DNA of 64,000 bases from an uncultured virus (IMG/VR IMGVR_UViG_3300044972_000796). Its lineage: Duplodnaviria > Heunggongvirae > Uroviricota > Caudoviricetes. Under the pieces are notes generated by a model, which was not told the origin of the DNA, did not search any database, and worked only from the letters and a program-made list of their open reading frames with translations. This document shows, piece by piece, positions 1 through 64,000 of the stretch (position 1 is its first letter; each line of letters starts with the position of its first letter). The DNA lies in IMG/VR virus record IMGVR_UViG_3300044972_000796; one strand, written 5' to 3'. Position numbers and translations under genes: made by a program.

Positions 1-197
1 TTACACTTTTTCCGTTAAGAAAGTGGGTGGGGCAGTCACCATAGAGAGCGCCGGGTATTCAATGCTATGACCATTAGTTCTCTGAGTTAAGGGATACTAG
101 AACGCATTGGGTGAGGTTTAGCACCTTTCCAGAAGAACAAATGTTATGGACAGAGTAACAGCTCAGTCCGGGGCTCATGTGGTGTGAGTAGCCGGAC
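1..197 (+). ncRNA. candidate structured ncRNA (possibly 3' part, truncated by window edge)
   Basis: No ORF. Dense hairpins: CACTTT/AAAGTG, GGTGG/TCACC, CAATGC/GCATTG, GGTG/CACC, GTCCGG/CCGGAC. Lies just upstream of the tRNA array. Confidence 0.4.
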
Positions 198-295
198 ACT
201 TTATTAAAGTACATTCAGCTCGAACATAGTTTGGGTAGTAAGGACTGGCCACCATCCTCTGACGAAAAAGGCATGAGTGTATTCTAATAAAGTGT

Positions 296-369
296 GCGGG
301 ATTCGTAAAATGGCATTACCTTAGATTTCCAATCTAATGTCGGGAGTTCGATTCTCCCATCCCGCTCCA
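296..369 (+). tRNA. tRNA-Gly(TCC)
   Basis: Acceptor GCGGGAT/ATCCCGC, U73, encoded CCA; anticodon arm TTAGA-TTTCCAA-TCTAA; T loop GTTCGAT. Confidence 0.93.
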
Positions 370-379
370 CACAATTTTT

Positions 380-456
380 CGGAGTGTAGCGCAGTCTGGT
401 AGCGCACCTGGTTTGGGACCAGGGGGTCCAAGGTTCGAATCCTTGTACTCCGACCA
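380..456 (+). tRNA. tRNA-Pro(TGG)
   Basis: CGGAGTG/TACTCCG-A-CCA; anticodon arm CCTGG-TTTGGGA-CCAGG. Confidence 0.96.
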
Positions 457-461
457 TATTC

Positions 462-535
462 GGGGGTTTGATGTAATGGTAGCCTGGGACCTTTGCAAGG
501 TCTTCGTAAGAGTTCGATTCTCTTAACCTCCACCA
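462..535 (+). tRNA. tRNA-Ala(TGC)
   Basis: GGGGGTT/AACCTCC-A-CCA with the G3:U70 alanine determinant; loop TTTGCAA. Confidence 0.88.
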
Positions 536-541
536 AGTTGA

Positions 542-617
542 CGCAGAGTGTTAGAAGTGGTATCTGGCTAGGCTCATAACCTAGAGGTCGGTGGTTCGAA
601 TCCATCCTCTGCAACCA
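542..617 (+). tRNA. tRNA-Met(CAT), probably initiator fMet
   Basis: Anticodon arm CTAGG-CTCATAA-CCTAG; C1:A72 mismatch typical of initiator tRNA; ACCA end. Confidence 0.9.
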
Positions 618-632
618 AATAGGAAAACAAAA

Positions 633-1709
633 ATGGCCAACGAATTTTGTAGAAAACTAAGTAACTCTTTTCGGTTTCTTGAAAAAGATGGCAACATTGT
701 GTATCAACCATGCTGTTGGATTCTTCCAAGTAGCACGCCTATAGAACATAAAATACAACTAACTTCAGTTAGACGACAGTTTACAAAAAATGTACTTGCC
801 GATACTGAAAAAAACTGCCATGAATGCCTTGGACGCGAGCAAAACCAATATGGAGTCAGTCATAGACAAGTTGCCAAAACTTCTATACCAGAAGATGCAG
901 TGGACGGTGATATGTATCACATTGCGGTACAGATCGATTTAACATGTAATGCGGCATGTACAATCTGTGGGCCGCATTCTAGCAGTCTTTGGCAGAAACA
1001 AAATAACCCCAATGCTAAATTAAAAAATTATTCACTACAATATCAAAAATTAATATCTTTTACCAACTTTGATAAACTCACCCGTTTGGACTTTGTGGGT
1101 GGAGAACCATTACTAAGTGAACACAATGTAGATTTTTTGAAACGTGTAACTACTCCGTCAAATGTAGAAGTATTCTATAACACAAACGGTAGTATTTTGC
1201 CAGATTCTGAATTGATAGAATTATGGTCAACATTTAAACAGGTTGATCTTGCATTCAGCATAGATGGAATGAATCAGCAGTTTGATTACATACGTTGGCC
1301 GCTGAGTTGGAAAAAAGTAGAGCATAACATGCTACACTATGATAATATATTAAAAGACAAGCTGGGCTTTTACATACAGTTTACAGCTAATCCTATGAAT
1401 ATCTTTTATTTTAAAGAATTAGAAACCTGGCATTCAAAAAGATCATGGCCCAGTAGAAGCAATGAGTTTTCTGGATTGCAAGTTAGTCCATGCTTTGGTG
1501 TTTGGGGCATAGATGCTACTCCATTAAAGCTAAGACAGCATATAGAAGACAAGTTTGGAACCGACCATATCATAACTCGTTTGTTAAAATCTCATCCTGA
1601 AGTTCCGGGCAAGTTTCAAAAACTGGTTGAAAATATGGAAATGCTGGATCAAAAACGAAACATATCCTACAAGGATACTTTTGCAGAGGTTTTAAAAATT
1701 ATTGGCTAA
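633..1709 (+). CDS. radical SAM protein (N-terminal twitch/SPASM-like Cys cluster)
   Basis: CNAACTIC (CxxxCxxC), GGEP, YNTNG, SIDG motifs; ATG 633 follows AGGA, downstream of tRNA-Met. Confidence 0.85.
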   Translation: MANEFCRKLSNSFRFLEKDGNIVYQPCCWILPSSTPIEHKIQLTSVRRQFTKNVLADTEKNCHECLGREQNQYGVSHRQVAKTSIPEDAVDGDMYHIAVQIDLTCNAACTICGPHSSSLWQKQNNPNAKLKNYSLQYQKLISFTNFDKLTRLDFVGGEPLLSEHNVDFLKRVTTPSNVEVFYNTNGSILPDSELIELWSTFKQVDLAFSIDGMNQQFDYIRWPLSWKKVEHNMLHYDNILKDKLGFYIQFTANPMNIFYFKELETWHSKRSWPSRSNEFSGLQVSPCFGVWGIDATPLKLRQHIEDKFGTDHIITRLLKSHPEVPGKFQKLVENMEMLDQKRNISYKDTFAEVLKIIG

Positions 1710-1784
1710 CTCGCTGTAGTTCAATGGATAGAATAAGGGTTTCCTAAACCTTTGATCCTGGTTCGATTCCGGGTGGCGAGGCCA
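1710..1784 (+). tRNA. tRNA-Arg(CCT)
   Basis: CTCGCTG/TGGCGAG-G-CCA; anticodon arm AGGGT-TTCCTAA-ACCTT. Confidence 0.92.
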
Positions 1785-1791
1785 AAAAGCA

Positions 1792-1820
1792 TTGACATCA
1801 CAACCCAAACACAGTATAAT
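1792..1820 (+). promoter_or_regulatory. sigma70-type early promoter
   Basis: TTGACA-17 nt-TATAAT, perfect consensus. Confidence 0.9.
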
Positions 1821-1840
1821 AACATTTTAATGAGGCATAT

Positions 1841-2071
1841 ATGAGTAAACTAATCGGACTTAGTCGCGGCACTGAAATTGACACCAATCAATGTGTTGAC
1901 CTATCAGGCGGCAACAGATTTAATCTCGTGCTGATTGCGGCAGCAAGAGCACGTGAGATCAAACGCCAACATCGTGAAAGCGACAAGCGTGAACATGTGT
2001 ATTCTAATCTAACTGCACTGCTGGAAATCCAAAGTGGCAAAGTTGGTGCAGAATATTTGAAACGAGTTTGA
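1841..2071 (+). CDS. rpoZ: RNA polymerase omega subunit homologue
   Basis: 76 aa; NRFNLVLIAAARAREI and TALLEIQSGKV match the omega family pattern (NRFxLVxxAAxRAR ... ALxEIxxG). Confidence 0.8.
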   Translation: MSKLIGLSRGTEIDTNQCVDLSGGNRFNLVLIAAARAREIKRQHRESDKREHVYSNLTALLEIQSGKVGAEYLKRV

Positions 2072-2080
2072 TGAGAATAT

Positions 2081-2155
2081 GGGACGTTAGTTCAGAGGTA
2101 GAACTCCATCCTTACACGGTGGCTGTCGGCGGTTCGATCCCGTCACGTCCTACCA
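2081..2155 (+). tRNA. tRNA-Val(TAC)
   Basis: GGGACGT/ACGTCCT-A-CCA; anticodon arm CCATC-CTTACAC-GGTGG. Confidence 0.93.
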
Positions 2156-2164
2156 TTTTATAGT

Positions 2165-2767
2165 ATGAAATACACTATTATTGAAGATTGTAGTCCGTAT
2201 TATATTAGATTTACCCACGATGGTATCGATGATATAATTGACTATTGCAACAAATGTACTCCTGAGATTGCAAATTTAAATAAATTTACAAATTACATTC
2301 TACTAAAGCATCAAGCACAACACATGTTGTCTTTGATTCCTATGGCAGATAGAATAAAATTGATAAAAAATAGAATATCATTGTTTATTAGCAAACCTGG
2401 ATTATATTACAGAGCACATAAAGACGGAATGAACAACAAATTCAGTATCAACTACGTTAGTAGAGTATTAGATGATAAGTGTATTACTAATTGGTATAGT
2501 GATGAAGATCTAAAAGAGTATGCAATAGATAACCTACGCACCAATACATCCAGAGAATGCGATGGTTTCGTAAAAGAAAATCATACACCATTAAAAAGTA
2601 TGATAGCAAAACAAGGCGAGTGTATATTATTTAATACAGAGATATTCCATGATTGGGATAACACTGGCTCAAATAACGAACGAGTAGTACTAACACTACG
2701 TATTATTCCAGAATTAAAACCTCATACATATTTTGAGGATGCAAGAAAAATGTTGTTTAATTATTAA
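2165..2767 (+). CDS. 2OG-Fe(II) oxygenase-like (DSBH) protein
   Basis: HKD ... FNTEIFH ... R-VVLTLR facial-triad pattern. Confidence 0.6.
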   Translation: MKYTIIEDCSPYYIRFTHDGIDDIIDYCNKCTPEIANLNKFTNYILLKHQAQHMLSLIPMADRIKLIKNRISLFISKPGLYYRAHKDGMNNKFSINYVSRVLDDKCITNWYSDEDLKEYAIDNLRTNTSRECDGFVKENHTPLKSMIAKQGECILFNTEIFHDWDNTGSNNERVVLTLRIIPELKPHTYFEDARKMLFNY

Positions 2768-2775
2768 AATAACAT

Positions 2776-2853
2776 GCAACGGTGGCAGAGCGGCCCAATG
2801 CACGGGATTGCAAATCCCGAAGACCGTGAGTTCAAATCTCACCCGTTGCTCCA
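2776..2853 (+). tRNA. tRNA-Cys(GCA)
   Basis: GCAACGG/CCGTTGC-T-CCA (U73); anticodon arm CGGGA-TTGCAAA-TCCCG. Confidence 0.94.
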
Positions 2854-2913
2854 GCTATGTGCTAGTTCATTCTAACTAGATGGTGGAATCGTCACTAACC
2901 AGTGGCCCTTATT

Positions 2914-3044
2914 AGGATACTAACAGCAACTTTTAACATGGAAAAACTTTTGGTCGTGAGTTCGAATCTCACTTTCCGATCAAGCCTAAAAAGCAGTCGG
3001 TTGTAGCTCAGTGGTAGAGCAAAAGTCGTTAAAAATGTATCCTG
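2914..3044 (+). ncRNA. Y RNA-like (YrlA-type) ncRNA with circularly permuted tRNA-like domain; array unit 1
   Basis: Closing stem AGGATAC/GTATCCT plus ACAGCAA. T arm (2956-2972) precedes D arm (3006-3020). Acceptor stem is closed by a linker loop. Upstream of a Ro60-like gene. Confidence 0.75.
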
Positions 3045-3059
3045 TTTCACCAAAATGTA

Positions 3060-3088
3060 TAGACAACACATGTTGTTTGTACTATAAT
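3060..3088 (+). promoter_or_regulatory. sigma70-type promoter inside the RNA array
   Basis: TAGACA-17 nt-TATAAT. Confidence 0.75.
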
Positions 3089-3123
3089 AGTCGTATAGCA
3101 AGTAACATTGTTAAGAAAGTTTT

Positions 3124-3279
3124 AGGATCGGTACAGCAACTTCATATTACATGGACTGCTAATCTTATGCTAATAGCTGGAGCCTTAATTGGCTTTGAAG
3201 GTTATTAGCAATAGTAGGATTAGATAGAGGAGTTTCGATAAGTCTCCTCGATAAAAACAAAAAGTAGAAAACGATCCTG
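3124..3279 (+). ncRNA. structured RNA array unit 2
   Basis: AGGATCG/CGATCCT closing stem plus ACAGCAA; internal hairpins TAATCTTATGCTAATAGC/GTTATTAGCA..TAGGATTA and GAGGAG/CTCCTC. Confidence 0.65.
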
Positions 3280-3287
3280 TTATATTT

Positions 3288-3516
3288 GGATGACTACAGC
3301 AATTTAAAAACTACTAACGTAACTGCTATTGAAAGTGGTTGAAGAACAGGCAGAAATGCTTTCTAGAAATAGACGCTCAAGGAATAGATAGGCCGGCAAA
3401 GCCCGGATATGATTTACATACAGAAAAACATGTAATAGGCAACATGAATGTTGATAGGGTCTGAGTGCCGTAATTGGTCAGACCAGAATACTAAACAAAT
3501 TGGCACGATCATCCTG
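3288..3516 (+). ncRNA. structured RNA array unit 3
   Basis: GGATGA/TCATCC closing stem plus ACAGCAA; internal hairpins GGTCTGA/TCAGACC, CATGT/ACATG, CCGG/CCGG. Confidence 0.6.
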
Positions 3517-3526
3517 TTAAAGTTTT

Positions 3527-3581
3527 AGAATGTTAACAGCAACTTTAAATTTCACTATAATCGAAAATAAAATACATTCTG
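3527..3581 (+). ncRNA. structured RNA array unit 4 (minimal), adjacent to the DUF2828 RBS
   Basis: AGAATGT/ACATTCT closing stem plus ACAGCAA. Confidence 0.6.
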
Positions 3582-3597
3582 TAAAGGTAAAAAGAAA

Positions 3598-5010
3598 ATG
3601 AACGCATTTGTAACAGCAGTAGCAAATCAAGAAGCCCGTACCGAAAATGGTATGAAGGCACGTAAGTCAACAGCTTCGGCTTGTGTTGACTTGTTCTACA
3701 AGATCGGCGCAAGCCGTGGTAAGAACATCACAGGCGACTTCACAGCCGCTTATGTAGAAAACTCTGACGTAGCACTACGCATTGCACAATGGGCACGTGA
3801 TGTCCGTGGCGGTGCTGGTGAACGTCAATTGTTCCGAGATATTCTAGTACATCTAGAAAAGCGTGACCCAGACGCCGCTTTGGCTCTTCTAAAGAAGATT
3901 CCAGAAGTAGGTCGTTGGGATGACATCTTTGTCTTCTCAAACCCAGTTCTGAAGTCAGCCGCTTATACCATGTTGGGCGATGCCCTTCGTGCGCAAAACG
4001 GATTGGCTGCAAAGTGGACTCCTCGTAAGGGTAAGATTGCGGCTGAAGTACGAGCATTCTTCGGAATGACTCCGAAGCAGTACCGCAAGTCATTGGTAAC
4101 AATGACCACAGTTGTTGAAACCCAAATGTGTGCAGGAGATTGGGATAACATCAATTTCAGTCACGTTCCTTCTGTGGCTGCTCGCAACTACAAGAAGGCA
4201 TTCGGCCGTCACACTCCTGCATTTGCAGAGTATGTTGCCAAGTTGGTAAGTGGTGATAAGACTGTTAAGGTTAACGCCAGCGCAATCTTCCCACATGACG
4301 TGTTAAAGGGAGTCATCGGTAGCTACCGTGCTAAGTTGGATAAGACAGAAACTGACCACATTGTGGCACAGTGGAATGCTTTGCCAAACTACGTTGGAGA
4401 TGCAAGCATCATGCCAATTGTAGACGTTAGCGGTTCTATGTCCTGCCCAGCAGGCAAGAACACTAATGTGACTTGCATGGATGTTTCAATTAGCTTGGGC
4501 TTGTACCTAGCAGATAAGAACAAGGGCGTGTTCAAGGACACTTTCTTGACTTTCTCAGACAAGCCACAACTTGTTACTCTAAAGGGTAACATTGTTGACA
4601 AGGTTGCTCAAATGAGCAAGAGTGATTGGGAAATGAGCACTAATTTGCATGCCGCTATGGACAAGATCTTGAGCGTTGCAGTTAAGGGTTCAGTACCAGC
4701 AGGCGACATGCCAGCCATGTTGCTAATCTTGTCAGACATGCAGTTTAACCAATGTGCTCGTTACGACGACACATCAATGCAAATGATCGAACGCAAGTTC
4801 ACAGATGCAGGTTACACTGTGCCACAGATTGTTTTCTGGAACCTAAACAGTTCAGACAACGTGCCTGTTAAGGCTGACAAGAGTGGTGCCGCATTGGTAA
4901 GTGGATTTAGCCCAAGTATAATGACTAGCTTGCTAGCCGCTGATTTGGATCAGTTCACTCCAGAAGGCATCATGCTTAAGACTGTAATGAGTGATCGTTA
5001 CGCTTTGTAA
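3598..5010 (+). CDS. DUF2828 family protein (Ro60/TROVE-like helical domain + vWA domain)
   Basis: RTENG, ARDVRGGAGER, GRWDD, LAAKWTPR, VPSVA, vWA MIDAS DVSGSM, ILSDMQF, IVFWNL, LVSGFSP motifs. Confidence 0.85.
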   Translation: MNAFVTAVANQEARTENGMKARKSTASACVDLFYKIGASRGKNITGDFTAAYVENSDVALRIAQWARDVRGGAGERQLFRDILVHLEKRDPDAALALLKKIPEVGRWDDIFVFSNPVLKSAAYTMLGDALRAQNGLAAKWTPRKGKIAAEVRAFFGMTPKQYRKSLVTMTTVVETQMCAGDWDNINFSHVPSVAARNYKKAFGRHTPAFAEYVAKLVSGDKTVKVNASAIFPHDVLKGVIGSYRAKLDKTETDHIVAQWNALPNYVGDASIMPIVDVSGSMSCPAGKNTNVTCMDVSISLGLYLADKNKGVFKDTFLTFSDKPQLVTLKGNIVDKVAQMSKSDWEMSTNLHAAMDKILSVAVKGSVPAGDMPAMLLILSDMQFNQCARYDDTSMQMIERKFTDAGYTVPQIVFWNLNSSDNVPVKADKSGAALVSGFSPSIMTSLLAADLDQFTPEGIMLKTVMSDRYAL

Positions 5011-5026
5011 AAAACAATGTTTTTGG

Positions 5027-5052
5027 ATAGCACCTTCGGGTGCTATTTTTTT
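5027..5052 (+). terminator. rho-independent terminator
   Basis: ATAGCACC-TTCG-GGTGCTAT followed by a T run. Confidence 0.9.
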
Positions 5053-5065
5053 GAAGCTATCGTTA

Positions 5066-5785
5066 TCATAAGGTAGCAAGCACCCACTCGGCAACTCTCT
5101 TATTCCATTCCGGGCCAGGGTTTACTCCGTCTCTGCCTTTATCACCACTTTCTATCCCATCCGGATAAATGCTTATTGGAATACTAATAAGTCTAACGGC
5201 ATTTGCTTTACATATTTGATCTACAAAATGAGCATTCAGTTCTGCGTTATGAGAATTAGAAGTGTTGTCTAATAACATCCAAAATTCTGGAAACGGCGGC
5301 GTGCCGTTTGTGTTTACTGACTGTTTATAATTGTCTAGAAACACTTCACGTCTTGAAACATAAGGCCAACCAACCAACACCATTACAGTGTTTGCTCTTT
5401 CCTTGAAATAAGGAACAGTACAGCTTACCATTCTTGCTATAGTGTCAGCTGAGGCACCAGGAATTCCAAAATTTAATACTGAGATTCCAGTATGTTGTTC
5501 TATTAATTTTGAATAAGTTTGTTCCAGCTGGATTGCAAGACCCATGGTGGAACTCATACCAAATGATAATATCACAGTGTCATATCGATCTTTGTATTCT
5601 GCGTCTCTATAACCGAGAGAATTAAACTGATAACTTATTTTAGGATCATGATACTTTTCATCTTTAGCAGTATCCTTAGAGCGAGGCCAGAGATCGCCGA
5701 GAAACAACAATATAGAATTAGTATGATGTTCGAATATAGGAAGAGTACGCCAACTTGGAGGAACGTGTGGGTGAAAGTATGTCAT
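5066..5785 (-). CDS. SGNH/GDSL hydrolase-like protein
   Basis: FNSLGYRD, FGMSSTMG, NFGIPGAS, DGVNPG blocks; the catalytic His appears replaced by Asn. Confidence 0.55.
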   Translation of the reverse strand: MTYFHPHVPPSWRTLPIFEHHTNSILLFLGDLWPRSKDTAKDEKYHDPKISYQFNSLGYRDAEYKDRYDTVILSFGMSSTMGLAIQLEQTYSKLIEQHTGISVLNFGIPGASADTIARMVSCTVPYFKERANTVMVLVGWPYVSRREVFLDNYKQSVNTNGTPPFPEFWMLLDNTSNSHNAELNAHFVDQICKANAVRLISIPISIYPDGIESGDKGRDGVNPGPEWNKRVAEWVLATL

Positions 5786-5840
5786 GGTTGATTATTTATT
5801 AATCAAAATTATTGTTGTTAAAATACAACACATTTGTCTA

Positions 5841-5869
5841 TTGACATCATAGTCAAAAGGCAGTATAAT
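5841..5869 (+). promoter_or_regulatory. sigma70-type early promoter (predicts a leaderless mRNA)
   Basis: TTGACA-17-TATAAT; ATG 7 nt downstream. Confidence 0.88.
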
Positions 5870-5875
5870 TAACAT

Positions 5876-6433
5876 ATGAAACAACACGTACAAGCTATTC
5901 GAGAAGTTTTTGAGCAACTGGGTTTTGATTGGGTTGAGCCTTATCAAACTACAGAAGGTGCAATTAATCGCCAAGAGGTAGGTAATCATCGTGGCTTGTA
6001 TTACATTTATCCAGAGGTAAATTTTTACTTTGGTAAGGCTGCAACAAATACTGTTATTAATCGTCACCAAACACATCGTCCAAAATTAGATGTGAACTTG
6101 GCTTGCTTGTACAGTACACCAGTTGAAAAAGTGGAACCCAAATGGCAGTTCCCAGAAGGATGGAAAGAAGGTGTATGCAAATACATCATCGAAGACGTGG
6201 AAGAAATTCCAAGTCATTATGTTAAAATTGGAAAGAAACGTGTAGCACCTGGTGTGCTGGACTTCCCAGTTAAACACAAAGTTGATGTAGATACATTAAC
6301 TGTGCTGGTTTGGAATTTGGATCACATGTCCGCAGAACAAATTAGTTCGATTGAAGAGGCCATAATTCCGGTGATTTGGCCTTATTGTAATAATGAGACG
6401 TATAGAAAAAGAAAGAAAGAATGTATAAAGTAA
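5876..6433 (+). CDS. GIY-YIG-like nuclease / hypothetical protein
   Basis: GLYYIY...FYFGKA...NRH, a late E and a C-terminal N resemble GIY-YIG. Confidence 0.5.
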   Translation: MKQHVQAIREVFEQLGFDWVEPYQTTEGAINRQEVGNHRGLYYIYPEVNFYFGKAATNTVINRHQTHRPKLDVNLACLYSTPVEKVEPKWQFPEGWKEGVCKYIIEDVEEIPSHYVKIGKKRVAPGVLDFPVKHKVDVDTLTVLVWNLDHMSAEQISSIEEAIIPVIWPYCNNETYRKRKKECIK

Positions 6434-6648
6434 TAGGAAAAGAAGAAACATTCCGAGTTCTTACACTTGCCGAAGCAATGAATGTTGCTAAGAGCATGAA
6501 CGAATTTGTTAGGATCGTTGGAAAAGATTTTGAAGTATGCGGTATCTTTGGTGTTGACGCTGTTAAGGATGGACTATGTCCGGATGGTGTTGCATACACT
6601 TGGAACAAGGCAAGCCGAATTGGTCGTGTTAAAAAGGAGAGAACATAA
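6421..6648 (+). CDS. hypothetical protein
   Basis: ORF in operon; stop overlaps next start. Confidence 0.7.
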   Translation: MYKVIGKEETFRVLTLAEAMNVAKSMNEFVRIVGKDFEVCGIFGVDAVKDGLCPDGVAYTWNKASRIGRVKKERT

Positions 6649-7124
6649 TGCCGTGGATTGAAAATGTAGCAGCCGCTGATATTCCTATTGGATTTCACCA
6701 TGCGGCTGGAGAGAATAGCATGTTGATCAGCATTACTGATCCAGCAAGTTGGAGGCCAACTGCAAAACACGAATTCAAAGAACGTCATGACTTTGAGTTC
6801 TTGGATATTGAAGAAAAGGACTTTGCACTTGATGAAGCTATGCGTTGTAGTCACGAGCAAGCCGCTGAACTTGTCCGTTTGTTGCAACATGCTCTTGACA
6901 ATCATATGAATGTTGTAGTACACTGTTTTGCAGGCATATGCCGTAGTGGTGCAGTTTGTGAAGTTGGTGTGGCAATGGGATTTGATGACACAGAAAGATT
7001 TCGTGCTCCTAACTTGCTGGTCAAGCATCGTATGATGAAAGCATTGGGTTGGACATACGATGCAGATGAAAAGCCAGTGCCACTAGCAGGTGACGAGTTT
7101 ATGCGACAAGATGGAGATATCTAA
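6648..7124 (+). CDS. cysteine-based (PTP/dual-specificity) phosphatase
   Basis: VVVHCFAGICRS = HCxxGxxRS. Confidence 0.8.
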   Translation: MPWIENVAAADIPIGFHHAAGENSMLISITDPASWRPTAKHEFKERHDFEFLDIEEKDFALDEAMRCSHEQAAELVRLLQHALDNHMNVVVHCFAGICRSGAVCEVGVAMGFDDTERFRAPNLLVKHRMMKALGWTYDADEKPVPLAGDEFMRQDGDI

Positions 7125-7315
7125 TGCATTTGAGCAAAGAAGAAGTATTGAAAATTTTGGAAGTTATGGAAAAGTTTCCGGAAGCAGGATGTTTTGAATT
7201 AAAGCAAGACAGTGATTCTGGAATTGGATCCATAACTACACTAATGGTCTTCACAGAGATAAACGGCTATGAAGGTAAATTTACAATTGAAATTTCTGGA
7301 ATTGAGAATTGGTAA
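7124..7315 (+). CDS. hypothetical protein
   Basis: GGAG RBS, TAATG coupling. Confidence 0.7.
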   Translation: MHLSKEEVLKILEVMEKFPEAGCFELKQDSDSGIGSITTLMVFTEINGYEGKFTIEISGIENW

Positions 7316-7482
7316 TGAAAATTAAATTTGATAAAAACACAATGCCCGATGCACTGTATAATGCACTGTTGCAACACTTTGTAAATGAAGCAGTTGGCCT
7401 TGGCGTAGAAGTAAACAAGTTTACTCAGTTTAACAACTGGGTGGTCGAGTGCGAATGTGATGCTAAGGAAGCGGTACACTGA
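7315..7482 (+). CDS. hypothetical protein (55 aa, not in ORF track)
   Basis: MKIKFDKNTMPDALY...; TAATG and TGATG coupling at both ends. Confidence 0.65.
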   Translation: MKIKFDKNTMPDALYNALLQHFVNEAVGLGVEVNKFTQFNNWVVECECDAKEAVH

Positions 7483-7946
7483 TGCCAAAATGCTATCAAC
7501 TGATTGGAGTGCCTGCCTCGGGCAAAAGTACTTGGATCAAAGACCAAATTTGGGCATTGGGTTTGACCATAGTTAGTACAGATGCGTTTGTGGAAGACTA
7601 TGCTAGAGCACAGGGTAAGACCTATAGTGAAGTGTTTGTAGAATACATGCCCACAGCAATTGACCTAATGATCGAACAGGTTGTGTTTGCACGTGAGCAC
7701 GGTCATACTATAATTTGGGATCAAACCAGTACCACAGTTAAAAGTCGTGCTCGTAAGTTCCATATGCTTCCTGACTACGAACATATTGCTGTGGTGTTTC
7801 GTACACCTGAGCATAAAGAACTCGTGCGGCGTTTGATGAGTCGGCCTGGGAAAGAAATTCCAGACCATGTGGTTGCCAGCATGATTGCCAGCTGGGAAGA
7901 CCCCACAGAACAAGAAGGGTTCAAGGAGATTTGGAACGCAGGTTGA
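7482..7946 (+). CDS. P-loop kinase (AAA_33 / polynucleotide kinase-like)
   Basis: LIGVPASGKSTW, STD, IIWDQTS, lid R-xxx-R. Confidence 0.8.
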   Translation: MPKCYQLIGVPASGKSTWIKDQIWALGLTIVSTDAFVEDYARAQGKTYSEVFVEYMPTAIDLMIEQVVFAREHGHTIIWDQTSTTVKSRARKFHMLPDYEHIAVVFRTPEHKELVRRLMSRPGKEIPDHVVASMIASWEDPTEQEGFKEIWNAG

Positions 7947-7971
7947 CACTTCCTCCTTTTGGCAGTATAAT
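7943..7971 (+). promoter_or_regulatory. sigma70-type early promoter
   Basis: TTGACA-17-TATAAT. Confidence 0.88.
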
Positions 7972-7999
7972 ATATACTTAAATAAGAAAGGAGGACATT

Positions 8000-8605
8000 A
8001 TGCCTAGTGTATTTTTAGTTAGTGATACGCACTTTGGCCACACTGGCGTATGTAAGTTTACCCGAAATGACGGAGTAACCAAATTACGACCGTGGACAGA
8101 TCCAGATGAAATGGACGAAGCTATGGTCAAAGCGTGGAACGAGCGGGTAAAGCCAACTGATAAAGTTTACCATTTAGGTGACGTTGTGATTGCTCGTAAA
8201 GCGTTAAAAATCATGGAACGTCTTAACGGCGACAAAGTTTTAATTCGTGGCAACCACGACATCTACAAAGATGAGGACTACAGCAAGTACTTTAGATCCA
8301 TTAGAGCTTATCACGTTATGAACGGAATGATCCTTAGCCATATTCCGTTACACAGTGATTCAATGGGTCGTTTTGGTACAAACATTCACGGCCATACTCA
8401 CGCAAATCGTGTGAAGAAAGCTCGTGGTGTCGATGCTAGAACTGGTGAAGTTTTATACAGCGATGTAAACGATGTTCGTTATCATTGCGTTTGTGTGGAA
8501 CAAACGCCTGATTTTGCACCTATCTTGTTTGAAGATGTCATAAAGAACATCGAAGCAGAAGGTGGATCAGTGGGATTTAAGAACGGCAACGGCCCTACTA
8601 TGTAA
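8000..8605 (+). CDS. calcineurin-like metallophosphoesterase
   Basis: SDTHFGH, HLGD, GNHD, SHIP, HGHTH. Confidence 0.9.
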   Translation: MPSVFLVSDTHFGHTGVCKFTRNDGVTKLRPWTDPDEMDEAMVKAWNERVKPTDKVYHLGDVVIARKALKIMERLNGDKVLIRGNHDIYKDEDYSKYFRSIRAYHVMNGMILSHIPLHSDSMGRFGTNIHGHTHANRVKKARGVDARTGEVLYSDVNDVRYHCVCVEQTPDFAPILFEDVIKNIEAEGGSVGFKNGNGPTM

Positions 8606-8619
8606 TATAGTAGCACTTT

Positions 8620-8645
8620 AATAGGACCTTCGGTCCTATTTTTTT
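8620..8645 (+). terminator. rho-independent terminator
   Basis: ATAGGACC-TTC-GGTCCTAT followed by a T run. Confidence 0.88.
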
Positions 8646-8734
8646 GACTAGAACAAGCTATCTCCTATTTCTCAAATTGAATAAATACACTATAATGTTC
8701 AACCAAGTTGACACACGAATACCGGAGATAGTAC

Positions 8735-9679
8735 ATGTCATTACGAATTAGACGAGGCACAGATGCTCAAAGAGCAACAACATCCCTTGATATGGGTGAA
8801 CTTGTATACACTACAGATACTAAACAACTATACGTTGGTAACGGTATAGATGCCGGCGGCAGTCCTGTTATTCGACTGGGTACAGGTCTTGCATGGGCTG
8901 ACCCGGCATGCACCACTATCATTGCCACAGGTGCAGCTTTACAAGTTTCTGCAGATGCTACTCCAAGTTTAGGCGGTAATTTAAGTTTAAACAGTTATAC
9001 CATTAACGGAACTGGATCTATCAATATTGCCGGCGACATCACTTCAGGCAGCACAACAGTTGACGGTACTCTAAGAACTTTTAATCGTACTAGTTCTCAT
9101 TGTCTTTTTAATTCACTTACTGGAACAGGAAATACATCATTTATAGAAATACAAGTTTCTCGAGGAACTTTTGCAGCACCTACGGCTGTAGTTTCGCAAG
9201 ATTTGATAGGCGGCATAATTTTACGTGGTTACACAGGTTCGGTATTTGCGCCTTCGACTGTTATCGGCAGCGTGGCCGACGGTGTGCCAGTCAACAATGT
9301 GGTGCCTGGCAAATTTGTGGTACAAACAGTCAATGCAACGGGAACAGGAATTAATCTATTAACTTTTGACAAAAACGGAACATTAGCAACAACTGTTGTA
9401 ACTGTGGGAAACGGCACAGTAGGTTCTCCAAGTATTGCATTCAGCGCAGACACTGGTGTCAATACCGGATTTTATCGTCCCAGCGAAGGCGTTATTGGAG
9501 TTTCAACCAATGGCGTAGAAACAGCACAATTTGTTGATGGCGGCATAAGTGTCACTGGATATGTCAAAGTAAAAGATTTTGCTGGGACATTGCCTTTAAC
9601 TCCAACAGCAGGAATGATTGTGCTGGATGGTTCTATATTCAAAGGTTATAACGGAACTGCTTGGGTCGATCTTAACTAA
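8735..9679 (+). CDS. virion tail fibre-like structural protein
   Basis: N-terminal LRIRRGT...GELVYTTDTKQLYVGNG (Mtd-N/hyaluronidase-like), G/T-rich, C-terminal GYNGTAW; TAAATA box at 8682. Confidence 0.7.
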   Translation: MSLRIRRGTDAQRATTSLDMGELVYTTDTKQLYVGNGIDAGGSPVIRLGTGLAWADPACTTIIATGAALQVSADATPSLGGNLSLNSYTINGTGSINIAGDITSGSTTVDGTLRTFNRTSSHCLFNSLTGTGNTSFIEIQVSRGTFAAPTAVVSQDLIGGIILRGYTGSVFAPSTVIGSVADGVPVNNVVPGKFVVQTVNATGTGINLLTFDKNGTLATTVVTVGNGTVGSPSIAFSADTGVNTGFYRPSEGVIGVSTNGVETAQFVDGGISVTGYVKVKDFAGTLPLTPTAGMIVLDGSIFKGYNGTAWVDLN

Positions 9680-10233
9680 CACCAACGAGGCGATTGATTA
9701 AGTTGATCTAAAAATACAGTAGCATTCAACTTCCAAAAAGTTTGTACATGTCCTCGATAGCCCAATTCACAGGTGCGCTCCAATGCACCTGTGGTCACGA
9801 GTGCAGGGCAATAAATCTTATGGACTAGTCGTTGTGTACCAACAGTACTTGGATGGCTAGTAATATACAACTCTTTATCCGGGCCTGCCCATTCTATGCA
9901 CTGTGGAATAAAAAATTGTGCCGTAGCATTTTGATGTTGTTTAATAGTATAATTGACACTACGTAACTGATGCAAGGGCAGTTGATTAGTAAACACACAT
10001 GTTCTAGCACAGATACGATATGCATTTGGCCCAAGTTCAGAGAGGCTGTGCGCCGCCACACTTCCCGACGCAATTCCATTGTAGTATAATATCCAAACAT
10101 TCCATTCTTTTTCTTTTTTGAAACAATCTACCATGGCTTTTTGACTAGCATTGTTGACAAAACCTCGATTGTTTGCGTCTGCATAGAAGCTAGACAGATC
10201 TAGATCAGCTGTCCAAGGAACCAGCTTATACAT
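9676..10233 (-). CDS. hypothetical protein (possible GNAT-like fold)
   Basis: Coupled to the upstream gene (ATGTATAA overlap); fold guess is weak. Confidence 0.6.
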   Translation of the reverse strand: MYKLVPWTADLDLSSFYADANNRGFVNNASQKAMVDCFKKEKEWNVWILYYNGIASGSVAAHSLSELGPNAYRICARTCVFTNQLPLHQLRSVNYTIKQHQNATAQFFIPQCIEWAGPDKELYITSHPSTVGTQRLVHKIYCPALVTTGALERTCELGYRGHVQTFWKLNATVFLDQLNQSPRWC

Positions 10234-11122
10234 TTTCAAGATGCCTTAACAAAGGAGCAATGCCAACTATTTGATTGTTCTTTGTTGCCATGTGTATTGT
10301 ATCCGACGACACTAATCCAAAATCATTACAAATTTTAAAATGATTAGCACCGTGTGTGTTCCACAAGTGATCAGGTTGCATATTTTCTAAAATATAATTT
10401 CCTATTACCACAGGATATGCAGTTGTTTGAAGATGATCATTGATCAATGTGATACTGTCTTCAACAATGCTTTTTGTCCAACGAAGCCCAACTCTGTTCC
10501 ACCCGCTGGTTCCGTAGCCTTTGCTCATACTGATTCCTAGGCTAGCAACAGCAGGATGACAAAAGTCTATAACAACATTTCGTGCCGCAGTAATCCATGC
10601 ACCGTCTAAATGTACAGGGATATTTAATGTTACGCACAAGTCCAATAACTCCAGCATGTCAGGTCTCGTGATTCCAATACTGCTGAATGGTATAGATACC
10701 ATCAGCGGAATTCCAGGTTGTAAGTTTTCTATTTTACAAATCATTGCTCTGGGATTAATTTTGTAATGATAGCTGTATTCATGTTCAAGTATTTGGACAT
10801 CACCTTTTAAATGTAAATTTTCAATGTATTGTGTACATCCTTGGATAATATCAACTCTCGCAGCCGTCTCCAACCCTGTTATAGAATTCAACTGAGATCC
10901 AGTTATGTGAGATTGAAATAAATTTTTAAATTTGGTGTACACAGATGTTGTGCCAATAACTTGAGCTGCACCAAAGGTATCGTCAATACAATTCCAATCG
11001 TAATCTTTTTTAAAAATTATGTCGCGAATTAATTGTATATGTAGTCTGTCCATGAATGGTCTACACTTGTACAATTCTAGATGTTCAACACTGTAAGCAA
11101 GTGGACCAGCAATATCAAACAT
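10226..11122 (-). CDS. PLP-dependent transferase (fold type I)-like
   Basis: PVHLDGAW and SMSKGYG...RVGLR resemble the PLP Asp and Schiff-base Lys motifs. Confidence 0.65.
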   Translation of the reverse strand: MFDIAGPLAYSVEHLELYKCRPFMDRLHIQLIRDIIFKKDYDWNCIDDTFGAAQVIGTTSVYTKFKNLFQSHITGSQLNSITGLETAARVDIIQGCTQYIENLHLKGDVQILEHEYSYHYKINPRAMICKIENLQPGIPLMVSIPFSSIGITRPDMLELLDLCVTLNIPVHLDGAWITAARNVVIDFCHPAVASLGISMSKGYGTSGWNRVGLRWTKSIVEDSITLINDHLQTTAYPVVIGNYILENMQPDHLWNTHGANHFKICNDFGLVSSDTIHMATKNNQIVGIAPLLRHLENV

Positions 11123-11834
11123 ATTCAAACCCTTGTTTAAATGTGCCTTCGACTTTAATAGTTAGTGACGACTTATCATATGCTTCGGTATTACCATGCC
11201 AATTGTAGTGATTGAACGTTGCAGCATGTCCTTCGACTGGAATTGTTTTTGATATCTTGCCGTCTGTATCAACATCGTATAAACAAAAGTGTCTGTCTAG
11301 ATCAAATCTAAACCAAATTAAATCTTGCAAACTGTCAGGCGGTTGAGCAAGCTCTCCCTTCTCATAGGGTAAAAAATTATAATCTCTATGAAACTTTAGT
11401 GGACAGTAATGATCGTTATAAAATAAACTAACAGAATCTATCTTGGAAAATGGCAATGTTTCCATCCAAATTTTTATAGGATCAGTCACCCAGGGTTCTA
11501 CATTTTTATTAGGGGAGTAATCCAATAAGTGCAATATTCTATAAGGATTAAACGATCCATGCTTTAATTGCAAATATATTGCCAATTGTTCTTTGTTATC
11601 AAATTTGGTTGTTTTTGAATCTGCTGAACTTTTTAAAGTATAGTATAAAGACGGATTATCTGTTATATAACTCCAATTAGCATCTGTAGGTATACCGCCG
11701 GCATTCCAAACTGACACAGCATGCTCTTTGTTTTTGGCAAATAGATAATAAAACTCATCTTTCAAACTTAGAAATTCTGCAATGTTTAAATACTGATCTA
11801 AAGTATGAAATGGTTTATTGTGTAATAGAATCAT
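11115..11834 (-). CDS. 2OG-Fe(II) oxygenase-like protein
   Basis: FHRD ... FNHYNWHG; paralog of 20369-21148. Confidence 0.55.
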   Translation of the reverse strand: MILLHNKPFHTLDQYLNIAEFLSLKDEFYYLFAKNKEHAVSVWNAGGIPTDANWSYITDNPSLYYTLKSSADSKTTKFDNKEQLAIYLQLKHGSFNPYRILHLLDYSPNKNVEPWVTDPIKIWMETLPFSKIDSVSLFYNDHYCPLKFHRDYNFLPYEKGELAQPPDSLQDLIWFRFDLDRHFCLYDVDTDGKISKTIPVEGHAATFNHYNWHGNTEAYDKSSLTIKVEGTFKQGFEYV

Positions 11835-11866
11835 GCAGTATTTATTTTAAAGGTTTTTGTATCCTA

Positions 11867-12574
11867 ATGATTAAGACAGCAAGTACTAGCTCAAATTGGT
11901 TTGTTAAAGGTATTCCATCAGCTACACAAATTGCAAAGTGGCAACAGTCCAATGCCATATCTAAGATACAGTATCCAGACATGACTGGAACTATACATTA
12001 TCAGACTAATTCAAAAGGTTATAGAGACATTGAGTGGACCAACCATGATCTTAATGATTCAATTTGGTGCTTGGGTCATAGCGATGTTTTCGGCGTTGGT
12101 GTAGAATTGTCAGCTACTTGGCCAGCGGTACTAGAACAACTAAGTGGTTTTAAAACTGTTAACTTAGGTGTAGTAGGAGGCGCATGGGACACAATTGCAC
12201 GTATTGTGTTTTCTGGACTTAGTGTATATAAACCTAAACACATTTTTATACAAGCAACCACTAAGGAACGTAGAGAGTACATCTCAGATAAGTTTCAATC
12301 AACTGTATTACCATCGATGCCTGCGAGCATGTTGCCACACAACGAAGTGTGGAAATACATAGACGATACTAACAGTGAATATATTTACGAAAAGAACATT
12401 GCTGTTATTACCGCCGCATGCAAAGCAGCAGGCGTAAAAGTACACATTTTTGAATTTGCTGATAGATGGAGTTTAATAAGGCAAGACCCAGCTGTGGATC
12501 TTGAACATATTGGTACATCGACTCATACCAAAGTGGCTGAATATCTTAACAAGTATCTAATAAATGAAAAATAG
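11867..12574 (+). CDS. SGNH/GDSL hydrolase-like protein
   Basis: TNSKGYRD, LGHSDVFG, NLGVVGG, DLEH. Confidence 0.6.
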   Translation: MIKTASTSSNWFVKGIPSATQIAKWQQSNAISKIQYPDMTGTIHYQTNSKGYRDIEWTNHDLNDSIWCLGHSDVFGVGVELSATWPAVLEQLSGFKTVNLGVVGGAWDTIARIVFSGLSVYKPKHIFIQATTKERREYISDKFQSTVLPSMPASMLPHNEVWKYIDDTNSEYIYEKNIAVITAACKAAGVKVHIFEFADRWSLIRQDPAVDLEHIGTSTHTKVAEYLNKYLINEK

Positions 12575-13196
12575 ACTTGTTACGTTCGGATGCTCTTATA
12601 CATATGGGCAAGGGCTTCCAGATTGTCAATCAACTAATATATTGATATTCACATTTGATAATTCTAGATCAAGCAAGCTGGGCTGGCCCCAACAGGTAGC
12701 AGACGCATTGGGATTAGAGCTAGTTAACAAGTCAAAGCCTGGAGCAAGTAATTTAGAAATTTTATATTCCGTACTAGAATTTAGATTTGAAGAAACTGAC
12801 ACAGTTGTTATCATGTGGTCTCATTCTCTAAGAGATATGTTTGTTAACACACTATTCAACATGTTTCCTTCTCGCAAACAATTAGGAGCTTGGAAAACAT
12901 CAAGTCTTGCTTTGAAATGGACTGCACAATTAAGCGAACACGATTATGCCATGCGTACTTGGATATACATGCATCATGCCGGCTTATATCTTGAGCAGAA
13001 AAAAATAAAGTTTATACACTATCCGGCCACTATGCAAGAGTTGAATAAATTTAAAATGCCCAATTTAGCAATCAATAATCTATACACATCTGGCATTACA
13101 CATTTAGACCACTGTGTAGGAGACAGCCATCCTGGGCCAAAATCAAATGAAGCTACTGCAAATATCATCGCTGGAATACTACAGCAAGTGTGTTAG
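12564..13196 (+). CDS. SGNH/GDSL hydrolase-like protein
   Basis: FGCSYTYG, NKSKPGASN, DSHPG. Confidence 0.65.
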   Translation: MKNRLVTFGCSYTYGQGLPDCQSTNILIFTFDNSRSSKLGWPQQVADALGLELVNKSKPGASNLEILYSVLEFRFEETDTVVIMWSHSLRDMFVNTLFNMFPSRKQLGAWKTSSLALKWTAQLSEHDYAMRTWIYMHHAGLYLEQKKIKFIHYPATMQELNKFKMPNLAINNLYTSGITHLDHCVGDSHPGPKSNEATANIIAGILQQVC

Positions 13197-14591
13197 TTCG
13201 GGAAAAACACTAGTGAACTCTATTTTTCGTAATGGTTGTAATGTTTCAATATATTCTTTGAATGCTGGTAACTGATTGCTGTGGTCTTCTGCATCCATAA
13301 AGTCTAACACTGCTTGCCAGCGTTTCCATCCATAGGGATTATTTTTCCAAAAGTCGTCATCTTGTCTGTAGTTGGCATATAGCCATACTTTTAGTTCGTC
13401 AAACGTTTTTCTCACTGCTGCCTTGTCTAACGCAGGCAAGCATCTAATGCTTAAAAATGTAGGTATATATAACAGGTGCATATTAAAAATACCGCCGCCT
13501 GCTTGTATATCACCAGTAACATTACCAAAGTTAATTTTCTTAAAATTTTGTTGAATCTTCCATTTAGCAAAATCTGCCAAGTGTTTGATATTTAAGATTT
13601 GTATGGCAGTGGCAATACTAGTTTGTATATTATCAGGAGTATTATCTAGTCTGTGTAAATTTCTTACTATAGTGTTCCAATCACTAGGATACCGTATGTA
13701 GTAATTCTTATCTCCAATAGCATCAATGCTAAATCCCACTTTAACTTTTTTGAACTTGCTCCATAATTCAATAATCGAATCGTCTATTAAGAGTCCGTTA
13801 GTATTGTAACGTACAAGAATTTTGTCTGCGTACCCTTGACGAATAATTTCTTCAAGGAACATCGTATGTTCTTTAATCATAAGTGGCTCGCCACCGGCAA
13901 AATATACTTGTTTTAAGTTAGGAATTTGTGCATACATTTCTTTCCAAAAGTCCGGATTTTCATGCCACTTATTATTAAATTCTTTTTGATCCCAATGCAT
14001 CTGAGATTTTAGTTCTGGCGCTTTGAATAGCGGATAAATCTTTTTATGATCTGCTACCCACTTACTGCTGTCGTGGGGACTGCACATAACGCACTTTAAG
14101 TTACAAGTGTGTCCAAGTCGAAGATCCAAATAGACTAACTGTTCAGGAACAGTTCCGTCTTCTTGTGTTTGACGGATTAATTCTTCTAAATCAATTCCTT
14201 CTTCGTGCCAAGTAGCAGTTTCCCATATACGCTTACTAGCAACACCTTTACTCTCTTCATCATAACATTTTTTACAACTTGCGGGAATTTTTCCCTCCAG
14301 CATAGTTGTTCTAACATCACGCATGTATGTATTATTCCATGCACTCATGGGAGTTTCTCGGCCAAAGTTAGCAGGTGTGCCCTTTTCATTTTTAACTAAT
14401 CCCACAGTGTGATTTTCACCAGCGCCACTGGCATTCGCACTACAGCATAATCTCATATCGCCGTTAGGCCTAGTAGCAAAATGTATCCAAGGCAACACAC
14501 AAAATGTACTGCTCTTAGTTAAAATTTCTATTTTTTTCTGCCAAAATCCAATTTTGGTATCTTCAGGTTGAATCCAAAATGTTTTAGACAT
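13179..14591 (-). CDS. radical SAM protein (twitch domain)
   Basis: FCVLPW...LCC, CKKC, CNLKCVMC, FAGGEP, YNTNG. Confidence 0.9.
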   Translation of the reverse strand: MSKTFWIQPEDTKIGFWQKKIEILTKSSTFCVLPWIHFATRPNGDMRLCCSANASGAGENHTVGLVKNEKGTPANFGRETPMSAWNNTYMRDVRTTMLEGKIPASCKKCYDEESKGVASKRIWETATWHEEGIDLEELIRQTQEDGTVPEQLVYLDLRLGHTCNLKCVMCSPHDSSKWVADHKKIYPLFKAPELKSQMHWDQKEFNNKWHENPDFWKEMYAQIPNLKQVYFAGGEPLMIKEHTMFLEEIIRQGYADKILVRYNTNGLLIDDSIIELWSKFKKVKVGFSIDAIGDKNYYIRYPSDWNTIVRNLHRLDNTPDNIQTSIATAIQILNIKHLADFAKWKIQQNFKKINFGNVTGDIQAGGGIFNMHLLYIPTFLSIRCLPALDKAAVRKTFDELKVWLYANYRQDDDFWKNNPYGWKRWQAVLDFMDAEDHSNQLPAFKEYIETLQPLRKIEFTSVFPELTHLL

Positions 14592-15255
14592 GTGTTACCT
14601 TAAATTCAGATGTGACGAGTTGTTTAAATTCTTCAAGCAATTCGCGTTCTACTTTAAATGACAAACTAAATGTAGTGTGAGCAAAATTTGCTAACTTGTA
14701 TTTCTGATTTGCTCTATTTAAAAATGGACTAAAGATTTTATCAAATTTATATCTAAAATCGTTTTGTTCGTATGCCGCTTCAATAGCAACGCTGACTAAA
14801 TCTACTGGCTGACGACTGTTACGTAACGGTTCACGCACAACTAATTGTAGTCGTGGAACAGAACCGTAGTTGGTAGCCGCATGTATACGACTAGCATCCA
14901 TATAAGCCCAGCGATTATCCCTGACACATTCGTGCATAACTTTGTTATCCAAATCAATCAAGTATGCTTGCTCGCCAGTCAAGTTCAAATGCCAACGGTT
15001 GTCTATGTCAGCATGAGCCATATAACTTTCACCTGGCGCCAGTTTAATAATACGTGCTTGTCCAATAGACACAGGCATTGTGTCTAATACTTGTTGCCAA
15101 ATTGTGTCTTTATACAAGTCTTTAATCTTCCATGTATCGTAAAAGAAGTCGCCTGTTGGTTCATTAAGTACAGTACCTTCGCCCGTAACTGGATGTTCTC
15201 TAAGTGCTTGTTCAATCAGTCCTTCTGGACACACCCATATTTGTTTGGTAATCAT
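14584..15255 (-). CDS. Asp/Asn beta-hydroxylase-like 2OG-Fe(II) oxygenase
   Basis: ARIIKLAPG..AHAD...HAATN...R; ATG 15255 follows TATAAATA. Confidence 0.7.
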   Translation of the reverse strand: MITKQIWVCPEGLIEQALREHPVTGEGTVLNEPTGDFFYDTWKIKDLYKDTIWQQVLDTMPVSIGQARIIKLAPGESYMAHADIDNRWHLNLTGEQAYLIDLDNKVMHECVRDNRWAYMDASRIHAATNYGSVPRLQLVVREPLRNSRQPVDLVSVAIEAAYEQNDFRYKFDKIFSPFLNRANQKYKLANFAHTTFSLSFKVERELLEEFKQLVTSEFKVTHV

Positions 15256-15294
15256 AAAATATTTATATGTTGTTATCACTTGCTTAAATATATC

Positions 15295-15975
15295 ATGGAA
15301 CTGTATTTAAAACATAATTGGAAGAGAATTGGCATAAGCATAAGTGGTGGTGCCGATAGTGCATTACTAGCATACTTAATATGTTCAAATACAAACGCAG
15401 ATATACATTTTACAAATCAAATTAGGCTTTGGAAAACACGACCATGGCAAGAACATGTAGCTGACACGGTTATTGCTTGGTTTAAGGATCACTTTAAAAA
15501 TAACTTTTATCTACATAGAAATCTGATTCCGTCAGAATTAGAATGGGCTGACAAAGGCCCAACTATCGTAGATGAATATGGAAAATTAAAAAGCGGCAAT
15601 CAAATTATATTAAGATCACACAACGAGTATATTGCTCACAAGTACAAACTAGATGCATTGTACGGAGGTATTAACAAGAATCCAGATATTGAGATAGAAG
15701 GATCATTAGCTGATCGAGATACTGGACACATACCTCCTCATTTTATACACAACGGTGTTGATATTTGCCATCCATTCGTGTATACTAAGAAAGATTGGAT
15801 TATTAAACAGTATTTTGAAAATGGTATAGAAGAATTGTTAAATTTAACTCGTAGTTGCGAGGGCGAATTTGAAGATGTAGATTATACTACATATACCGCC
15901 GGACAACATGTTCCTGTGTGTGGAAAATGTTTCTGGTGTAAAGAAAGAGAGTGGGCAATTGAACAATCAAAGTAA
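15295..15975 (+). CDS. QueC-like PP-loop adenine nucleotide alpha-hydrolase
   Basis: ISGGADS PP-loop; TRSC...CGKCFWCKER Zn site; ATG follows TAAATA. Confidence 0.7.
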   Translation: MELYLKHNWKRIGISISGGADSALLAYLICSNTNADIHFTNQIRLWKTRPWQEHVADTVIAWFKDHFKNNFYLHRNLIPSELEWADKGPTIVDEYGKLKSGNQIILRSHNEYIAHKYKLDALYGGINKNPDIEIEGSLADRDTGHIPPHFIHNGVDICHPFVYTKKDWIIKQYFENGIEELLNLTRSCEGEFEDVDYTTYTAGQHVPVCGKCFWCKEREWAIEQSK

Positions 15976-17224
15976 AACATTTTGCATGCATCCTTTTACA
16001 GGATTAGCTACACGTGAAGACGGAGCCGTTAAAGTCTGCTGTCGTAGCCTGCCTGTTGGTTGGATTCAAGATGAAAGTCTAGAAAGCGTGTGGAATAGCC
16101 AAAACATGCAAGAAGTACGAAAACAAATACTTAATAACGAACGTCCACTTGTGTGTATGCCATGTTTTGATTTAGAAGATCAAGGCGTTGAGAGTTTACG
16201 TCAGCGACACATTAAAGATTCCATTCCAGAGAGTCGTATCAATCTTTATCCCAATGCACTTGATACACTAACTGACAACTATACAATGCCGTTTGAATTT
16301 CCCACAATGGAAATTAAACTTAATAATTTGTGTAACTTACGTTGTCGTATGTGTAATCCATTAGACAGTACTAATTGGAGTGACTGGAATGAAGTTGTTC
16401 CGTTTTACAAAAAAGAAAACAACTATCTAGTGTCCACTGTGGAAAAACTAGTAAGCAAACCAGGACAGTATATTGGATCATTCGATGACACTGACAACTG
16501 GTGGGGCAGCTTTGAAAAACTACTACCACACTTTAGACGAGTTGAGTTTGCTGGCGGCGAACCATTAATGGATCCGCAACACTATAAAATTTTAGATATG
16601 CTCAAGCCTTATGGTAAGAACATAGAAATCAAGTATGCCACAAACGGCACAACACTGGGTATTAGCAAAGGAAGAACTATACATGACTATTGGCCTCATT
16701 TTAGATCAGTTGCCGTTAACGTCAGCATTGACGGCATTCATGATGTTTACAATTACATTCGTGGTAACGGCAACTTTAGCCAACTCGAAGAAAATATTAA
16801 AGAAATTCAATCCATACCAAATGTGAGCCGTGTGGTAGGTGCATTCACTGCACAAGGCGGAAACATACTACAAGCCGCAGAGTGCGTTGATTACTTTATC
16901 AACAAAATGGGAATTGTGTTTTACAGTCATCGTGTTAGCTATCCCAACTGTTTATCAGCACAAGTATTGCCACAAGCGTTAAAAGATCTAGCAATACAAA
17001 GATTACAAGAAGTTAAATCACGAGTAGACTCATTTGAAGCTGTTAAGAAAAATGCATTATTAGGTAAAGTGACGCATCAACAAATACAAGACAATATAAA
17101 TTATTTGCAGGCAAAGGACCAAAATAATCTATGGAACGACTTTGTTGAGTTTAACCAAAAATTAGATGCCACACGTAAACAAAGTTTATTAGATACTGTC
17201 CCAGAGTTTAAACTGTATGTATGA
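15959..17224 (+). CDS. radical SAM protein (twitch domain)
   Basis: FCMHPF, VCC, CNLRCRMC, FAGGEP; start uncertain (TTG 15959 vs 15908). Confidence 0.88.
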   Translation: MNNQSKTFCMHPFTGLATREDGAVKVCCRSLPVGWIQDESLESVWNSQNMQEVRKQILNNERPLVCMPCFDLEDQGVESLRQRHIKDSIPESRINLYPNALDTLTDNYTMPFEFPTMEIKLNNLCNLRCRMCNPLDSTNWSDWNEVVPFYKKENNYLVSTVEKLVSKPGQYIGSFDDTDNWWGSFEKLLPHFRRVEFAGGEPLMDPQHYKILDMLKPYGKNIEIKYATNGTTLGISKGRTIHDYWPHFRSVAVNVSIDGIHDVYNYIRGNGNFSQLEENIKEIQSIPNVSRVVGAFTAQGGNILQAAECVDYFINKMGIVFYSHRVSYPNCLSAQVLPQALKDLAIQRLQEVKSRVDSFEAVKKNALLGKVTHQQIQDNINYLQAKDQNNLWNDFVEFNQKLDATRKQSLLDTVPEFKLYV

Positions 17225-18197
17225 ATTAGTTAACATTCGAGATATTCATTTGGAATTAACAAGTAAGTGCCAAGCCAGGTGTCCAATGTGCCCGCGACGT
17301 ATTAGTGGCGGCATACTTAATCCATTGATAACATTAAACGAAATAACTTTAAGTCAATTTAAAAAATGGTTTTCTGTTGAATTTATACAGCAGTTAGATA
17401 GCTTGTTTATATGCGGCAATTTAGGCGATCCTATTGTAGCACAAGATTGTTTAAAAATACTCCAATACATTAAGGAAACAAATCCTGCAATACAATTGAG
17501 TATGCATACCAACGGCAGTGCTAAAAATACACAATGGTGGGAACAATTAGCCTACACCAAAACTAGGGTTGTATTCGGTATCGATGGTCTTGCAGACACT
17601 CACTCTCTCTATAGGGTAGGTACAGATTATAATAAAATTATAGAAAATGCATCTGCTTTCATACATGCCGGCGGCAATGCAGAATGGCATATGTTGGCAT
17701 TTGAGCACAACGAGCACCAAATTGCAGAGTGTCAAACCATTAGTGAATATCTTAAATTTAAAAGATTCACAGTCAAACATACCAGTCGATTTACTAGTAA
17801 TAAGTGGCATGTGTTGGATGACGAAGGCAAAACAACACATATTTTACGACCTACAGAAATCAGCCAGGATATGATATCCAAAGTTAAAGAGTCAACAACT
17901 GTGGCTTCAACAATACAATGCAAGGCTGTGAAGTATAAACAACTATATATTGCAGCCGATGGATCTATTAGTCCTTGTTGTTGGTTAGACGTTAGTTGGA
18001 TGCTGCCAACGCATGGCTCCCGCATTGATTATATGGATTCCATTGGAAACTTTCCTAATCTAAATAAAAATACAATAGAAGAAATATTTGAATCCGGCCA
18101 CTTCAAACAAATAGAAGATACATGGAATATCAAGCCTTTAATCGAATGCAGCAAGCAGTGTGGCAAGTTTGATAAATCAGGAGCACAATTTGTCTAA
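17217..18197 (+). CDS. radical SAM/SPASM protein
   Basis: CQARCPMC, HTNG, IDGL, C-terminal C...PCC...CxxxC. Confidence 0.88.
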   Translation: MYELVNIRDIHLELTSKCQARCPMCPRRISGGILNPLITLNEITLSQFKKWFSVEFIQQLDSLFICGNLGDPIVAQDCLKILQYIKETNPAIQLSMHTNGSAKNTQWWEQLAYTKTRVVFGIDGLADTHSLYRVGTDYNKIIENASAFIHAGGNAEWHMLAFEHNEHQIAECQTISEYLKFKRFTVKHTSRFTSNKWHVLDDEGKTTHILRPTEISQDMISKVKESTTVASTIQCKAVKYKQLYIAADGSISPCCWLDVSWMLPTHGSRIDYMDSIGNFPNLNKNTIEEIFESGHFKQIEDTWNIKPLIECSKQCGKFDKSGAQFV

Positions 18198-19077
18198 GGT
18201 AACTGGTCGGTGGCCACATCAAAATAGCATCAAGGTTGAATGGAACCTAGGCAAACGATGTAATTATGACTGTAGTTACTGTCCAGCGTCCATACACGAT
18301 AACACAAGCACACATACTGATATAGAAATACTAAAATCAACCATTGATAAATTGATGACTTTAGGCAAGCCTGTACGTCTTAGTTTTACAGGCGGTGAGC
18401 CCACTGTACATCCTAAATTTAAAGAATTGATTCAATATTGTAATCATGTTGGTATCAGTTGGATTAGTGTAACAACTAATGGTACAATGCCATATGAATT
18501 TTACGCTAGTTTAAATGTTGATCAGATAGTGTTTAGTTTGCATTTAGAATATGATTGGCAACGTGTTTACAATACTATGAGTAAAGTTGCAGACTTTACA
18601 AAAATTAAAATTATATCACAGATCATGTGCCATCATGATCACATGCCTGCAGCCTATACACTATTTGCTAGATGTTTAACTGCACACATTCCTGCTACTT
18701 TACGACGCATACGCTGGACTGAAGGTGATCACGATTTGTTTGACGATATGCGTTATCACCCTGATGATTTAAATTGGATTAAAAAACTAGAATCAACTGT
18801 GCAAGGAAACTGTGTAATAGACGATACACAAATAATTCATGCAAACGATGTGATTAAGTTGCATTTAAATAAATTCAAAGACTGGTCTTGTAATGCAGGC
18901 ATTGAAAGCCTAATGATTAATTGGGATGGAGATGTTCACAGAGCAACTTGTCGGGTAGGAGGAAGTTTAGGTAATATATATAAAGGCACATTTTTGCAAC
19001 CTATCGAAGCTATTATTTGTGATAGGAACTTTTGCACATGTGCTGCCGATATACCCTTAACAAAATATAAAATATGA
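18190..19077 (+). CDS. radical SAM/SPASM protein
   Basis: CNYDCSYC, FTGGEP, TTNG, C-terminal CNAG...C...CxxxxCxC; TTG start after AGGAG. Confidence 0.88.
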   Translation: MSKVTGRWPHQNSIKVEWNLGKRCNYDCSYCPASIHDNTSTHTDIEILKSTIDKLMTLGKPVRLSFTGGEPTVHPKFKELIQYCNHVGISWISVTTNGTMPYEFYASLNVDQIVFSLHLEYDWQRVYNTMSKVADFTKIKIISQIMCHHDHMPAAYTLFARCLTAHIPATLRRIRWTEGDHDLFDDMRYHPDDLNWIKKLESTVQGNCVIDDTQIIHANDVIKLHLNKFKDWSCNAGIESLMINWDGDVHRATCRVGGSLGNIYKGTFLQPIEAIICDRNFCTCAADIPLTKYKI

Positions 19078-19544
19078 AATTCTTAAAAAATATTCAAATA
19101 GACCAACGTGCATTAGATTTCATGATGCAAAACACCGGGTCAAAACGTCCTGTATTGCCGCCTGCAAATTATCAAAAAGAAACATGTGAAAAATGGATTG
19201 CAGCTGGATGCGATATTAATCGCTTATACTGGGAATCATTTAGTAGTGACAACTTTCCCTTCACAGTTGATTTGCCCTTTGTTGGAAATTGGTGGTTCAG
19301 CAAGCTATTACCTGGCAATGTATTTCCATATCATCAAGATATATATCCCAGTCTTGAACCTAAAAGCAGATTGTGGATCGCATGCCAGGATTACCAACCA
19401 GGACACTTATTTTCATACGGTGATAAAGTGTTGACTGATTACAAAAAAGGTGATGTTTTTGAATTTGATAGTATCTCAATCTCACACGGTGCCGCAAATT
19501 GTAGTCTCGTACCTAAAATTAGTTTGCAGGTAGTCATTACATGA
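19074..19544 (+). CDS. 2OG-Fe(II) oxygenase-like protein
   Basis: PYHQD ... HGAAN ... KISLQ. Confidence 0.6.
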   Translation: MKFLKNIQIDQRALDFMMQNTGSKRPVLPPANYQKETCEKWIAAGCDINRLYWESFSSDNFPFTVDLPFVGNWWFSKLLPGNVFPYHQDIYPSLEPKSRLWIACQDYQPGHLFSYGDKVLTDYKKGDVFEFDSISISHGAANCSLVPKISLQVVIT

Positions 19545-20368
19545 AAATACAAAATCTTGATCCAAAAAAATATAAAAGATTTTTTGCGTTCGGTTGTAGT
19601 TTTACTAACTACAACTGGCCTACATGGGCAGACATTATAGGTAAAGATATTGAAGTATATGTGAATTGGGGGAAACAAGCAGGCGGCAACTATTTTATAT
19701 TTAATAGTGTTATGGAAGCCGATGCACGTTATAATTTTACCAAAGACGATTTAGTAATTATTTTCTGGACTATCAAAGACCGAGAAGACAGATATTCTGT
19801 TAACGAATGGGTACATTTTTCCCCTTACAACATTGAAGCAAATTATGGTAAAGAATGGACTGAAAAGTATTATTTTGATGACAGACACTATTTAATGCGT
19901 GACCTTACTTTAATTAAAGCAACCCAGCATATTTTAAAAACTAAAGAGTGTGACTGGGCAAATTTATCATGGGGAGAGTTTTTACACAGTGACGATCTAA
20001 AATCTAAATATGATCTTGCTGATAAATCTCAAAAAACAACAATGATGAAAGAATGGAGAGATCAGTGTAAAAAAATATATGGTGGAGGAGAAATTCCAAA
20101 ATATGTTGACAACAATGATATAATAACATTGTATCAATCAGTATTTGATGATTTTAGTGGTGTATATAAATGGTTTCGTACCGAGCGTCTAGACGAAGAA
20201 CGACGTGTTTCTCCAGGAAATGATTTACATCCTATGCCAAGTGAAGCACTGATGTTCTTAGATTGGGTGTGGCCTAACAATTTATTAAGTAGTAACGCTA
20301 GAAACTATGCTAATAATTGGGTTCATTCAAATCACGCAATGACTCGCCCAGTTGTGACTAGACTATAA
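19541..20368 (+). CDS. SGNH hydrolase-like protein
   Basis: FGCSFT, NWGKQAGGN, DLHP. Confidence 0.6.
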   Translation: MKIQNLDPKKYKRFFAFGCSFTNYNWPTWADIIGKDIEVYVNWGKQAGGNYFIFNSVMEADARYNFTKDDLVIIFWTIKDREDRYSVNEWVHFSPYNIEANYGKEWTEKYYFDDRHYLMRDLTLIKATQHILKTKECDWANLSWGEFLHSDDLKSKYDLADKSQKTTMMKEWRDQCKKIYGGGEIPKYVDNNDIITLYQSVFDDFSGVYKWFRTERLDEERRVSPGNDLHPMPSEALMFLDWVWPNNLLSSNARNYANNWVHSNHAMTRPVVTRL

Positions 20369-21148
20369 TTAGTAATGTTGTAAGTGACCTATGCCAATGC
20401 GATTGCGAAATTCTTCTGTAAATGTGCCGTCTACTCTGATGCTAAATGATTGCACATTTGCTCGACCGCCATTGTGCCAATCTTGGTCATTGAAGAACAA
20501 TGCGTGTGATGTGGTTTCAACTTTAGTATCGGTCTCGGGATCCCATATATAAAATGGCTTGCTTATTTTAGTACGTAGGTGTATAAATTCGTGACGGTGA
20601 TCAAAGTATGTAGTTTCGTTGGGATAGATTAAATCTCTATGCAGAGCTGTCAAACCATCGTGCTCTGCTTTGAAAATTATGATGCGACCCATGTGTGTGA
20701 ACACGCTGGGTACTAATTTTTCAAGCCATTGCTTTAATTCAGGAAAATATTTTGTGTCCGTGGTCCATGCCTTTTCTTCAAATCTAGTTTCCCATCCACC
20801 AGATTCGGTTTTAAGGAATATGAATTGATAAGGATCGTACGCACCTAACACTAGTTTTAAATACAACACAAACTGATCTCTGTTTTTCCATTCCCCAATC
20901 TCTCTGCCTATTATTCTAATCTCATGATCTTCTGGCAGTGCAAAGTATTCATCTACCGCTTGAAATGTTGGTTTGATTGTTAATTCGTATGCATCATTAA
21001 ATCCACCTGGGCGAACAATGTTTCCTTCTTTTTTATTTTCAGACAAGACTATGCCCTTACATATTCGGTAATGAAGTTTTTTCAAACCTTCAATATCCAA
21101 AAATGGATCAAGATCAATGTACGGTTGAGAATTTATTCCTTTGATCAT
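20369..21148 (-). CDS. 2OG-Fe(II) oxygenase-like protein
   Basis: LHRD ... FNDQDWHNG ... SIRVDG; paralog of 11115-11834. Confidence 0.55.
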   Translation of the reverse strand: MIKGINSQPYIDLDPFLDIEGLKKLHYRICKGIVLSENKKEGNIVRPGGFNDAYELTIKPTFQAVDEYFALPEDHEIRIIGREIGEWKNRDQFVLYLKLVLGAYDPYQFIFLKTESGGWETRFEEKAWTTDTKYFPELKQWLEKLVPSVFTHMGRIIIFKAEHDGLTALHRDLIYPNETTYFDHRHEFIHLRTKISKPFYIWDPETDTKVETTSHALFFNDQDWHNGGRANVQSFSIRVDGTFTEEFRNRIGIGHLQHY

Positions 21149-21188
21149 AAAAACCTTGCTAAGTATATGTTTAATTATCACTTTAAAC

Positions 21189-21881
21189 ATGACAGATATA
21201 TCAAATTGGAATTATTATTACAACTGGGAAGTTCACCAGAATGTGAGAGCTAACCTTGTTTACACAGCATTGGTAAGTCCTGATAACAAGACATTCTGCA
21301 TGGATTTTAATAGACAGATTGGCTATCATTGTTTCCCTGAAGAAAATGAAGTGTGGACTAAAGAATTGTTAACTCAGAGATTTGAAAGTGAATTAAAATT
21401 TCATGCACTGGCAGGTAAGTGTTTACCAACGCTGAAAATTCAAGATGTGGATACTGATAACCGTCGTATCTTTCTAGAATGGACTGGTAACGATTTCTTA
21501 ATGCAACGAATGGCAAATGAAAATGTGTTACCCAACTGGCAGGATCAGTGGCTGACTCTACTAACCACCATGTGGGACAATAACATTGCCAAGATCAGTA
21601 TTCATCCAAATAGTTGGACAGTTAACGAAGGTCAGCTTGTTCCACTCAACTGGTTCTTTTGCTATCCACTGGATGGTGAGAAAATTAAAATAAGCAGTAT
21701 CCTGATGCAAATAAGCGCACAACGTAAAGACAAACTAGCCGGTGCGTTGGCCACTCTCGGATTTGATTTAGATACATCTTATACAATTAAAGAAATACAA
21801 ACTGTGGCGCTTAATAGTTTTAGAGCAAATTATTCAGCTGAGCTGATAGATAGAGCATTGAATGTTTTACAAAAATATTAA
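21189..21881 (+). CDS. hypothetical protein (possible kinase-like fold)
   Basis: FESELKFH...P.I...IFLEW...SIHPNS loosely resembles an APH/protein kinase. Confidence 0.5.
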   Translation: MTDISNWNYYYNWEVHQNVRANLVYTALVSPDNKTFCMDFNRQIGYHCFPEENEVWTKELLTQRFESELKFHALAGKCLPTLKIQDVDTDNRRIFLEWTGNDFLMQRMANENVLPNWQDQWLTLLTTMWDNNIAKISIHPNSWTVNEGQLVPLNWFFCYPLDGEKIKISSILMQISAQRKDKLAGALATLGFDLDTSYTIKEIQTVALNSFRANYSAELIDRALNVLQKY

Positions 21882-22887
21882 AGAACTACAGATAGAAAAT
21901 ACGTCTATCTGTAATGCGGCATGCCCTATGTGTTTGAGAGAAAATACACCGGATGATAAATCTTGGTTTGAAGAAACATATCTACCTACGAAATTTTTCA
22001 AAGATCGCATACCAGACTATGTTATGCAACAAGTTGAGCGAGTGTTGTTCAATGGAGTACTCGGTGACTCAGCAGCCGCACCAAATTTTATAGATGTGTG
22101 TGATACTGTACTGGCACGAGCACCACAGTGTTACATCACAGTTTCAACCAATGGCGGCCTACGCAATGAAACATTCTGGATCAAACTTGCTGAATCGTTA
22201 AGCACTAAAGGCCGTGTGATATTTGCCATTGACGGCTTGTCAGATACCAATCATGTATACCGTGTGAATGTGGCATGGAACAAAGTAATGAAAAATGCCA
22301 AAGCGTTTATAGATGCAGGTGGCCATGCTGAATGGCAATTTATTACATTCAAGCACAATGAGCATCAAGTTGAGCAAGCAAGGAAACTGTCACTCAGCAT
22401 GGGTTTTAAGAATTTCTTTGTCAAGCCATCGCACAGATTTACACTGTTTGAAATGACTGCACAAACTAAAATTGTGGAGCCGCCATCTCAAGTTATAAAA
22501 TTAATGCCTAGGATAACGTTGTCTCAGTGGCATGACCAAAGTAACCATAGCAAGATCAGTTGTTATGCCAAACACAACAGCACAGTGTATATAGAGTACA
22601 CTGGCAAGCTATTTCCTTGTTGTCCCTTATCATCCAGAAACATGTACAGCAGAACTGTTGACTTTAAAGACGGCTGGGAAATACTATGGGCTGAACATGG
22701 AGACAGCAAAATAAATCTCAAATTACACGATTGGGACAGTATTATGCAAGGTACTTTTTTTCGAGGTGTTCAAGACAGTTGGAACAAAGACTATGCCAAC
22801 GGCAGACTGGCTGCATGTGCAGGAGTTTGCTCTGATAGTGAAATAAAATTTAACGACAAACATGGCAGCAATCAATCTACCCAATAA
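21862..22887 (+). CDS. radical SAM/SPASM protein
   Basis: CNAACPMC, STNGG, AIDGL, FPCC; paralog of 17217-18197. Confidence 0.88.
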   Translation: MFYKNIKELQIENTSICNAACPMCLRENTPDDKSWFEETYLPTKFFKDRIPDYVMQQVERVLFNGVLGDSAAAPNFIDVCDTVLARAPQCYITVSTNGGLRNETFWIKLAESLSTKGRVIFAIDGLSDTNHVYRVNVAWNKVMKNAKAFIDAGGHAEWQFITFKHNEHQVEQARKLSLSMGFKNFFVKPSHRFTLFEMTAQTKIVEPPSQVIKLMPRITLSQWHDQSNHSKISCYAKHNSTVYIEYTGKLFPCCPLSSRNMYSRTVDFKDGWEILWAEHGDSKINLKLHDWDSIMQGTFFRGVQDSWNKDYANGRLAACAGVCSDSEIKFNDKHGSNQSTQ

Positions 22888-23425
22888 CAATTTAACGTTT
22901 GTACATATTCCCAAAAGTGCAGGGTCAAGTGTAGTTGAATGGTTAAGTAGAAATTTTGAGTATGAACGAATTGGCGGACATCCTAACTTGTCAACAATTA
23001 AAGAGTCGTGGAATGTTGGCCGGTCCTTTGCAATTGTTCGTAACCCGTGGGCAAGAATGGTAAGTTCATATTTTTATCTACAACAATATAAGTTTTATTG
23101 GGAAAATAATAACATTAAGTCAATAGATGATTTTCCCACGTGGAATCAGTTTGTTGGTAAACTTGACTATGATACACAGAGTTGGAACTCGTTATCTACT
23201 AACCAGTGTAAATGGATTGAGCCGGGTGTTGACTGGTTGTTCAAAGCTGAAACTCTCTCAACAGATTTTAAAGTGATACAAAATTTACTAAATTGTGAAA
23301 AACCGTTGCCTTATATCAACACCTCAACACACAACGATTATAAAACATACTATACAACTGATCAGAAAAATAAAATAGCAAACATATTTAAAGAAGACAT
23401 CGAGCTATATACTTACACATTTTAA
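22862..23425 (+). CDS. sulfotransferase family 2 protein
   Basis: FVHIPKSAGSS (5'-PSB) and VRNPWARMVSSY (3'-PB). Confidence 0.85.
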   Translation: MAAINLPNNNLTFVHIPKSAGSSVVEWLSRNFEYERIGGHPNLSTIKESWNVGRSFAIVRNPWARMVSSYFYLQQYKFYWENNNIKSIDDFPTWNQFVGKLDYDTQSWNSLSTNQCKWIEPGVDWLFKAETLSTDFKVIQNLLNCEKPLPYINTSTHNDYKTYYTTDQKNKIANIFKEDIELYTYTF

Positions 23426-23427
23426 TA

Positions 23428-24039
23428 TTAACGACCTATTACCATAAAACGTGTGTATAACGGCAGTTCTAGTTCACCTGCCCAAACGATATTGATGCCG
23501 CATTGTTGTTTAAAATGCTCCAAACTGTCTGCTGTACGAATGTGTTCGGGTATGTTATAGTTGTTACCTTGCAACACTAATAAACTGTTATAAGGTATGC
23601 CAGTTTTCCACAAATCAAATTGATCTTGTGTAATGTGTTCGCAACTAGTATTGATTATAATATCGCTGTCACTACGAATAGTACACATATCAGAAGTAAC
23701 TGCTTTAAACTTTCCTTGCATTTCCTCTTTCTTATTCATCATAGTAGCAACAGATTCGCATGTTGAATCTATATCAATGCTGCGAATAGTTGCTACGGGA
23801 ATTCTACTTTGAAATAACATACTGGCCAGCACTCCGACCCATCCGCCGTGTATGTCAATAGCAAAGGGCTTAGGCATTACACAATCAACTTGCGGATGTA
23901 CTGTCATTTCCAATGCATCAATCAACCACTCTTTACTTTTAAGTTGGCCACTCCAAAATGCATCCATGGTTCGCATAGGGTCTTTACTTTGTCTAATGGC
24001 TTGCATCCAGTAGTGTAGGTGCTCAGTATCAATTAACAT
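23428..24039 (-). CDS. class I SAM-dependent methyltransferase-like
   Basis: IHGGWVG, SIDID, DM, IINTSCEH. Confidence 0.65.
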   Translation of the reverse strand: MLIDTEHLHYWMQAIRQSKDPMRTMDAFWSGQLKSKEWLIDALEMTVHPQVDCVMPKPFAIDIHGGWVGVLASMLFQSRIPVATIRSIDIDSTCESVATMMNKKEEMQGKFKAVTSDMCTIRSDSDIIINTSCEHITQDQFDLWKTGIPYNSLLVLQGNNYNIPEHIRTADSLEHFKQQCGINIVWAGELELPLYTRFMVIGR

Positions 24040-25042
24040 GTATCGGTATTATCTTATTCTTTGTTGTAAAATCTATTTTACGTTTGGGCATGTTTGTTTC
24101 AAACCCACACCAGCATCCATTTTGCATACAAATTGCTGGAACAATTTCTGGAGAAAATTTAGCAGTAAAGTCTATGTCGTATATATTATGAACGGTGTTA
24201 TTTTTATATAACAAATTGCTACATACTCCAACAACCGAGCCGTCAATTTTGATTGCAAACCAATCTACTCCTACATTGCACTCCCATCCTTGGAAATTGT
24301 TTAACCGATTTAAAAGGATGTAATTATCTGGCACTTTTTTCTTCTTACCATCAAGTCCGGTAACGTAAGGAATAGTTCGAGGCGTCTTGTTGTTCCACCA
24401 GAACCACAGTGGATTTGCACCCCTTGCTCTAACTTTTCCTATAACTTCCTTTTGTTCATCTGTGTAGTTGACGTCTTTATGAATAATTTCGCCATACCTG
24501 ATAGACCATCGCCGCTTACTTTTCTTATAATATTCTATAGTTTCTAAACATTTGTCCCAGTTTCCCGGATCCATTAGTACAGTAGTAACTCCAATCACAC
24601 CCTGTTCATAGAGTAAATCAAGCAACTCTCTATTGTGTTCTACTTTAGAGAATTGTTGATGATGACTAATCAGCACATAGTCTAAGTAAGGTGCTGCTTC
24701 TCTCCACCACGATAATTTTTTCGAACCGTTGGAAATTAAATTAAAAATACAATTGTAATTTTCTTTGAAGTGTTTTATAAAATCAAGGAAACGAGACCAG
24801 TGTGTAACCTCTCCGCCTAACAGACAAAATTCAAATCGTCTTTTATTAGTGTTTGCAATATAATAATCTAATACGTGAGATAAATTTTTAATCAGCAGAT
24901 CATAGTCAGGCCATTTGTATTCAGCAGCATGCGATTCTGGCCAGCAATACCAACACTGATAGTTACATATATCGCCAACAGAGAAATCTATTCTTAGATA
25001 GTCTTCTGGCCACTTTTGTTCTACTTTTAGTATTGTATTCAT
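24029..25042 (-). CDS. radical SAM/SPASM protein
   Basis: CNYQCWYC, LGGE, ISNG, CNVG...C...CxxxxCxC. Confidence 0.85.
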   Translation of the reverse strand: MNTILKVEQKWPEDYLRIDFSVGDICNYQCWYCWPESHAAEYKWPDYDLLIKNLSHVLDYYIANTNKRRFEFCLLGGEVTHWSRFLDFIKHFKENYNCIFNLISNGSKKLSWWREAAPYLDYVLISHHQQFSKVEHNRELLDLLYEQGVIGVTTVLMDPGNWDKCLETIEYYKKSKRRWSIRYGEIIHKDVNYTDEQKEVIGKVRARGANPLWFWWNNKTPRTIPYVTGLDGKKKKVPDNYILLNRLNNFQGWECNVGVDWFAIKIDGSVVGVCSNLLYKNNTVHNIYDIDFTAKFSPEIVPAICMQNGCWCGFETNMPKRKIDFTTKNKIIPIHVN

Positions 25043-26010
25043 TTGTATTTAGGTATTTTACTATCGGCACTGCTAACACATGTTGGCGTGGAACAAAGTT
25101 TAGGATCTTCGAACAAATTAAATCCTGTTAACACATTGCCTAAAGGAGCATCATGACAACTGTAACTTCTTTTTATTTGATCGCCTCTTATTATAACACT
25201 TTGAAATCCCGAGTTACACTGCCATCCTTTAAACTTATTAAATCCGAATGCGTTGAATCTTTCAGCTTGGTCAAACAAGTATTCCGTATTATTTACATCG
25301 TATAAGGCTATCTGATAAGTCTCTTCACCATCGGAGTGCTGTGGGAATCCAGTTTGCATCGTGTGAATCATTTCATCAGTGTATCCATCTACTAATCTAC
25401 TGGCTGTTGGATCGCTTTGCGGCTTAAGAGTTACATTGATACCACGTGCGGCAAATCTTTCTAGTCTGGTATACAACTCATAAAACTTTTCTGGAACCAT
25501 AACTTGATTTATAGTAACGTGAACGCCATCATACATCAGTTGTAAAATCTTATCGCCAAACTCCTGTTCCTTGGCAAACTCGTCGTGAAAACTAGCTGTT
25601 ATGCTTCTACGTTGTAACATGGAGGTTGCATTGGCCCAACGTTTCCACCAAGCCAAACTAGGACTCAAATTAGTAGTCATATGTACAGTTTGATATGACA
25701 CACCATCGTCTAAGTGATTAGTTAACTCTAGTAGATTTTTATATGCTGTTGGTTCTCCGCCACTGAAACTCCAATGAAATTGATTGAATCCGTTATTGCG
25801 GGCTTGGCGTTTGATTTCGTTAACCACATTTTTATACACGTCAATTGGTTGGTGATCTGGTGTGTCACTTCTGGCATAAGGCCAACAATAACTGCATTTA
25901 TAGTTACAGAATCTTCCCAAAATCCAACTTGTGGAAAACAAACGGTTGACCAACATGGTGCGTTGTCCAAAACGGATAATGTTATCAAATGGAATGGTAG
26001 AATGGCTCAT
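25039..26010 (-). CDS. radical SAM/SPASM protein
   Basis: CNYKCSYC, FSGGEP, TTN, CNSG...SC...C. Confidence 0.88.
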   Translation of the reverse strand: MSHSTIPFDNIIRFGQRTMLVNRLFSTSWILGRFCNYKCSYCWPYARSDTPDHQPIDVYKNVVNEIKRQARNNGFNQFHWSFSGGEPTAYKNLLELTNHLDDGVSYQTVHMTTNLSPSLAWWKRWANATSMLQRRSITASFHDEFAKEQEFGDKILQLMYDGVHVTINQVMVPEKFYELYTRLERFAARGINVTLKPQSDPTASRLVDGYTDEMIHTMQTGFPQHSDGEETYQIALYDVNNTEYLFDQAERFNAFGFNKFKGWQCNSGFQSVIIRGDQIKRSYSCHDAPLGNVLTGFNLFEDPKLCSTPTCVSSADSKIPKYK

Positions 26011-26038
26011 TGACAGTATTTACAAATAAGTATATAAT
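26010..26038 (+). promoter_or_regulatory. sigma70 promoter for the tRNA-like RNA (overlaps a divergent late promoter)
   Basis: TTGACA-17-TATAAT; TAAATA on the minus strand lies within the spacer. Confidence 0.85.
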
Positions 26039-26044
26039 ACAATG

Positions 26045-26162
26045 GTAGACGTGAGTGGAACTTGGTATACCTCCTCCTAGTAAGCTGACCCCCAGCTGAA
26101 CGGAGGGAACTGGGCTAGGCTATTAGCTGCCTTTGTAGGTTCGAATCCTACCGTCTACACCA
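26045..26162 (+). tRNA. atypical tRNA-like RNA (Leu-type scaffold, 24-nt expanded anticodon loop)
   Basis: GTAGACG/CGTCTAC-A-CCA, T arm GTAGG-TTCGAAT-CCTAC, D loop GGAACTTGGTATAC, long variable arm; the CCTCC/GGAGG stem encloses an extra hairpin. Confidence 0.75.
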
Positions 26163-26191
26163 TTTTAACACACAGGCACAGAAAGTTATAT

Positions 26192-26548
26192 ATGAAAAAG
26201 GCAATTGTTACACTAGCAACATTGTTGTCGCTATCTGCATTGGCAGAAACACCTTACGATAAATTCAATGTAGTTGACGAAACAACCATGAATGCAAAAC
26301 ATTTTACTCTCAAATCGACAATTGAGTGGGTGTTTACAAAGGACGTTAACGGGCTATGTGAGTGGGAGGCAAAGCGACGTGGCACAAAACCGTTCAACGT
26401 CGGAAAAAAGATCATGGATGGATGTGCATTCTGGAACAAGGACGAAAAAGGTAACGATGTGTGCATGGTTATTACCAATATTAAAACTGATTACTGGACT
26501 CTTGGACACGAAGTCCGACATTGCTTCCACGGAGGATTTCATAAATGA
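26192..26548 (+). CDS. secreted protein with HExxH motif
   Basis: Signal peptide MKKAIV...ALA; GHEVRHC. Confidence 0.65.
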   Translation: MKKAIVTLATLLSLSALAETPYDKFNVVDETTMNAKHFTLKSTIEWVFTKDVNGLCEWEAKRRGTKPFNVGKKIMDGCAFWNKDEKGNDVCMVITNIKTDYWTLGHEVRHCFHGGFHK

Positions 26549-27081
26549 AAAAAGTAGCAAGTAGCCCAGAACGGCATACCTTTCAAAAAGAAGGGTATAT
26601 CAAGCGTTGCGAGGAAAAGGGAGAAGTACCTAATCCCGACTATGTTCAAATGTACGAAACTTGGCGGGAACAAGAAGCAGCGGCTATTGTAGATCCCAAG
26701 TGGCAAAAGAACAACATGGAATACGATTTGCGTAGTAGCAAAGAAATGTGTGACAAAGTTAAAGCCAGCAATGCTTATGCTCAAAACTTGTATGCCGCTA
26801 TGTGTAACATGACTTGGCAAAGTCGTGAGTTTTGGCAAGAGCTAAAATGCGAAACTTGGTCATGCAGTTGGCGGCATAGTGGCGGCATCATTTCTGACAT
26901 GCAGGAAAAAGGTGACTATATTGATTGGTACTGTAGTGGTATAGGTAATGCAGAATTAGGCAACGGCCTAACCGGTGCCAATGGTGCTGGATATGTACCA
27001 GAAGGTACTGTTACTGAAGAAATTGAATTGGACTTGAACCGTTTAGGTTGGAGATCAGTTCCTTATAGTGTTAATGAATAA
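26545..27081 (+). CDS. hypothetical protein
   Basis: ORF with GGAGG RBS, coupled to upstream gene. Confidence 0.75.
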   Translation: MKKVASSPERHTFQKEGYIKRCEEKGEVPNPDYVQMYETWREQEAAAIVDPKWQKNNMEYDLRSSKEMCDKVKASNAYAQNLYAAMCNMTWQSREFWQELKCETWSCSWRHSGGIISDMQEKGDYIDWYCSGIGNAELGNGLTGANGAGYVPEGTVTEEIELDLNRLGWRSVPYSVNE

Positions 27082-27096
27082 CAGAGTAAATACACA

Positions 27097-27267
27097 ATGG
27101 AAAAACTAATATTTAATGTGGAAGATATATTTGAAGACATCCCTGGAGATCCGGACAATGTTATTATGAAAATTCCTCCAGAGATTCTCGAACGTAATGG
27201 ATGGAACACAGGCGATACACTAAACATTGAAATTGAAGACGGTGCAATCGTCATAAGCAAAGTATAA
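27097..27267 (+). CDS. AbrB/MazE-like small DNA-binding protein (56 aa, not in ORF track)
   Basis: IMKIPPEILERNGWNTGDTLNIEIEDGAIVISK swapped-hairpin pattern. Confidence 0.7.
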   Translation: MEKLIFNVEDIFEDIPGDPDNVIMKIPPEILERNGWNTGDTLNIEIEDGAIVISKV

Positions 27268-27485
27268 TGGCAAAAGACGATATTATTGAATTGACGGGTT
27301 CGGTCGAAGAGGTATTGCCAGGAAGTATGTTCAGGGTGAAGGTAGCAAACATTCCCAACACACTGCTTTGCTACATGGGCGGAAGACTCAAACAACATAA
27401 AATTAGAATCATATTGGGTGACAATGTTAAAATAGAAGTTAGCCCATATGATTTATCCAAAGGCAGAATCGTATTTAGGTTGTAA
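27267..27485 (+). CDS. infA: translation initiation factor IF-1
   Basis: MAKDDIIELTGSVEEVLP...GRLKQHKIRIILGDNVKIEVSPYDLSKGRIVFR. Confidence 0.95.
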   Translation: MAKDDIIELTGSVEEVLPGSMFRVKVANIPNTLLCYMGGRLKQHKIRIILGDNVKIEVSPYDLSKGRIVFRL

Positions 27486-27487
27486 TC

Positions 27488-28156
27488 ATGAATAGCATAA
27501 TGGAAACAGTTTGCTGGGTTTGTATGCAAGTTAAACTTAAAAGTAAACCTGGCATCAGTTTCCAAAATTTGCTAACTTTATTACGCAGACAATTTCGTCA
27601 TCAAGGCTTTGGTCTCAGCATCAAAAGCAAACGTGATAAGTTTTTAGATTCTGAAGAATTTTATGTCAATGCATATTATGATGCTGAAGACGATTGCAAT
27701 GGTGAGATTCCTATAGAAGTTGTTGTGCATCATAACTTTGATAAAGATGTTGTATGGGATCAAAAACATGCCACTGAATTTCTAATTCAAATATTTGATG
27801 CAGTTGTACACGAATACAAGCATCAGCGTCAAAGTGTCAAGAGAAAATATCAAACATACGTAGCACATACTCGATCCCCGTATAATCAATATCTTGCAGA
27901 TCCAGATGAAGTAGATGCATATGCAGTTTCAATTGCAATCGAACTTTGTAGAAATTTGGGCAAGTACAGGGCATTACGATACATGGGAAAGTTTAGTAGC
28001 TTGTCCAGACTCAAGTTCAACGGCAGATATGTTAGCCCGTGTTTGGCATCATATTTTGGTGCATTTGGAAATTTGCCCAATCCAGTGCTAAAGCGTTTAG
28101 CCAAAAAGATCTATGTACGGTTACAAAAGGTTGACACGGACGTACTTTTCCTGTAA
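27488..28156 (+). CDS. hypothetical protein with HExxH motif
   Basis: VHEYKHQRQ ... DEVDAYA; paralog of 36867-37592. Confidence 0.7.
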   Translation: MNSIMETVCWVCMQVKLKSKPGISFQNLLTLLRRQFRHQGFGLSIKSKRDKFLDSEEFYVNAYYDAEDDCNGEIPIEVVVHHNFDKDVVWDQKHATEFLIQIFDAVVHEYKHQRQSVKRKYQTYVAHTRSPYNQYLADPDEVDAYAVSIAIELCRNLGKYRALRYMGKFSSLSRLKFNGRYVSPCLASYFGAFGNLPNPVLKRLAKKIYVRLQKVDTDVLFL

Positions 28157-28159
28157 AAT
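28131..28159 (+). promoter_or_regulatory. sigma70-type promoter
   Basis: TTGACA-17-TAAAAT with extended TG. Confidence 0.75.
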
Positions 28160-28191
28160 ACAACGTATATTAACCAGCATTAGGGCGTACC

Positions 28192-28905
28192 GTGAATAAA
28201 AACGTAACCTTTCCTGTTCAGCAAGTTTTGGAATTGGCCTGTGCGGCCCAACGCATTAACGGTGAGTATATCAAGGATGTTATCATTCCTGTGTTCTCTG
28301 ACCAAACACCAGATGGCAAAATCCAACTAATGTATCACAAGCATGGTAATAAAATTCTAATGCTGTGTACACTGGATCACACCAACTGGTCTGCTGATCC
28401 AAAAGAAGCACCAATGCCGCTGAGAGTATTGCCCGAAGATATTGCACAAGCAGAAGAAATTCGAAACTACTTTAAGCGTCTATTGTTTGCGGCCATCGAA
28501 GGCGAGAACGAATTTCAAACTAATATCAATAGTATCCTAAGCGGCGAGACTGTTAAATCAAATCAATTTGGTTATGTGGCTTGTTTGCCCAGTGTATATG
28601 TACGTGATCATGCAAAGAATCAAATTAAAAAAATTGCACGAAAATTGGACGAAGGATTTGTTGCAGACATCGGTGCCAATCTAAAGGATCTCGATTGCGA
28701 AATACTTGAGTCAGTTCGCTCAAAGAACTTTGACGCATACAATGTTTGTGCTATAATAGATAACAAGATGGCATCTTGGTTTAGCAAGGCTCCTTTGAAA
28801 CTAGGAGCATGCGTAATAGTCAAAGCCAAAGTAAAGGATCACAGCGAGCATTGGTTGCATAAGAATCCAGTGACCCGTTTAAACTATGTAAAGGCGGCAC
28901 AATGA
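28192..28905 (+). CDS. hypothetical protein
   Basis: Long ORF, GTG start downstream of promoter. Confidence 0.75.
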   Translation: MNKNVTFPVQQVLELACAAQRINGEYIKDVIIPVFSDQTPDGKIQLMYHKHGNKILMLCTLDHTNWSADPKEAPMPLRVLPEDIAQAEEIRNYFKRLLFAAIEGENEFQTNINSILSGETVKSNQFGYVACLPSVYVRDHAKNQIKKIARKLDEGFVADIGANLKDLDCEILESVRSKNFDAYNVCAIIDNKMASWFSKAPLKLGACVIVKAKVKDHSEHWLHKNPVTRLNYVKAAQ

Positions 28906-29327
28906 AACAAGAATTAGACGAGCTTCTTTGTAAACGGTATCCGCAAATGATGATCAATCGTAATCTACCGATGACAGAAACTTGCATGTGTTGGGGCTTT
29001 GCTTGCGGAGATGGTTGGTTCAACATTTTGGATCAACTTATGGGAAATATACAACATCACCTCGATTGGAAGAATAAAAACGGTGTAGTTGTAGCACAGG
29101 TTACCCTAGATCAAGTTAAAGAAAAATTTGGTACACTGCGTTTCTATTACAGCGGTGGAGATGATGAAATTAGCGGCATGGTGGCAATGGCAGAAAGCAT
29201 GAGTGGTGTCACTTGCGAGGAGTGTGGTAGTCCTGGTAAACAGGTAGGCGGTGGATGGGTTACTACCCTATGCGAAGAACATACCACCGCAAGGTCTATT
29301 GTTTATAACGAAGAAGGAACTGAATGA
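28902..29327 (+). CDS. conserved phage hypothetical protein
   Basis: CGDGW, QVKEKFGTLRFY, TCEECG motifs. Confidence 0.75.
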   Translation: MKQELDELLCKRYPQMMINRNLPMTETCMCWGFACGDGWFNILDQLMGNIQHHLDWKNKNGVVVAQVTLDQVKEKFGTLRFYYSGGDDEISGMVAMAESMSGVTCEECGSPGKQVGGGWVTTLCEEHTTARSIVYNEEGTE

Positions 29328-29488
29328 TGATTAAATTTAAACATATATTGTCAATAGCAATTTTAGTAATGTGCGTTTTCCAAGTATTATACACATGGGG
29401 AAGTCCTGACAATACAGGATGGTTGATAGCCTTGATTGGCTGGATTGAAGTTACTTTTCAACAACGTAAAGAAGGAGTTACACAATGA
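29324..29488 (+). CDS. small membrane protein (54 aa, not in ORF track)
   Basis: Two hydrophobic segments; ATGA overlaps at both ends. Confidence 0.55.
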   Translation: MMIKFKHILSIAILVMCVFQVLYTWGSPDNTGWLIALIGWIEVTFQQRKEGVTQ

Positions 29489-30051
29489 TTACAATGAAAG
29501 AATGGATGGAATTGGTTGGCTATCGAATTACCGAAGGTAGCGGCTATATGTGGCAGTGCTACGGTTCCGATGCTTATGCACTAGTTTCATGGAACGGCGA
29601 ACATGACGGTCACAGTTTTACGGTCATCTTTGATACAAAAGATCAAACTGTTTACGAAGTACAGGCGCACGACTATGTACATCAACGTGCTTATCGTATG
29701 ATCAACCCAGACTTCCAAAAGAAGAATCGTAAAGAAGCCAAACGTCGAGATGTGAGCAAAGATGAAGCATGGGACGATGTTGACTATGTTGATCTTGAAG
29801 TGGCCGACGATTTTATCCAGAAGTGTTTGGCAATCTCAGCTGGGGAAGATTATGACACACGAGTGCAAGTTCCGGTTGACTTTTCGGATGAAGAACTGTT
29901 ACAATACATGAAACTAGCACACGAACGTGATGTTACTTTTAACGAATTTGTTGAAGAAGCCTTGCGTCATGCACTGGGTGAATACGAAGCGGGTCGTCTT
30001 ACCAAAAAAGATGCTAAGAAATTTATTGAAGAAAAATACAGCGAGATATAA
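29485..30051 (+). CDS. hypothetical protein
   Basis: AAGGAG RBS; possible C-terminal ribbon-helix-helix. Confidence 0.75.
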   Translation: MITMKEWMELVGYRITEGSGYMWQCYGSDAYALVSWNGEHDGHSFTVIFDTKDQTVYEVQAHDYVHQRAYRMINPDFQKKNRKEAKRRDVSKDEAWDDVDYVDLEVADDFIQKCLAISAGEDYDTRVQVPVDFSDEELLQYMKLAHERDVTFNEFVEEALRHALGEYEAGRLTKKDAKKFIEEKYSEI

Positions 30052-30906
30052 ATGAAGATCAAACTAGTCAGCGACCTCCACTTAGAGTTCTCTGACATCA
30101 ATATTGAAAACGATCAGAACTATGATGTACTGATTCTCGGAGGCGATATCTGTATTGCGCAGGATCTGCACGACCACATTGCCGCGGATTTTAATCCGTA
30201 TAGTGCAGGAGCATTTGCGGATCTCAGTCGTAAGCAACAACGAGTCAAAACATTCCGTGATTTCTTCAAGCGTTGTAGTTTTCAGTTCCCTCATGTGATC
30301 TACATCATGGGCAATCACGAATTCTACCACGGCAAGTTCTATGCGGCTATCGATTACATGCGTGAAGAATGTGCCAAGTATCCCAACGTGTATATGCTTG
30401 AGCAAGACATGAAGATCATTGACGATGTTGTGTTTGTGGGTGGCACTCTGTGGACTGATATGAATCGTCGTGATCCATTGACTATGCATGCCATGAAAGA
30501 CATGATGAACGATTTTAGAATCGTTCGTAATGAAAAACGTGAGTATGCGGCTATGAGTGCGTTGGATGTTGCTATTAGACATGACAAGACTCTTGGCTAT
30601 ATCAAGCACATTGTGCAAGAACACAAGGATAAGAAGTGTGTTGTGGTTGGACATCATGCTCCTAGTTTCAAAAGTGTGCATGAGCAATATGCAAGTCAGA
30701 CGCTTATGAACGGTGGATATGCTAGTGACCTAAGTGAGTTCATTATGGATCATCCGCAAATTAAATTGTGGACACATGGTCATATGCATCAACCATTTGA
30801 TTATGTAATTGGTGAAACTAGAGTTGTATGTAATCCCCGTGGTTACGAAAGCGATGGCTACAGTGAGAACAGTGGCTGGAACCCTAACATTTTATTGGAG
30901 ATTTAA
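30052..30906 (+). CDS. calcineurin-like metallophosphoesterase
   Basis: SDLHLE, GGDI, GNHE, HHAP, HGHMH, NPRGY. Confidence 0.9.
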   Translation: MKIKLVSDLHLEFSDINIENDQNYDVLILGGDICIAQDLHDHIAADFNPYSAGAFADLSRKQQRVKTFRDFFKRCSFQFPHVIYIMGNHEFYHGKFYAAIDYMREECAKYPNVYMLEQDMKIIDDVVFVGGTLWTDMNRRDPLTMHAMKDMMNDFRIVRNEKREYAAMSALDVAIRHDKTLGYIKHIVQEHKDKKCVVVGHHAPSFKSVHEQYASQTLMNGGYASDLSEFIMDHPQIKLWTHGHMHQPFDYVIGETRVVCNPRGYESDGYSENSGWNPNILLEI

Positions 30907-31080
30907 ATGAGTGAAGAAACTAAAGAACTGAGTGTCAGTGATATGCTTAAATTGACTGGTAGCAATACTGCTGATTTTATGAAACGTGTTGCGGATCATA
31001 TTGACGATTTGGAACATCAAATTATATTGTTGCAGGAACGTGTAACCGAATTTGAAAGTGCTACAAATGAATCTAAATGA
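30907..31080 (+). CDS. small coiled-coil protein (57 aa, not in ORF track)
   Basis: GGAG RBS; MSEETKELSVSDMLK... Confidence 0.6.
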   Translation: MSEETKELSVSDMLKLTGSNTADFMKRVADHIDDLEHQIILLQERVTEFESATNESK

Positions 31081-31384
31081 AAAAGAAGTTAAGCTATTTA
31101 AAAAATGGCTTAAGAGTCATCTAGCTGCCGGCAAGGTTACTGTAACTTTTACTAAGAAGGATGGCGAAGAACGAGTAATGGAATGTACAACCAGTCCAGA
31201 GTTTGTTCCTCCTGTTCCAGTTGTTGAAGGTGCAGAACCAAAACGCGAAAAGAAAAAGAATGATGACATTTGCAGTGTGTATGCACTGGATGTAAATGCA
31301 TGGCGTAGTTTCCGTTGGGATAGCATTAAGACCGTTTCCTTTACTTTCGGAGAAGAACTTGAGCATAGTATCGAGACACAGTAA
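31067..31384 (+). CDS. WYL_2/SH3-like beta-barrel protein
   Basis: VTFTKKDGEERVMECT ... DVNAWRSFRWDSI. Confidence 0.75.
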   Translation: MNLNEKEVKLFKKWLKSHLAAGKVTVTFTKKDGEERVMECTTSPEFVPPVPVVEGAEPKREKKKNDDICSVYALDVNAWRSFRWDSIKTVSFTFGEELEHSIETQ

Positions 31385-31598
31385 TACTTGTACAGTTAGA
31401 CAGGCAAATAGTGGTAGGGAAGTGACCGGTGAAGTCATGGCATTTAACGAAGGTCGTAATCTCACTGTTGTGATAAACAAGTCGGTTAAAATTCTAATGA
31501 ATTGGAATGGACGAGTATATGAAGGTAAGGCCGCTGGTATGGACTTTGAAAGTAACGGGCCTGCTATCACTCGTACCCAAACAGCATCAAGGGGTTGA
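31359..31598 (+). CDS. hypothetical protein
   Basis: TTG start after GGAG. Confidence 0.6.
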   Translation: MSIVSRHSNTCTVRQANSGREVTGEVMAFNEGRNLTVVINKSVKILMNWNGRVYEGKAAGMDFESNGPAITRTQTASRG

Positions 31599-31599
31599 T

Positions 31600-31914
31600 A
31601 TGAATGCATACGTGTGTTACTTTGATAGTATTGGATTCGAATGGATCTTCAATGTATCTGAATATGAAAAGAAGAAGTTTTGGGCTGTGCTAAAAGGTGA
31701 CGAGAAGGTTAACTTCCCTGTACCCAGACATGCTATACTAAGAGCAACAGCTAACCCACAGAGGTTTCCGGAAATTTGGGCATTTGAAAGTGAGATGACT
31801 CAAACAGAGTTAGAAGAAATTGCAGAAGAATCTCCGCAAGTGTTGGCAGATGCCATAAGGCGTTGTGGACAGAATGTTTTTAAAACTCATAAACCTGAAA
31901 GTGCTATTGTATGA
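31600..31914 (+). CDS. hypothetical protein
   Basis: ATG after AGGGG. Confidence 0.7.
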   Translation: MNAYVCYFDSIGFEWIFNVSEYEKKKFWAVLKGDEKVNFPVPRHAILRATANPQRFPEIWAFESEMTQTELEEIAEESPQVLADAIRRCGQNVFKTHKPESAIV

Positions 31915-32336
31915 AAATTGGACTAAGTTACAGCCGTTGCGTATTGGACATTGTGGAAGGCCGTGTGGCCATGGAAGATGTATTGGTATTGATTACCCGT
32001 ACAGATTTTGATCCACGTGATGACGAACAGTGGGCGGGCATTTGGGACGGATACACATTGGGCGGCCTGAGCAATCAAGAATGGAGCAATTATGATTTCC
32101 ACAGCAAGGACGATGAGGACAAATTCCGTAGCGTGAGTATTATGCTGTACGAGGATGGTAAGATGCATCAGCCCAGACAGTTTGGTGCTCATCCTCGCCG
32201 TCGTCCTGAAATTTGGTTAGAAGCAGTGTTGCCAAATAGTGAATTGGAAAATAATCCCAGTGCCAAAATGGCTTGGGAAAAGTTTCAAACCGTTGCGGCA
32301 CTTTCGAGTGTCAAACTGGATGACAAGTACCAATAA
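31911..32336 (+). CDS. hypothetical protein
   Basis: ATGA-coupled ORF. Confidence 0.75.
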   Translation: MKIGLSYSRCVLDIVEGRVAMEDVLVLITRTDFDPRDDEQWAGIWDGYTLGGLSNQEWSNYDFHSKDDEDKFRSVSIMLYEDGKMHQPRQFGAHPRRRPEIWLEAVLPNSELENNPSAKMAWEKFQTVAALSSVKLDDKYQ

Positions 32337-32379
32337 TTCAGTTATACTAACACTATCGTAACTCGATAGAAAGTTAAAA

Positions 32380-32658
32380 ATGAAGGCATGTTATTTGATT
32401 GCAATGTTAGCATTGGCAGGGTGTCAACCCACTGCTAGTGTTATTGCAGATGCACCTAAAATTATGACCTATCAGGAATTGGTAGACTATCCAGTAGATT
32501 GTAAATTTAAAGAAACACAAGTAGCTGAATTAAAAAAATTACAAGCTATTAAGAACTTTGAACCCGATCCTGATGTGTTAACTGAAGAAGATCACGATTT
32601 TAACAGTAGACTAAAAGCCACTATTTGGTGGTATGTTTATAGGTGCGATCAATCATGA
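32380..32658 (+). CDS. putative lipoprotein
   Basis: Lipobox LAGC. Confidence 0.7.
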   Translation: MKACYLIAMLALAGCQPTASVIADAPKIMTYQELVDYPVDCKFKETQVAELKKLQAIKNFEPDPDVLTEEDHDFNSRLKATIWWYVYRCDQS

Positions 32659-33194
32659 AACATACACTATTGGTAACTTTAATGCTGGCTAGTCAATTTG
32701 TTTGGGCAAATTGCGATGTCAAAACTGCTAGCCTAATGACTGATACACAAGTAGTTGGTCCTATTCAAAATTTGATTGAGGTTGTTAGCGATGGCAAGTG
32801 TGCTGTTAAGTTTGATGTCAACGTGAATGGCAAATTGCACAGTGTCACAGATTCAATATCTGACTCACACTATAAAGGTAGTGCATTGTGTAGTCATGCT
32901 ATTCGTCAAGGTAGAGAAAAACTTTTAGTATCACTCGGCGGCCAATTCAATTCAGAATCGATTACAGTATGCCGTGAAGGCCAAAAGATAGAACGTAAAA
33001 TTAAGGCAGGCGATTTGATTTTAGAAACTGAAGTTGGCCGTAGCAAGGTTGATTTGTACTTCAAATATCAAAATATGCGTTGTAGAAACTTTACCGAACA
33101 GTATTTTGAACTAAGCCTATTGAGAAGATATTTTGGAGTTATTTGTCAAGCCAATCCTAATGACTCAATTTGGATGGTAGTGGACAAATGGTAG
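32655..33194 (+). CDS. secreted hypothetical protein
   Basis: Signal peptide MKHTLL...VWA; Cys pairs. Confidence 0.7.
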   Translation: MKHTLLVTLMLASQFVWANCDVKTASLMTDTQVVGPIQNLIEVVSDGKCAVKFDVNVNGKLHSVTDSISDSHYKGSALCSHAIRQGREKLLVSLGGQFNSESITVCREGQKIERKIKAGDLILETEVGRSKVDLYFKYQNMRCRNFTEQYFELSLLRRYFGVICQANPNDSIWMVVDKW

Positions 33195-33195
33195 G

Positions 33196-33224
33196 TTGAC
33201 GCTGAAGGCGTTTTATAGTATAAT
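33196..33224 (+). promoter_or_regulatory. sigma70-type promoter
   Basis: TTGACG-17-TATAAT. Confidence 0.8.
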
Positions 33225-33256
33225 AACCATATCAACACAACACACAGAAAGATTTT

Positions 33257-34390
33257 ATGCAATTGATGACCCAACAATCAGCAGTGGCTCCTACGTTTTA
33301 TGCTGACACTGTTAATCAACAGTTTTACAAAACAACATCACAGTATGTAGGACTTCCGCAACGTCTTAAACAGACTATTAATGGTAGTTCTTATTACCAA
33401 TCGGTAGTAACAGATGCCATCCATGAATTTGGACGTAGAAATCCTACAATTACCAAATGGTCGGACATTACATTATGTAGTGCAATCAAAACTACTTTGG
33501 ATAAAATCGTCATTGATATCACATTGCAACGAATGCTGGTGTTGTTTCATGCAACTGGTATTTTGGATAACTTTACACAAATCCGTGTTATGCCAATTTG
33601 TGTTTATGAAGACCCGATGGCTCCCGGCAAATATGTATGCTGGGACGGGCAACATACTGCTATAGTATTATATTTGATTGCAACTGCTTTGAAAGCAGAT
33701 ATTACCAAATGTGAAATTCCCATTGTTGTTTACAATAGCTCGCAAAAAAGCGAAATGCGCCAAAACTTTATGGCACTAAATGGCGATGCGAAACATCCCT
33801 TAGATCAAATTGACAAGTTCCATCAAATGATTTTTGGTGTGCGAACTGACGGTACCAAAATTCCTGCATGGGAATTGGCAGAGCTAAAACAAAAATTGCT
33901 CGAAGGTGCTAAGATGTTTGCTACACATAGTAAATTTGGTGACACTGACGAACCTGGTGCATTGACTCGTTTAGACGAACTTATGGACCCACGTTATGAT
34001 TTGGAAATTACAGACCATTTTTGCAAGTACTTCGTATCTGTTTGCAAAAGCAATCGTCCTGTACAACCCAAGGAATGTTGGCTTATGTATGAGTTCTTCC
34101 GTCAGTGTCAAATTGAAAAGATCTCTGTAGACAGTGCGTATATTGCAGGCGTTGCTAATAGTTTGAAATTAGCTTTTGGTGGCGATTTTGATCCTATTGC
34201 TATGATGAGTCAAGCTAAGGTTGCTTATAGGGATCATTATGAACGTGTTAACGGTTACGCACTTGGTATTCGTTATCCAGAAGTACCGCTCGGCCTAACT
34301 TTTCTTATCAAACAGATTGCTAAAAACTTTAACGGTGCTATGCCTAAAGGTCCGCAGTACTGGCCTGTACAATCAAGCTTCTTGTTCTAA
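33257..34390 (+). CDS. ParB/Srx-superfamily (DUF262-like) protein
   Basis: LQR ... YVCWDGQHT ... F..LN motifs. Confidence 0.6.
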   Translation: MQLMTQQSAVAPTFYADTVNQQFYKTTSQYVGLPQRLKQTINGSSYYQSVVTDAIHEFGRRNPTITKWSDITLCSAIKTTLDKIVIDITLQRMLVLFHATGILDNFTQIRVMPICVYEDPMAPGKYVCWDGQHTAIVLYLIATALKADITKCEIPIVVYNSSQKSEMRQNFMALNGDAKHPLDQIDKFHQMIFGVRTDGTKIPAWELAELKQKLLEGAKMFATHSKFGDTDEPGALTRLDELMDPRYDLEITDHFCKYFVSVCKSNRPVQPKECWLMYEFFRQCQIEKISVDSAYIAGVANSLKLAFGGDFDPIAMMSQAKVAYRDHYERVNGYALGIRYPEVPLGLTFLIKQIAKNFNGAMPKGPQYWPVQSSFLF

Positions 34391-34391
34391 T

Positions 34392-34838
34392 ATGTTTAGA
34401 CTAGCATCAGAAGACGTGCGTAAGAGTCCCGCAGTTATCAAACGACAACTAAAGAATAATCTAATTTGTTGTGTTGATGGCTGTGGTACTCCTATTAGCC
34501 AAATGTCAGGTCCTGGCTCGGATGTACTGTGCCGTATCCATCAGCTTAAACAACGAGAGTATGGCGGCATGGGTCGTTATGATCGACCACATACTTTCCA
34601 CAGAGGAATGATCTGTGCCGAGTGCGGAAAAGATGTAGGTGCAGAGGTTGAACGCAAGCATTCGGGTATAAAAGAATCCAACCCCAAATTGTTTAGCAGG
34701 CTTTGCAGAAATCGAGTAATTGCGGATCACAAAATTCGACGAGCAGACGGCGGCGATGACAGTGCAGAAAATATCCAAAATTTATGCTTGGACTGTAATT
34801 CGGACAAGACTATTTTGAACGAAGATTATCGTCGATAA
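34392..34838 (+). CDS. HNH endonuclease
   Basis: CAECG...ADHKIRRADGGDDSAENIQNLCLDCNSDK. Confidence 0.85.
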   Translation: MFRLASEDVRKSPAVIKRQLKNNLICCVDGCGTPISQMSGPGSDVLCRIHQLKQREYGGMGRYDRPHTFHRGMICAECGKDVGAEVERKHSGIKESNPKLFSRLCRNRVIADHKIRRADGGDDSAENIQNLCLDCNSDKTILNEDYRR

Positions 34839-34855
34839 TTCGGTAAAAATAAATG

Positions 34856-34884
34856 TTGACTCTTTGCAAAAAGAACATTATAAT
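34856..34884 (+). promoter_or_regulatory. sigma70-type promoter
   Basis: TTGACT-17-TATAAT. Confidence 0.8.
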
Positions 34885-34915
34885 AAACACATCAACACAC
34901 ACAGAAAGGCTTGAT

Positions 34916-35044
34916 ATGCGAATGTTTATTTTAGGCGCTGTCTTTGGACTAGTTCTAGCAACAGTTGGATTTTCCGGCATTGCCCGAATGTTGGACAATG
35001 GCATAGACACAGTTAAAACTCACAGTCAGGAGATGGCAAAATGA
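34916..35044 (+). CDS. small membrane protein
   Basis: GAAAGG RBS; hydrophobic N-terminus. Confidence 0.6.
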   Translation: MRMFILGAVFGLVLATVGFSGIARMLDNGIDTVKTHSQEMAK

Positions 35045-35169
35045 AAAAGATTATTCTAATTTTAGTAGCAGTAATGCTCACCGCATGCGGCACTATTGGT
35101 GGTGCAGTAGAAGGTGCAGGACAAGATTTAAACAAAGCCGGTCAATATATTAAGAAAGTAGGAAACTAA
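35041..35169 (+). CDS. entericidin EcnA/B-like lipoprotein (42 aa, not in ORF track)
   Basis: MKKIILILVAVMLTAC-GTIGGAVEGAGQDLNKAG; AGGAG RBS. Confidence 0.7.
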   Translation: MKKIILILVAVMLTACGTIGGAVEGAGQDLNKAGQYIKKVGN

Positions 35170-35170
35170 G

Positions 35171-35746
35171 ATGAAAAAAATTATAACACTTTTGCCTATC
35201 ATTGCTGTTTTGGCAGCTTGTGGTACAACCGACGTTTATCAAAAGCGTGTCGACAATCAATACGAACGTGAGGGCAAAGCAATTGAGCAGGCATTAAAAG
35301 GCCGGCCGGATTGGATGGGTAAATTGCCTGTTAGTGACAGTGCAGTATTTGCGGCAGCAGAAGGTTCCGCAGAAAACTACAACATGGCTGTGCATTTGGC
35401 ACGTACCAATGCACTTGCAGAAATTTGCTACAGTGCTGGCGGAACAGTTAGTTCGCAGACTAAACAGTATGATACAGGATCGACAAAATCCAGTAACATT
35501 GAAAAGGTTACACGGTCTAACTGTAATACAGTTGACGTGACTGGAGTTGAAACTTACGGTGCTAAGAACATTGATCAGAATCCAGTTGTTGTACGTGCTG
35601 GCAATCGATACACTGCTTATGTACTAATTGCATTGCCCACAGGTGACGCAAACGTTCTTCGTCGTGCTAAGGAAAAGAATAGCCGTGAGATACTTGAAGC
35701 ACAGCGTTCAACTCAAGCATTTAAAGAACTAGACAAACCACAATGA
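35171..35746 (+). CDS. lipoprotein (LPP20-like)
   Basis: Lipobox LAAC; RPDW...A...AR..A. Confidence 0.7.
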   Translation: MKKIITLLPIIAVLAACGTTDVYQKRVDNQYEREGKAIEQALKGRPDWMGKLPVSDSAVFAAAEGSAENYNMAVHLARTNALAEICYSAGGTVSSQTKQYDTGSTKSSNIEKVTRSNCNTVDVTGVETYGAKNIDQNPVVVRAGNRYTAYVLIALPTGDANVLRRAKEKNSREILEAQRSTQAFKELDKPQ

Positions 35747-36195
35747 TTAGAGAATACATCAATATCGTAGAATCTATAGATAAAGAAATTACCGATGAGT
35801 GGTTTGCTCACGGTAGTTTCGAAACCTATAAACATCCTACTCCAATACATTATAAAACTGCTACATCTAGCGGTACTGTAGATACATTAGAAGGTCCAGT
35901 TGACTATCAAGCAGGCTATAAAATTATCACAGGTCCAAAGGGTGAGAAGTATCCAGTGGGAGCAGAAAAGTTTGCCGACTACTATGACGACAACGAAGAT
36001 GGCACTGCCACTCCTAAGAAGATTTTCAAACACGCTAAACTAGCAGATCACAACGGTGTTGTAAAAGCATCATGGGGAGATTTGAATTACAAGGCAGGCG
36101 AAGACTTTATTGTACGTCACGGCGCCGGCGACTTTGGTGTTGTGAAAAAAGATATCTTTGCTCAGACATACGACACATCAAACTTTAAAGGATAA
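35743..36195 (+). CDS. PGDYG-like domain protein
   Basis: Two TLEG/ASWG...G..I..G..GE.Y.V...F...Y units. Confidence 0.6.
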
Positions 36196-36197
36196 AG

Positions 36198-36815
36198 ATG
36201 CCTAATTTGGTACCAATGGTTATTGAGACAGAAGCAAAGGGCGAACGTGCCTATGACATTTACAGTCGCTTGCTTAAAGATCGTATTGTGATGTTAGACA
36301 CTGATGTTAACGAGCATACTTCAAGCCTTATTGTGGCACAGTTGCTGTTTTTGGAAAGTCAAGGAAATGAAGACATTACATTCTTTATCAATAGTCCGGG
36401 TGGAAGTGTTACTGCTGGTCTTGCTATTTACGATACAATGCAGTTTATTAAGCCAGATGTTGCAACCTATGTAATGGGGCAGGCCTGTAGTATGGGCTCG
36501 TTCCTTGCACAAGCAGGGCATCCTGGCAAGCGGTTTGTCCTGCCCGAATCACGTACTATGATTCACCGTGTTAGTTCGGGTACTCCAGGCACAAGTGGCA
36601 GTGTACACGTACAGGAACTTGAGTTTGAAGATGCACGTCGTGGTTTTGAAGAGTCTAAACGCATTAATGAACGACTAACACAGTTGTATGTCAAGCATAA
36701 TACCGCTGGAAAAACGTATGATGAGCTGTATCAAGCTATGAAATTTGATACATTTTTGAGTGCGGATAAGGCTGTTGTGTATGGGCTTGCAGACAAGGTT
36801 ATTGCAAAACGCTAG
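36198..36815 (+). CDS. clpP: ATP-dependent Clp protease proteolytic subunit
   Basis: [29 protein letters not shown]. Confidence 0.95.
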
Positions 36816-36866
36816 TATTACTTTCTTCGGGTGTCGATAAATACTTAGGATAACCCGGAGAAAACT

Positions 36867-37592
36867 GTGAGTAAACCATTCAATTGGAGTCTCTTAGATA
36901 GGTACAATCTACGCACTATGCTGTATAGTGCGGGTAAGTATTTTATTGGCAAAAAACTAGCAGTTGCAGACTTACAAAAAATAATAAGTACGCATATTAA
37001 AAGCAATCTTCCAGTCAAAGTAGTTCGTAGACAAAGCGATCCTACTCAAAAACGTGGCAAGATTTATATGGGCGGAACTTATTATAGTTATAATGATGCA
37101 GAAGATAGACGACATATTGAAATTGTTCTAAGCTATCATCCAGACGATGAGTTTATTCGAATGACAGAATATCGTTGGGAAAGAATTTGCAGTTTATTTG
37201 CAGATACTATCCTACACGAAATCATCCATATGCGTCAGTATCGTAGTAGGAATTTCAAAACCATTCCGGGCTATGAAAGTACAGCTTACTATCACAAGCA
37301 AAGAGTCAATCAAGAATACTACGGCCACAAAGACGAAATGGGTGCATTTAGTTTTAACATTGCCTGTGAATTGGTTGACAGGTTTGAATTGGATAGAGAT
37401 GCTATAAAAAAGTATTTGGACAGCATGCAGGCCAAACGTCACAAGAATACAACTTATCACAAGTATTTGGCTGCATTTGAATGGAACCATTCCCATCCAA
37501 TTGTTCGAAGTATGAAGAAGAAAATCATTCGAAATATCGATTATGCTTACGCAGGTAAGCCATTTAAGACCACAAACTTCTTGACATACTGA
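36867..37592 (+). CDS. hypothetical protein with HExxH motif
   Basis: LHEIIHMRQ ... DEMGAF; TAAATA box and GGAG upstream. Confidence 0.7.
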   Translation: MSKPFNWSLLDRYNLRTMLYSAGKYFIGKKLAVADLQKIISTHIKSNLPVKVVRRQSDPTQKRGKIYMGGTYYSYNDAEDRRHIEIVLSYHPDDEFIRMTEYRWERICSLFADTILHEIIHMRQYRSRNFKTIPGYESTAYYHKQRVNQEYYGHKDEMGAFSFNIACELVDRFELDRDAIKKYLDSMQAKRHKNTTYHKYLAAFEWNHSHPIVRSMKKKIIRNIDYAYAGKPFKTTNFLTY

Positions 37593-37609
37593 TAATTAGA
37601 TAGTACAAT
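37581..37609 (+). promoter_or_regulatory. sigma70-type promoter
   Basis: TTGACA-17-TACAAT. Confidence 0.8.
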
Positions 37610-37640
37610 AACTACTTAAACAGTTATTTAAAGGTCTAAT

Positions 37641-38957
37641 ATGAGCGATCCTTGCTACACAGTTATTTCCAGTTTGGAAGATCATCCTAGTCGTTTGAAC
37701 AAAGAAGCTATTATTCTTGCTCAGGCAGAACTGGGCAATGATGAATTCTTCCACGGTTGTCGCCTTGCATTAGATTCCATGATAACTTTTGGTATCAAAC
37801 AAGTAAAGGAAAAGAATGATGAGGATGGCTCTGGCTTATCTTGGGATGATTTTGTTCGTACTATTGATGGTTTCATTAATCGTACAGTCACCGGCAATCT
37901 TGCTCGGGATGTAATTGATGCAATGATAGCACAATCCACTAAAGCAGAGTGGAATGGTTGGTATAGACGCATCCTTATCAAAGATATGCGAGCTGGATTT
38001 AGTGAAAACACAGTAAACAAAGTTGTAGAAAAGAAGTATCCGCAATATGCTATTCCTGTTTTTGGTTGTCAGCTGGCTCATGACAGTGCCAATCACGAGT
38101 CTAAAGTTACAGGCAAGAAATTTATCGAAGTCAAACTTGACGGAGTTCGGGTCATCACTATTGTTTATCCTGATGGCAAGGTGGATCAGTTTAGCCGTAA
38201 CGGTAAAGAACTTGTGAACTTTCCACATGTCAAAGAGCAGTTTGCAAAGATAGCATCTGGACTCACAGAGCCTTGGGTGTTTGACGGTGAAATTATGTCC
38301 AGCAGTTTCCAGGATTTGATGAAGCAGATTCATCGTAAAGGTGATTCTGAAACAGGTGATGCAGTACTTAACTTGTTTGATTGGTTGCCGCTTCATGCAT
38401 TTGAAGCAGAGATTTTTGAACAGCCGCAAGAGTGGCGTAGTGAAGCATTGCAGGCATGGCATTCAGCTGTTAAAGATATGGTTCCTAACATAACTGTACT
38501 GTCAAACGAATTAGTTGATTTAGATACCGATGAAGGTCAGTTGCGTTACAAAGAAATTAATGCAAAAGCAGTGGCAGGGGGTTATGAAGGTATTATGATT
38601 AAGGATCCAGAGGCACAGTATGAATGTAAAAGAAGTGTTGCGTGGCTCAAGCTCAAGCCGTTTATCGAAGTTAGTCTTGAGGTCATCGAAGTGGAAGAAG
38701 GTACTGGAAGAAACATTGGACGTTTGGGTGCATTGGTGTGCGAAGGCGTTGATGATGGTAAATCGATTAAGGTCAATGTGGGTAGCGGCTTTAGTGATAA
38801 TGATCGTGATTCTTTTTGGAATGCAAGTAGTGAAGTCGTTGGACAGATCGTGGAAGTGCGAGCAGACGCAGTTACACAAAATCAAGACGGATCGTACAGC
38901 TTGCGGTTCCCCCGGTACCTTAGATTCAGGGGTTTCAAAGTAGGAGAAAAATTATGA
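37641..38957 (+). CDS. ATP-dependent DNA ligase
   Basis: EVKLDGVR (KxDG), FDGE, EGIMIK, WLKLKP, VGSGF, LRFP. Confidence 0.95.
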   Translation: MSDPCYTVISSLEDHPSRLNKEAIILAQAELGNDEFFHGCRLALDSMITFGIKQVKEKNDEDGSGLSWDDFVRTIDGFINRTVTGNLARDVIDAMIAQSTKAEWNGWYRRILIKDMRAGFSENTVNKVVEKKYPQYAIPVFGCQLAHDSANHESKVTGKKFIEVKLDGVRVITIVYPDGKVDQFSRNGKELVNFPHVKEQFAKIASGLTEPWVFDGEIMSSSFQDLMKQIHRKGDSETGDAVLNLFDWLPLHAFEAEIFEQPQEWRSEALQAWHSAVKDMVPNITVLSNELVDLDTDEGQLRYKEINAKAVAGGYEGIMIKDPEAQYECKRSVAWLKLKPFIEVSLEVIEVEEGTGRNIGRLGALVCEGVDDGKSIKVNVGSGFSDNDRDSFWNASSEVVGQIVEVRADAVTQNQDGSYSLRFPRYLRFRGFKVGEKL

Positions 38958-39154
38958 CAGATATTAGTAGAGTAACAATGCAAAATGCTGAAATCTATAG
39001 GCAGACAGAAGTTAAAAAGTCGGACAAGCGGCATGAAGAACAAATTCAAGATGAACGCAGAATTAAATACAATCGAGAAATTGACGAAGCAAAGAGAATC
39101 GAAATGAATCGACAAATGAATCGTGCAGGACAAAACGTAGATAGGATGGCATAA
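38954..39154 (+). CDS. hypothetical protein
   Basis: AGGAG RBS, coupled. Confidence 0.65.
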   Translation: MTDISRVTMQNAEIYRQTEVKKSDKRHEEQIQDERRIKYNREIDEAKRIEMNRQMNRAGQNVDRMA

Positions 39155-39513
39155 TGAACCCGTTTAGAGATCAAGAAAAATTTATGCGGGCTTGCGACCA
39201 AACAGTTGGTGGCGAGTTTGATGAAAATCAATTTAATTTGTATGTTAGTTTGATTGAAGAAGAAGCAGGCGAACTTGCCGAAGCAATTGCCGCACATGAC
39301 CAAGTAGAAACACTGGATGCTCTTATTGACATCTTGGTTGTTACTATTGGTGCTATTCATAGCATGGGCAGTGATGCCGAAGGTGCTTGGAAAGAAGTAA
39401 TGAGTACAAACTTTGCTAAAATTGGAGAAGATGGTAAAGTTCGTAAGCGAGAAGATGGTAAAGTATTAAAACCAGTAGGTTGGGTTCCACCTAATCTTAC
39501 AAAATTTATTTAA
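39154..39513 (+). CDS. MazG-like NTP pyrophosphohydrolase
   Basis: LIEEEAGEL, DALID, V..TN.AK, REDGKVLKP. Confidence 0.85.
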   Translation: MNPFRDQEKFMRACDQTVGGEFDENQFNLYVSLIEEEAGELAEAIAAHDQVETLDALIDILVVTIGAIHSMGSDAEGAWKEVMSTNFAKIGEDGKVRKREDGKVLKPVGWVPPNLTKFI

Positions 39514-39524
39514 AGGAGAATAGT

Positions 39525-40220
39525 ATGTTTGGTGCAAATTATACAGGCGGTGGCGTACTAAGTTACCGCAGTGCTAGTGAAATTAATTCAGCAATGGGCC
39601 GTGTGTATGGACATATGAGTTTGGCTGTTATTGTGTCAATGTTTGTCAGTTACTTTGTGGGCACTAGTCCGGAGTTGCTGGAATTCTTTTTTACCGGTAT
39701 GCTAAAGTGGATTGTGATCTTTTCTCCGCTAGCGGCAATCTTTGGTGTTAGTATGGTACTGGCCAATAACCCAAGTAAGAGTATAGCACAGTTATGCTTA
39801 CATGGATTTGCGGCATTAATGGGATTGAGTTTTGCCACAATCTTTGCTGTGTTTACTATGGGCAGTATTGTGTCAGCTTTTATGGGCGCGGCCATCTTGT
39901 TTGCAGTAATGAGTGGCTATGGCTATTTTACCAAGCAGAGCCTAGATAGCCTTGGTAAGTTTATGTTTGTAGGATTGATTGCTATTGTTATTGCCAGTAT
40001 TGTTAATATCTTTATTGGCTCAACTATAATGCAAATGGTAATCTCTGCCCTAGCGATCATTATCTTCCTTGGATTGACTGCATACGATACACAGAAGATT
40101 CGAGAAGAAGTTAGTTACGATACCAGCGATGTAGTAGAAATTCGCGGTGCCTTAACTCTTTACATGGACTTTATTAACCTGTTTATTAACTTGTTACAAT
40201 TATTTGGCGATAGAAAATAA
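39525..40220 (+). CDS. Bax inhibitor-1/YccA family membrane protein
   Basis: About 7 TM segments; AYDTQKI, ALTLYMDFINLF. Confidence 0.92.
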   Translation: MFGANYTGGGVLSYRSASEINSAMGRVYGHMSLAVIVSMFVSYFVGTSPELLEFFFTGMLKWIVIFSPLAAIFGVSMVLANNPSKSIAQLCLHGFAALMGLSFATIFAVFTMGSIVSAFMGAAILFAVMSGYGYFTKQSLDSLGKFMFVGLIAIVIASIVNIFIGSTIMQMVISALAIIIFLGLTAYDTQKIREEVSYDTSDVVEIRGALTLYMDFINLFINLLQLFGDRK

Positions 40221-40221
40221 A

Positions 40222-41070
40222 ATGGCACAACACATCAACTACTGGAGTTGTACTCCTTTTGCAGACTGGCTTCGCGGCACTAAAAAATTGAGTGCGGGCA
40301 CAGCAGAAGAATGGGACGACTGGACTACTGCGGCCCAAATAAAGCACAACTTTCGTTATTGGTTAGCAGAAGAAGCACTTGGACACATCCAGGATTTTGT
40401 CACATGGCCCATAAGGACTCTTTATGATATCAAGTACTACATTAACAACCGTTGGGTTACTCGCACTCATAGTCTTACCGCTCATCCCCGGGATATTAAG
40501 CCGGGTCAATGGCGGGATGTGGGGAACCGCTTTTTGCCTTGCCTATTCAATGAGCTGGTTGATTTTGTTGAGATAGAATCAGCTTGGAGTCACATTGCCT
40601 GGGGCGATGAAAAAGACCGTGCCAAGTATGATCCTCCTTTCTGGGCCAGTGGATGGTTTCGATGGAGAACCTGGCGTTGTCCACAGGCAGGCATAGACCA
40701 TTTGGATTGGGCCATGACCTTGACCATGGGATCAGACTGGGGCATAGAAGAAACTGATCCCAACCACGGCAAGCCCACAGGTCAAGCAGAACGTGCTCGA
40801 GAAATCAAAGAGCTTTACACATGGTGGACTGTGACCTATCCAAATCGCCCTGATCCATACGAAGCCAGTGGGTGGACTGAATATTGCGAAGCGGCCCGTG
40901 TAGCCAATGGTGGCAAGATGAGCTGGTTGGGTAAAGATAAAACTCCCGAACTTGAAGCCATGAGCGATAAGTCTCATGTCTTGCTACAGGAAATAGAAGC
41001 GGCTTACGAAGCAGAGGATGAAGCAATGATGATTCGTTTAATCAAGGCTCGCGATAGCCTATGGACTTAA
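40222..41070 (+). CDS. hypothetical protein (Trp-rich)
   Basis: Long ORF in operon. Confidence 0.75.
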   Translation: MAQHINYWSCTPFADWLRGTKKLSAGTAEEWDDWTTAAQIKHNFRYWLAEEALGHIQDFVTWPIRTLYDIKYYINNRWVTRTHSLTAHPRDIKPGQWRDVGNRFLPCLFNELVDFVEIESAWSHIAWGDEKDRAKYDPPFWASGWFRWRTWRCPQAGIDHLDWAMTLTMGSDWGIEETDPNHGKPTGQAERAREIKELYTWWTVTYPNRPDPYEASGWTEYCEAARVANGGKMSWLGKDKTPELEAMSDKSHVLLQEIEAAYEAEDEAMMIRLIKARDSLWT

Positions 41071-42194
41071 CACCAATACTATTATATATAGACGACTCTA
41101 ATCAAAAGGGTGATTGGTCAACTATCTTAAAAGATGTATCATTTTTTAAACTAGTGGATAAAATTCCGAACACTAAGTTTATCTATCCAATTTTTTTCCC
41201 GCTTGATAGTAAATCTATCTCTGATGTAACAATACCAAATATAATTTTAAATTCTATCAATCAAGGCAATTGTTTAATATTAATATCCCATTATCATGAA
41301 GCTGAGAATTGGGAGCATTACGAATATCAAATATCTCATATTCAATACTCGCATGATTTACCAGATGACAAAATTATTTTTCTTACTGGAAATGTAGCAA
41401 GATCTCTAAAATATAAATCTGTATTTTGTAATTCTTGGGAACCTGCTAGTTTTAATAACAACTTTATCAAAGAACGACGAGTTGCAACTGAATATATTTT
41501 TAAAGAAGAAATTAGGCCGTATAAATTTATTTGTTTAAATCGAAGAAGCCGCTATCATAGATTTGCATTAGTTGCCGGATTATATCCGTATAGAGATCAA
41601 GGATTACTTAGTTTTTTTTATCAAGGACTCCACTGGCAAGAAGATGATAAATTAAAATTCATCAAATACTATCCAAAATATAATACACAATGGAATGCAC
41701 TTGGACTTGAACACAGTATACCGTTGAAATTGCCTATTGAATTAGATCACACCGGTGATAGTGCATTGTCTATAATTGACAAAAGTGTTGATAAATTTTA
41801 TCAAAGTTATTTACATATCATAAGCGAAACTCATGTTAGTCATACATTTTTTACAGAAAAAACATATAAGCCTATAAAATGTTTTCAACCATTTGTTATG
41901 ATAAATGGACAATACAGTTTGCAACATTTTAGAGAATTGGGTTATCAGACTTTTGCCGGGTACATTGATGAAAGTTATGACCTCGAACCCGATAACGAAC
42001 GTCGAATTGAACTGGCAATTCAATCCAGTTTAGATTTTATAAATCGTACAGATCTTCATGAAGTAATGAAAGAAATGTATCCTATATTTGAACACAACCA
42101 CAATATCTTTATCAAGAGGTGCTGGAATTTTCAAGACACCTTACACAGCGACATAAGTAAAATACTATACGCACAGGACGACAATGCCAATTAA
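41061..42194 (+). CDS. glycosyltransferase-like hypothetical protein
   Basis: CLNR...HR, ISET, FTEKTYKPI, LGYQTF..DESYD. Confidence 0.5.
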   Translation: MDLTPILLYIDDSNQKGDWSTILKDVSFFKLVDKIPNTKFIYPIFFPLDSKSISDVTIPNIILNSINQGNCLILISHYHEAENWEHYEYQISHIQYSHDLPDDKIIFLTGNVARSLKYKSVFCNSWEPASFNNNFIKERRVATEYIFKEEIRPYKFICLNRRSRYHRFALVAGLYPYRDQGLLSFFYQGLHWQEDDKLKFIKYYPKYNTQWNALGLEHSIPLKLPIELDHTGDSALSIIDKSVDKFYQSYLHIISETHVSHTFFTEKTYKPIKCFQPFVMINGQYSLQHFRELGYQTFAGYIDESYDLEPDNERRIELAIQSSLDFINRTDLHEVMKEMYPIFEHNHNIFIKRCWNFQDTLHSDISKILYAQDDNAN

Positions 42195-43476
42195 AATTAA
42201 AGACATAAGCGAATTTAGAAAAACAGTGTGTGCTGTGCCGTGGATGCATCTTGCATTTGAACCTAGCGGTAAAGTAATTCCCTGTTGTTTAACAAGTACA
42301 CACGACTATTTTGCTGGCGATCTAAATACGCAATCCATCGAAGAGATTTGGAACAGTGACAACATGAAATCTATTCGCAAAGACATGATTGAAGGTGTTG
42401 AGCCTAAAATTTGTAACAAATGTTTTGATCAAGAACGTGTTACTGGTGAAAGCGGACGAGTACATCATGCTAGAGATTTTGCAAACGTTCTAAGAGAAAT
42501 TCCAAAAATTACAGAGCCCGACGGTACTTGTACCACAATGGAGTTGAAATATTGGGATTTCCGTTTCAGTAATCTTTGTAATTTTAAATGTCGTAGCTGT
42601 GGGCCACGTTACAGTTCAACCTGGGTGCCTGATGCTAAAAAGTTAGGCTGGATTGATGAACAGGATAAAGTATGGAATATTGAATCAGTAGATAATCTTA
42701 CAAATTTTGATTTCTTAAACGAGCAAGTTAAACATGTAGAGAAAATTTACTTTGCAGGCGGTGAGCCTCTAATGATGCCCGAGCACTGGCAAATTTTAGA
42801 CATGCTGGTTAAAAATAAAAGATTTGATGTTCGTATTTCATATAATACAAATGCATCGATTTTATCGTACGGTAAAAAACAAGTACTCGATTACTGGCAA
42901 CAGTGGGAGCAAGGTAAAATTGAAGTTTGGCCCAGTATTGATGAAATAGGCGATCGTGCTGAACTTATTCGTGCGGGTACAGTGTGGAGTAAAGTAGAAG
43001 AAAATCTCAAAGCAATGTCAACTTTGAACAATATCATTGTAAGGCCGGGCATGACTATTGGTGCATGGAATGTATTTAGATTACCAGAAATCATTACACA
43101 TCTAGTTAATATTGGTGTAATCAAAGCCAGACCAGAGTTTGGAATCAACTACGATAACTTTTTTATCAATATGCTTATTGACCCCAAGCACTATCATGTG
43201 CGTATATTGCCCGATGATTTTAAGAAAAGGATAATTGAAAAATTAGAAAACTTTGTTCTTGAATTTAACGCCAAATACAACACAAATATTACAAATAGGT
43301 TTTCATACATACTGCACGAGCTCGAAGCACCGTTTGATAAAGACGCCGCAAAAGACTTTGTAGAGATTACTAGAAAGCTAGATCATGTGAGGAACGAAAA
43401 TACATTTGTCACAATTCCCGAAATGAATAAAGTTAAAACTTCATTATTTAAAACAGAAATTACTCAAGAGGTATAG
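42184..43476 (+). CDS. radical SAM protein (twitch domain)
   Basis: CAVPW, PCC, CNKC, CNFKCRSC, FAGGEP. Confidence 0.9.
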   Translation: MPIKIKDISEFRKTVCAVPWMHLAFEPSGKVIPCCLTSTHDYFAGDLNTQSIEEIWNSDNMKSIRKDMIEGVEPKICNKCFDQERVTGESGRVHHARDFANVLREIPKITEPDGTCTTMELKYWDFRFSNLCNFKCRSCGPRYSSTWVPDAKKLGWIDEQDKVWNIESVDNLTNFDFLNEQVKHVEKIYFAGGEPLMMPEHWQILDMLVKNKRFDVRISYNTNASILSYGKKQVLDYWQQWEQGKIEVWPSIDEIGDRAELIRAGTVWSKVEENLKAMSTLNNIIVRPGMTIGAWNVFRLPEIITHLVNIGVIKARPEFGINYDNFFINMLIDPKHYHVRILPDDFKKRIIEKLENFVLEFNAKYNTNITNRFSYILHELEAPFDKDAAKDFVEITRKLDHVRNENTFVTIPEMNKVKTSLFKTEITQEV

Positions 43477-43479
43477 TAT

Positions 43480-44751
43480 ATGGATATTTGGAATGAAAAG
43501 AAGATTTTAGAAATCATATGTGAAAACAGCGATACCAAGGAACAACTAAGACTATACTACGGAATAACATCTACCACAGTTGCTGATCGATGGATTGAAT
43601 TAATTAATAAAAATAATAAAGTTAAAAATAAAATAAAATCTAATTATAGAAAGATACTTAGTTTTAAAGAAGTTCAAAAACAGTTTGTAGAATTTCAAGA
43701 AAACATTAAATTTATTAATTCAACAGAGTATGATGTTAAATTGCCAGACATAGTCAGTGTCAATCATCTTAGAATAAATGCAGGATTACTAAATGATCTA
43801 CATGAGCAATTTGAAGTTTATGGTGACTACCTAGAGGCATATTTTAAGAAAAATATCAATCTTTCCGAAATTAATTTATGTATTGGAAAAATCAATAACT
43901 TTTACGATATAAAATTGAAACCTTTATATAAAGTAGATAACACAGAAATTGATAATTTGCATAATGAATACTTGAATTATCTTGCTCGAGTTCAAGAAAA
44001 AATAGATAGCAATTGGTGGGATGAAGCTTATCTAAAAATAGAAGATACTGATCCATTGGCTATGAAGTGGCCCGGCATAAATTTTAACGAAGATATCCAC
44101 GGGGCGTTTATTAAATTAGGAAAACTAATTGAACCAGACCATGATATGTTTTTGCATGAAGCATTTTTGAGATTAAACGAACAGATACACAATTTTGAAG
44201 CGATTTTTCGAACCTGGGATAACACTGACAAATCTATATGCACCTGTTTGGTTGATTTTATGCCTAACAAACCTCTAGAAGAAATAGTGCCATCGGACTA
44301 CTTACACGAACAATTAAATCCAGAAGATTTTATTTTATTCACTCCTGAGCATAAATGGGGGTGGGTTTACTTAGGATATAACACTCTAGGAAAACATTGG
44401 TCCAGTGCATGTCATGACGAAGATGTAGAAGTTGTTAAGAGAAAACAAATACGTCCACAACAAAGATTTGCGGCTGAAATGTATATGAATTTTCGTCCAA
44501 GCACTTCTTATTATCCGTGTATTGCGTTACACAAGTGGTGGACAACAAATAATTTTTCAGAGTTTATTGATCCTGAATTGAGATTACGTGACTTGGCGCT
44601 GGGATTCATCCCGGTTGCTCATCTTCAAGGATATGCTTTAAACAAAGATCCAATAATTAATTCTAACACTATTACGGATCAGGAGTCTTGGAATCTCAAT
44701 GTGTGGAGTAAATTTAACAGTATTAAAAGTGCCAAGGTTATTAAAAAATGA
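43480..44751 (+). CDS. hypothetical protein
   Basis: LNDLHEQF, LNEQIHNFE, LGYNTLGK. Confidence 0.75.
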   Translation: MDIWNEKKILEIICENSDTKEQLRLYYGITSTTVADRWIELINKNNKVKNKIKSNYRKILSFKEVQKQFVEFQENIKFINSTEYDVKLPDIVSVNHLRINAGLLNDLHEQFEVYGDYLEAYFKKNINLSEINLCIGKINNFYDIKLKPLYKVDNTEIDNLHNEYLNYLARVQEKIDSNWWDEAYLKIEDTDPLAMKWPGINFNEDIHGAFIKLGKLIEPDHDMFLHEAFLRLNEQIHNFEAIFRTWDNTDKSICTCLVDFMPNKPLEEIVPSDYLHEQLNPEDFILFTPEHKWGWVYLGYNTLGKHWSSACHDEDVEVVKRKQIRPQQRFAAEMYMNFRPSTSYYPCIALHKWWTTNNFSEFIDPELRLRDLALGFIPVAHLQGYALNKDPIINSNTITDQESWNLNVWSKFNSIKSAKVIKK

Positions 44752-45410
44752 AAAACTTTCCAGAAGAATTACTAGAATTTTACAATAACAACAAATCTTT
44801 TACCAACACTGTACATGACTCATACGCTGAATCGTTCAATGATATAGATTGTGTTTATTACCCTATCAATTTTAATTTTGATACAACTGCATTATTAGAA
44901 GAATGTCAATCAGTTGATGATCTTTACTTTAATCATCGTGGCCAAGATAAGAAAAAAGGGTATGGCCACACCGGGTGGCAGAGTCTAACCTTACACGGCA
45001 TTGACAAACACAAAACTGAACATTACACCAAGTACGGATTTACTAATTTAAAAGAAGCAAACTATCAATGGACTGATGCATGTGACCGTGTTCCTAAGTT
45101 ATCTAAATTTTTACAGTCCTTACCTTATAAACTATTTGATCGTGTGCGCATAATGCGATTGGCTCCGGGCGGTTATATTATGCCACATACAGATGGGCCT
45201 GGTAGAATTTTTAGTCCATTAAACATAGCTATAAATAATCCAGAAGGATGCGAGTTTGTGTTTAAAAACAAAGGCGTGGTCCCATTCAAACCAGGCTATG
45301 GCATGGTCATTGACGTGGCAAACGAGCACATTGTATTAAACAACAGCGATGAGCCTAGATATCATATAATAGTGCATGGACATTACTCGGAAGATTTTTT
45401 TAAATTATGA
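44748..45410 (+). CDS. Asp/Asn beta-hydroxylase-like 2OG-Fe(II) oxygenase
   Basis: RVRIMRLAPGGYIMPHTD ... H.V.N...RYHII. Confidence 0.85.
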   Translation: MKNFPEELLEFYNNNKSFTNTVHDSYAESFNDIDCVYYPINFNFDTTALLEECQSVDDLYFNHRGQDKKKGYGHTGWQSLTLHGIDKHKTEHYTKYGFTNLKEANYQWTDACDRVPKLSKFLQSLPYKLFDRVRIMRLAPGGYIMPHTDGPGRIFSPLNIAINNPEGCEFVFKNKGVVPFKPGYGMVIDVANEHIVLNNSDEPRYHIIVHGHYSEDFFKL

Positions 45411-46813
45411 CCACTGAAACCGTTTTTACTAAGCTGACAATTGATAAAACATATCTAAGAAATAAAAATATCATGTATGCAATTGTCGATCAAGACAATA
45501 TCAAAAATAAACATCCTCAATTGTTTAAAAGAATGTACGACATGACGTACAGTTTTACTTTTAGGATGAGTTCTTCTACATTAAAAGGTACTGTACGATA
45601 TTTTAATAACATAGATCAATGCATGGAGCAAAGCCATGAATATGATATTGTTGTAATTCAAAATATAGGAAATTTTATTAGAATTAACAAATTTTACGAA
45701 GTGCTAGATAACTACGGAACTAAAAATCCTGATTTCTTTTTAATGGCATTTACACTTGACTGGGAATCAGAAAAACGCAAAGGATGGGTAGAGATTCACA
45801 ATCAAATGATGATTGTGAATGTAGCATCGTGGAAAAAATTAGGAAGTCCAATATTCGGTGATTGGGAAGAAGTAACAGAAGAATTACCCAACTACACAAG
45901 ATCAGAAGAAAACTTCCACGACAATTACACCCCATTCTGGGTGCAAGGTATTGATGGATCAGACGTTAAAACAAGAAGTTACCCTGGTTGGGGATGGCTA
46001 AAAGCTGCATTCTCTAAAGGAATTAGAATAGATAACTTTCCTCAGGAAATGAGAGATTGCCGACTCTATGTGTATCCTGTGCATGAAAGTGAATTGTTTT
46101 ATAATGCACTACAGACTAACAACACAGCTGAGCTAACTAATCCCAATCAAAAAAAATTAATAGACAGATGGTTTAATCCTAACCCACAAATTTGGATTTT
46201 TAATAGTGAATCATATCAGTTTGGTGTACCAACGATTGGCAGCGACATATACTTCGGGCCAGCAGCTGGTTTTAAATATCTCGATATGTTAGAAAAGTCT
46301 CCTGATATTAAATTTATATTTTACGATTTCAATAAAGAAAGTATTGAATGGTTAAAGATGCTAAAAACTTCATGGGATGGAAATGATTTAAAACAGTTTT
46401 TAATGAAAAAACCTATTGAATTAAAAAGGATGTATAAATTCATCAATGCAGATATGGATACCAATATTAAAATATTACATGATGCATACGGAGGTGAGGA
46501 GAAATTTAAAAAACTTTGGAATAAATTTAGGTCGTCTAACGCTGAATTTGTAGTAGTTGATTTATTTAATAAAGAACAATTTAAAAATCTATTAGAACTA
46601 GGTAATGGTGCAACAAGACCATTTTTTTATTATAGTAATATCTTTGCAACAGATTTTACAAGCATGAAATTTAGCTTAGAGGATTTAGATAATGAATTTA
46701 ACAACTTTTTAAACTCTATAGAAACACGTTATCCAAAAGCAACTACATTCGGAAGCAATAGTTTAGGCAAATGGATTTATAAACGCTCAGGTCGAGAAAT
46801 GGTAAAACTATGA
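45407..46813 (+). CDS. hypothetical protein
   Basis: 468 aa ORF; possible GT-like N-terminus and Rossmann-like C-terminus. Confidence 0.7.
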   Translation: MTTETVFTKLTIDKTYLRNKNIMYAIVDQDNIKNKHPQLFKRMYDMTYSFTFRMSSSTLKGTVRYFNNIDQCMEQSHEYDIVVIQNIGNFIRINKFYEVLDNYGTKNPDFFLMAFTLDWESEKRKGWVEIHNQMMIVNVASWKKLGSPIFGDWEEVTEELPNYTRSEENFHDNYTPFWVQGIDGSDVKTRSYPGWGWLKAAFSKGIRIDNFPQEMRDCRLYVYPVHESELFYNALQTNNTAELTNPNQKKLIDRWFNPNPQIWIFNSESYQFGVPTIGSDIYFGPAAGFKYLDMLEKSPDIKFIFYDFNKESIEWLKMLKTSWDGNDLKQFLMKKPIELKRMYKFINADMDTNIKILHDAYGGEEKFKKLWNKFRSSNAEFVVVDLFNKEQFKNLLELGNGATRPFFYYSNIFATDFTSMKFSLEDLDNEFNNFLNSIETRYPKATTFGSNSLGKWIYKRSGREMVKL

Positions 46814-47244
46814 AAATAATTAAAAAACCTTGGGGACAAGAACTTTGGATAGCAGATGGTACTACAACTCCGTATGCTAGTAAGCGTATTTTATTTAAAG
46901 CAGGTAACAGAACCAGCTTGCAAGTGCATGAGTATAAAATTGAAACAAATTATGTATTGAGCGGTACAGGTGTTCTACATCGCAGTCTGGAACCACTAGA
47001 TATTAAACAATTCCTTGAGTCTGGCATGACCAGCAGAGAAGTTGAGCAATACGAATACACATTTGAACGGATTGAACTCACAGCAGGCGTAGTGTTCAAT
47101 GTACAGCCAGGATATGTACATAGAGTAATTGCCACTACTGACTTAGAATTCATGGAAACTAGTACTACTGAGCTAGACGATGTTATACGTTTACAAGATG
47201 ATGCTGGTAGGACTCATGGAAGAATAAGTCACGAACATGAATAA
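46810..47244 (+). CDS. cupin (mannose-6-phosphate isomerase-like)
   Basis: KPWG.E, SLQVH..K.ET, PGYVHR, E.ST..LDD..R. Confidence 0.85.
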   Translation: MKIIKKPWGQELWIADGTTTPYASKRILFKAGNRTSLQVHEYKIETNYVLSGTGVLHRSLEPLDIKQFLESGMTSREVEQYEYTFERIELTAGVVFNVQPGYVHRVIATTDLEFMETSTTELDDVIRLQDDAGRTHGRISHEHE

Positions 47245-48775
47245 ACACACTGTAATTATTCCCACTGCTGGATTAGGTAGTAGGATGGGAAATTATACCA
47301 AACATCTTAACAAGGCACTGCTCCCGTACAAGGATAAACCAGTTCTAGCACATATTATAGACAACTTTCCCCATAACACTAGATTTGTTATACCTGTTGG
47401 TTATTTAAAAGAACAAATTATAGATTTTTGTAACTCGGCATATAGTGATAAGCATATTGAATTTGTAGAAATTGATGATTGGACTAGTGATAAGTCTGGT
47501 ACAGGTGTTACTTTGCTACAATGCAAAGATTTAATTAACAGTGAATTTTGGTACGTACCTTGCGATACTTATTTTAATCAGACAGTAATAGACAAAGTTA
47601 GAAATAAAGACTGCTATTTTGTTAATACAGTACCTGAACAAGATACTCATCTGTATACCATGTTTGACCAAAATAACAGTTTTGTTATACATGACATTAA
47701 ATTTAAAAAATCAACGCCAGCAACGTGGCGGGCATTTACCGGACTGATGTATATAGCTGACTATACTACATTCTTTGCAGACTTGAAACAAAGTAATAGT
47801 AATGAATTTATTGGCATAATTAAATTAGGCAGTGACACTGCTACGTTAACCACATGGTTGGACTTTGGTAGCCCGACAATATATCAAACTGAATTAAGCA
47901 AAAGTCAAAAGTTTGATTTTACTAAGAAAGACGAAGTTACATATATCTGTAATAATCGTGTGGTTAAATGGTGGCTAGATCCCACAGTTGCTAAAAAGAA
48001 ATACGACAAAGTTCTGGCAAATCCCCATGTATTTCCTGCCAACTGTAAACACAGCGGAAATTATATGGCATATAATTTCTTTCCCGGAAAAACGCTCTAC
48101 GAGTTTAATAACCCAGTGGCATTTGGTGAATTACTTAATTGGTTAGAAACCAATGTGTGGAAGGAATGTGACGCAGATATTTACAATGCCAGTATTGAAT
48201 TTTACAAAACAAAAAGTCTTGTACGTATTAATAAGTTTTTAGAAAAGTACCCGAATTTAAAACCTATTACAAATGTTGATGGAGTCAATGTTAAAGATTA
48301 CACTTATTATCTTGACAAAATAGATTGGGAATACTTTGCTCAAGTAACTCGTCCTGGGTTCATACACGGTGATCTACAATTTGACAACATTGTAATCAGT
48401 GATAGTGGCGAATTTAAGATTATAGACTGGCGTCATGAGTTTGCTGGCCTAGTTGAGTACGGTGACATATATTATGATTTAGCTAAAATGGCCGGTGGTC
48501 TCATTATCAATTATGCCAACATTAAGAAACATAACTTTAACATAGAGATAGATAATGGTTCAGTGACGTTGAGTATTCCAAATGTTGATCATATTACAGT
48601 ATATCAGGAACGTTTAAAGAAATATATTTTAGATAACAACCTAGATTATAATAAAGTACAACAATTAGTACCAATAATCTTTTGGAACATGAGTCCACTA
48701 CATACTGCTCCATTTGATTTATTCCTTTGGTACTTGGGGATAAAGTTATTCCAAGAATTAGAAAATGCACAATAA
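47237..48775 (+). CDS. nucleotidyltransferase fused to an APH/choline kinase-like domain
   Basis: TAGLGSRM...NKAL N-terminal; HGDLQFDNI, IIDWR, YDLAK C-terminal. Confidence 0.85.
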   Translation: MNKHTVIIPTAGLGSRMGNYTKHLNKALLPYKDKPVLAHIIDNFPHNTRFVIPVGYLKEQIIDFCNSAYSDKHIEFVEIDDWTSDKSGTGVTLLQCKDLINSEFWYVPCDTYFNQTVIDKVRNKDCYFVNTVPEQDTHLYTMFDQNNSFVIHDIKFKKSTPATWRAFTGLMYIADYTTFFADLKQSNSNEFIGIIKLGSDTATLTTWLDFGSPTIYQTELSKSQKFDFTKKDEVTYICNNRVVKWWLDPTVAKKKYDKVLANPHVFPANCKHSGNYMAYNFFPGKTLYEFNNPVAFGELLNWLETNVWKECDADIYNASIEFYKTKSLVRINKFLEKYPNLKPITNVDGVNVKDYTYYLDKIDWEYFAQVTRPGFIHGDLQFDNIVISDSGEFKIIDWRHEFAGLVEYGDIYYDLAKMAGGLIINYANIKKHNFNIEIDNGSVTLSIPNVDHITVYQERLKKYILDNNLDYNKVQQLVPIIFWNMSPLHTAPFDLFLWYLGIKLFQELENAQ

Positions 48776-49496
48776 AAAATTTATAAGTCTTGCTAGTAAT
48801 CCTGGAAAAACAGGACAATATTTTTACACCTCATTTTTTAATTACTACAATATAGATGCCACATACACTCCCTACAAAACGTCCAATTTAAAACAAAGCG
48901 TATCAGATGCCATAGATGACGGAATAGATGGAATTAGTATTACAATGCCATTTAAAAACTCTGTTATTTCGTTACTCGATAGCATAGACAAGTCGGTTGA
49001 TCTTTATCAGTCTTGCAATACTATAAAAATAGTTAATGGAAAGTTATATGGATATAATTGCGATATCGAAGGTGTAAAACATGTGTCCGAACAGATTTAT
49101 TCAAATGACCGAATTAGTATATTAGGCGCCGGTGCTATAGGCTCAACATTTGCCGAATACTTAAAGTTGTATAATTGTCAAGTTTTTTCTCGACGTGCAA
49201 ATTGGCTTGGTCGTGTAGCCGAAACTGATGTGTTGATAAACTGCACACCTTGCGGAACAACTGCACAAGATAACTTATTTGAGTTTTTACCACTGGGAAC
49301 TCGCTTAGTAATAGATATGTCTATGGTAACAAAAAATTACCTAGCAGAGCAATGCAGAATAAGTAATATACAATATGTTTCTGGTAGAGAATTTTATAAA
49401 CAACAGTTCTTAAAACAATTCGAAATTTACACCGGAATCATTCCTCAACCGGATATTTATGACCGATTCTCAGAAAAATTCTATCAATCAATTTAA
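48765..49496 (+). CDS. shikimate dehydrogenase-like protein
   Basis: SITMPFK, CNTI, GYNCD, LGAGAIG, INCTP. Confidence 0.8.
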   Translation: MHNKKFISLASNPGKTGQYFYTSFFNYYNIDATYTPYKTSNLKQSVSDAIDDGIDGISITMPFKNSVISLLDSIDKSVDLYQSCNTIKIVNGKLYGYNCDIEGVKHVSEQIYSNDRISILGAGAIGSTFAEYLKLYNCQVFSRRANWLGRVAETDVLINCTPCGTTAQDNLFEFLPLGTRLVIDMSMVTKNYLAEQCRISNIQYVSGREFYKQQFLKQFEIYTGIIPQPDIYDRFSEKFYQSI

Positions 49497-50481
49497 ATTA
49501 GGTTTTGGCCCCATGAGCCGAGACATAACTGAAATACTAGCAAAATATACTATGGAGTATAATTACCCTCTAATGATTATTGCTAGTAGAAATCAAGTAG
49601 ATTATAATTCAGGCTATGTATGTACTAGCAAAGAATTAACCAACTTGGTACATCAATATAATAATCCGAATTTATTAATTTGTAGAGATCACTGTGGTCC
49701 TTATTTTGGAGATAAAGATGTTGTGTTATCCATAGACGAATGCATTGCTATGTGTAAGGAAACAGTCAAAAACGATATCAACTGCGGGTTTGACTTGATT
49801 CACATAGATGTGTCTAGAATAAAATCCAATCATCTCACTCACGGTAAAGAATTAATAGAATATGCCATCTCTCTGAATCCCGATATAATGTTAGAATTTG
49901 GCAGTGAGGATAATACTGGCATAGACGTGTCCAGTAGTATAGGACGTATTGAAGAACAATTAGCATTTTTACAACAGTATAAGAAAAATATAAAATTTTT
50001 TGTTACGCAGACCGGCAGTTTAACCAAATGTGGCCAAGAGGGAAACTTTAATCTAGTTGATAATACCCATGTTGCTAAACAGATTCATGATGCTGGATTT
50101 TTATTCAAAGAGCATAATGCTGATTATTTTAACAAAAATGATTTGCTTAATAGACGAGCCGCAGGAATAGATAGTCTAAATATTGCACCTCAATTGGGTA
50201 CTATACAAACCGCAATTCTAAAACAATTTTCTCCTGTGCATTTATGGGACAAATTTTCAGACGTTGTGTATTCTGCAAACAAATGGCAAAGATGGGTAAC
50301 AGATCCAAAGCATGCCACTAAACATCAAGCAGTTGATGTATCAGGACATTATTGTTTTAACAGCAATGAATATAAAGAAATTATTGATAGTATCGATGAT
50401 CAAGAGTTTAAAAATACACTAACTAAACGCATAACTTCTTTACTAGATGACTATAGGGTGTTTGACCATGGAAAAATATAA
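49459..50481 (+). CDS. tagatose-bisphosphate aldolase/epimerase (GatZ/KbaZ)-like TIM barrel
   Basis: ASRNQVD..GY, RDHCGP, IHID, KEHNADY, NIAPQ. Confidence 0.7.
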   Translation: MTDSQKNSINQFKLGFGPMSRDITEILAKYTMEYNYPLMIIASRNQVDYNSGYVCTSKELTNLVHQYNNPNLLICRDHCGPYFGDKDVVLSIDECIAMCKETVKNDINCGFDLIHIDVSRIKSNHLTHGKELIEYAISLNPDIMLEFGSEDNTGIDVSSSIGRIEEQLAFLQQYKKNIKFFVTQTGSLTKCGQEGNFNLVDNTHVAKQIHDAGFLFKEHNADYFNKNDLLNRRAAGIDSLNIAPQLGTIQTAILKQFSPVHLWDKFSDVVYSANKWQRWVTDPKHATKHQAVDVSGHYCFNSNEYKEIIDSIDDQEFKNTLTKRITSLLDDYRVFDHGKI

Positions 50482-51310
50482 TAATATTGCTGTTTTTATT
50501 CGAGGCCATAAGAGAATGTGGGATTATACCAAGAAGAATTTATTTGAATCATATGATCAAATTTCGGAAAATGTAGACTACTATGTTGCTTTATGGGATA
50601 CTGCTGAATTAGATCTGGATAAAATTAAATCGGACTTTGTAGGAAAAAATCTCGTTGCATGTATCACACCTCCATTGTATGAATCGTTTAGTGGACCTTG
50701 GAAATCTCAAGGATGGTTACCATTCAATCTATTAGCATATAAGAAGATAAGAGAAGAATCAGTAACATACGATGCAGTATTTGATCAAAGAACTGACACT
50801 ATCATAACCGAATATTATGCCTGTGAAAAATTTATATTAGAGCCAATGAATCTATACAGTCAGTGGGCCATTTCATCCACAGATGAAGTAACTGTCATCG
50901 GTGGATTAACAACTATTCATCCATTTCCGCTAAAAACAATAAAAGACTTCGGTTTTATGTGCGACAGCAAAACTTTCGATATACTAACATATCGATTTGC
51001 ATTTTTTGAAGACTCGACTGTGCCGGTTGAAAATTTACTATATAATTATTGTATCAAAAATAAAATATCAATTACGCATAAACATCCATTTTGTTCTTCG
51101 ATTGTGCGGCCAACACTGTGTAGAAATCTCAACGTAAATCATCCTATTGGAAGTATAATTAATGTGAGGACATCTAACGGTGATTATGGAGCGTCTTTAT
51201 CACCATACCGTGGCGACTATGACGAGTGGGAGTACTTGTCGTCAACTGATAAAATAGAATTATGCCAGCAATACAATATTGATTTTGAAGATTACATGGA
51301 TAAAATATGA
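50468..51310 (+). CDS. hypothetical protein (GT-like)
   Basis: IAVFIRGHKR, YDAVFDQRTD; paralog of next gene. Confidence 0.65.
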   Translation: MEKYNNIAVFIRGHKRMWDYTKKNLFESYDQISENVDYYVALWDTAELDLDKIKSDFVGKNLVACITPPLYESFSGPWKSQGWLPFNLLAYKKIREESVTYDAVFDQRTDTIITEYYACEKFILEPMNLYSQWAISSTDEVTVIGGLTTIHPFPLKTIKDFGFMCDSKTFDILTYRFAFFEDSTVPVENLLYNYCIKNKISITHKHPFCSSIVRPTLCRNLNVNHPIGSIINVRTSNGDYGASLSPYRGDYDEWEYLSSTDKIELCQQYNIDFEDYMDKI

Positions 51311-52131
51311 ACAAATACAATCACATTGCAGTATGTATTAGAGGACAGAAACGCACTTGGGATAGTTGCAAATTAAATCAATTTTATTATTATAATCAAA
51401 TTGCACATAATGTAGATTATTACTTTGCAACATGGGACGATTCTGAAATCAACAGTTCTCAAATTAAGCAAGACTTTAACGGTAAAAACTTAATTGAATT
51501 TATTGAAGTCCCTTTGCATTCTCATTATAACACACATTGGTCAGCACCTGCGTGGCTTTCATACAACATAGTTCCATTTAAAAAAGTAAGAGAGCGATCA
51601 GTAAAGTATGATGCAGTGTTTGATCAACGAACAGACTGTATAATATGGACTGCTTGGGAACCATTTATCCTCGATGAAATGACCATGTATACTCCGGAAA
51701 TGCCGTTTAACAATGGTCCGGAACGCATAGCATTAGGCTTTGGAGAAAGTGGAGTAACTGATTATGGTTGTATGGTTAGTAGTGAGACTTATGATTTATT
51801 AGCATATCGATTTACCGAGGCCGACACAGGATTAGCACCTCCCGAATCGATGTTGGAAGACTATTGTCGACGAAACAACATTGAGATGCCAGGTATGAGT
51901 GTTATGGATTACATGCCAATTAGGCCTGATATATGCAGAGATTTTAAAGACCCTATTATCGAAGTAACTCCTGATACCGTGACTCGATTAAATGAAAGTC
52001 ATACTATTTGGAAAAACATCCCACTAGAAGAAAAATTGCAAATTTTTAAAAATCACAATCTAGTTGTAAGTGATTTTATAGATCGAAAATTTGGTCTGCG
52101 CAATATACATGACAAATCTAATAATTATTAG
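51307..52131 (+). CDS. hypothetical protein (GT-like)
   Basis: IAVCIRGQKR, YDAVFDQRTD. Confidence 0.65.
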   Translation: MNKYNHIAVCIRGQKRTWDSCKLNQFYYYNQIAHNVDYYFATWDDSEINSSQIKQDFNGKNLIEFIEVPLHSHYNTHWSAPAWLSYNIVPFKKVRERSVKYDAVFDQRTDCIIWTAWEPFILDEMTMYTPEMPFNNGPERIALGFGESGVTDYGCMVSSETYDLLAYRFTEADTGLAPPESMLEDYCRRNNIEMPGMSVMDYMPIRPDICRDFKDPIIEVTPDTVTRLNESHTIWKNIPLEEKLQIFKNHNLVVSDFIDRKFGLRNIHDKSNNY

Positions 52132-52549
52132 ATTTCCATTTTTTTAGTAACCAGCTACTGCTGTTAGATTTATTACCGCCTACGCCAAATATAAATTCTA
52201 TATTACTATCGTTGACATCCATTTCTGGAATATTAGTAGCTGTCCGATCTCCACCGTTGGCAAAGATAATTGTTGCGTTAGGATACATTTTCCTAACACC
52301 GGTGATAGTGTTTTTGCTAGTACCGTCTGCGTCAGGGTAGCAAACAACTTTGTCTACAACTTTTAAAGCCTCCACAATTCGACAACGTTCATATTCATCC
52401 ATGAAGGGTTTGCCTTTCTTGCGTTCTAACCACTCATCTGAATTCAAGCCAACAACAAGGATGTCGCCCAATTTCTTAGCAGCTTCAAAATATTCAATAT
52501 GTCCTGAATGCAATGGGTCAAATCCGCCGGTTACTAGAACTATCTTCAT
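52118..52549 (-). CDS. cytidylyltransferase family protein
   Basis: TGGFDPLHSGH (HIGH-like), GLNSD, NGGDR, KSNSSS. Confidence 0.9.
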   Translation of the reverse strand: MKIVLVTGGFDPLHSGHIEYFEAAKKLGDILVVGLNSDEWLERKKGKPFMDEYERCRIVEALKVVDKVVCYPDADGTSKNTITGVRKMYPNATIIFANGGDRTATNIPEMDVNDSNIEFIFGVGGNKSNSSSWLLKKWKSNNY

Positions 52550-53460
52550 TGTTTTTTATCTTTCCAAAGTTGTATGACACGGTCTAGTCCAGTATCTAGA
52601 TCAACAGTGGGTTTCCAACCTAATAAGCGTTCTGCTTTTGCGGCTGTGGAATTCAACACATAAATTTCACCGTCACGTTTAGGTTTTCTATTCCAGTTAA
52701 CTGTACCCTTCCAGTTCATCTTACCAGCTATTTTTTCAACTAAGTTTTCAATGGTAAGTGCGTTGTCTGGGCCCACACAGAACATCTCGCCATTAGCTTG
52801 TTTTGGTTGTTGTAACACAGTTGCATACAATTCGATTAAGTCGTCAATCCACAAGAAGTTTCTGTATGGTTTGCCGTAACCTAGATTGATTTCATTAGGG
52901 TTAGCTAACATCTGCGTGATGATTTGCTCTACTACAAAAAAGTCGTTGTCGTGCCTGCCGTAGGTATTGGTTTGTCTAAATGCACAGAATGGAAAATCAA
53001 ACGACCGATGTGCATATTCTAAATAAAGTTCACAGCCAACTTTGGCCACCGCATAAGGTGCATTGGGATACTGTTTGGTTGTCTCATCAAATACCGGCAA
53101 TGTAAATGGCTCACCATCGCGAATCAAATCGCTTTCAGGTTGCCAGCCATACGTTTCCATGGTACTGCTAAACACAAACAGTTTGAGATTTTTCAAATGC
53201 CTAGCTGATTCGATCATGTTCACAGTGCCGACATAGTTGATTTGGCTAAAAGCTGTTTGCTCATAAAAGCTCTTTTCAACTTCGGTACGTGCGGCCAAAT
53301 GGATGATGAACTCTGGATCAACTTCAGCTAATCGGTTGTCAATTGCTTCTTTGTCCAATAAGTCACAAGCCAAATCAAAAATTTGATATTCTTTTGCCAA
53401 ACGATTTTGGAGATATCCACCAATAAAACCCGATAATCCTGTTATGAGAACCTTCTTCAT
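52546..53460 (-). CDS. NAD-dependent epimerase/dehydratase
   Basis: ITGLSGFIG, HLAA, YAVAK. Confidence 0.9.
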   Translation of the reverse strand: MKKVLITGLSGFIGGYLQNRLAKEYQIFDLACDLLDKEAIDNRLAEVDPEFIIHLAARTEVEKSFYEQTAFSQINYVGTVNMIESARHLKNLKLFVFSSTMETYGWQPESDLIRDGEPFTLPVFDETTKQYPNAPYAVAKVGCELYLEYAHRSFDFPFCAFRQTNTYGRHDNDFFVVEQIITQMLANPNEINLGYGKPYRNFLWIDDLIELYATVLQQPKQANGEMFCVGPDNALTIENLVEKIAGKMNWKGTVNWNRKPKRDGEIYVLNSTAAKAERLLGWKPTVDLDTGLDRVIQLWKDKKQ

Positions 53461-53516
53461 TCTATTCCTTACATTATAATAGTATTTAACTGTTGTCTTT
53501 TACTCATCAAAAATAT

Positions 53517-53545
53517 TTGACTTAGATGTAAATAGGTGCTATAAT
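53517..53545 (+). promoter_or_regulatory. sigma70 promoter with nested TAAATA box
   Basis: TTGACT-17-TATAAT. Confidence 0.8.
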
Positions 53546-53575
53546 ACATACATTGTTAAACAAACAGGAGCAGAT

Positions 53576-54787
53576 ATGGCTACAGTAGCAGGCATTAAAA
53601 TTAAACCCAAGGCGAAAAAAGAATCCAACCGCATTACCGGCGTGAGTATTCGGCAGAATGCCAAGAAAGATCACAGCCCTGTTTGGACTGATGTAGACAC
53701 TATGAGTACGGATAGATTCATGCGACACTGGCATAATGCTATGGAATACTACCGCATGGAGTTTAGCGGTAAGGATCTAAAACCTGCTGTACTCAAATGG
53801 ATGGCCGGTAACGGTTGCACCAAAGAAGATATTGCGGCTTTCAAAAGAACTAAAGATACACGTTGCAACATTACAATGGGCTCGATTGCAAGTTGCTTGC
53901 TTCGAGGAATGCCTGCTGTTCGAGCAGACTTTAACGAAGGCAGAAGTTCTGCACTTTGGTTGACCAAGGCTATCTCGCAAGTAATCGGTGAGGGCACACA
54001 TGACATCGATGACGAAGCCGTTGCGGAAGTTAAATCTGCTGTTCCTATGATTACTATTCAGGAACGAGTACGTGACGCCGCATATGCAATGACAGAAGAG
54101 TTGGAAGATGCTATTGAGGGTTTTCAAACCGATCCAGAAAACTTTGATCCAAAAGCATTTAAAATTCTTAATTTGCTAAAAGGCAAAGAAGTTAAGGCCG
54201 CACATGCACGTATCATTAAAAACTTGTATGCACGAGACTTAGCAGAACTTGAAGAACTTGCTAGCGGCAAGGGCGATGAGCAGTTGAAAGAAGGCTACAG
54301 CCATCGTAGCAAAAAACAAGTTAAGAACTTGATTGCATTCTATCAAGAGATTGCCAGTGCGTGTGATATGCTGGCACAAGAGGCCAAAGTTAATCGTGCT
54401 CCCCGTGCTAAGAAATCAGTACCAGCTGAGAAGTTGATTGCTAAACTAAAGTTTATGAAGAGTAATGAGCCACTAAAACTAGTGTCTATTAATCCTACCG
54501 ACATTATTGGTGCTGGAGAACTGTGGACTTATAACACTAAGTCCCGCAAATTGGGCAAGTATGTTGCCGCAGAGTTTAATACGTTGGGTGTCAAAGGCAC
54601 TACAATCACAGGGTTCGATGAGTTTAAGAGTATTCAAAAGACACTTCGCAAGCCTGAAGAAAAACTCAAAGAATTCAAGGCAGCAGGTAAGATTGCACTG
54701 AGAAAGTTTCTAGATGACATCAATGCTACTGACACCAAGATGAACGGCCGCATTAATGAAGAGATTATTTTACTTAAAGTAGCATAA
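53576..54787 (+). CDS. conserved phage hypothetical protein
   Basis: AGGAG RBS; C-terminal YNTKSRKL...KTLRKP...NGRINE. Confidence 0.8.
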   Translation: MATVAGIKIKPKAKKESNRITGVSIRQNAKKDHSPVWTDVDTMSTDRFMRHWHNAMEYYRMEFSGKDLKPAVLKWMAGNGCTKEDIAAFKRTKDTRCNITMGSIASCLLRGMPAVRADFNEGRSSALWLTKAISQVIGEGTHDIDDEAVAEVKSAVPMITIQERVRDAAYAMTEELEDAIEGFQTDPENFDPKAFKILNLLKGKEVKAAHARIIKNLYARDLAELEELASGKGDEQLKEGYSHRSKKQVKNLIAFYQEIASACDMLAQEAKVNRAPRAKKSVPAEKLIAKLKFMKSNEPLKLVSINPTDIIGAGELWTYNTKSRKLGKYVAAEFNTLGVKGTTITGFDEFKSIQKTLRKPEEKLKEFKAAGKIALRKFLDDINATDTKMNGRINEEIILLKVA

Positions 54788-54856
54788 AATCAAGCCCATG
54801 TTAGGGCTAGCATAGTGAAGTCTCTGTGATAAATATCATATAAAGAGACTTTCACT

Positions 54857-56092
54857 ATGACACTACCTGCAAATCAACAATTTACTACACGTTCTGATAG
54901 ATTATGGGCAGATAATAACCTAGATCTAACAGCTAATCGTGCTTACAAAATTGACAACATACCCGTATTATCATACGGAGAGTTAGGAATCACTGTAACT
55001 AAGAGTAATCTTAGACAAATCGGAACACTTAATACATTAGAAGTAACTGGTAATGCTCTCATAGGAGAATTTGCATATTTTAACAGTACTGTTAATAGAT
55101 TAGGGTTAGGCACAGATGAACCTAATGCCAGTATTAGTATTCTAGATAATAACGTAGAAATTGCTATTGGCAGTCCTGCATATGGCCTGGCCAATATTGG
55201 TACATATTCCAATTCTGATCTTGCAATTACTACAGATAATATTGCACGTATCACTGTAAAAAATAACGGCGAAGTTATTATTGGCGATGCTGTGGGCAAG
55301 AACGGTGTGCTACGAGTTCATGGATCAATATACGTGGATAATTTTGTATCTGATACAAGAGTTGATCGCAGTAGTTCATTGGAATTTAAGGCCAGCAAAG
55401 AAGGCACAGTATACGGTTTGGGATTCACATGGTCGAGTGCGGATTTTACACGTCAGATGATAATGAAGTCAGGACCCGACAGACTTTGGGCAAATGTGTC
55501 TTTTGATCTTGCTGAAAATCATTCATATTTTTTAAATGGTAAACCCGTATTGACTGAAACTGGATTGGGCAGTTCAGTGGTTACAAGTAACTTAGTCCAA
55601 GTTGGCTCATTACAATCACTGAATGTTGCAGGTAACACAACACTTCAAGGTGATTTAATTGCTGGTGATACTGTTGTTAGGTCTTTGGGACTTAACAACG
55701 GTGTTAATTCTATATCAGTAGACGTACACGGTGTTAATTCTAACAAGTCATTTAGAGCATCTGTAAAACAAGCTGATGTGTTATACGGTGATGATAACGA
55801 AATTGTGCTTGGCAATAGTTCACAATCACGTAGACCAGTTAAAGTATTTGGACAATTGTCAGTAGGCATTAACAATCCAGATCCAAGTGTTGGGTTAGCA
55901 GTGGCTGGTGACTTGTCATTCTCTGATAAAAAGTTTACCACTGGAGATTCTGCACCAGCAGAAGGGCAATTTAACAAAGGCGATATTTGCTGGAACTCAA
56001 ATCCACAAGCAAGCAGTTATGTTGGCTGGATCTGCGTAGTTAGCGGAACTCCAGGACAATGGTTGCCATTCGGTGCAATTAATCGCCAATAA
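54857..56092 (+). CDS. virion structural/tail fibre-like protein
   Basis: Repeated S.L..VG.L..L.V units; C-terminal GDICWN...GWICV..GTPG.W..FG; TAAATA upstream. Confidence 0.7.
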   Translation: MTLPANQQFTTRSDRLWADNNLDLTANRAYKIDNIPVLSYGELGITVTKSNLRQIGTLNTLEVTGNALIGEFAYFNSTVNRLGLGTDEPNASISILDNNVEIAIGSPAYGLANIGTYSNSDLAITTDNIARITVKNNGEVIIGDAVGKNGVLRVHGSIYVDNFVSDTRVDRSSSLEFKASKEGTVYGLGFTWSSADFTRQMIMKSGPDRLWANVSFDLAENHSYFLNGKPVLTETGLGSSVVTSNLVQVGSLQSLNVAGNTTLQGDLIAGDTVVRSLGLNNGVNSISVDVHGVNSNKSFRASVKQADVLYGDDNEIVLGNSSQSRRPVKVFGQLSVGINNPDPSVGLAVAGDLSFSDKKFTTGDSAPAEGQFNKGDICWNSNPQASSYVGWICVVSGTPGQWLPFGAINRQ

Positions 56093-56094
56093 CA

Positions 56095-56123
56095 TTGACC
56101 TTATCTAAATAACCCTATATAAT
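56095..56123 (+). promoter_or_regulatory. sigma70 promoter with nested TAAATA box
   Basis: TTGACC-17-TATAAT. Confidence 0.75.
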
Positions 56124-56128
56124 TATTA

Positions 56129-56172
56129 AAGTGGACTTAGGCATTCATCCCACTTAAAATATTCTGCATGTC
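56129..56172 (+). promoter_or_regulatory. candidate pseudoknotted 5' UTR element upstream of queD
   Basis: AAGTGG/CCACTT stem; loop GGCAT can pair with downstream ATGTC; A-rich linker. Confidence 0.3.
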
Positions 56173-56195
56173 ATTGCTTATTCAAGGAGAATACA

Positions 56196-56702
56196 ATGGC
56201 AAATTTACAACCGGTAGTATACAAGTATCAAAGCACAAAAGAATATGTGGACGCATTTCCATGTGCTTACAGACAATGGCGTAGTGACAGCCACTGTAAT
56301 CTAATTCATGGCTATTCATTTAGCATGAAGTTCTATTTTGGAACAAACGACCTAGACGTTCGCAATTGGGCGGCTGACTACGGTGGACTCAAAGAACTCA
56401 AAAAGATCCTAGAAGACCAATTTGACCACACACTTATTGTAGCACAAGATGATCCACAAATGGAGATATACAAGATGTTACAGGAAAAGAAAATGGCCAA
56501 GGTTGTAATCTTGCCACGTTTAGGCTGTGAAGGACTTAGCGACATGCTGTACAAGTATGTAAATGGTGTTTACATTCCAGAGATGTGGGGTCCAGGCGAA
56601 GCGGCCCGACTGTGGTGCTATCGTGTAGAAGTACGTGAGACACAGGCTAATATGGCTTTTAGAGAAGGGCACCGTGAGTGGAATGAGGACTTACTTTCAT
56701 AA
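56196..56702 (+). CDS. queD: 6-pyruvoyl tetrahydropterin synthase / QueD family
   Basis: HCNLIHGY, DYGGLK, FDHT, EVRET. Confidence 0.85.
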   Translation: MANLQPVVYKYQSTKEYVDAFPCAYRQWRSDSHCNLIHGYSFSMKFYFGTNDLDVRNWAADYGGLKELKKILEDQFDHTLIVAQDDPQMEIYKMLQEKKMAKVVILPRLGCEGLSDMLYKYVNGVYIPEMWGPGEAARLWCYRVEVRETQANMAFREGHREWNEDLLS

Positions 56703-56853
56703 ATTTTGGCGGAGTTGGGCCAAAGCATTAGGTGAAAAAGCAGGTAGTTCAGACGCAGAAGCGGACCGAATTGCTTGCATTCGTACCGTAATTGTGTTAT
56801 CATATATACTTACAAACATTTTTATAATCGCAGGCGTCATAAGGCATTGGTAA
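56683..56853 (+). CDS. small membrane protein
   Basis: WAKALGEKA...AD..A.IRT plus a hydrophobic C-terminus. Confidence 0.6.
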   Translation: MRTYFHKFWRSWAKALGEKAGSSDAEADRIACIRTVIVLSYILTNIFIIAGVIRHW

Positions 56854-57881
56854 TGGGTAAAATAGGCTTCGCATGTAAATGGATCGATCATGCAGATCAA
56901 GTAAACGGCATCAAGAAAGATGACGATGCTAAACAATACAACACCGGTACAACTACCATAAGTTGGTTAAATAGACAGACTAAAGAAGTTGCAGAGCAAA
57001 AACTCTGGGACCTGATGGTCCAAAACTTAACGGCTACTAAGAAACTAGTAGACCGTGTGGGAGAACTAGATGAAAACCTTAGGATGGTTCGCCTTAGTAG
57101 CGACATTCTTCCTGCTTATACCGAGCCCAGTTGGAGTTATTTCTGGCAGCGGCCTGATGTTGTTAGCTATCTTGAACGCAATTTTAGCCTTATTGGTGAT
57201 AGTGCTCGTGCAAGCAATACCCGTCTTTCTATGCATCCTGGGCAGTTTGTTGTGCTGGCTAGTATTAACGAAGGCATCGTTGGGCGATCGATAGAGGAGT
57301 TTGAATATCATGCAGATATGGCACGTTACATGGGCTACGGTAAATCCTTTCAGGATTTTAAAATCAACGTCCACATCTCGGGTAAACAAGGTCCAGCCGG
57401 TATCCGAAGTGCGTACAAACGACTATCGCCAGAAGCAAGAAATTGTATTACTATCGAAAACGAAGAAAACTCATGGGGGCTAGATGACTGCTTGGATTTG
57501 GGTAATATCTTACCTATTGTTTTGGACGTACATCATCACTGGATTCGAGAAGGGGAATACCTTACCCCTGAGGACCCGCGTGTACTACGTGTTATTGAGT
57601 CTTGGCGTGGTGTTCGTCCCACTATGCATTATTCAGTTAGTCGCGAAGATTATCTAACAAATCATTGTGTAAACTCTTTGCCGAACCATGCGGCATTGTT
57701 AGAAGGTGGATATAAAAAGCAAAAACTGCGGGCGCACAGTGATTTTTATTGGAATAATGAAACAAATAAATGGGCAACAACTTTTCTAAACCAGTTCGAC
57801 ATAATGTGCGAAAGCAAGGGCAAAAACCTAGCCAGCATGGAACTGTACAATCAAGCCAAAAGCTATCTCGAGAACAATTAA
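56853..57881 (+). CDS. uvsE: UV damage endonuclease (UvsE/UVDE)
   Basis: GFAC, RLSSD, RLSMHPGQF, TIENEE, LDVHHH, HYS, AHSD, MCESK. Confidence 0.92.
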   Translation: MGKIGFACKWIDHADQVNGIKKDDDAKQYNTGTTTISWLNRQTKEVAEQKLWDLMVQNLTATKKLVDRVGELDENLRMVRLSSDILPAYTEPSWSYFWQRPDVVSYLERNFSLIGDSARASNTRLSMHPGQFVVLASINEGIVGRSIEEFEYHADMARYMGYGKSFQDFKINVHISGKQGPAGIRSAYKRLSPEARNCITIENEENSWGLDDCLDLGNILPIVLDVHHHWIREGEYLTPEDPRVLRVIESWRGVRPTMHYSVSREDYLTNHCVNSLPNHAALLEGGYKKQKLRAHSDFYWNNETNKWATTFLNQFDIMCESKGKNLASMELYNQAKSYLENN

Positions 57882-58018
57882 TATTTAGAATTGAAACTCA
57901 AAGAGAAAAGCTAGAAGAACTGGAATTACTTCCAGTCTCTGAATCTATCGAAAAGAAAAAAGAAAAGATACTGGGCGAATATACCCAGTATCTTGAACAA
58001 TTAAAAAGATTTGATTAA
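57770..58018 (+). CDS. hypothetical coiled-coil protein overlapping the uvsE 3' end
   Basis: Fills the 57882-58018 gap; start uncertain. Confidence 0.45.
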   Translation: MGNNFSKPVRHNVRKQGQKPSQHGTVQSSQKLSREQLIFRIETQREKLEELELLPVSESIEKKKEKILGEYTQYLEQLKRFD

Positions 58019-58330
58019 TTATGTTGCTTTTGGAACACGTGGCTTTTTAACAGCGGGTACTTTTATCGCAACAACTTTAGGAGGCTTTTCTGCTTTAGGT
58101 TTTGCAGGTGCTTTAGGTTTTGCAGGTGCTTTAGGTTTTGCAGGTGCTTTAGGTTTTGCTTCGGCGACTGGTGTAGCTACTATAGCTTCGATTCCAATTG
58201 GCATGGGAACTTCAACTTGGGGCGATACCATAGTTTCGACAATCGGTGTTAATTCTACTTTATATGGTGCTTCTACTGGTGCTGGTGTGGAAGATCCAAA
58301 ACCAAACAATGCTTTAATTTTATTCAACAT
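58019..58330 (-). CDS. Pro/Ala/Lys-rich low-complexity protein
   Basis: AAGGAG RBS, TATAAATA upstream, KPKAPA repeats. Confidence 0.75.
   Translation of the reverse strand: MLNKIKALFGFGSSTPAPVEAPYKVELTPIVETMVSPQVEVPMPIGIEAIVATPVAEAKPKAPAKPKAPAKPKAPAKPKAEKPPKVVAIKVPAVKKPRVPKAT
58091..58159. repeat. 18-bp tandem repeat, about 3.8 copies
   Basis: TGCTTTAGGTTTTGCAGG at 58091, 58109, 58127 and partial at 58145. Confidence 0.95.
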
Positions 58331-58375
58331 AATAATGTCTCCTTATAAGTTTATTTATATAAACTAAATATCACT

Positions 58376-58936
58376 ATGTACAATTTTATACGTCATATCA
58401 CGCTAAACGAGGGTAAAACACCTAAGACATTGGTGCAGACTAAACTACCGTATGCCAAGGATGAATTGGAGCCTAGCAAAAGCAAAGACTCCATCGACTA
58501 CCATTATGGCAAGTTATACAAAGGCTACGTCACTAGATTTAACGACGGAGAAGGTGATGCTGACTTTAATGAAGCGGGAGCGTTTTTACACAACTTGTAC
58601 TTTACCCAGTTCCAAAAACCCACTAGTTCAAATGAACCCGACGGCTCGGCAGGCGAATTCATTACAAAGCATTACAAAACATTTGACAAGTTCAAAGATG
58701 AATTTGAAAAAACAGCCATGAAGATCCAAGGTAGTGGGTGGGCATATCTAGCTAGGGACGGTTCTATCAAAACTATTAAAAATCACGAAGTCAAACAGGA
58801 CATTGTTCTGTTAGTGGATTGGTGGGAACATGCCTTTCAAGGCGACTATGGTAGTGATAAAAAGTCATACCTCAAAAATCAATGGAAAATTATCAACTGG
58901 AATGTAATTAGTGCTAGAGTTGGTCTAGAGTCTTAA
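58376..58936 (+). CDS. sod: Fe/Mn superoxide dismutase
   Basis: LPY...LEP, YHY, FLHNLYF, GSGW, DWWEHAF. Confidence 0.88.
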   Translation: MYNFIRHITLNEGKTPKTLVQTKLPYAKDELEPSKSKDSIDYHYGKLYKGYVTRFNDGEGDADFNEAGAFLHNLYFTQFQKPTSSNEPDGSAGEFITKHYKTFDKFKDEFEKTAMKIQGSGWAYLARDGSIKTIKNHEVKQDIVLLVDWWEHAFQGDYGSDKKSYLKNQWKIINWNVISARVGLES

Positions 58937-59201
58937 GGCTACTAACAGGCATATCCCAAACGTGGCGTCGCTCGACGCCTTTTTCTTGGGCAAATCTTTT
59001 TGCATCACAATTTCCGCAAACATGATAAAAATTATTGTTTAGACGTTTTGGATCCATTGATCCTTTTTCTCGTTTAAATTCTGCCCCACAGCTGTCACAT
59101 CGAAATATAATCATAGTCTTTTTACGGCTATATGTATGCATAGTACCATTTTTACTGGGACGTTCGTAGTTTGTAATCACATATTCGGTTTGAATTAGCA
59201 T
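58914..59201 (-). CDS. zinc-ribbon hypothetical protein
   Basis: CDSC ... HVCGNC; TAAATA 5 nt upstream. Confidence 0.7.
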   Translation of the reverse strand: MLIQTEYVITNYERPSKNGTMHTYSRKKTMIIFRCDSCGAEFKREKGSMDPKRLNNNFYHVCGNCDAKRFAQEKGVERRHVWDMPVSSLKTLDQL

Positions 59202-59261
59202 AAATGTATTTACATTAAGGTTACAAAACGCCTTTGATAAATATCATATCGAGGGCATAAT

Positions 59262-59585
59262 GTGATAACAATTTCCGAATCAGCAAAAGTAAAAATCAAA
59301 GATCTTCTCCTTGAAGAAAACAATCCCAAACTAGCATTGCGCACATTTGTACAAGGCGGAGGCTGTAGCGGTTTTAGCTATGGTTTTACATTTGACGAAG
59401 AAATAAACGAGGACGATTTTGAAGTCCCGCTAGACGAATTTAAGGTACTTGTGGATGCAATGAGTATGCAATATCTATCGGGTGCAGAAATAGATTATAA
59501 AGAAGATCTACAAGGTAGTTCATTCAGCATAAAGAATCCCAACGCACAAACTACGTGCGGCTGCGGTTCTAGCTTTGGAGTTTAA
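59262..59585 (+). CDS. erpA: A-type Fe-S carrier (ErpA/IscA/HesB)
   Basis: GGGCSGFSY ... [14 protein letters not shown]. Confidence 0.92.
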
Positions 59586-59587
59586 TA

Positions 59588-62500
59588 ATGACACAAAAAA
59601 TAATTGATATTGGTATTCAAGGCAATGACGGTACTGGTGACAGTATCCGTGAATCGTTTCGTAAGGTTAATGAAAACTTTACAGAAATGTATGCTATTTT
59701 TGGTGCGGGCGGCACCATTAATTTTACCAACTTAGGAGATACTCCTGCTAGTTACCTCGGTAGTCAAATCATCATGGCCAGTGTACTCGGTGATAGACTT
59801 ACTGCTAGAACTCTTGTTGAAGGAAATGGCATTGCTATCGATACAGATAGTAGCAATAGCACAGTTACTATTAGTGCAACTACTCAGGGTCTTAACAGTG
59901 ATGTAGCTGGAACTGGTTTAGCAGGGCATTTAAATTCTAATACGTTTACAATTGGCAGTCTGAGTGATCCTACCGCTGCTGTTGCGGCTCTGTATGAGGG
60001 TGTGTTTCCAAATTCCGTTAATACATTACCACCTGGTCGAACTACGCAAGATCAACTAGTAATGACAAAGGGTTACGCAGATCGTAACTATGTTGCTAGT
60101 TTTGAAGGCACTATTGTTGATGCATTAAAATCTAGGCCTGAGCCGCTGACACCTGAATTAACTAATCCAGACTACGATCCAACACTTACAAGCAATTATC
60201 TATCAACTGAAGTGATGCAACGTAAGGATGTGGTGTATCGCGGTGGTGACACTATGACAGGAACACTAAATCTAAGTGACCATCCTGGTGCAGCCGCAGG
60301 AACAGGCACTCCTAACGGGTCAGATGATTTGCAGGCGGCCAGCAAGTATTATGTTGACAACAAAACATTTACCAGCAATGTAAACTTATACGTGTCAGCA
60401 GCAAGCGGTGACGACAGCCAAGCTAGAACACCCAATGGTAAGGAAGGCAGATTTTGGCAGTATGCTTACAAAACTGTTGGTACGGCTGCTTTGCAAGCTG
60501 AGAATTTAATTGAACTTGCCAGTATAGAACCTGGGCCATACAAACAACGAATTGCATATACAGTGGGTCCGGATCAAACTCAAACAACTATAGACAGTGT
60601 AGTGTTGTCGGGTGGGAATTCTGGCATTGCTGGATACCAAGATGCTGCTGATTTACTAACACTGAATAAAACATTTATTCAAGCAGAAACTATTGCTTAC
60701 TTGAATAAAAAATATGTAAACGCCATTGTAATTGACGAAACATTGTACACTGAAATTATAACAAAAGTCATCGACGGAGTTGGTTATGATTTAGTTGTAG
60801 CGTCTGACTATAATTCAATTACTGTTGCTTCAAACTTATTCGAAGCACGATATTTGGCTGTGTTAACTGAACAACAGACTCAAGTACTAGATGCTATTGA
60901 TCGTATAAGAAATACCATTTTAGATTACAATTACGATTCCACTGCAACTGAAAACTATATTGGTATGGTGCTTGATGCATTGGGATACGATTTAGTATTC
61001 CAAGGATCGTTTCAAAGTTTACAAACAGGCTTGGCGTTTAATCAATACGCTACTGATTTAAGTACTGATGAAATTACAGCAGTGATTTCTAACCTTGGTG
61101 CAACTTTATTAACATATCCTAGTATAACAGTTTCACCCAATGCGATAGCCTCAATTACTGCCAATATTGCAGCAATCAATGCTACAATAATTAATAATTC
61201 AATAACAGTTAGTGCAAATACATTCCCAGATCAAACTAGCACATCTGACGGCTTAACAAGTGCTAAACAATTACTGCTTACTAATATTCCATTTATACAG
61301 GCAGAAATTATTGCATACTTACAGTCTAACTATCCAGATACATCTTACAGTAAAACTACATGCCAGCGTGATGTCAAGTATATTACATGGGCATTAGTTT
61401 ATGATTTAATGTACAGTGGAGATCAACAAAGTTCGTATGCCGGTTCTCAGTACCGTCTTAGCGGGCAATTACAAATCCAAGAGTATGAATTAGAAGCCAC
61501 ACTGTCTGCTATTGGATATATCAACACGTTAGCACAGGCCATTATTAATAATGATGCTCCAGCGTTAGTCTATCAAACAAGTTTTAGACAATATACCAAT
61601 GAAACACTAGTGGATGGTAACGAAGCGTCTGCTAGTATTGCCGCAAATGTCGCTACTGTACAATATATTATTACCAATATAGGGCCAGCACATGTTGTAA
61701 CATATCCTGATATTACTGGAACTTCTTCAGTATTGCAAATTGCAAGAACTGCATTTACCAGTTCAGGAGCAAAAACAACATTAAAAGCGGCTGCAATTGA
61801 TTTTATTGACACTAATCCAGATTTTTCAATATTAAACAATCCAACTGTGAATGCAGTTGTTAATTCAAGATTTGATGCTATTGAAAGTATTATTAATTTA
61901 GGAGTGTCTACAAGGTCAGTTCCCAACTATACATATCCATCGGGACTGATTAGCGGCTACCGTCATGCACAGGCTGCAATTGATGCCAACATTTCATTCA
62001 TAGTAGAAGACTCGTATGCATTTGGTATTGCAACAAATCCAAGTTTTATACCATATGACGGAGTTGTTGCATTTAAAAGAAGATTAAGTTATTTCCTAGA
62101 AGCGTTGATGTACGACATTACCTATGGTGGAAACAGTGCCACAGTTGCAGCGGCGCAGGCATATTGGATTGGCAACACTTCAATATTAACAACTAATGAG
62201 CAAACTATCACTGTATCAATTCTCAATCAGTTGGAAACAGTCACTACATTTGTTGTGGCCAACACATCAGTTACTAATCCATCAACTGGCAATTTTATTG
62301 CAACCACAGGAGCAAGTGGCGACGGTGTACATGCAACTATAACATTTGCTGACCAAGGTTCTGCACCATATACTGTGGGACAAGTTATTACCATAACAGG
62401 TATGACACCGTCTGGATATAACGGATATTATACTGTAACTGGTTGCACAGCAACTAGTGTGTCTTGGGCTAGCGCCGTAACTGGAAGTCAGACAGTTGCT

Positions 62501-64000
62501 GGCAAGATTACCAAGCAAGTGCAAAGCATATCGTGGACTGGTGGTGCGGCAGCTCCGGTTGGAGTATTATTAAATGCAGTGATTGATATCATAGCAAATA
62601 ATACTGCTACGGCTAAAACATATCCTGTATTAACGTCTTACGATAGTGATTTAACGTCAGCAAGAACAATTATACAATCTAATCGTTCAATGATCACCAG
62701 CGATATTATTGATTATTTGAAGGCAACTTACAAAGGTGGATTTAATTATAACGAAGCCACGTGTTATAGAGATGTTGGATATATTATAGACGGCATGAGT
62801 ATTGATATTTTAACAGGTGGAAATTATCAAACTGTTACTGCTGGTAAAAGTTATTACAAAAGTGCCAGTGCTAGGCTGGCTATCACAACACAGTTGACAG
62901 AAACAATCGATGGTATCACATTTGCTAAAAATCTTGCATTACAGGTTTTAAATAAAACAGATGCCACACGTTATCAAACATTAGTTACACAGAATTTTGG
63001 CGTTGGATTATCGCCGGCGGCCGGCGCAATCACACTGCTTGGCAATAATATGAATACTATTCTTAGTATCATTAACAACGGTATAGGTTCTGCACCAGCT
63101 GCAAGTTTTGGTACTGGAATTTATACAGTTACATTTGGCAACGGTGGAAACAATTATGTGGATCAAGGATCACCGGGTTCAGTTCATATTATACCTGGAA
63201 AAATCCTTATTGGTGGAACTTCAAATGCAGCCGGTGTCATTGTAAAATATCTACCAGGTTCAGGTGCAAGTGTTGACTCAATACAAGTTCGATTGACAAA
63301 ACCAGGATTTTTTGTTGAGAACGAAAATCTAGACTTTGGCGAAACTGTTAAAGACTTGAACATTACAATTTTTGTGGAAAGTGGAATCTATCTCGAAGAC
63401 TATCCAATTAGATTATCTGCCAACTGTAGCATTAAAGGTGACGAATTCCGCAGGACTATCATACGTCCAATAGATAGAGTTAGTCAAAGCCCGTGGCGTA
63501 AAATATTCTTTTATAGAGATAGCATTATCGATGCTATGGAAATTGGAGTTATTGATACCAATATTGACTATAGTACTGCCACTAGTCTTACGATAAGTGG
63601 AACAACTGGAAAAATCATTGCAACACTGGGAAGTGGTCAAGCTCCTAACAGTTGGATTGGAAAAGTTATCCAAGACAATACTGCTGTGACTCCAGGCAAG
63701 GCTGTCATTGACAGCATTAGTGGTAACACTATGAATTGTAGTGTTATCTACCCATTTGCTGCAAAAGTAACTTACGCAAGCGGTAACTGGAATCTATATG
63801 GCACTAAAGATTACGGCCGACACTATTTGGTAGATCCTCTGGATATCAACAGTGTTGCTAAAAATAATCGAGACATCGATGTCATGCTGTGTGGTGATGC
63901 TAGTAGAATTAGTAATATTACTTTCCAAGGTCACGGTGGCTTTGCCATGGTGTTGGATCCAGAAGGCCAAATTAAAACTAAATCACCGTATGGACAAGTA
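59588..64000 (+). CDS. giant virion structural protein (baseplate/tail-like), 3'-truncated, at least 1471 aa
   Basis: N-terminus IDIGIQGNDGTGDSIRESFRKVNENF (T4 gp9/gp10-like). The same frame reads ...PEGQIKTKSPYGQV at the window end. Probably absent from the ORF track because no stop is reached. Confidence 0.85.
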   Translation, partial: MTQKIIDIGIQGNDGTGDSIRESFRKVNENFTEMYAIFGAGGTINFTNLGDTPASYLGSQIIMASVLGDRLTARTLVEGNGIAIDTDSSNSTVTISATTQGLNSDVAGTGLAGHLNSNTFTIGSLSDPTAAVAALYEGVFPNSVNTLPPGRTTQDQLVMTKGYADRNYVASFEGTIVDALKSRPEPLTPELTNPDYDPTLTSNYLSTEVMQRKDVVYRGGDTMTGTLNLSDHPGAAAGTGTPNGSDDLQAASKYYVDNKTFTSNVNLYVSAASGDDSQARTPNGKEGRFWQYAYKTVGTAALQAENLIELASIEPGPYKQRIAYTVGPDQTQTTIDSVVLSGGNSGIAGYQDAADLLTLNKTFIQAETIAYLNKKYVNAIVIDETLYTEIITKVIDGVGYDLVVASDYNSITVASNLFEARYLAVLTEQQTQVLDAIDRIRNTILDYNYDSTATENYIGMVLDALGYDLVFQGSFQSLQTGLAFNQYATDLSTDEITAVISNLGATLLTYPSITVSPNAIASITANIAAINATIINNSITVSANTFPDQTSTSDGLTSAKQLLLTNIPFIQAEIIAYLQSNYPDTSYSKTTCQRDVKYITWALVYDLMYSGDQQSSYAGSQYRLSGQLQIQEYELEATLSAIGYINTLAQAIINNDAPALVYQTSFRQYTNETLVDGNEASASIAANVATVQYIITNIGPAHVVTYPDITGTSSVLQIARTAFTSSGAKTTLKAAAIDFIDTNPDFSILNNPTVNAVVNSRFDAIESIINLGVSTRSVPNYTYPSGLISGYRHAQAAIDANISFIVEDSYAFGIATNPSFIPYDGVVAFKRRLSYFLEALMYDITYGGNSATVAAAQAYWIGNTSILTTNEQTITVSILNQLETVTTFVVANTSVTNPSTGNFIATTGASGDGVHATITFADQGSAPYTVGQVITITGMTPSGYNGYYTVTGCTATSVSWASAVTGSQTVAGKITKQVQSISWTGGAAAPVGVLLNAVIDIIANNTATAKTYPVLTSYDSDLTSARTIIQSNRSMITSDIIDYLKATYKGGFNYNEATCYRDVGYIIDGMSIDILTGGNYQTVTAGKSYYKSASARLAITTQLTETIDGITFAKNLALQVLNKTDATRYQTLVTQNFGVGLSPAAGAITLLGNNMNTILSIINNGIGSAPAASFGTGIYTVTFGNGGNNYVDQGSPGSVHIIPGKILIGGTSNAAGVIVKYLPGSGASVDSIQVRLTKPGFFVENENLDFGETVKDLNITIFVESGIYLEDYPIRLSANCSIKGDEFRRTIIRPIDRVSQSPWRKIFFYRDSIIDAMEIGVIDTNIDYSTATSLTISGTTGKIIATLGSGQAPNSWIGKVIQDNTAVTPGKAVIDSISGNTMNCSVIYPFAAKVTYASGNWNLYGTKDYGRHYLVDPLDINSVAKNNRDIDVMLCGDASRISNITFQGHGGFAMVLDPEGQIKTKSPYGQV

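Follow-up and report, generated by a model that had tools for sequence, protein, structure and literature searches.

Ro60 and its Y RNAs form a classic RNA-surveillance particle that is still poorly understood, and bacterial Y RNAs have been known since 2014 to mimic tRNA. In the sections of the YrlA study that deal with RNA architecture (PMC4201824), YrlA is laid out as a T arm, a closed acceptor stem-loop and a D arm inside a terminal stem, and a GNCGAA motif near the 5' end is the presumed Rsr site. Chen et al. relied on covariation of the Levitt pair as a signature of this class (PMC4201824). YrlA RNAs are further characterised by binding to the Ro protein, by tRNA-type modifications and by a position within about 4 kb of a gene for a TROVE-domain Ro60 orthologue, on the same strand.

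Proteins likened to Ro60 or Rsr are also encoded by phages. As far as the relevant parts of PMC11482910 go, gp130 of Bas63 resembles Ro60 in structure and acts against the Ppl defence, and the authors guess that some 'tRNA genes' near gp130 are Y RNAs. CKA15_055, which is Rsr-like by HHpred, was found in virions, and abundant unannotated RNAs upstream of the CKA15 homologue were likewise guessed to be Y RNAs in the corresponding portion of PMC12282133. In the Thermus phage phiLo, Ro60 binds two upstream Yrl RNAs as well as the host PNPase, which the authors propose is hijacked by the phage protein (PMC12135203, in the sections on this complex). Searching the literature on DUF2828, on YrlA in phages and on Y RNAs of phage Ro-like proteins, we found no description of the handle RNA family reported below.

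The locus described here lies in the first 64 kb (the window, to which all coordinates refer) of a 71.8-kb viral record that is rated 19% complete, so that the phage genome would measure several hundred kb. The source is a large lake phage with its own tRNA set. We put at roughly 60% the probability that positions 2913-3046 encode a handle RNA of about 131 nt with a tRNA-like interior, which likely acts as the Y-RNA-type partner of a Ro60-fold DUF2828 protein.

A permuted tRNA-like domain downstream of a tRNA array

Seven tRNA genes occupy 296-2853 on the + strand, as found by Rfam at gathering thresholds and by ARAGORN, and the Rfam search at these thresholds returned nothing else. The last of the seven is a tRNA-Cys(GCA) gene at 2776-2853 (+ strand; 60.3 bits with the Rfam tRNA model, and called by ARAGORN as well). 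It is followed by an RNA unit at 2913-3046 (+ strand), here called unit 1, which was delimited from the sequence and scores 157.7 bits with our own model, R1. The T arms of tRNA-Cys(GCA) and unit 1 differ at one loop base. When 2760-3600 was compared by blastn with 50,697 phage records, the tRNA-Cys portion alone was matched.

Within unit 1, a tRNA-like domain (2946-3026, + strand) is supported by the sequence, by alignment to the YrlA model and by covariation in relatives. Along the + strand, an anticodon-stem-like 3' strand, ACTTT (2946-2950, pairing with 3022-3026), is followed by a variable loop of five bases, TGGTC (2951-2955), the T arm GTGAG-TTCGAAT-CTCAC (2956-2972) and the acceptor 3' strand TTTCCGA (2973-2979). 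A 17-nt linker without CCA (2980-2996) then closes the acceptor-like stem, whose 5' strand, TCGGTTG (2997-3003), pairs with 2973-2979 apart from two T:T (U:U) mismatches. The dinucleotide TA (3004-3005), equivalent to U8 and A9, leads into the D arm GCTC-AGTGGTA-GAGC (3006-3020) and the anticodon-stem-like 5' strand AAAGT (3022-3026). There is no 7-nt loop at the end of the anticodon-stem-like helix, which instead runs on into a connecting helix, TTTTAAC/GTTAAAA (2931-2937 with 3028-3034, + strand), and the handle, with its closing stem GGATAC/GTATCC (2915-2920 with 3037-3042, + strand). In tRNA numbering, unit 1 keeps U8, A14, G15:C48, G18G19, G53:C61, U54, U55, C56 and A58. The first-pass annotation had claimed this permuted order, including the two acceptor mismatches, the linker without CCA and the stem that extends through TTTTAAC/GTTAAAA in place of an anticodon loop, and we found every one of these elements in the sequence. 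Folding energy, on the other hand, is uninformative for unit 1 (MFE z = -0.79; 48 of 200 shuffles fold equally well).

Unit 1 could in principle be read as a permuted tRNA gene that matures to a decoding tRNA. We ruled this candidate out, since an intact anticodon loop is missing; for the same reason unit 1 is a tRNA mimic, as had been proposed, and not a permuted tRNA gene. Neither ARAGORN nor the Rfam tRNA model called a tRNA on unit 1, as expected from its permuted order. A related idea is that RNase P and RNase Z cut the 17-nt loop and CCA is then added, which would produce a nicked RNA with a tRNA-type end, perhaps aminoacylated, as described for M. smegmatis YrlA. Such processing would fit a stem of 7 positions and a loop long enough to supply both leader and trailer, and the sequence of this loop is conserved in four relatives in which the stem covaries. 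However, the two U:U mismatches weaken the stem in unit 1, the acceptor-stem loops of most relatives measure 3-5 nt and leave little to process, and, because it has no anticodon loop, the RNA could not decode. We consider an end processed in this way quite unlikely.

Covariation across relatives of unit 1

We collected 341 confirmed relatives of the neighbouring Ro-like protein in viral contigs and used the best 80 of these loci, in which the proteins are 86-100% identical. Unit 1 was fully matched in 6 of the 80 loci. In 12 others its ends alone matched and a short hairpin lay in between, so that the cargo appears to have been swapped within a nearly unchanged handle. Other loci contain tRNA-like units with different stem sequences. 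R1, a covariance model built on four units, gave 11 matches of at least 59.8 bits among 81 sources, and at E <= 1 all 138 of its matches in these sources lay on the strand of the gene. A second set of 80 loci came from genome bins of bacteria and archaea and has proteins of only 32-67% identity; here 11 loci held 16 matches of at least 39 bits, and 46 of 46 matches were on the gene's strand. The same architecture recurs with different sequences across many phyla. A scan of viral contigs with a distant homologue of the protein (P0227) yielded no match to the pattern.

For analysis of covariation we aligned 29 rows, comprising 4 minimal units and 25 tRNA-like units, the latter drawn from the window and 21 loci (22 sequence sources). 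Standard pairs fill 91.6% of cells, compared with 39-48% when the partners are slid; fitting the rows to the model favours the structure, and the slid controls share this bias only in part. Both sides change in 31 of 35 pairs, and the observed values were reached by 0 of 500 shuffles. All six helices are kept in the 25 tRNA-like units, with 100% of cells paired in the T and D arms, 92.4% in the acceptor-like stem and 89.9% in the anticodon-like stem. In helix 1, which belongs to the handle, 98% of cells are paired and all 7 of its pairs vary on both sides.

The nucleotides that would build the tertiary core of a tRNA are also retained. The Levitt pair is G15:C48 in 12 of the 25 tRNA-like rows and A15:U48 in 8, with other combinations in the remaining 5, one of which (L155) is a parsing artefact. 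Across the tRNA-like rows, U8, A14, G18G19 and a GTTCRA T loop are preserved, and these tertiary nucleotides persist even where the proteins share just 32-36% identity. The original claim had staked itself on folding into a permuted cloverleaf, and the six covarying helices bear it out: the permuted cloverleaf at 2913-3046 is confirmed.

Four tandem units with one type of handle

Unit 1 is the first of four tandem units at 2915-3582, all of which lie upstream of the Ro-like gene and share one type of handle. The handle begins with AG, a 6-bp stem, two bases and ACAGCAA, and is completed by the complementary strand, the last C of which starts CUGU. In unit 1 (+ strand, by sequence pattern), the 5' AG precedes the stem strand at 2915-2920, ACAGCAA is at 2923-2929, the 3' strand is at 3037-3042 and CUGU is at 3042-3045. 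At the level of the DNA sequence, the 5' AG/G and the 3' CUGU, with its C pairing with G, are present in all four units and in 27 aligned units. Across these 27, ACAGCAA is nearly invariant, and all 7 handle pairs are formed in 23 of 27 minimal units. Closing stems vary among the four units in a compensatory manner.

The interiors of the units are quite different from one another. Unit 2 (3125-3280, + strand) carries a long, stable hairpin in the same handle (MFE -48.2 kcal/mol, z -5.2) and is homologous, at least in part, in 52 of 80 related loci. Unit 3 (3288-3517, + strand) has the same handle around a 230-nt multi-hairpin cargo with a folding-energy z of -1.25; it is homologous in 47 of 80 related loci and is covered by contigs of RNA libraries. 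Unit 4 (3528-3582, + strand) is a minimal handle RNA of 55 nt, homologous in 68 of 80 related loci, and scores 58.4 bits with R2, a model of the handle only. In the phage's own 71.8-kb record R2 matched unit 4 alone, because the long cargos of units 1-3 reduce the score, and the strict handle pattern recovers all four. Tandem arrays can hold up to four or five such units, whose cargos are swappable.

The strict handle pattern also bears on whether the locus encodes a functional RNA at all. Two decayed tRNA genes, an element acting at the DNA level such as a promoter array, or chance might be mistaken for a permuted RNA. For example, tandem tRNA genes can imitate a T arm followed by a D arm (PMC4201824, in the part on YrlA searches), R1 gives weak partial matches on genuine tRNA pairs, and promoter-like hexamers are present among the units. 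One such site, TAGACA-17-TATAAT at 3060-3088 (+ strand, between units 1 and 2), agrees with the consensus at 11 of 12 positions, and another, at 3533-3561, overlaps unit 4; both were identified by consensus match only. Yet in unit 1 the two acceptor strands pair with each other and no 5' half precedes the T arm, its closing helices covary, and the architecture recurs in many phyla. Moreover, the strict pattern has exactly 4 matches, every one on the + strand, in the whole 64 kb, about 20 times the mean of 0.175 in 200 shuffles. We therefore regard the absence of a functional RNA as very improbable.

A predicted Ro60-fold protein encoded beside the units

About 550 nt downstream of unit 1 starts a gene (3598-5010, + strand) for a protein of 470 aa, which matches Pfam DUF7788 (E 1e-49) and DUF2828 (E 1e-28) and belongs to PHROG 850, annotated 'RNA-binding protein'. 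Pfam TROVE (PF05731) has no match in the genome at E <= 10, and searches with the 470-aa protein found no match in the PDB by phmmer and none in NCBIfam. The family is large (6243 clusters at 50% identity), and when a profile of 50 members was used, TROVE/Ro60 chains were the first PDB matches, though weak ones (E 0.012-0.15). Two GNCGAA-type matches were seen inside this gene, on the - strand.

The AF2 model of the protein is confident (pLDDT 89.5, pTM 0.89). Compared with 48,161 chains, its top match is Xenopus Ro60 with RNA (1yvp_A; Z 21.5, rmsd 4.2), with 410 residues aligned over model residues 6-451. The second is phiLo Ro60 (9l5y_B; Z 14.8, 394 residues) and the third D. radiodurans Rsr (2nvo_A; Z 12.8); later matches cover a vWA domain only, with Z at most 9.2. 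Set against the Ro60 structures, the predicted model has both a helical-repeat ring and a C-terminal vWA domain. D276, S278 and S280, which we take to be the DxSxS metal-binding (MIDAS) motif of that domain, are invariant in 50 homologues. The first-pass annotation had called the neighbouring protein Ro-like, and the model agrees, displaying the whole Ro60 fold. Because Ro60 chains lead the structure search and the TROVE model is silent, the product of 3598-5010 is, as judged from its predicted structure, a divergent Ro60-fold protein outside Pfam TROVE.

Two further genes lie 2.5-3.6 kb downstream of the Ro-like gene, encoding an AAA_33 P-loop kinase (7482-7946, + strand; Pfam E 1.1e-17) and a calcineurin-like phosphoesterase (8000-8605, + strand; Pfam E 3e-07). 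Together they presumably represent a domain pair of the kind used in RNA end-healing. No RNA ligase was seen within the 64-kb window.

Linkage of RNA and protein in phages, and coverage by RNA libraries

Relatives of the Ro-like protein were detected by tblastn in 706 phage records, and handle units adjoin the gene in 3 of the 4 named-phage records that we inspected. In E. coli phage wV8, three units lie downstream of the gene, among tRNA genes. One of them, at 4869-4995 of the wV8 locus (L162), has a tRNA-like cargo and overlaps a CDS annotated on the minus strand. In Listeria phage A511, three units are located upstream of gp57. In mycobacteriophage Faith1, three ACAGCAA sites, two of them matched by R2, are located downstream of a gene annotated as 'Ro-like RNA binding protein'. 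No convincing unit was apparent in Aeromonas phage Aeh1 up to 2.5 kb from the gene. More broadly, R2 found matches in 25 of 85 distant loci at E <= 0.01, and 39 of 39 were on the gene's strand. Thus, pairing of handle and protein is frequent and not universal, or the handle has diverged beyond the reach of the model in some loci.

Bas63 gp130 and CKA15_055 belong to the same protein family as the protein in the window, and their likeness to Ro60 and Rsr was noted by the respective authors. In the portions of the two papers that concern these proteins, the handle and the tRNA-like fold are left undefined; here, units are mapped in wV8 and in A511/CKA15. The CKA15 region 26,236-26,727 (coordinates given in PMC12282133, in the part on this region) is located upstream of three handle units, which does not imply that these units are the abundant RNAs.

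The same design is present in hundreds of well-studied phages, including relatives of Felix O1, of A511/P100 and of the cluster-L mycobacteriophages, in which the protein is vaguely annotated and the RNAs are unannotated. A phenotype is already known for one member of the family, which acts against the Ppl defence, so that laboratory strains allow a direct test of the RNA partners.

In all of four freshwater RNA libraries, taken from four studies, contigs extend over units 2-4 and the gene, with good coverage of 3186-5048; such contigs reveal neither the ends nor the strand of the RNAs. The tRNA-like insert is hardly covered: in the bin 2943-3023, depths in the four libraries were 0, 5.74, 0 and 3.51, values that speak neither for nor against transcription of unit 1. 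Variants of this unit with a short cargo are present in these contigs. A possible route to unit 1 RNA is suggested by D. radiodurans Yrn2, which is cut from a tRNA precursor (PMC4201824, in its discussion of Yrn2). Because unit 1 begins 60 nt after the tRNA-Cys gene, at the end of the tRNA array, it too would be released by cleavage of a tRNA precursor transcript.

Possible roles of the tRNA-like cargo

How might an RNA of this kind act? We propose that the ring of the DUF2828 protein grips the handle through its stem, ACAGCAA and CUGU, a tethering suggested by the linkage of the two genes only. The tRNA-shaped cargo would then offer the D-loop/T-loop elbow and the acceptor helix to a host factor that recognises tRNA, docking it on the ring. 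By analogy, we guess that PNPase or another exoribonuclease, or else an enzyme of RNA repair or processing, could be this factor. The assembly would be a machine resembling the Ro-Y RNA-PNPase complex, which may remodel or protect RNA during infection, and units 2 to 4 would lend the ring other specificities.

The tRNA-like domain could serve other ends, of which we consider two. First, it could be a decoy, in which a tRNA-shaped RNA absorbs a host defence factor that reads the shape of tRNA, such as a nuclease or a modifying enzyme, and thereby spares the tRNA pool; the protein may help in this or be unneeded. The phage does carry a tRNA set of its own to protect, and the elbow and acceptor helix, which are read by many tRNA-binding proteins, are both kept. 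Anticodon nucleases and acceptor-end toxins usually target the anticodon loop and the acceptor end. Unit 1 has neither an anticodon loop nor a free 3' CCA end, and the loss of the two parts that most tRNA-targeting toxins attack weakens the idea of a nuclease decoy. In addition, the 12 close loci with a short hairpin in the same handle indicate that the mimic is dispensable in near-identical phages. The role of the Bas63 homologue against a defence system (PMC11482910, in the part on gp130) would suit a decoy, which on balance we nevertheless regard as unlikely.

Second, the compact tRNA fold could simply be a stability module, shielding the RNA from nucleases and recruiting nothing, a possibility that was raised for YrlA by Chen 2014 (PMC4201824, where its function is discussed). 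The interchange of cargos between near-identical handles would be in keeping with this. However, short hairpin cargos are evidently enough for a stable unit, and nucleotides for tertiary folding and recognition have been kept across proteins as divergent as those at 32-36% identity. A purely protective tRNA fold thus appears improbable, and we favour a handle RNA that is held by the Ro60-fold protein and presents its tRNA-like interior to another factor.

Comparison with YrlA, phiLo and Dictyostelium Class I RNAs

Unit 1 had been described in the first-pass annotation as YrlA-like. For the topology this holds, in that the Rfam YrlA model (RF02553) aligns to 2938-3047 from end to end (E 5e-4 with relaxed filters, in a 1-kb search with 4227 families). 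It does not hold for membership of the family, since unit 1 scores 29.1 bits where the gathering score is 69; units of relatives reach 30.2 and 30.8 bits. A search for GNCGAA(N0-1)G gave no match on the + strand of the window between 1400 and 5100, and none in the four units. We rejected membership of YrlA on three grounds: unit 1 scores too low for the Rfam cut-off, it lacks the GNCGAA motif, and its presumed partner is not a Pfam TROVE protein.

What the two have in common is a division into two modules, with a terminal, protein-proximal stem and a tRNA-like domain whose elements come in the same order. As in YrlA, the Levitt pair covaries with compensatory changes, and the RNA is encoded less than 1 kb from a gene for a Ro60-fold protein, on the same strand and beside small RNAs and tRNA genes. 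Unlike YrlA, the window's RNA uses a handle of the form AG-stem-ACAGCAA...CUGU in place of GNCGAA(N)G, is paired with a DUF2828/DUF7788 protein and occurs in up to four or five tandem units. The phiLo system (PDB 9L5Y, 9KOP) resembles the locus in combining a phage-encoded Ro60-fold protein with small RNAs just upstream. In contrast, phiLo Ro60 is a TROVE protein and its RNAs carry a CGAA motif, and the sections of PMC12135203 devoted to Yrl1 and Yrl2 do not mention a tRNA-like domain.

Beyond tRNA-related families and YrlA, Dicty_Class_I_RNA (RF01414) was the sole family that matched the units repeatedly. It produced eight full-length matches, scoring 18.3-32.4 bits, when stretches of about 1, 62 and 59 kb were searched. 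Every one of them fell on a unit and on the strand of the gene, and the family had no match off a unit. The best of these was in a relative (32.4 bits, E 1.8e-4 in a local search), and the best in the window was unit 4, at 18.3 bits; the cut-off of 41.5 bits was reached by no unit.

The hallmarks of the Class I RNAs, as set out in the structural sections of PMC7919456, are an AAG start with an invariant G, a 6-bp stem that joins the ends and shows compensatory changes, a conserved motif of 11 nt that adjoins the 5' strand, a middle part that varies, and a CUGU end whose C pairs with the 5' G. The RNAs measure 42-65 nt, are reported to be unique to Dictyostelia and have one known binder, Rnp1A (PMC7919456). 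The phage handle likewise has an (A)AG start, an invariant G, a 6-bp stem and CUGU with the C:G pair, and the units share an A/U-rich variable middle and many copies, with minimal phage units of 48-62 nt. ACAGCAA is identical to the last 7 letters of the RF01414 consensus motif, of which the first four differ in the window, so that 7 of the 11 letters agree; some distant loci read AAAG-stem-UUACAGCAA, with 9 letters in agreement. Unlike the Class I RNAs, unit 1 is 131 nt long on account of its cargo, and the phage units occur outside Dictyostelia and have no DUSE promoter.

A protein that could link the two groups of RNAs exists in a dictyostelid. Tieghemostelium (Dictyostelium) lacteum encodes a DUF2828 protein of 504 aa on a 1.2-Mb contig (KYR00564.1 = DLAC_02580), which is 32% identical to the protein in the window (E 2e-69), and further homologues are present in Nematostelium, Cavostelium, Mortierellaceae fungi and Rosaceae plants. 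Among candidates sharing exact words with the query, a DUF2828 protein was seen in T. lacteum and none in D. discoideum. According to a preprint, a pull-down with a Class I RNA recovered four proteins, one of which is the uncharacterised DDB_G0281243.

These likenesses raise the tentative possibility, which we hold at somewhat less than even odds, that phage handle RNAs and Class I RNAs are one family, with the Ro60-fold DUF2828 protein as common partner, and represent a second ancient Ro/Y-type particle. If so, such a particle, loaded with exchangeable cargos such as the permuted tRNA of unit 1, would be common to amoebae, archaea and bacteria as well as to phages and giant viruses, and the orphan Class I RNAs, known since 2004, would gain a testable partner, with DLAC_02580 of T. 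lacteum and perhaps DDB_G0281243 as candidates. The match of the handle to the Class I hallmarks and the DUF2828 family protein of a dictyostelid are of interest for the function and origin of these RNAs. With respect to the Y RNAs themselves, the locus can be described as a YrlA-type design made from other parts, with a different handle and with a protein from a family that the Pfam TROVE model does not see.

Exchangeable cargo in the handle RNAs

The cargos of the tandem handle units upstream of the Ro-like gene (3598-5010, plus strand) are exchangeable cassettes. In freshwater RNA-library contigs, the two ends of unit 1 are bridged across 2929-3032 by a cargo of only 14-22 nt, a short hairpin, which replaces the tRNA-like insert found in the window. 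A short hairpin likewise lies between the unit 1 ends in 12 related loci.

Within the tRNA-like insert itself, the 17-nt loop that closes the acceptor-like stem (2980-2996) has almost the same sequence in four relatives, and in these four the stem beneath it covaries, unlike the near-identical loop. In two of the four relatives the loop counterpart reads AAACAGCAG, an echo of the handle motif. The loop could serve as an additional site for binding or processing.

Unit 4 (3528-3582), a minimal unit, lies directly upstream of the Ro-like gene and is overlapped by a promoter-like site, TTAACA-17-TATAAT (3533-3561), which matches the consensus at 11/12 positions and whose first hexamer overlaps the ACAGCAA motif of the unit. 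Unit 4 may have a second role, as promoter or leader of the Ro-like gene.

Other genes in the window

The window also holds nine or more radical SAM genes, of which several have SPASM domains (591-1709, 13179-26010 and 42184-43476); genes for a sulfotransferase-like and an Asp/Asn hydroxylase-like protein lie nearby. Together they resemble a large gene set for modifying peptides or metabolites. The N-terminal domain of an ORF at 8735-9679 resembles its counterpart in the major tropism determinant (Mtd_N, E 1.6e-10), and the ORF may encode a receptor-binding protein of the diversity-generating-retroelement type. Genes for a ClpP protease (36198-36815), a Bax-inhibitor-1 family membrane protein (39525-40220), a UvdE UV endonuclease (56775-57881) and an Fe/Mn superoxide dismutase (58376-58936) are present as well.

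Related loci and homologues

In E. coli phage wV8 (locus L162), CDS 48 ('hypothetical protein'), annotated on the minus strand and probably a mis-call, overlaps a tRNA-like handle unit at 4869-4995. Near this unit are two pseudogene features labelled 'tRNA-OTHER'. On a Saprospirales-bin contig (locus L109, 5027-5466), the DUF2828 gene and its handle units are followed downstream by a tmRNA gene (94 bits) and a series of tRNA genes.

The genome of the dictyostelid Tieghemostelium lacteum encodes, on a 1.2-Mb contig, a DUF2828/DUF7788 protein of phage-like size (KYR00564.1, 504 aa); other Amoebozoa, Mortierellaceae fungi and Rosaceae plants have homologues as well.

The handle is absent from a stretch of some 500 nt that carries no annotation in Listeria phage A511 (locus L163, about 958-1560; phage CKA15 record positions 26,236-26,727). 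This stretch sits behind a strong TTGACA-17-TATAGT promoter, just downstream of tRNA-Pro, and it corresponds to the region of phage CKA15 reported as most highly transcribed.

What the first reader, a model, noticed from the sequence alone, without database searches (positions are those of the whole stretch)
26045..26162. 118-nt tRNA-like RNA with a hairpin inserted in its anticodon loop and its own perfect promoter
The acceptor stem is perfect with A73-CCA, the T arm is canonical, the D loop is Leu-like and the variable arm is long. However, the anticodon stem (CCTCC/GGAGG) encloses 24 nt (TAGTAAGCTGACCCCCAGCTGAAC) containing an AGCTG/CAGCT hairpin. A TTGACA-17-TATAAT promoter puts +1 at about G1, so no RNase P leader would be needed. 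It lies 23 kb from the tRNA cluster, at the edge of the radical SAM island. Established: LeuRS largely ignores the anticodon. Inference: it is a chargeable but non-decoding tRNA (an aminoacyl donor or nuclease-resistant decoy), or a tRNA with a small non-group-I intron. The intact arms argue against simple decay.
Basis: partly seen in the sequence, partly recalled or inferred. Interest (0 to 1): 0.72.

Follow-up and report, generated by a model that had tools for sequence, protein, structure and literature searches.

The report
Leucine-tRNA mimic with sealed anticodon arm
Large uncultured phages carry a strongly conserved gene for an RNA built like a leucine tRNA whose codon-reading arm is sealed shut by an interchangeable hairpin, so it cannot translate but is probably loaded with leucine for a job off the ribosome that has not been identified.

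Summary
The RNA (26045-26162) and its 12/12 promoter are real. It is neither a decayed tRNA nor an intron-bearing one. It belongs to a single-copy family of jumbo phages: 252 distinct sequences, with compensatory changes in the acceptor, T, variable and anticodon-position stems. The 24-nt 'insert' is one of many unrelated closed hairpins at that position, often tetraloop-capped; 0 of 252 have a canonical anticodon arm. What is fixed is the E. coli leucine identity set (A73 and U48 in 252 of 252, Leu-type D loop), CCA (237), a bulged variable arm with a triloop, a promoter placing +1 on base 1, and a weak EF-Tu pair at 51-63 (252 of 252, against 0 of 14 of the phages' own tRNA-Leu). Best reading: a LeuRS-charged, non-decoding RNA that partly avoids EF-Tu and carries leucine to a non-ribosomal partner. 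No such transferase was found in the phages, so a decoy role is a close rival; charging and expression are unshown. Look-alikes exist in T5 (RNA1) and cultured phages CBB and BF. The scan noted what is probably the same family on other DNA (e1-6115244). Not in Rfam or the papers searched.

The parts
26010..26038 (+). Sigma-70-type promoter, -35 at 26010-26015 and -10 at 26033-26038; predicted +1 is G1 (26045), so the transcript would need no 5' leader
   Evidence: 12/12 consensus; -10 box 6 nt before base 1 in 148 of 152 distinct relatives. The start site is inferred, not mapped.
26045..26162 (+). 118-nt tRNA-like RNA gene (class II, Leu-type frame, no anticodon)
26045..26051 (+). Acceptor stem 5' strand; pairs with 26152-26158, followed by A73 (26159) and CCA (26160-26162)
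   Evidence: 5 of 7 pairs show two-sided changes; A73 in 252 of 252, CCA in 237 of 252
26052..26072 (+). U8 and D arm: 3-bp stem with one bulged base, A14 A15, G18 G19, A20a, A22
   Evidence: Register fixed by 29 relatives with an unbulged C12-G23 stem against 223 with bulge plus G12-C23; A14/A15 in all 78 protein-anchored sequences
26073..26106 (+). Sealed arm at the anticodon position: 5-bp stem, 5x4 internal loop (AGUA/GAA, like a loop E/S-turn motif; label recalled), 5-bp hairpin
   Evidence: Internal-loop type in 67 of 252; other relatives have unrelated arms from 12 nt upward
26107..26134 (+). Long variable region: short linker, outer stem, 2-nt bulge, inner stem, triloop, one unpaired base, U48
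   Evidence: 6 of 7 pairs show two-sided changes; triloop in 239 of 252, with a middle U in 237; U48 in 252 of 252
26135..26151 (+). T arm with the weak EF-Tu pair A51-U63 (26137/26149)
   Evidence: A-U in 249, U-A in 2, G-U in 1 of 252; energy table from PMC3239215
25039..26010 (-). Divergent radical SAM gene whose start codon overlaps the first base of the -35 box; usual but not obligatory neighbour
   Evidence: PF04055; same orthologue is the nearest upstream ORF in 74 of 113 loci; RNA found in 61 of 80 loci of this gene
26192..27485 (+). Genes probably co-transcribed downstream: two hypothetical proteins, an AbrB/MazE-like protein and translation initiation factor IF-1
   Evidence: no terminator-like site in 24000-30000. 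Other sub-clades have different downstream genes.

Best explanation
A phage non-coding RNA derived from a class II tRNA frame. Host RNA polymerase starts at G1, so no RNase P cut is needed (inferred); the 3' end is trimmed to CCA like a tRNA (inferred). The D/T elbow, A15-U48, A20a and A73 let the host LeuRS charge it with leucine (inferred from the E. coli identity set, about 0.7). The anticodon arm is a neutral closed cap of any length, so it cannot decode (shown by comparison, about 0.97). The fixed weak 51-63 pair lowers EF-Tu binding by roughly 1 kcal/mol against the phages' own tRNA-Leu (model-based). The product is a leucyl-RNA pool kept away from translation and handed to a non-ribosomal partner, which probably recognises the family-specific bulged variable arm. 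One candidate user is the host Leu/Phe transferase feeding the phage's own ClpS/ClpP; this last step is speculative.
For: 0 of 252 canonical arms; A73 and U48 252 of 252; CCA 237 of 252. In loci fetched by neighbouring proteins and detected without N73, CCA or T-stem sequence, 78 of 78 distinct RNAs have A73, CCA, U48 and A51-U63. E. coli leucine identity is A73, A15-U48, G18G19 and A20a, and tRNA-Leu lacking the anticodon arm stays chargeable (PMC9976931, passages). Predicted EF-Tu affinity is -9.1 to -9.7 kcal/mol for the family against -10.2 to -11.0 for 13 scorable of 14 phage tRNA-Leu, none with A51-U63. S. aureus non-proteogenic tRNA-Gly uses A51-U63 the same way (PMC7826273, passages). 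The phages keep normal tRNA-Leu genes and one copy of this RNA in each of 10 records. Look-alikes in cultured phages share A73 and a weak 51-63 pair. ClpS is in 9 of 11 records and ClpP is in the window.
Against: No aminoacyl-tRNA-using enzyme was found: Leu/Phe transferase 0 of 5, Acetyltransf_6, CDPS, MprF-type, FemAB each 0 of 11, ATE 0 of 5; only 3 of these records are near complete. The Leu/Phe transferase determinants (G3-C70 with A4-U69; PMC4105747) are not conserved: G3-C70 in 133 of 252, G4-C69 in 146 of 152. A51-U63 occurs in 28 of 144 ordinary phage tRNAs and could be inherited from a Tyr-type T arm. The gap to bacterial tRNA-Leu means (-9.9 to -10.4) is only 0.5-1 kcal/mol and EF-Tu is abundant. 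15 of 252 lack encoded CCA. ClpS also occurs in cultured jumbo phages where the model found no such RNA. Charging and expression are not shown.
Confidence: 0.4

Rival explanations
1. Counter-defence decoy: an abundant tRNA body without an anticodon soaks up host toxins or sensors that attack class II tRNA bodies or CCA ends, sparing real tRNAs. It may be charged, but the leucine is not passed on.
For: Strong leaderless promoter for fast early output; closed arm offers no anticodon loop to cut; no phage transferase found; the same design recurs in unrelated phage groups.
Against: A decoy should copy the victim, yet the T stem departs from the phages' tRNA-Leu in every member and the variable arm has its own conserved shape. 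No defence system is linked to it by any result here.
Confidence: 0.28
2. Scaffold or regulator: the tRNA frame gives stability and processing, and the working part is the bulged variable arm with its triloop, bound by a phage protein; or the RNA titrates LeuRS or tRNA-processing enzymes.
For: Variable-arm geometry and triloop middle U conserved in 237 of 252 while the other arm is free; same radical SAM gene beside it in two sub-clades with different downstream genes.
Against: A scaffold need not fix A73. The radical SAM link is not obligatory: 16 of 77 loci with enough flank lack the RNA nearby, and in record G014 it sits in the tRNA cluster.
Confidence: 0.2
3. Cis element: a tRNA-shaped 5' leader that stabilises or processes the early operon behind it.
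For: It starts the transcript and no terminator follows; in some relatives the promoter drives the 178-aa gene directly with no RNA.
Against: Downstream genes differ between sub-clades; in several phages the next gene is a tRNA-Ser inside the tRNA cluster; A73-CCA and leucine identity would not be needed.
Confidence: 0.08
4. A tRNA with a small intron (for example a GUA triplet left in a 7-nt loop after removing 17 nt), or a decayed tRNA.
For: A GUA triplet lies near the anticodon position in the window's arm type; ARAGORN with the intron option returns a call.
Against: That call is tRNA-Thr with a 21-nt intron and a broken stem. Base 33 would be A, not U. 185 of 252 lack this arm type, and 12-nt arms leave nothing to splice. 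No splicing endonuclease or RtcB in 0 of 5 records. Covariation excludes decay.
Confidence: 0.02

Closest known systems
Bacterial class II tRNA-Leu (RF00005), including these phages' own tRNA-Leu(UAA, UAG, CAA)
   Same: 7/5 acceptor-T geometry, D loop A14 A15...G18 G19 U20 A20a, A15-U48, A73, CCA, long variable arm; tRNA-Leu is the next-best hit of the family model in several genomes.
   Different: No 7-nt anticodon loop (0 of 252); bulged D stem in most; longer bulged variable arm behind a linker; A51-U63 in place of G51-C63 or C51-G63; promoter abutting base 1, whereas the promoter-adjacent tRNA-Leu(UAA) genes have 17-20-nt leaders.
Phage T5 RNA1 and RNA2 (NC_005859, annotated 'tRNA-like stable RNA with unknown functions') and T4 RNAC/RNAD
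   Same: T5 RNA1 has a Leu-type D loop, an expanded arm at the anticodon position, a long variable arm and A51-U63; homologues in 487 phage records. T4 RNAC/RNAD roles are stated as unknown (PMC9697503, PMC3014915, passages).
   Different: Longer (144 nt), no encoded CCA in T5 or 4 relatives read, no own abutting promoter seen; the family model scores them only 11-16 bits, so homology is not shown.
Unnamed 112-113-nt RNA of cultured phages CBB (KU574722.1:290372-290484, annotated tRNA-Val), BF, XbC2, Kaldavass and Kuerle
   Same: Leu-type D loop, sealed arm with a terminal tetraloop, bulged variable arm, A73, weak 51-63 pair; 16 records match the CBB RNA.
   Different: Lies inside tRNA clusters, CCA not encoded, arm has a conserved 7x7 internal loop, variable arm ends in a tetraloop; 36.6 bits on the family model, near tRNA-Leu scores, so common descent is open. 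Not functionally described.
Non-proteogenic tRNA-Gly of Staphylococcus aureus
   Same: Charged tRNA body tuned against EF-Tu by A51-U63, used by a non-ribosomal transferase (PMC7826273, passages).
   Different: Keeps a normal anticodon arm; partner (FmhB/Fem) is known, while FemAB was found in 0 of 11 of these phage records.
YrlA (tRNA-like Y RNA, RF02553) and the tRNA-like domain of tmRNA
   Same: tRNA elbow mimic without a decoding anticodon (PMC4201824, passages).
   Different: YrlA is permuted, with its ends in the Ro60-binding stem; this RNA is linear and ends in A73-CCA. No YrlA match here, and no alanine G3-U70 rule (14 of 252).

Membership tests
Decoding tRNA (RF00005) | 7-bp acceptor stem, T arm, discriminator and CCA | tested here: met
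Decoding tRNA (RF00005) | 5-bp anticodon stem with a 7-nt loop (Y32, U33, R37) | tested here: not met
   0 of 252 on a strict test; 13 of 152 passed a lax test, 11 of them 6-bp tetraloop hairpins whose 7-nt-loop form is 12.8 kcal/mol worse in the two evaluated, plus one 4-bp tetraloop arm
LeuRS substrate (E. coli identity set) | A73, A15-U48, G18G19, A20a, U54-A58 | tested here: met
   A73 and U48 252 of 252; G18G19 151 of 152; D loop in 78 protein-anchored sequences; set taken from PMC9976931. D-loop letters were part of several search patterns.
LeuRS substrate (E. coli identity set) | Actual leucylation | not testable with these tools
   Needs an aminoacylation assay
Intron-containing tRNA | Conserved anticodon restored after removal; bulge-helix-bulge or self-splicing intron; splicing enzymes | tested here: not met
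Non-proteogenic aminoacyl donor tRNA | T stem predicted weak for EF-Tu relative to its amino acid class | tested here: met
   -9.1 to -9.7 against -10.2 to -11.0 for the phages' tRNA-Leu; additive model from PMC3239215
Non-proteogenic aminoacyl donor tRNA | A dedicated aminoacyl transferase | tested here: inconclusive
   Six transferase families absent from 5-11 records, 3 near complete; a host enzyme or an unrecognised fold remains possible
YrlA / Y RNA | Permuted order with a Ro60-binding terminal stem | tested here: not met
   No RF02553 match at E<=10 in 25900-26300; linear order with free CCA
Allo-tRNA (8/4 or 9/3) | 8- or 9-bp acceptor with shortened T stem | tested here: not met
   7/5 in alignment A1; definition from PMC5389517
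T5 RNA1 / T4 RNAC class | tRNA frame with expanded anticodon-position arm in a phage; sequence homology | tested here: inconclusive
   Architecture alike but model scores 11-16 bits

The most novel reading that the evidence does not exclude
Several groups of large phages have built 'translation-proof' leucyl-RNA carriers, charged by the host LeuRS but blind to codons and tuned away from EF-Tu, to feed leucine to a non-ribosomal reaction during infection, such as N-terminal leucylation that sends host proteins to the phage's ClpS/ClpP, or an unrecognised phage transferase. This would give a function to the class of phage tRNA-like RNAs that T4 and T5 have left unexplained for decades.
Probability: 0.25. 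Interest if true: 0.88.

Novelty: new variant of a known kind. Interest (0 to 1): 0.62.

Why it matters
Phage tRNA-like RNAs of unknown function (T4 RNAC, T5 RNA1/RNA2) are an old loose end. This family is large enough to show which positions are selected: leucine identity, CCA, a weak EF-Tu pair and a bulged variable arm are kept, while the anticodon arm is free as long as it is closed. That yields sharp, cheap tests (LeuRS charging, EF-Tu protection, partner pull-down), and look-alikes exist in cultured phages. It is also a natural version of the minimal anticodon-less LeuRS substrate. In practice these genes are missed by default tRNA scanners or mis-annotated as Val, Arg, Phe or Thr tRNAs with introns.

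Tried and rejected
Expression: two metatranscriptome runs held small shares of the stretch. One has a contig identical to 26021-26189, but it starts inside the promoter and contigs show no strand or ends, so transcription is not shown. Sarcin-ricin-loop mimicry: the AGUA/GAA internal loop looked like it (recalled), but only 67 of 252 have it. Intron: rejected. tRNA-His-like G-1: base -1 varies among relatives. Alanine identity: G3-U70 in 14 of 252. Cellular homologues: 7 pattern matches in the GTDB genome scan, none a real RNA. Cultured members of the same family: none by blastn with two family members or tblastn with the 178-aa neighbour; the DNA ligase's best cultured matches are below 37% identity. 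Partner enzymes: class Ia synthetase, CCA enzyme and YqeY each 0 of 11, transferases as listed above. The radical SAM neighbour has no specific family (all NCBIfam hits far below cut-off; virus-only clusters; weak PDB hits), and the 178-aa neighbour has no informative match. A first script missed all loci through a wrong loop length (fixed in 14). Model R1 was built with the D stem one register off; the register reported is the one counted, so R1 scores are slightly conservative. Two look-alikes were set aside before the final counts: L523 (normal 7-nt loop, different variable region, 2 identical stretches) and L509 (75 nt, no variable arm).

Full report
Observation. The element is as described: a 7-bp acceptor stem, A73-CCA, a canonical T arm, a Leu-type D loop, a long variable region, and a 34-nt arm at the anticodon position. 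The promoter is a 12/12 match ending 6 nt before G1. Default ARAGORN and Rfam miss it; Rfam tRNA gives 25.1 bits against a cut-off of 29, and no other family fits. Folding energy is unremarkable against shuffles, so the case rests on comparison.

Setting. The window is part of a jumbo phage genome: relatives lie on records of 200-400 kb carrying about 30-40 tRNA genes. No assembly is held for the window itself. The RNA lies between a divergent radical SAM gene (25039-26010) and an operon with two hypothetical genes, an AbrB/MazE-like gene and IF-1.

A large family. Of 80 viral loci fetched with the downstream 178-aa protein, 79 carry the RNA. Of 80 fetched with the radical SAM protein, 61 do; 3 of the other 19 are cut by a contig end and 16 have other sequence there. 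Together they gave 254 distinct sequences; two look-alikes were set aside, leaving 252 of 94-119 nt. Each of 10 records searched holds one copy, far above the next-best hit, an ordinary tRNA. A pattern scan of the bacterial and archaeal genome collection gave 7 matches, none real. In 61 aligned sequences 96.4% of cells pair and 15 of 28 pairs change on both sides, in the acceptor, anticodon-position, variable and T stems. Decay and assembly error are excluded.

The 'insert' is not conserved; closure is. The arm ranges from 4-bp tetraloop hairpins of 12 nt, through 6-bp UUCG or UUUG hairpins, to long irregular helices. The window's type, with an AGUA/GAA internal loop resembling a loop E motif (label recalled), is 67 of 252. 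Identical variable arms occur with arms of three or four different lengths. None of 252 has a canonical anticodon arm. The intron reading fails: short arms leave nothing to splice, base 33 would be A, ARAGORN's intron call breaks the stem, and no splicing endonuclease or RtcB was found in 5 records.

What is conserved. A73 and U48 in 252 of 252, CCA in 237, a purine at base 1 in 250. The D stem register is fixed by 29 sequences with an unbulged C12-G23 pair against 223 with a bulge and G12-C23. Because several patterns contained D-arm letters, I repeated the count on loci fetched by proteins and detected by stem geometry plus a minimal D-loop word: 132 of 160 loci, 78 distinct RNAs, all with A14 A15, U48, A51-U63, A73 and CCA. 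These are the E. coli leucine determinants, and tRNA-Leu without an anticodon arm remains chargeable (PMC9976931, passages). The rest of the acceptor stem varies, which argues against Ala identity; Tyr identity needs the anticodon (same table). The variable arm keeps a stem, a 2-3-nt bulge or internal loop, a second stem and a triloop with a middle U (237 of 252), a shape that the phages' tRNA-Leu lack. The -10 box lies 6 nt before base 1 in 148 of 152, whereas promoter-adjacent ordinary tRNAs had gaps of 8-20 nt in 5 of 7 cases. A leaderless start is thus inferred; I saw the Nanoarchaeum precedent only as a search listing (PMC10100707).

A new clue: the T stem. Pair 51-63 is weak for EF-Tu in all 252 (A-U in 249). 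The additive model of PMC3239215 (passages and section 9) gives -9.1 to -9.7 kcal/mol, against -10.2 to -11.0 for the phages' own tRNA-Leu (13 scorable of 14, none A-U) and -9.9 to -10.4 for bacterial tRNA-Leu classes. S. aureus non-proteogenic tRNA-Gly shows the same pair and a similar gap (PMC7826273, passages). Against this, 28 of 144 ordinary phage tRNAs also have A51-U63, the effect is a few-fold, and the T arm may simply descend from a Tyr-type tRNA, which gave many of the blastn hits.

Partners. The same radical SAM orthologue (64-100% identity) is the nearest upstream gene in 74 of 113 loci, across sub-clades with different downstream genes. The link is not obligatory: in record G014 the radical SAM locus lacks the RNA, which sits with its own promoter in the tRNA cluster. 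This favours a free RNA over a cis leader. No known aminoacyl-tRNA-dependent transferase, class Ia synthetase, CCA enzyme or YqeY was found in 5-11 records, 3 near complete. ClpS is in 9 of 11 and aligns with solved ClpS across the NDD-TPM stretch (that this is the degron pocket is recalled), and ClpP is in the window. That makes host Leu/Phe transferase a candidate user, but its preferred acceptor-stem bases (PMC4105747, passages) are not conserved here, and ClpS occurs in cultured jumbo phages where the model found no such RNA.

Known relatives. T5 RNA1, annotated as a tRNA-like stable RNA of unknown function, has a Leu-type D loop, an expanded arm and A51-U63 but no CCA. T4 RNAC and RNAD are still of unknown role (PMC9697503, PMC3014915, passages). 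The model scores these at 11-16 bits. Closer in design is a 113-nt RNA of the cultured phage CBB, annotated tRNA-Val, with relatives in 16 records; the four others read all have A73, a sealed arm, a bulged variable arm and a weak 51-63 pair. Homology is not established. YrlA and allo-tRNAs do not fit.

Literature. Ten searches and passages of three reviews (PMC7609411, PMC13191261, PMC9693318) and one preprint gave no description of this family. The library lacks most subscription and older papers, including the original T4 and T5 work, and I did not read supplements, where PMC5389517 lists irregular tRNAs. The scan's own notes include what is probably the same family (e1-6115244) and several similar phage RNAs; they are unchecked and not counted as support.

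Verdict. Shown: a conserved, single-copy, non-decoding tRNA-like RNA family with leucine identity, a free but closed anticodon-position arm and an abutting promoter. Inferred: leaderless transcription, charging by host LeuRS (about 0.7), reduced EF-Tu binding. Function: off-ribosome leucine carrier 0.40, defence decoy 0.28, scaffold or enzyme sink 0.20, cis leader 0.08, intron or decay 0.02. Expression was not shown. New variant of a known but unexplained kind; interest 0.62.

Noticed in passing
window 2920-3050 and about 3120 onward (+): Y RNA-like genes: a YrlA match at 2938-3047 (29.1 bits, E 0.005, below cut-off) with a second similar start motif downstream, directly before a 470-aa DUF2828/DUF7788 protein at 3598-5010 that may be a Ro60-like partner.
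   Followed up: partly
L202:6345-6466 (-): A roughly 120-nt linear tRNA-shaped gene with CCA whose anticodon arm carries a stem resembling the phage's Y RNA stem: a possible tRNA/Y RNA hybrid.
   Followed up: no
L200:7643-7734, L201:14787-14878, L202:2108-2199, L203:10896-10987, L204:5599-5690, L419:3428-3526: A 92-99-nt tRNA with anticodon UAU and a long variable arm in all five tRNA clusters and in G014; Ile tRNAs are normally short-armed, so its amino acid is in doubt.
   Followed up: no
L523:292-384, L660, L661: A viral tRNA with A73, the same D and T arms as the divergent family members, but a normal 7-nt loop with anticodon AGA (Ser codon): a possible mis-sense tRNA or a decoding sister of this family.
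   Followed up: partly
L668:1501-1613 (KU574722.1:290372-290484), L675-L678: The look-alike RNA of cultured phages CBB, Kaldavass, BF, XbC2 and Kuerle has a conserved symmetric 7x7 internal loop in its sealed arm that resembles bacterial 5S rRNA loop E (recalled, not tested).
   Followed up: partly
window 26008-26030 (-): The radical SAM start codon overlaps the -35 box, with a TAAATA-like word a few bases upstream on the minus strand in most close relatives: possibly a T4-type late promoter (recalled) driving a near-leaderless mRNA.
   Followed up: no
L381, L383 (upstream of the radical SAM gene) and L177:800-860: Where the RNA is absent, the same kind of promoter sits 5-6 nt before the ATG of the 178-aa gene, suggesting leaderless mRNAs.
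   Followed up: partly
L200:5873-5950, L202:6569-6646, L203:10731-10811: tRNA-Leu(CAA) genes with a short variable region, unusual for bacterial tRNA-Leu.
   Followed up: no
L204:471-887: A permuted tmRNA gene at the head of a phage tRNA cluster.
   Followed up: no
L418:265-3200 (-): ClpS lies in a run with Hsp70-like, small heat-shock-like, heme-oxygenase-like and bilin-reductase-like ORFs (names other than ClpS are my reading of the translations).
   Followed up: no
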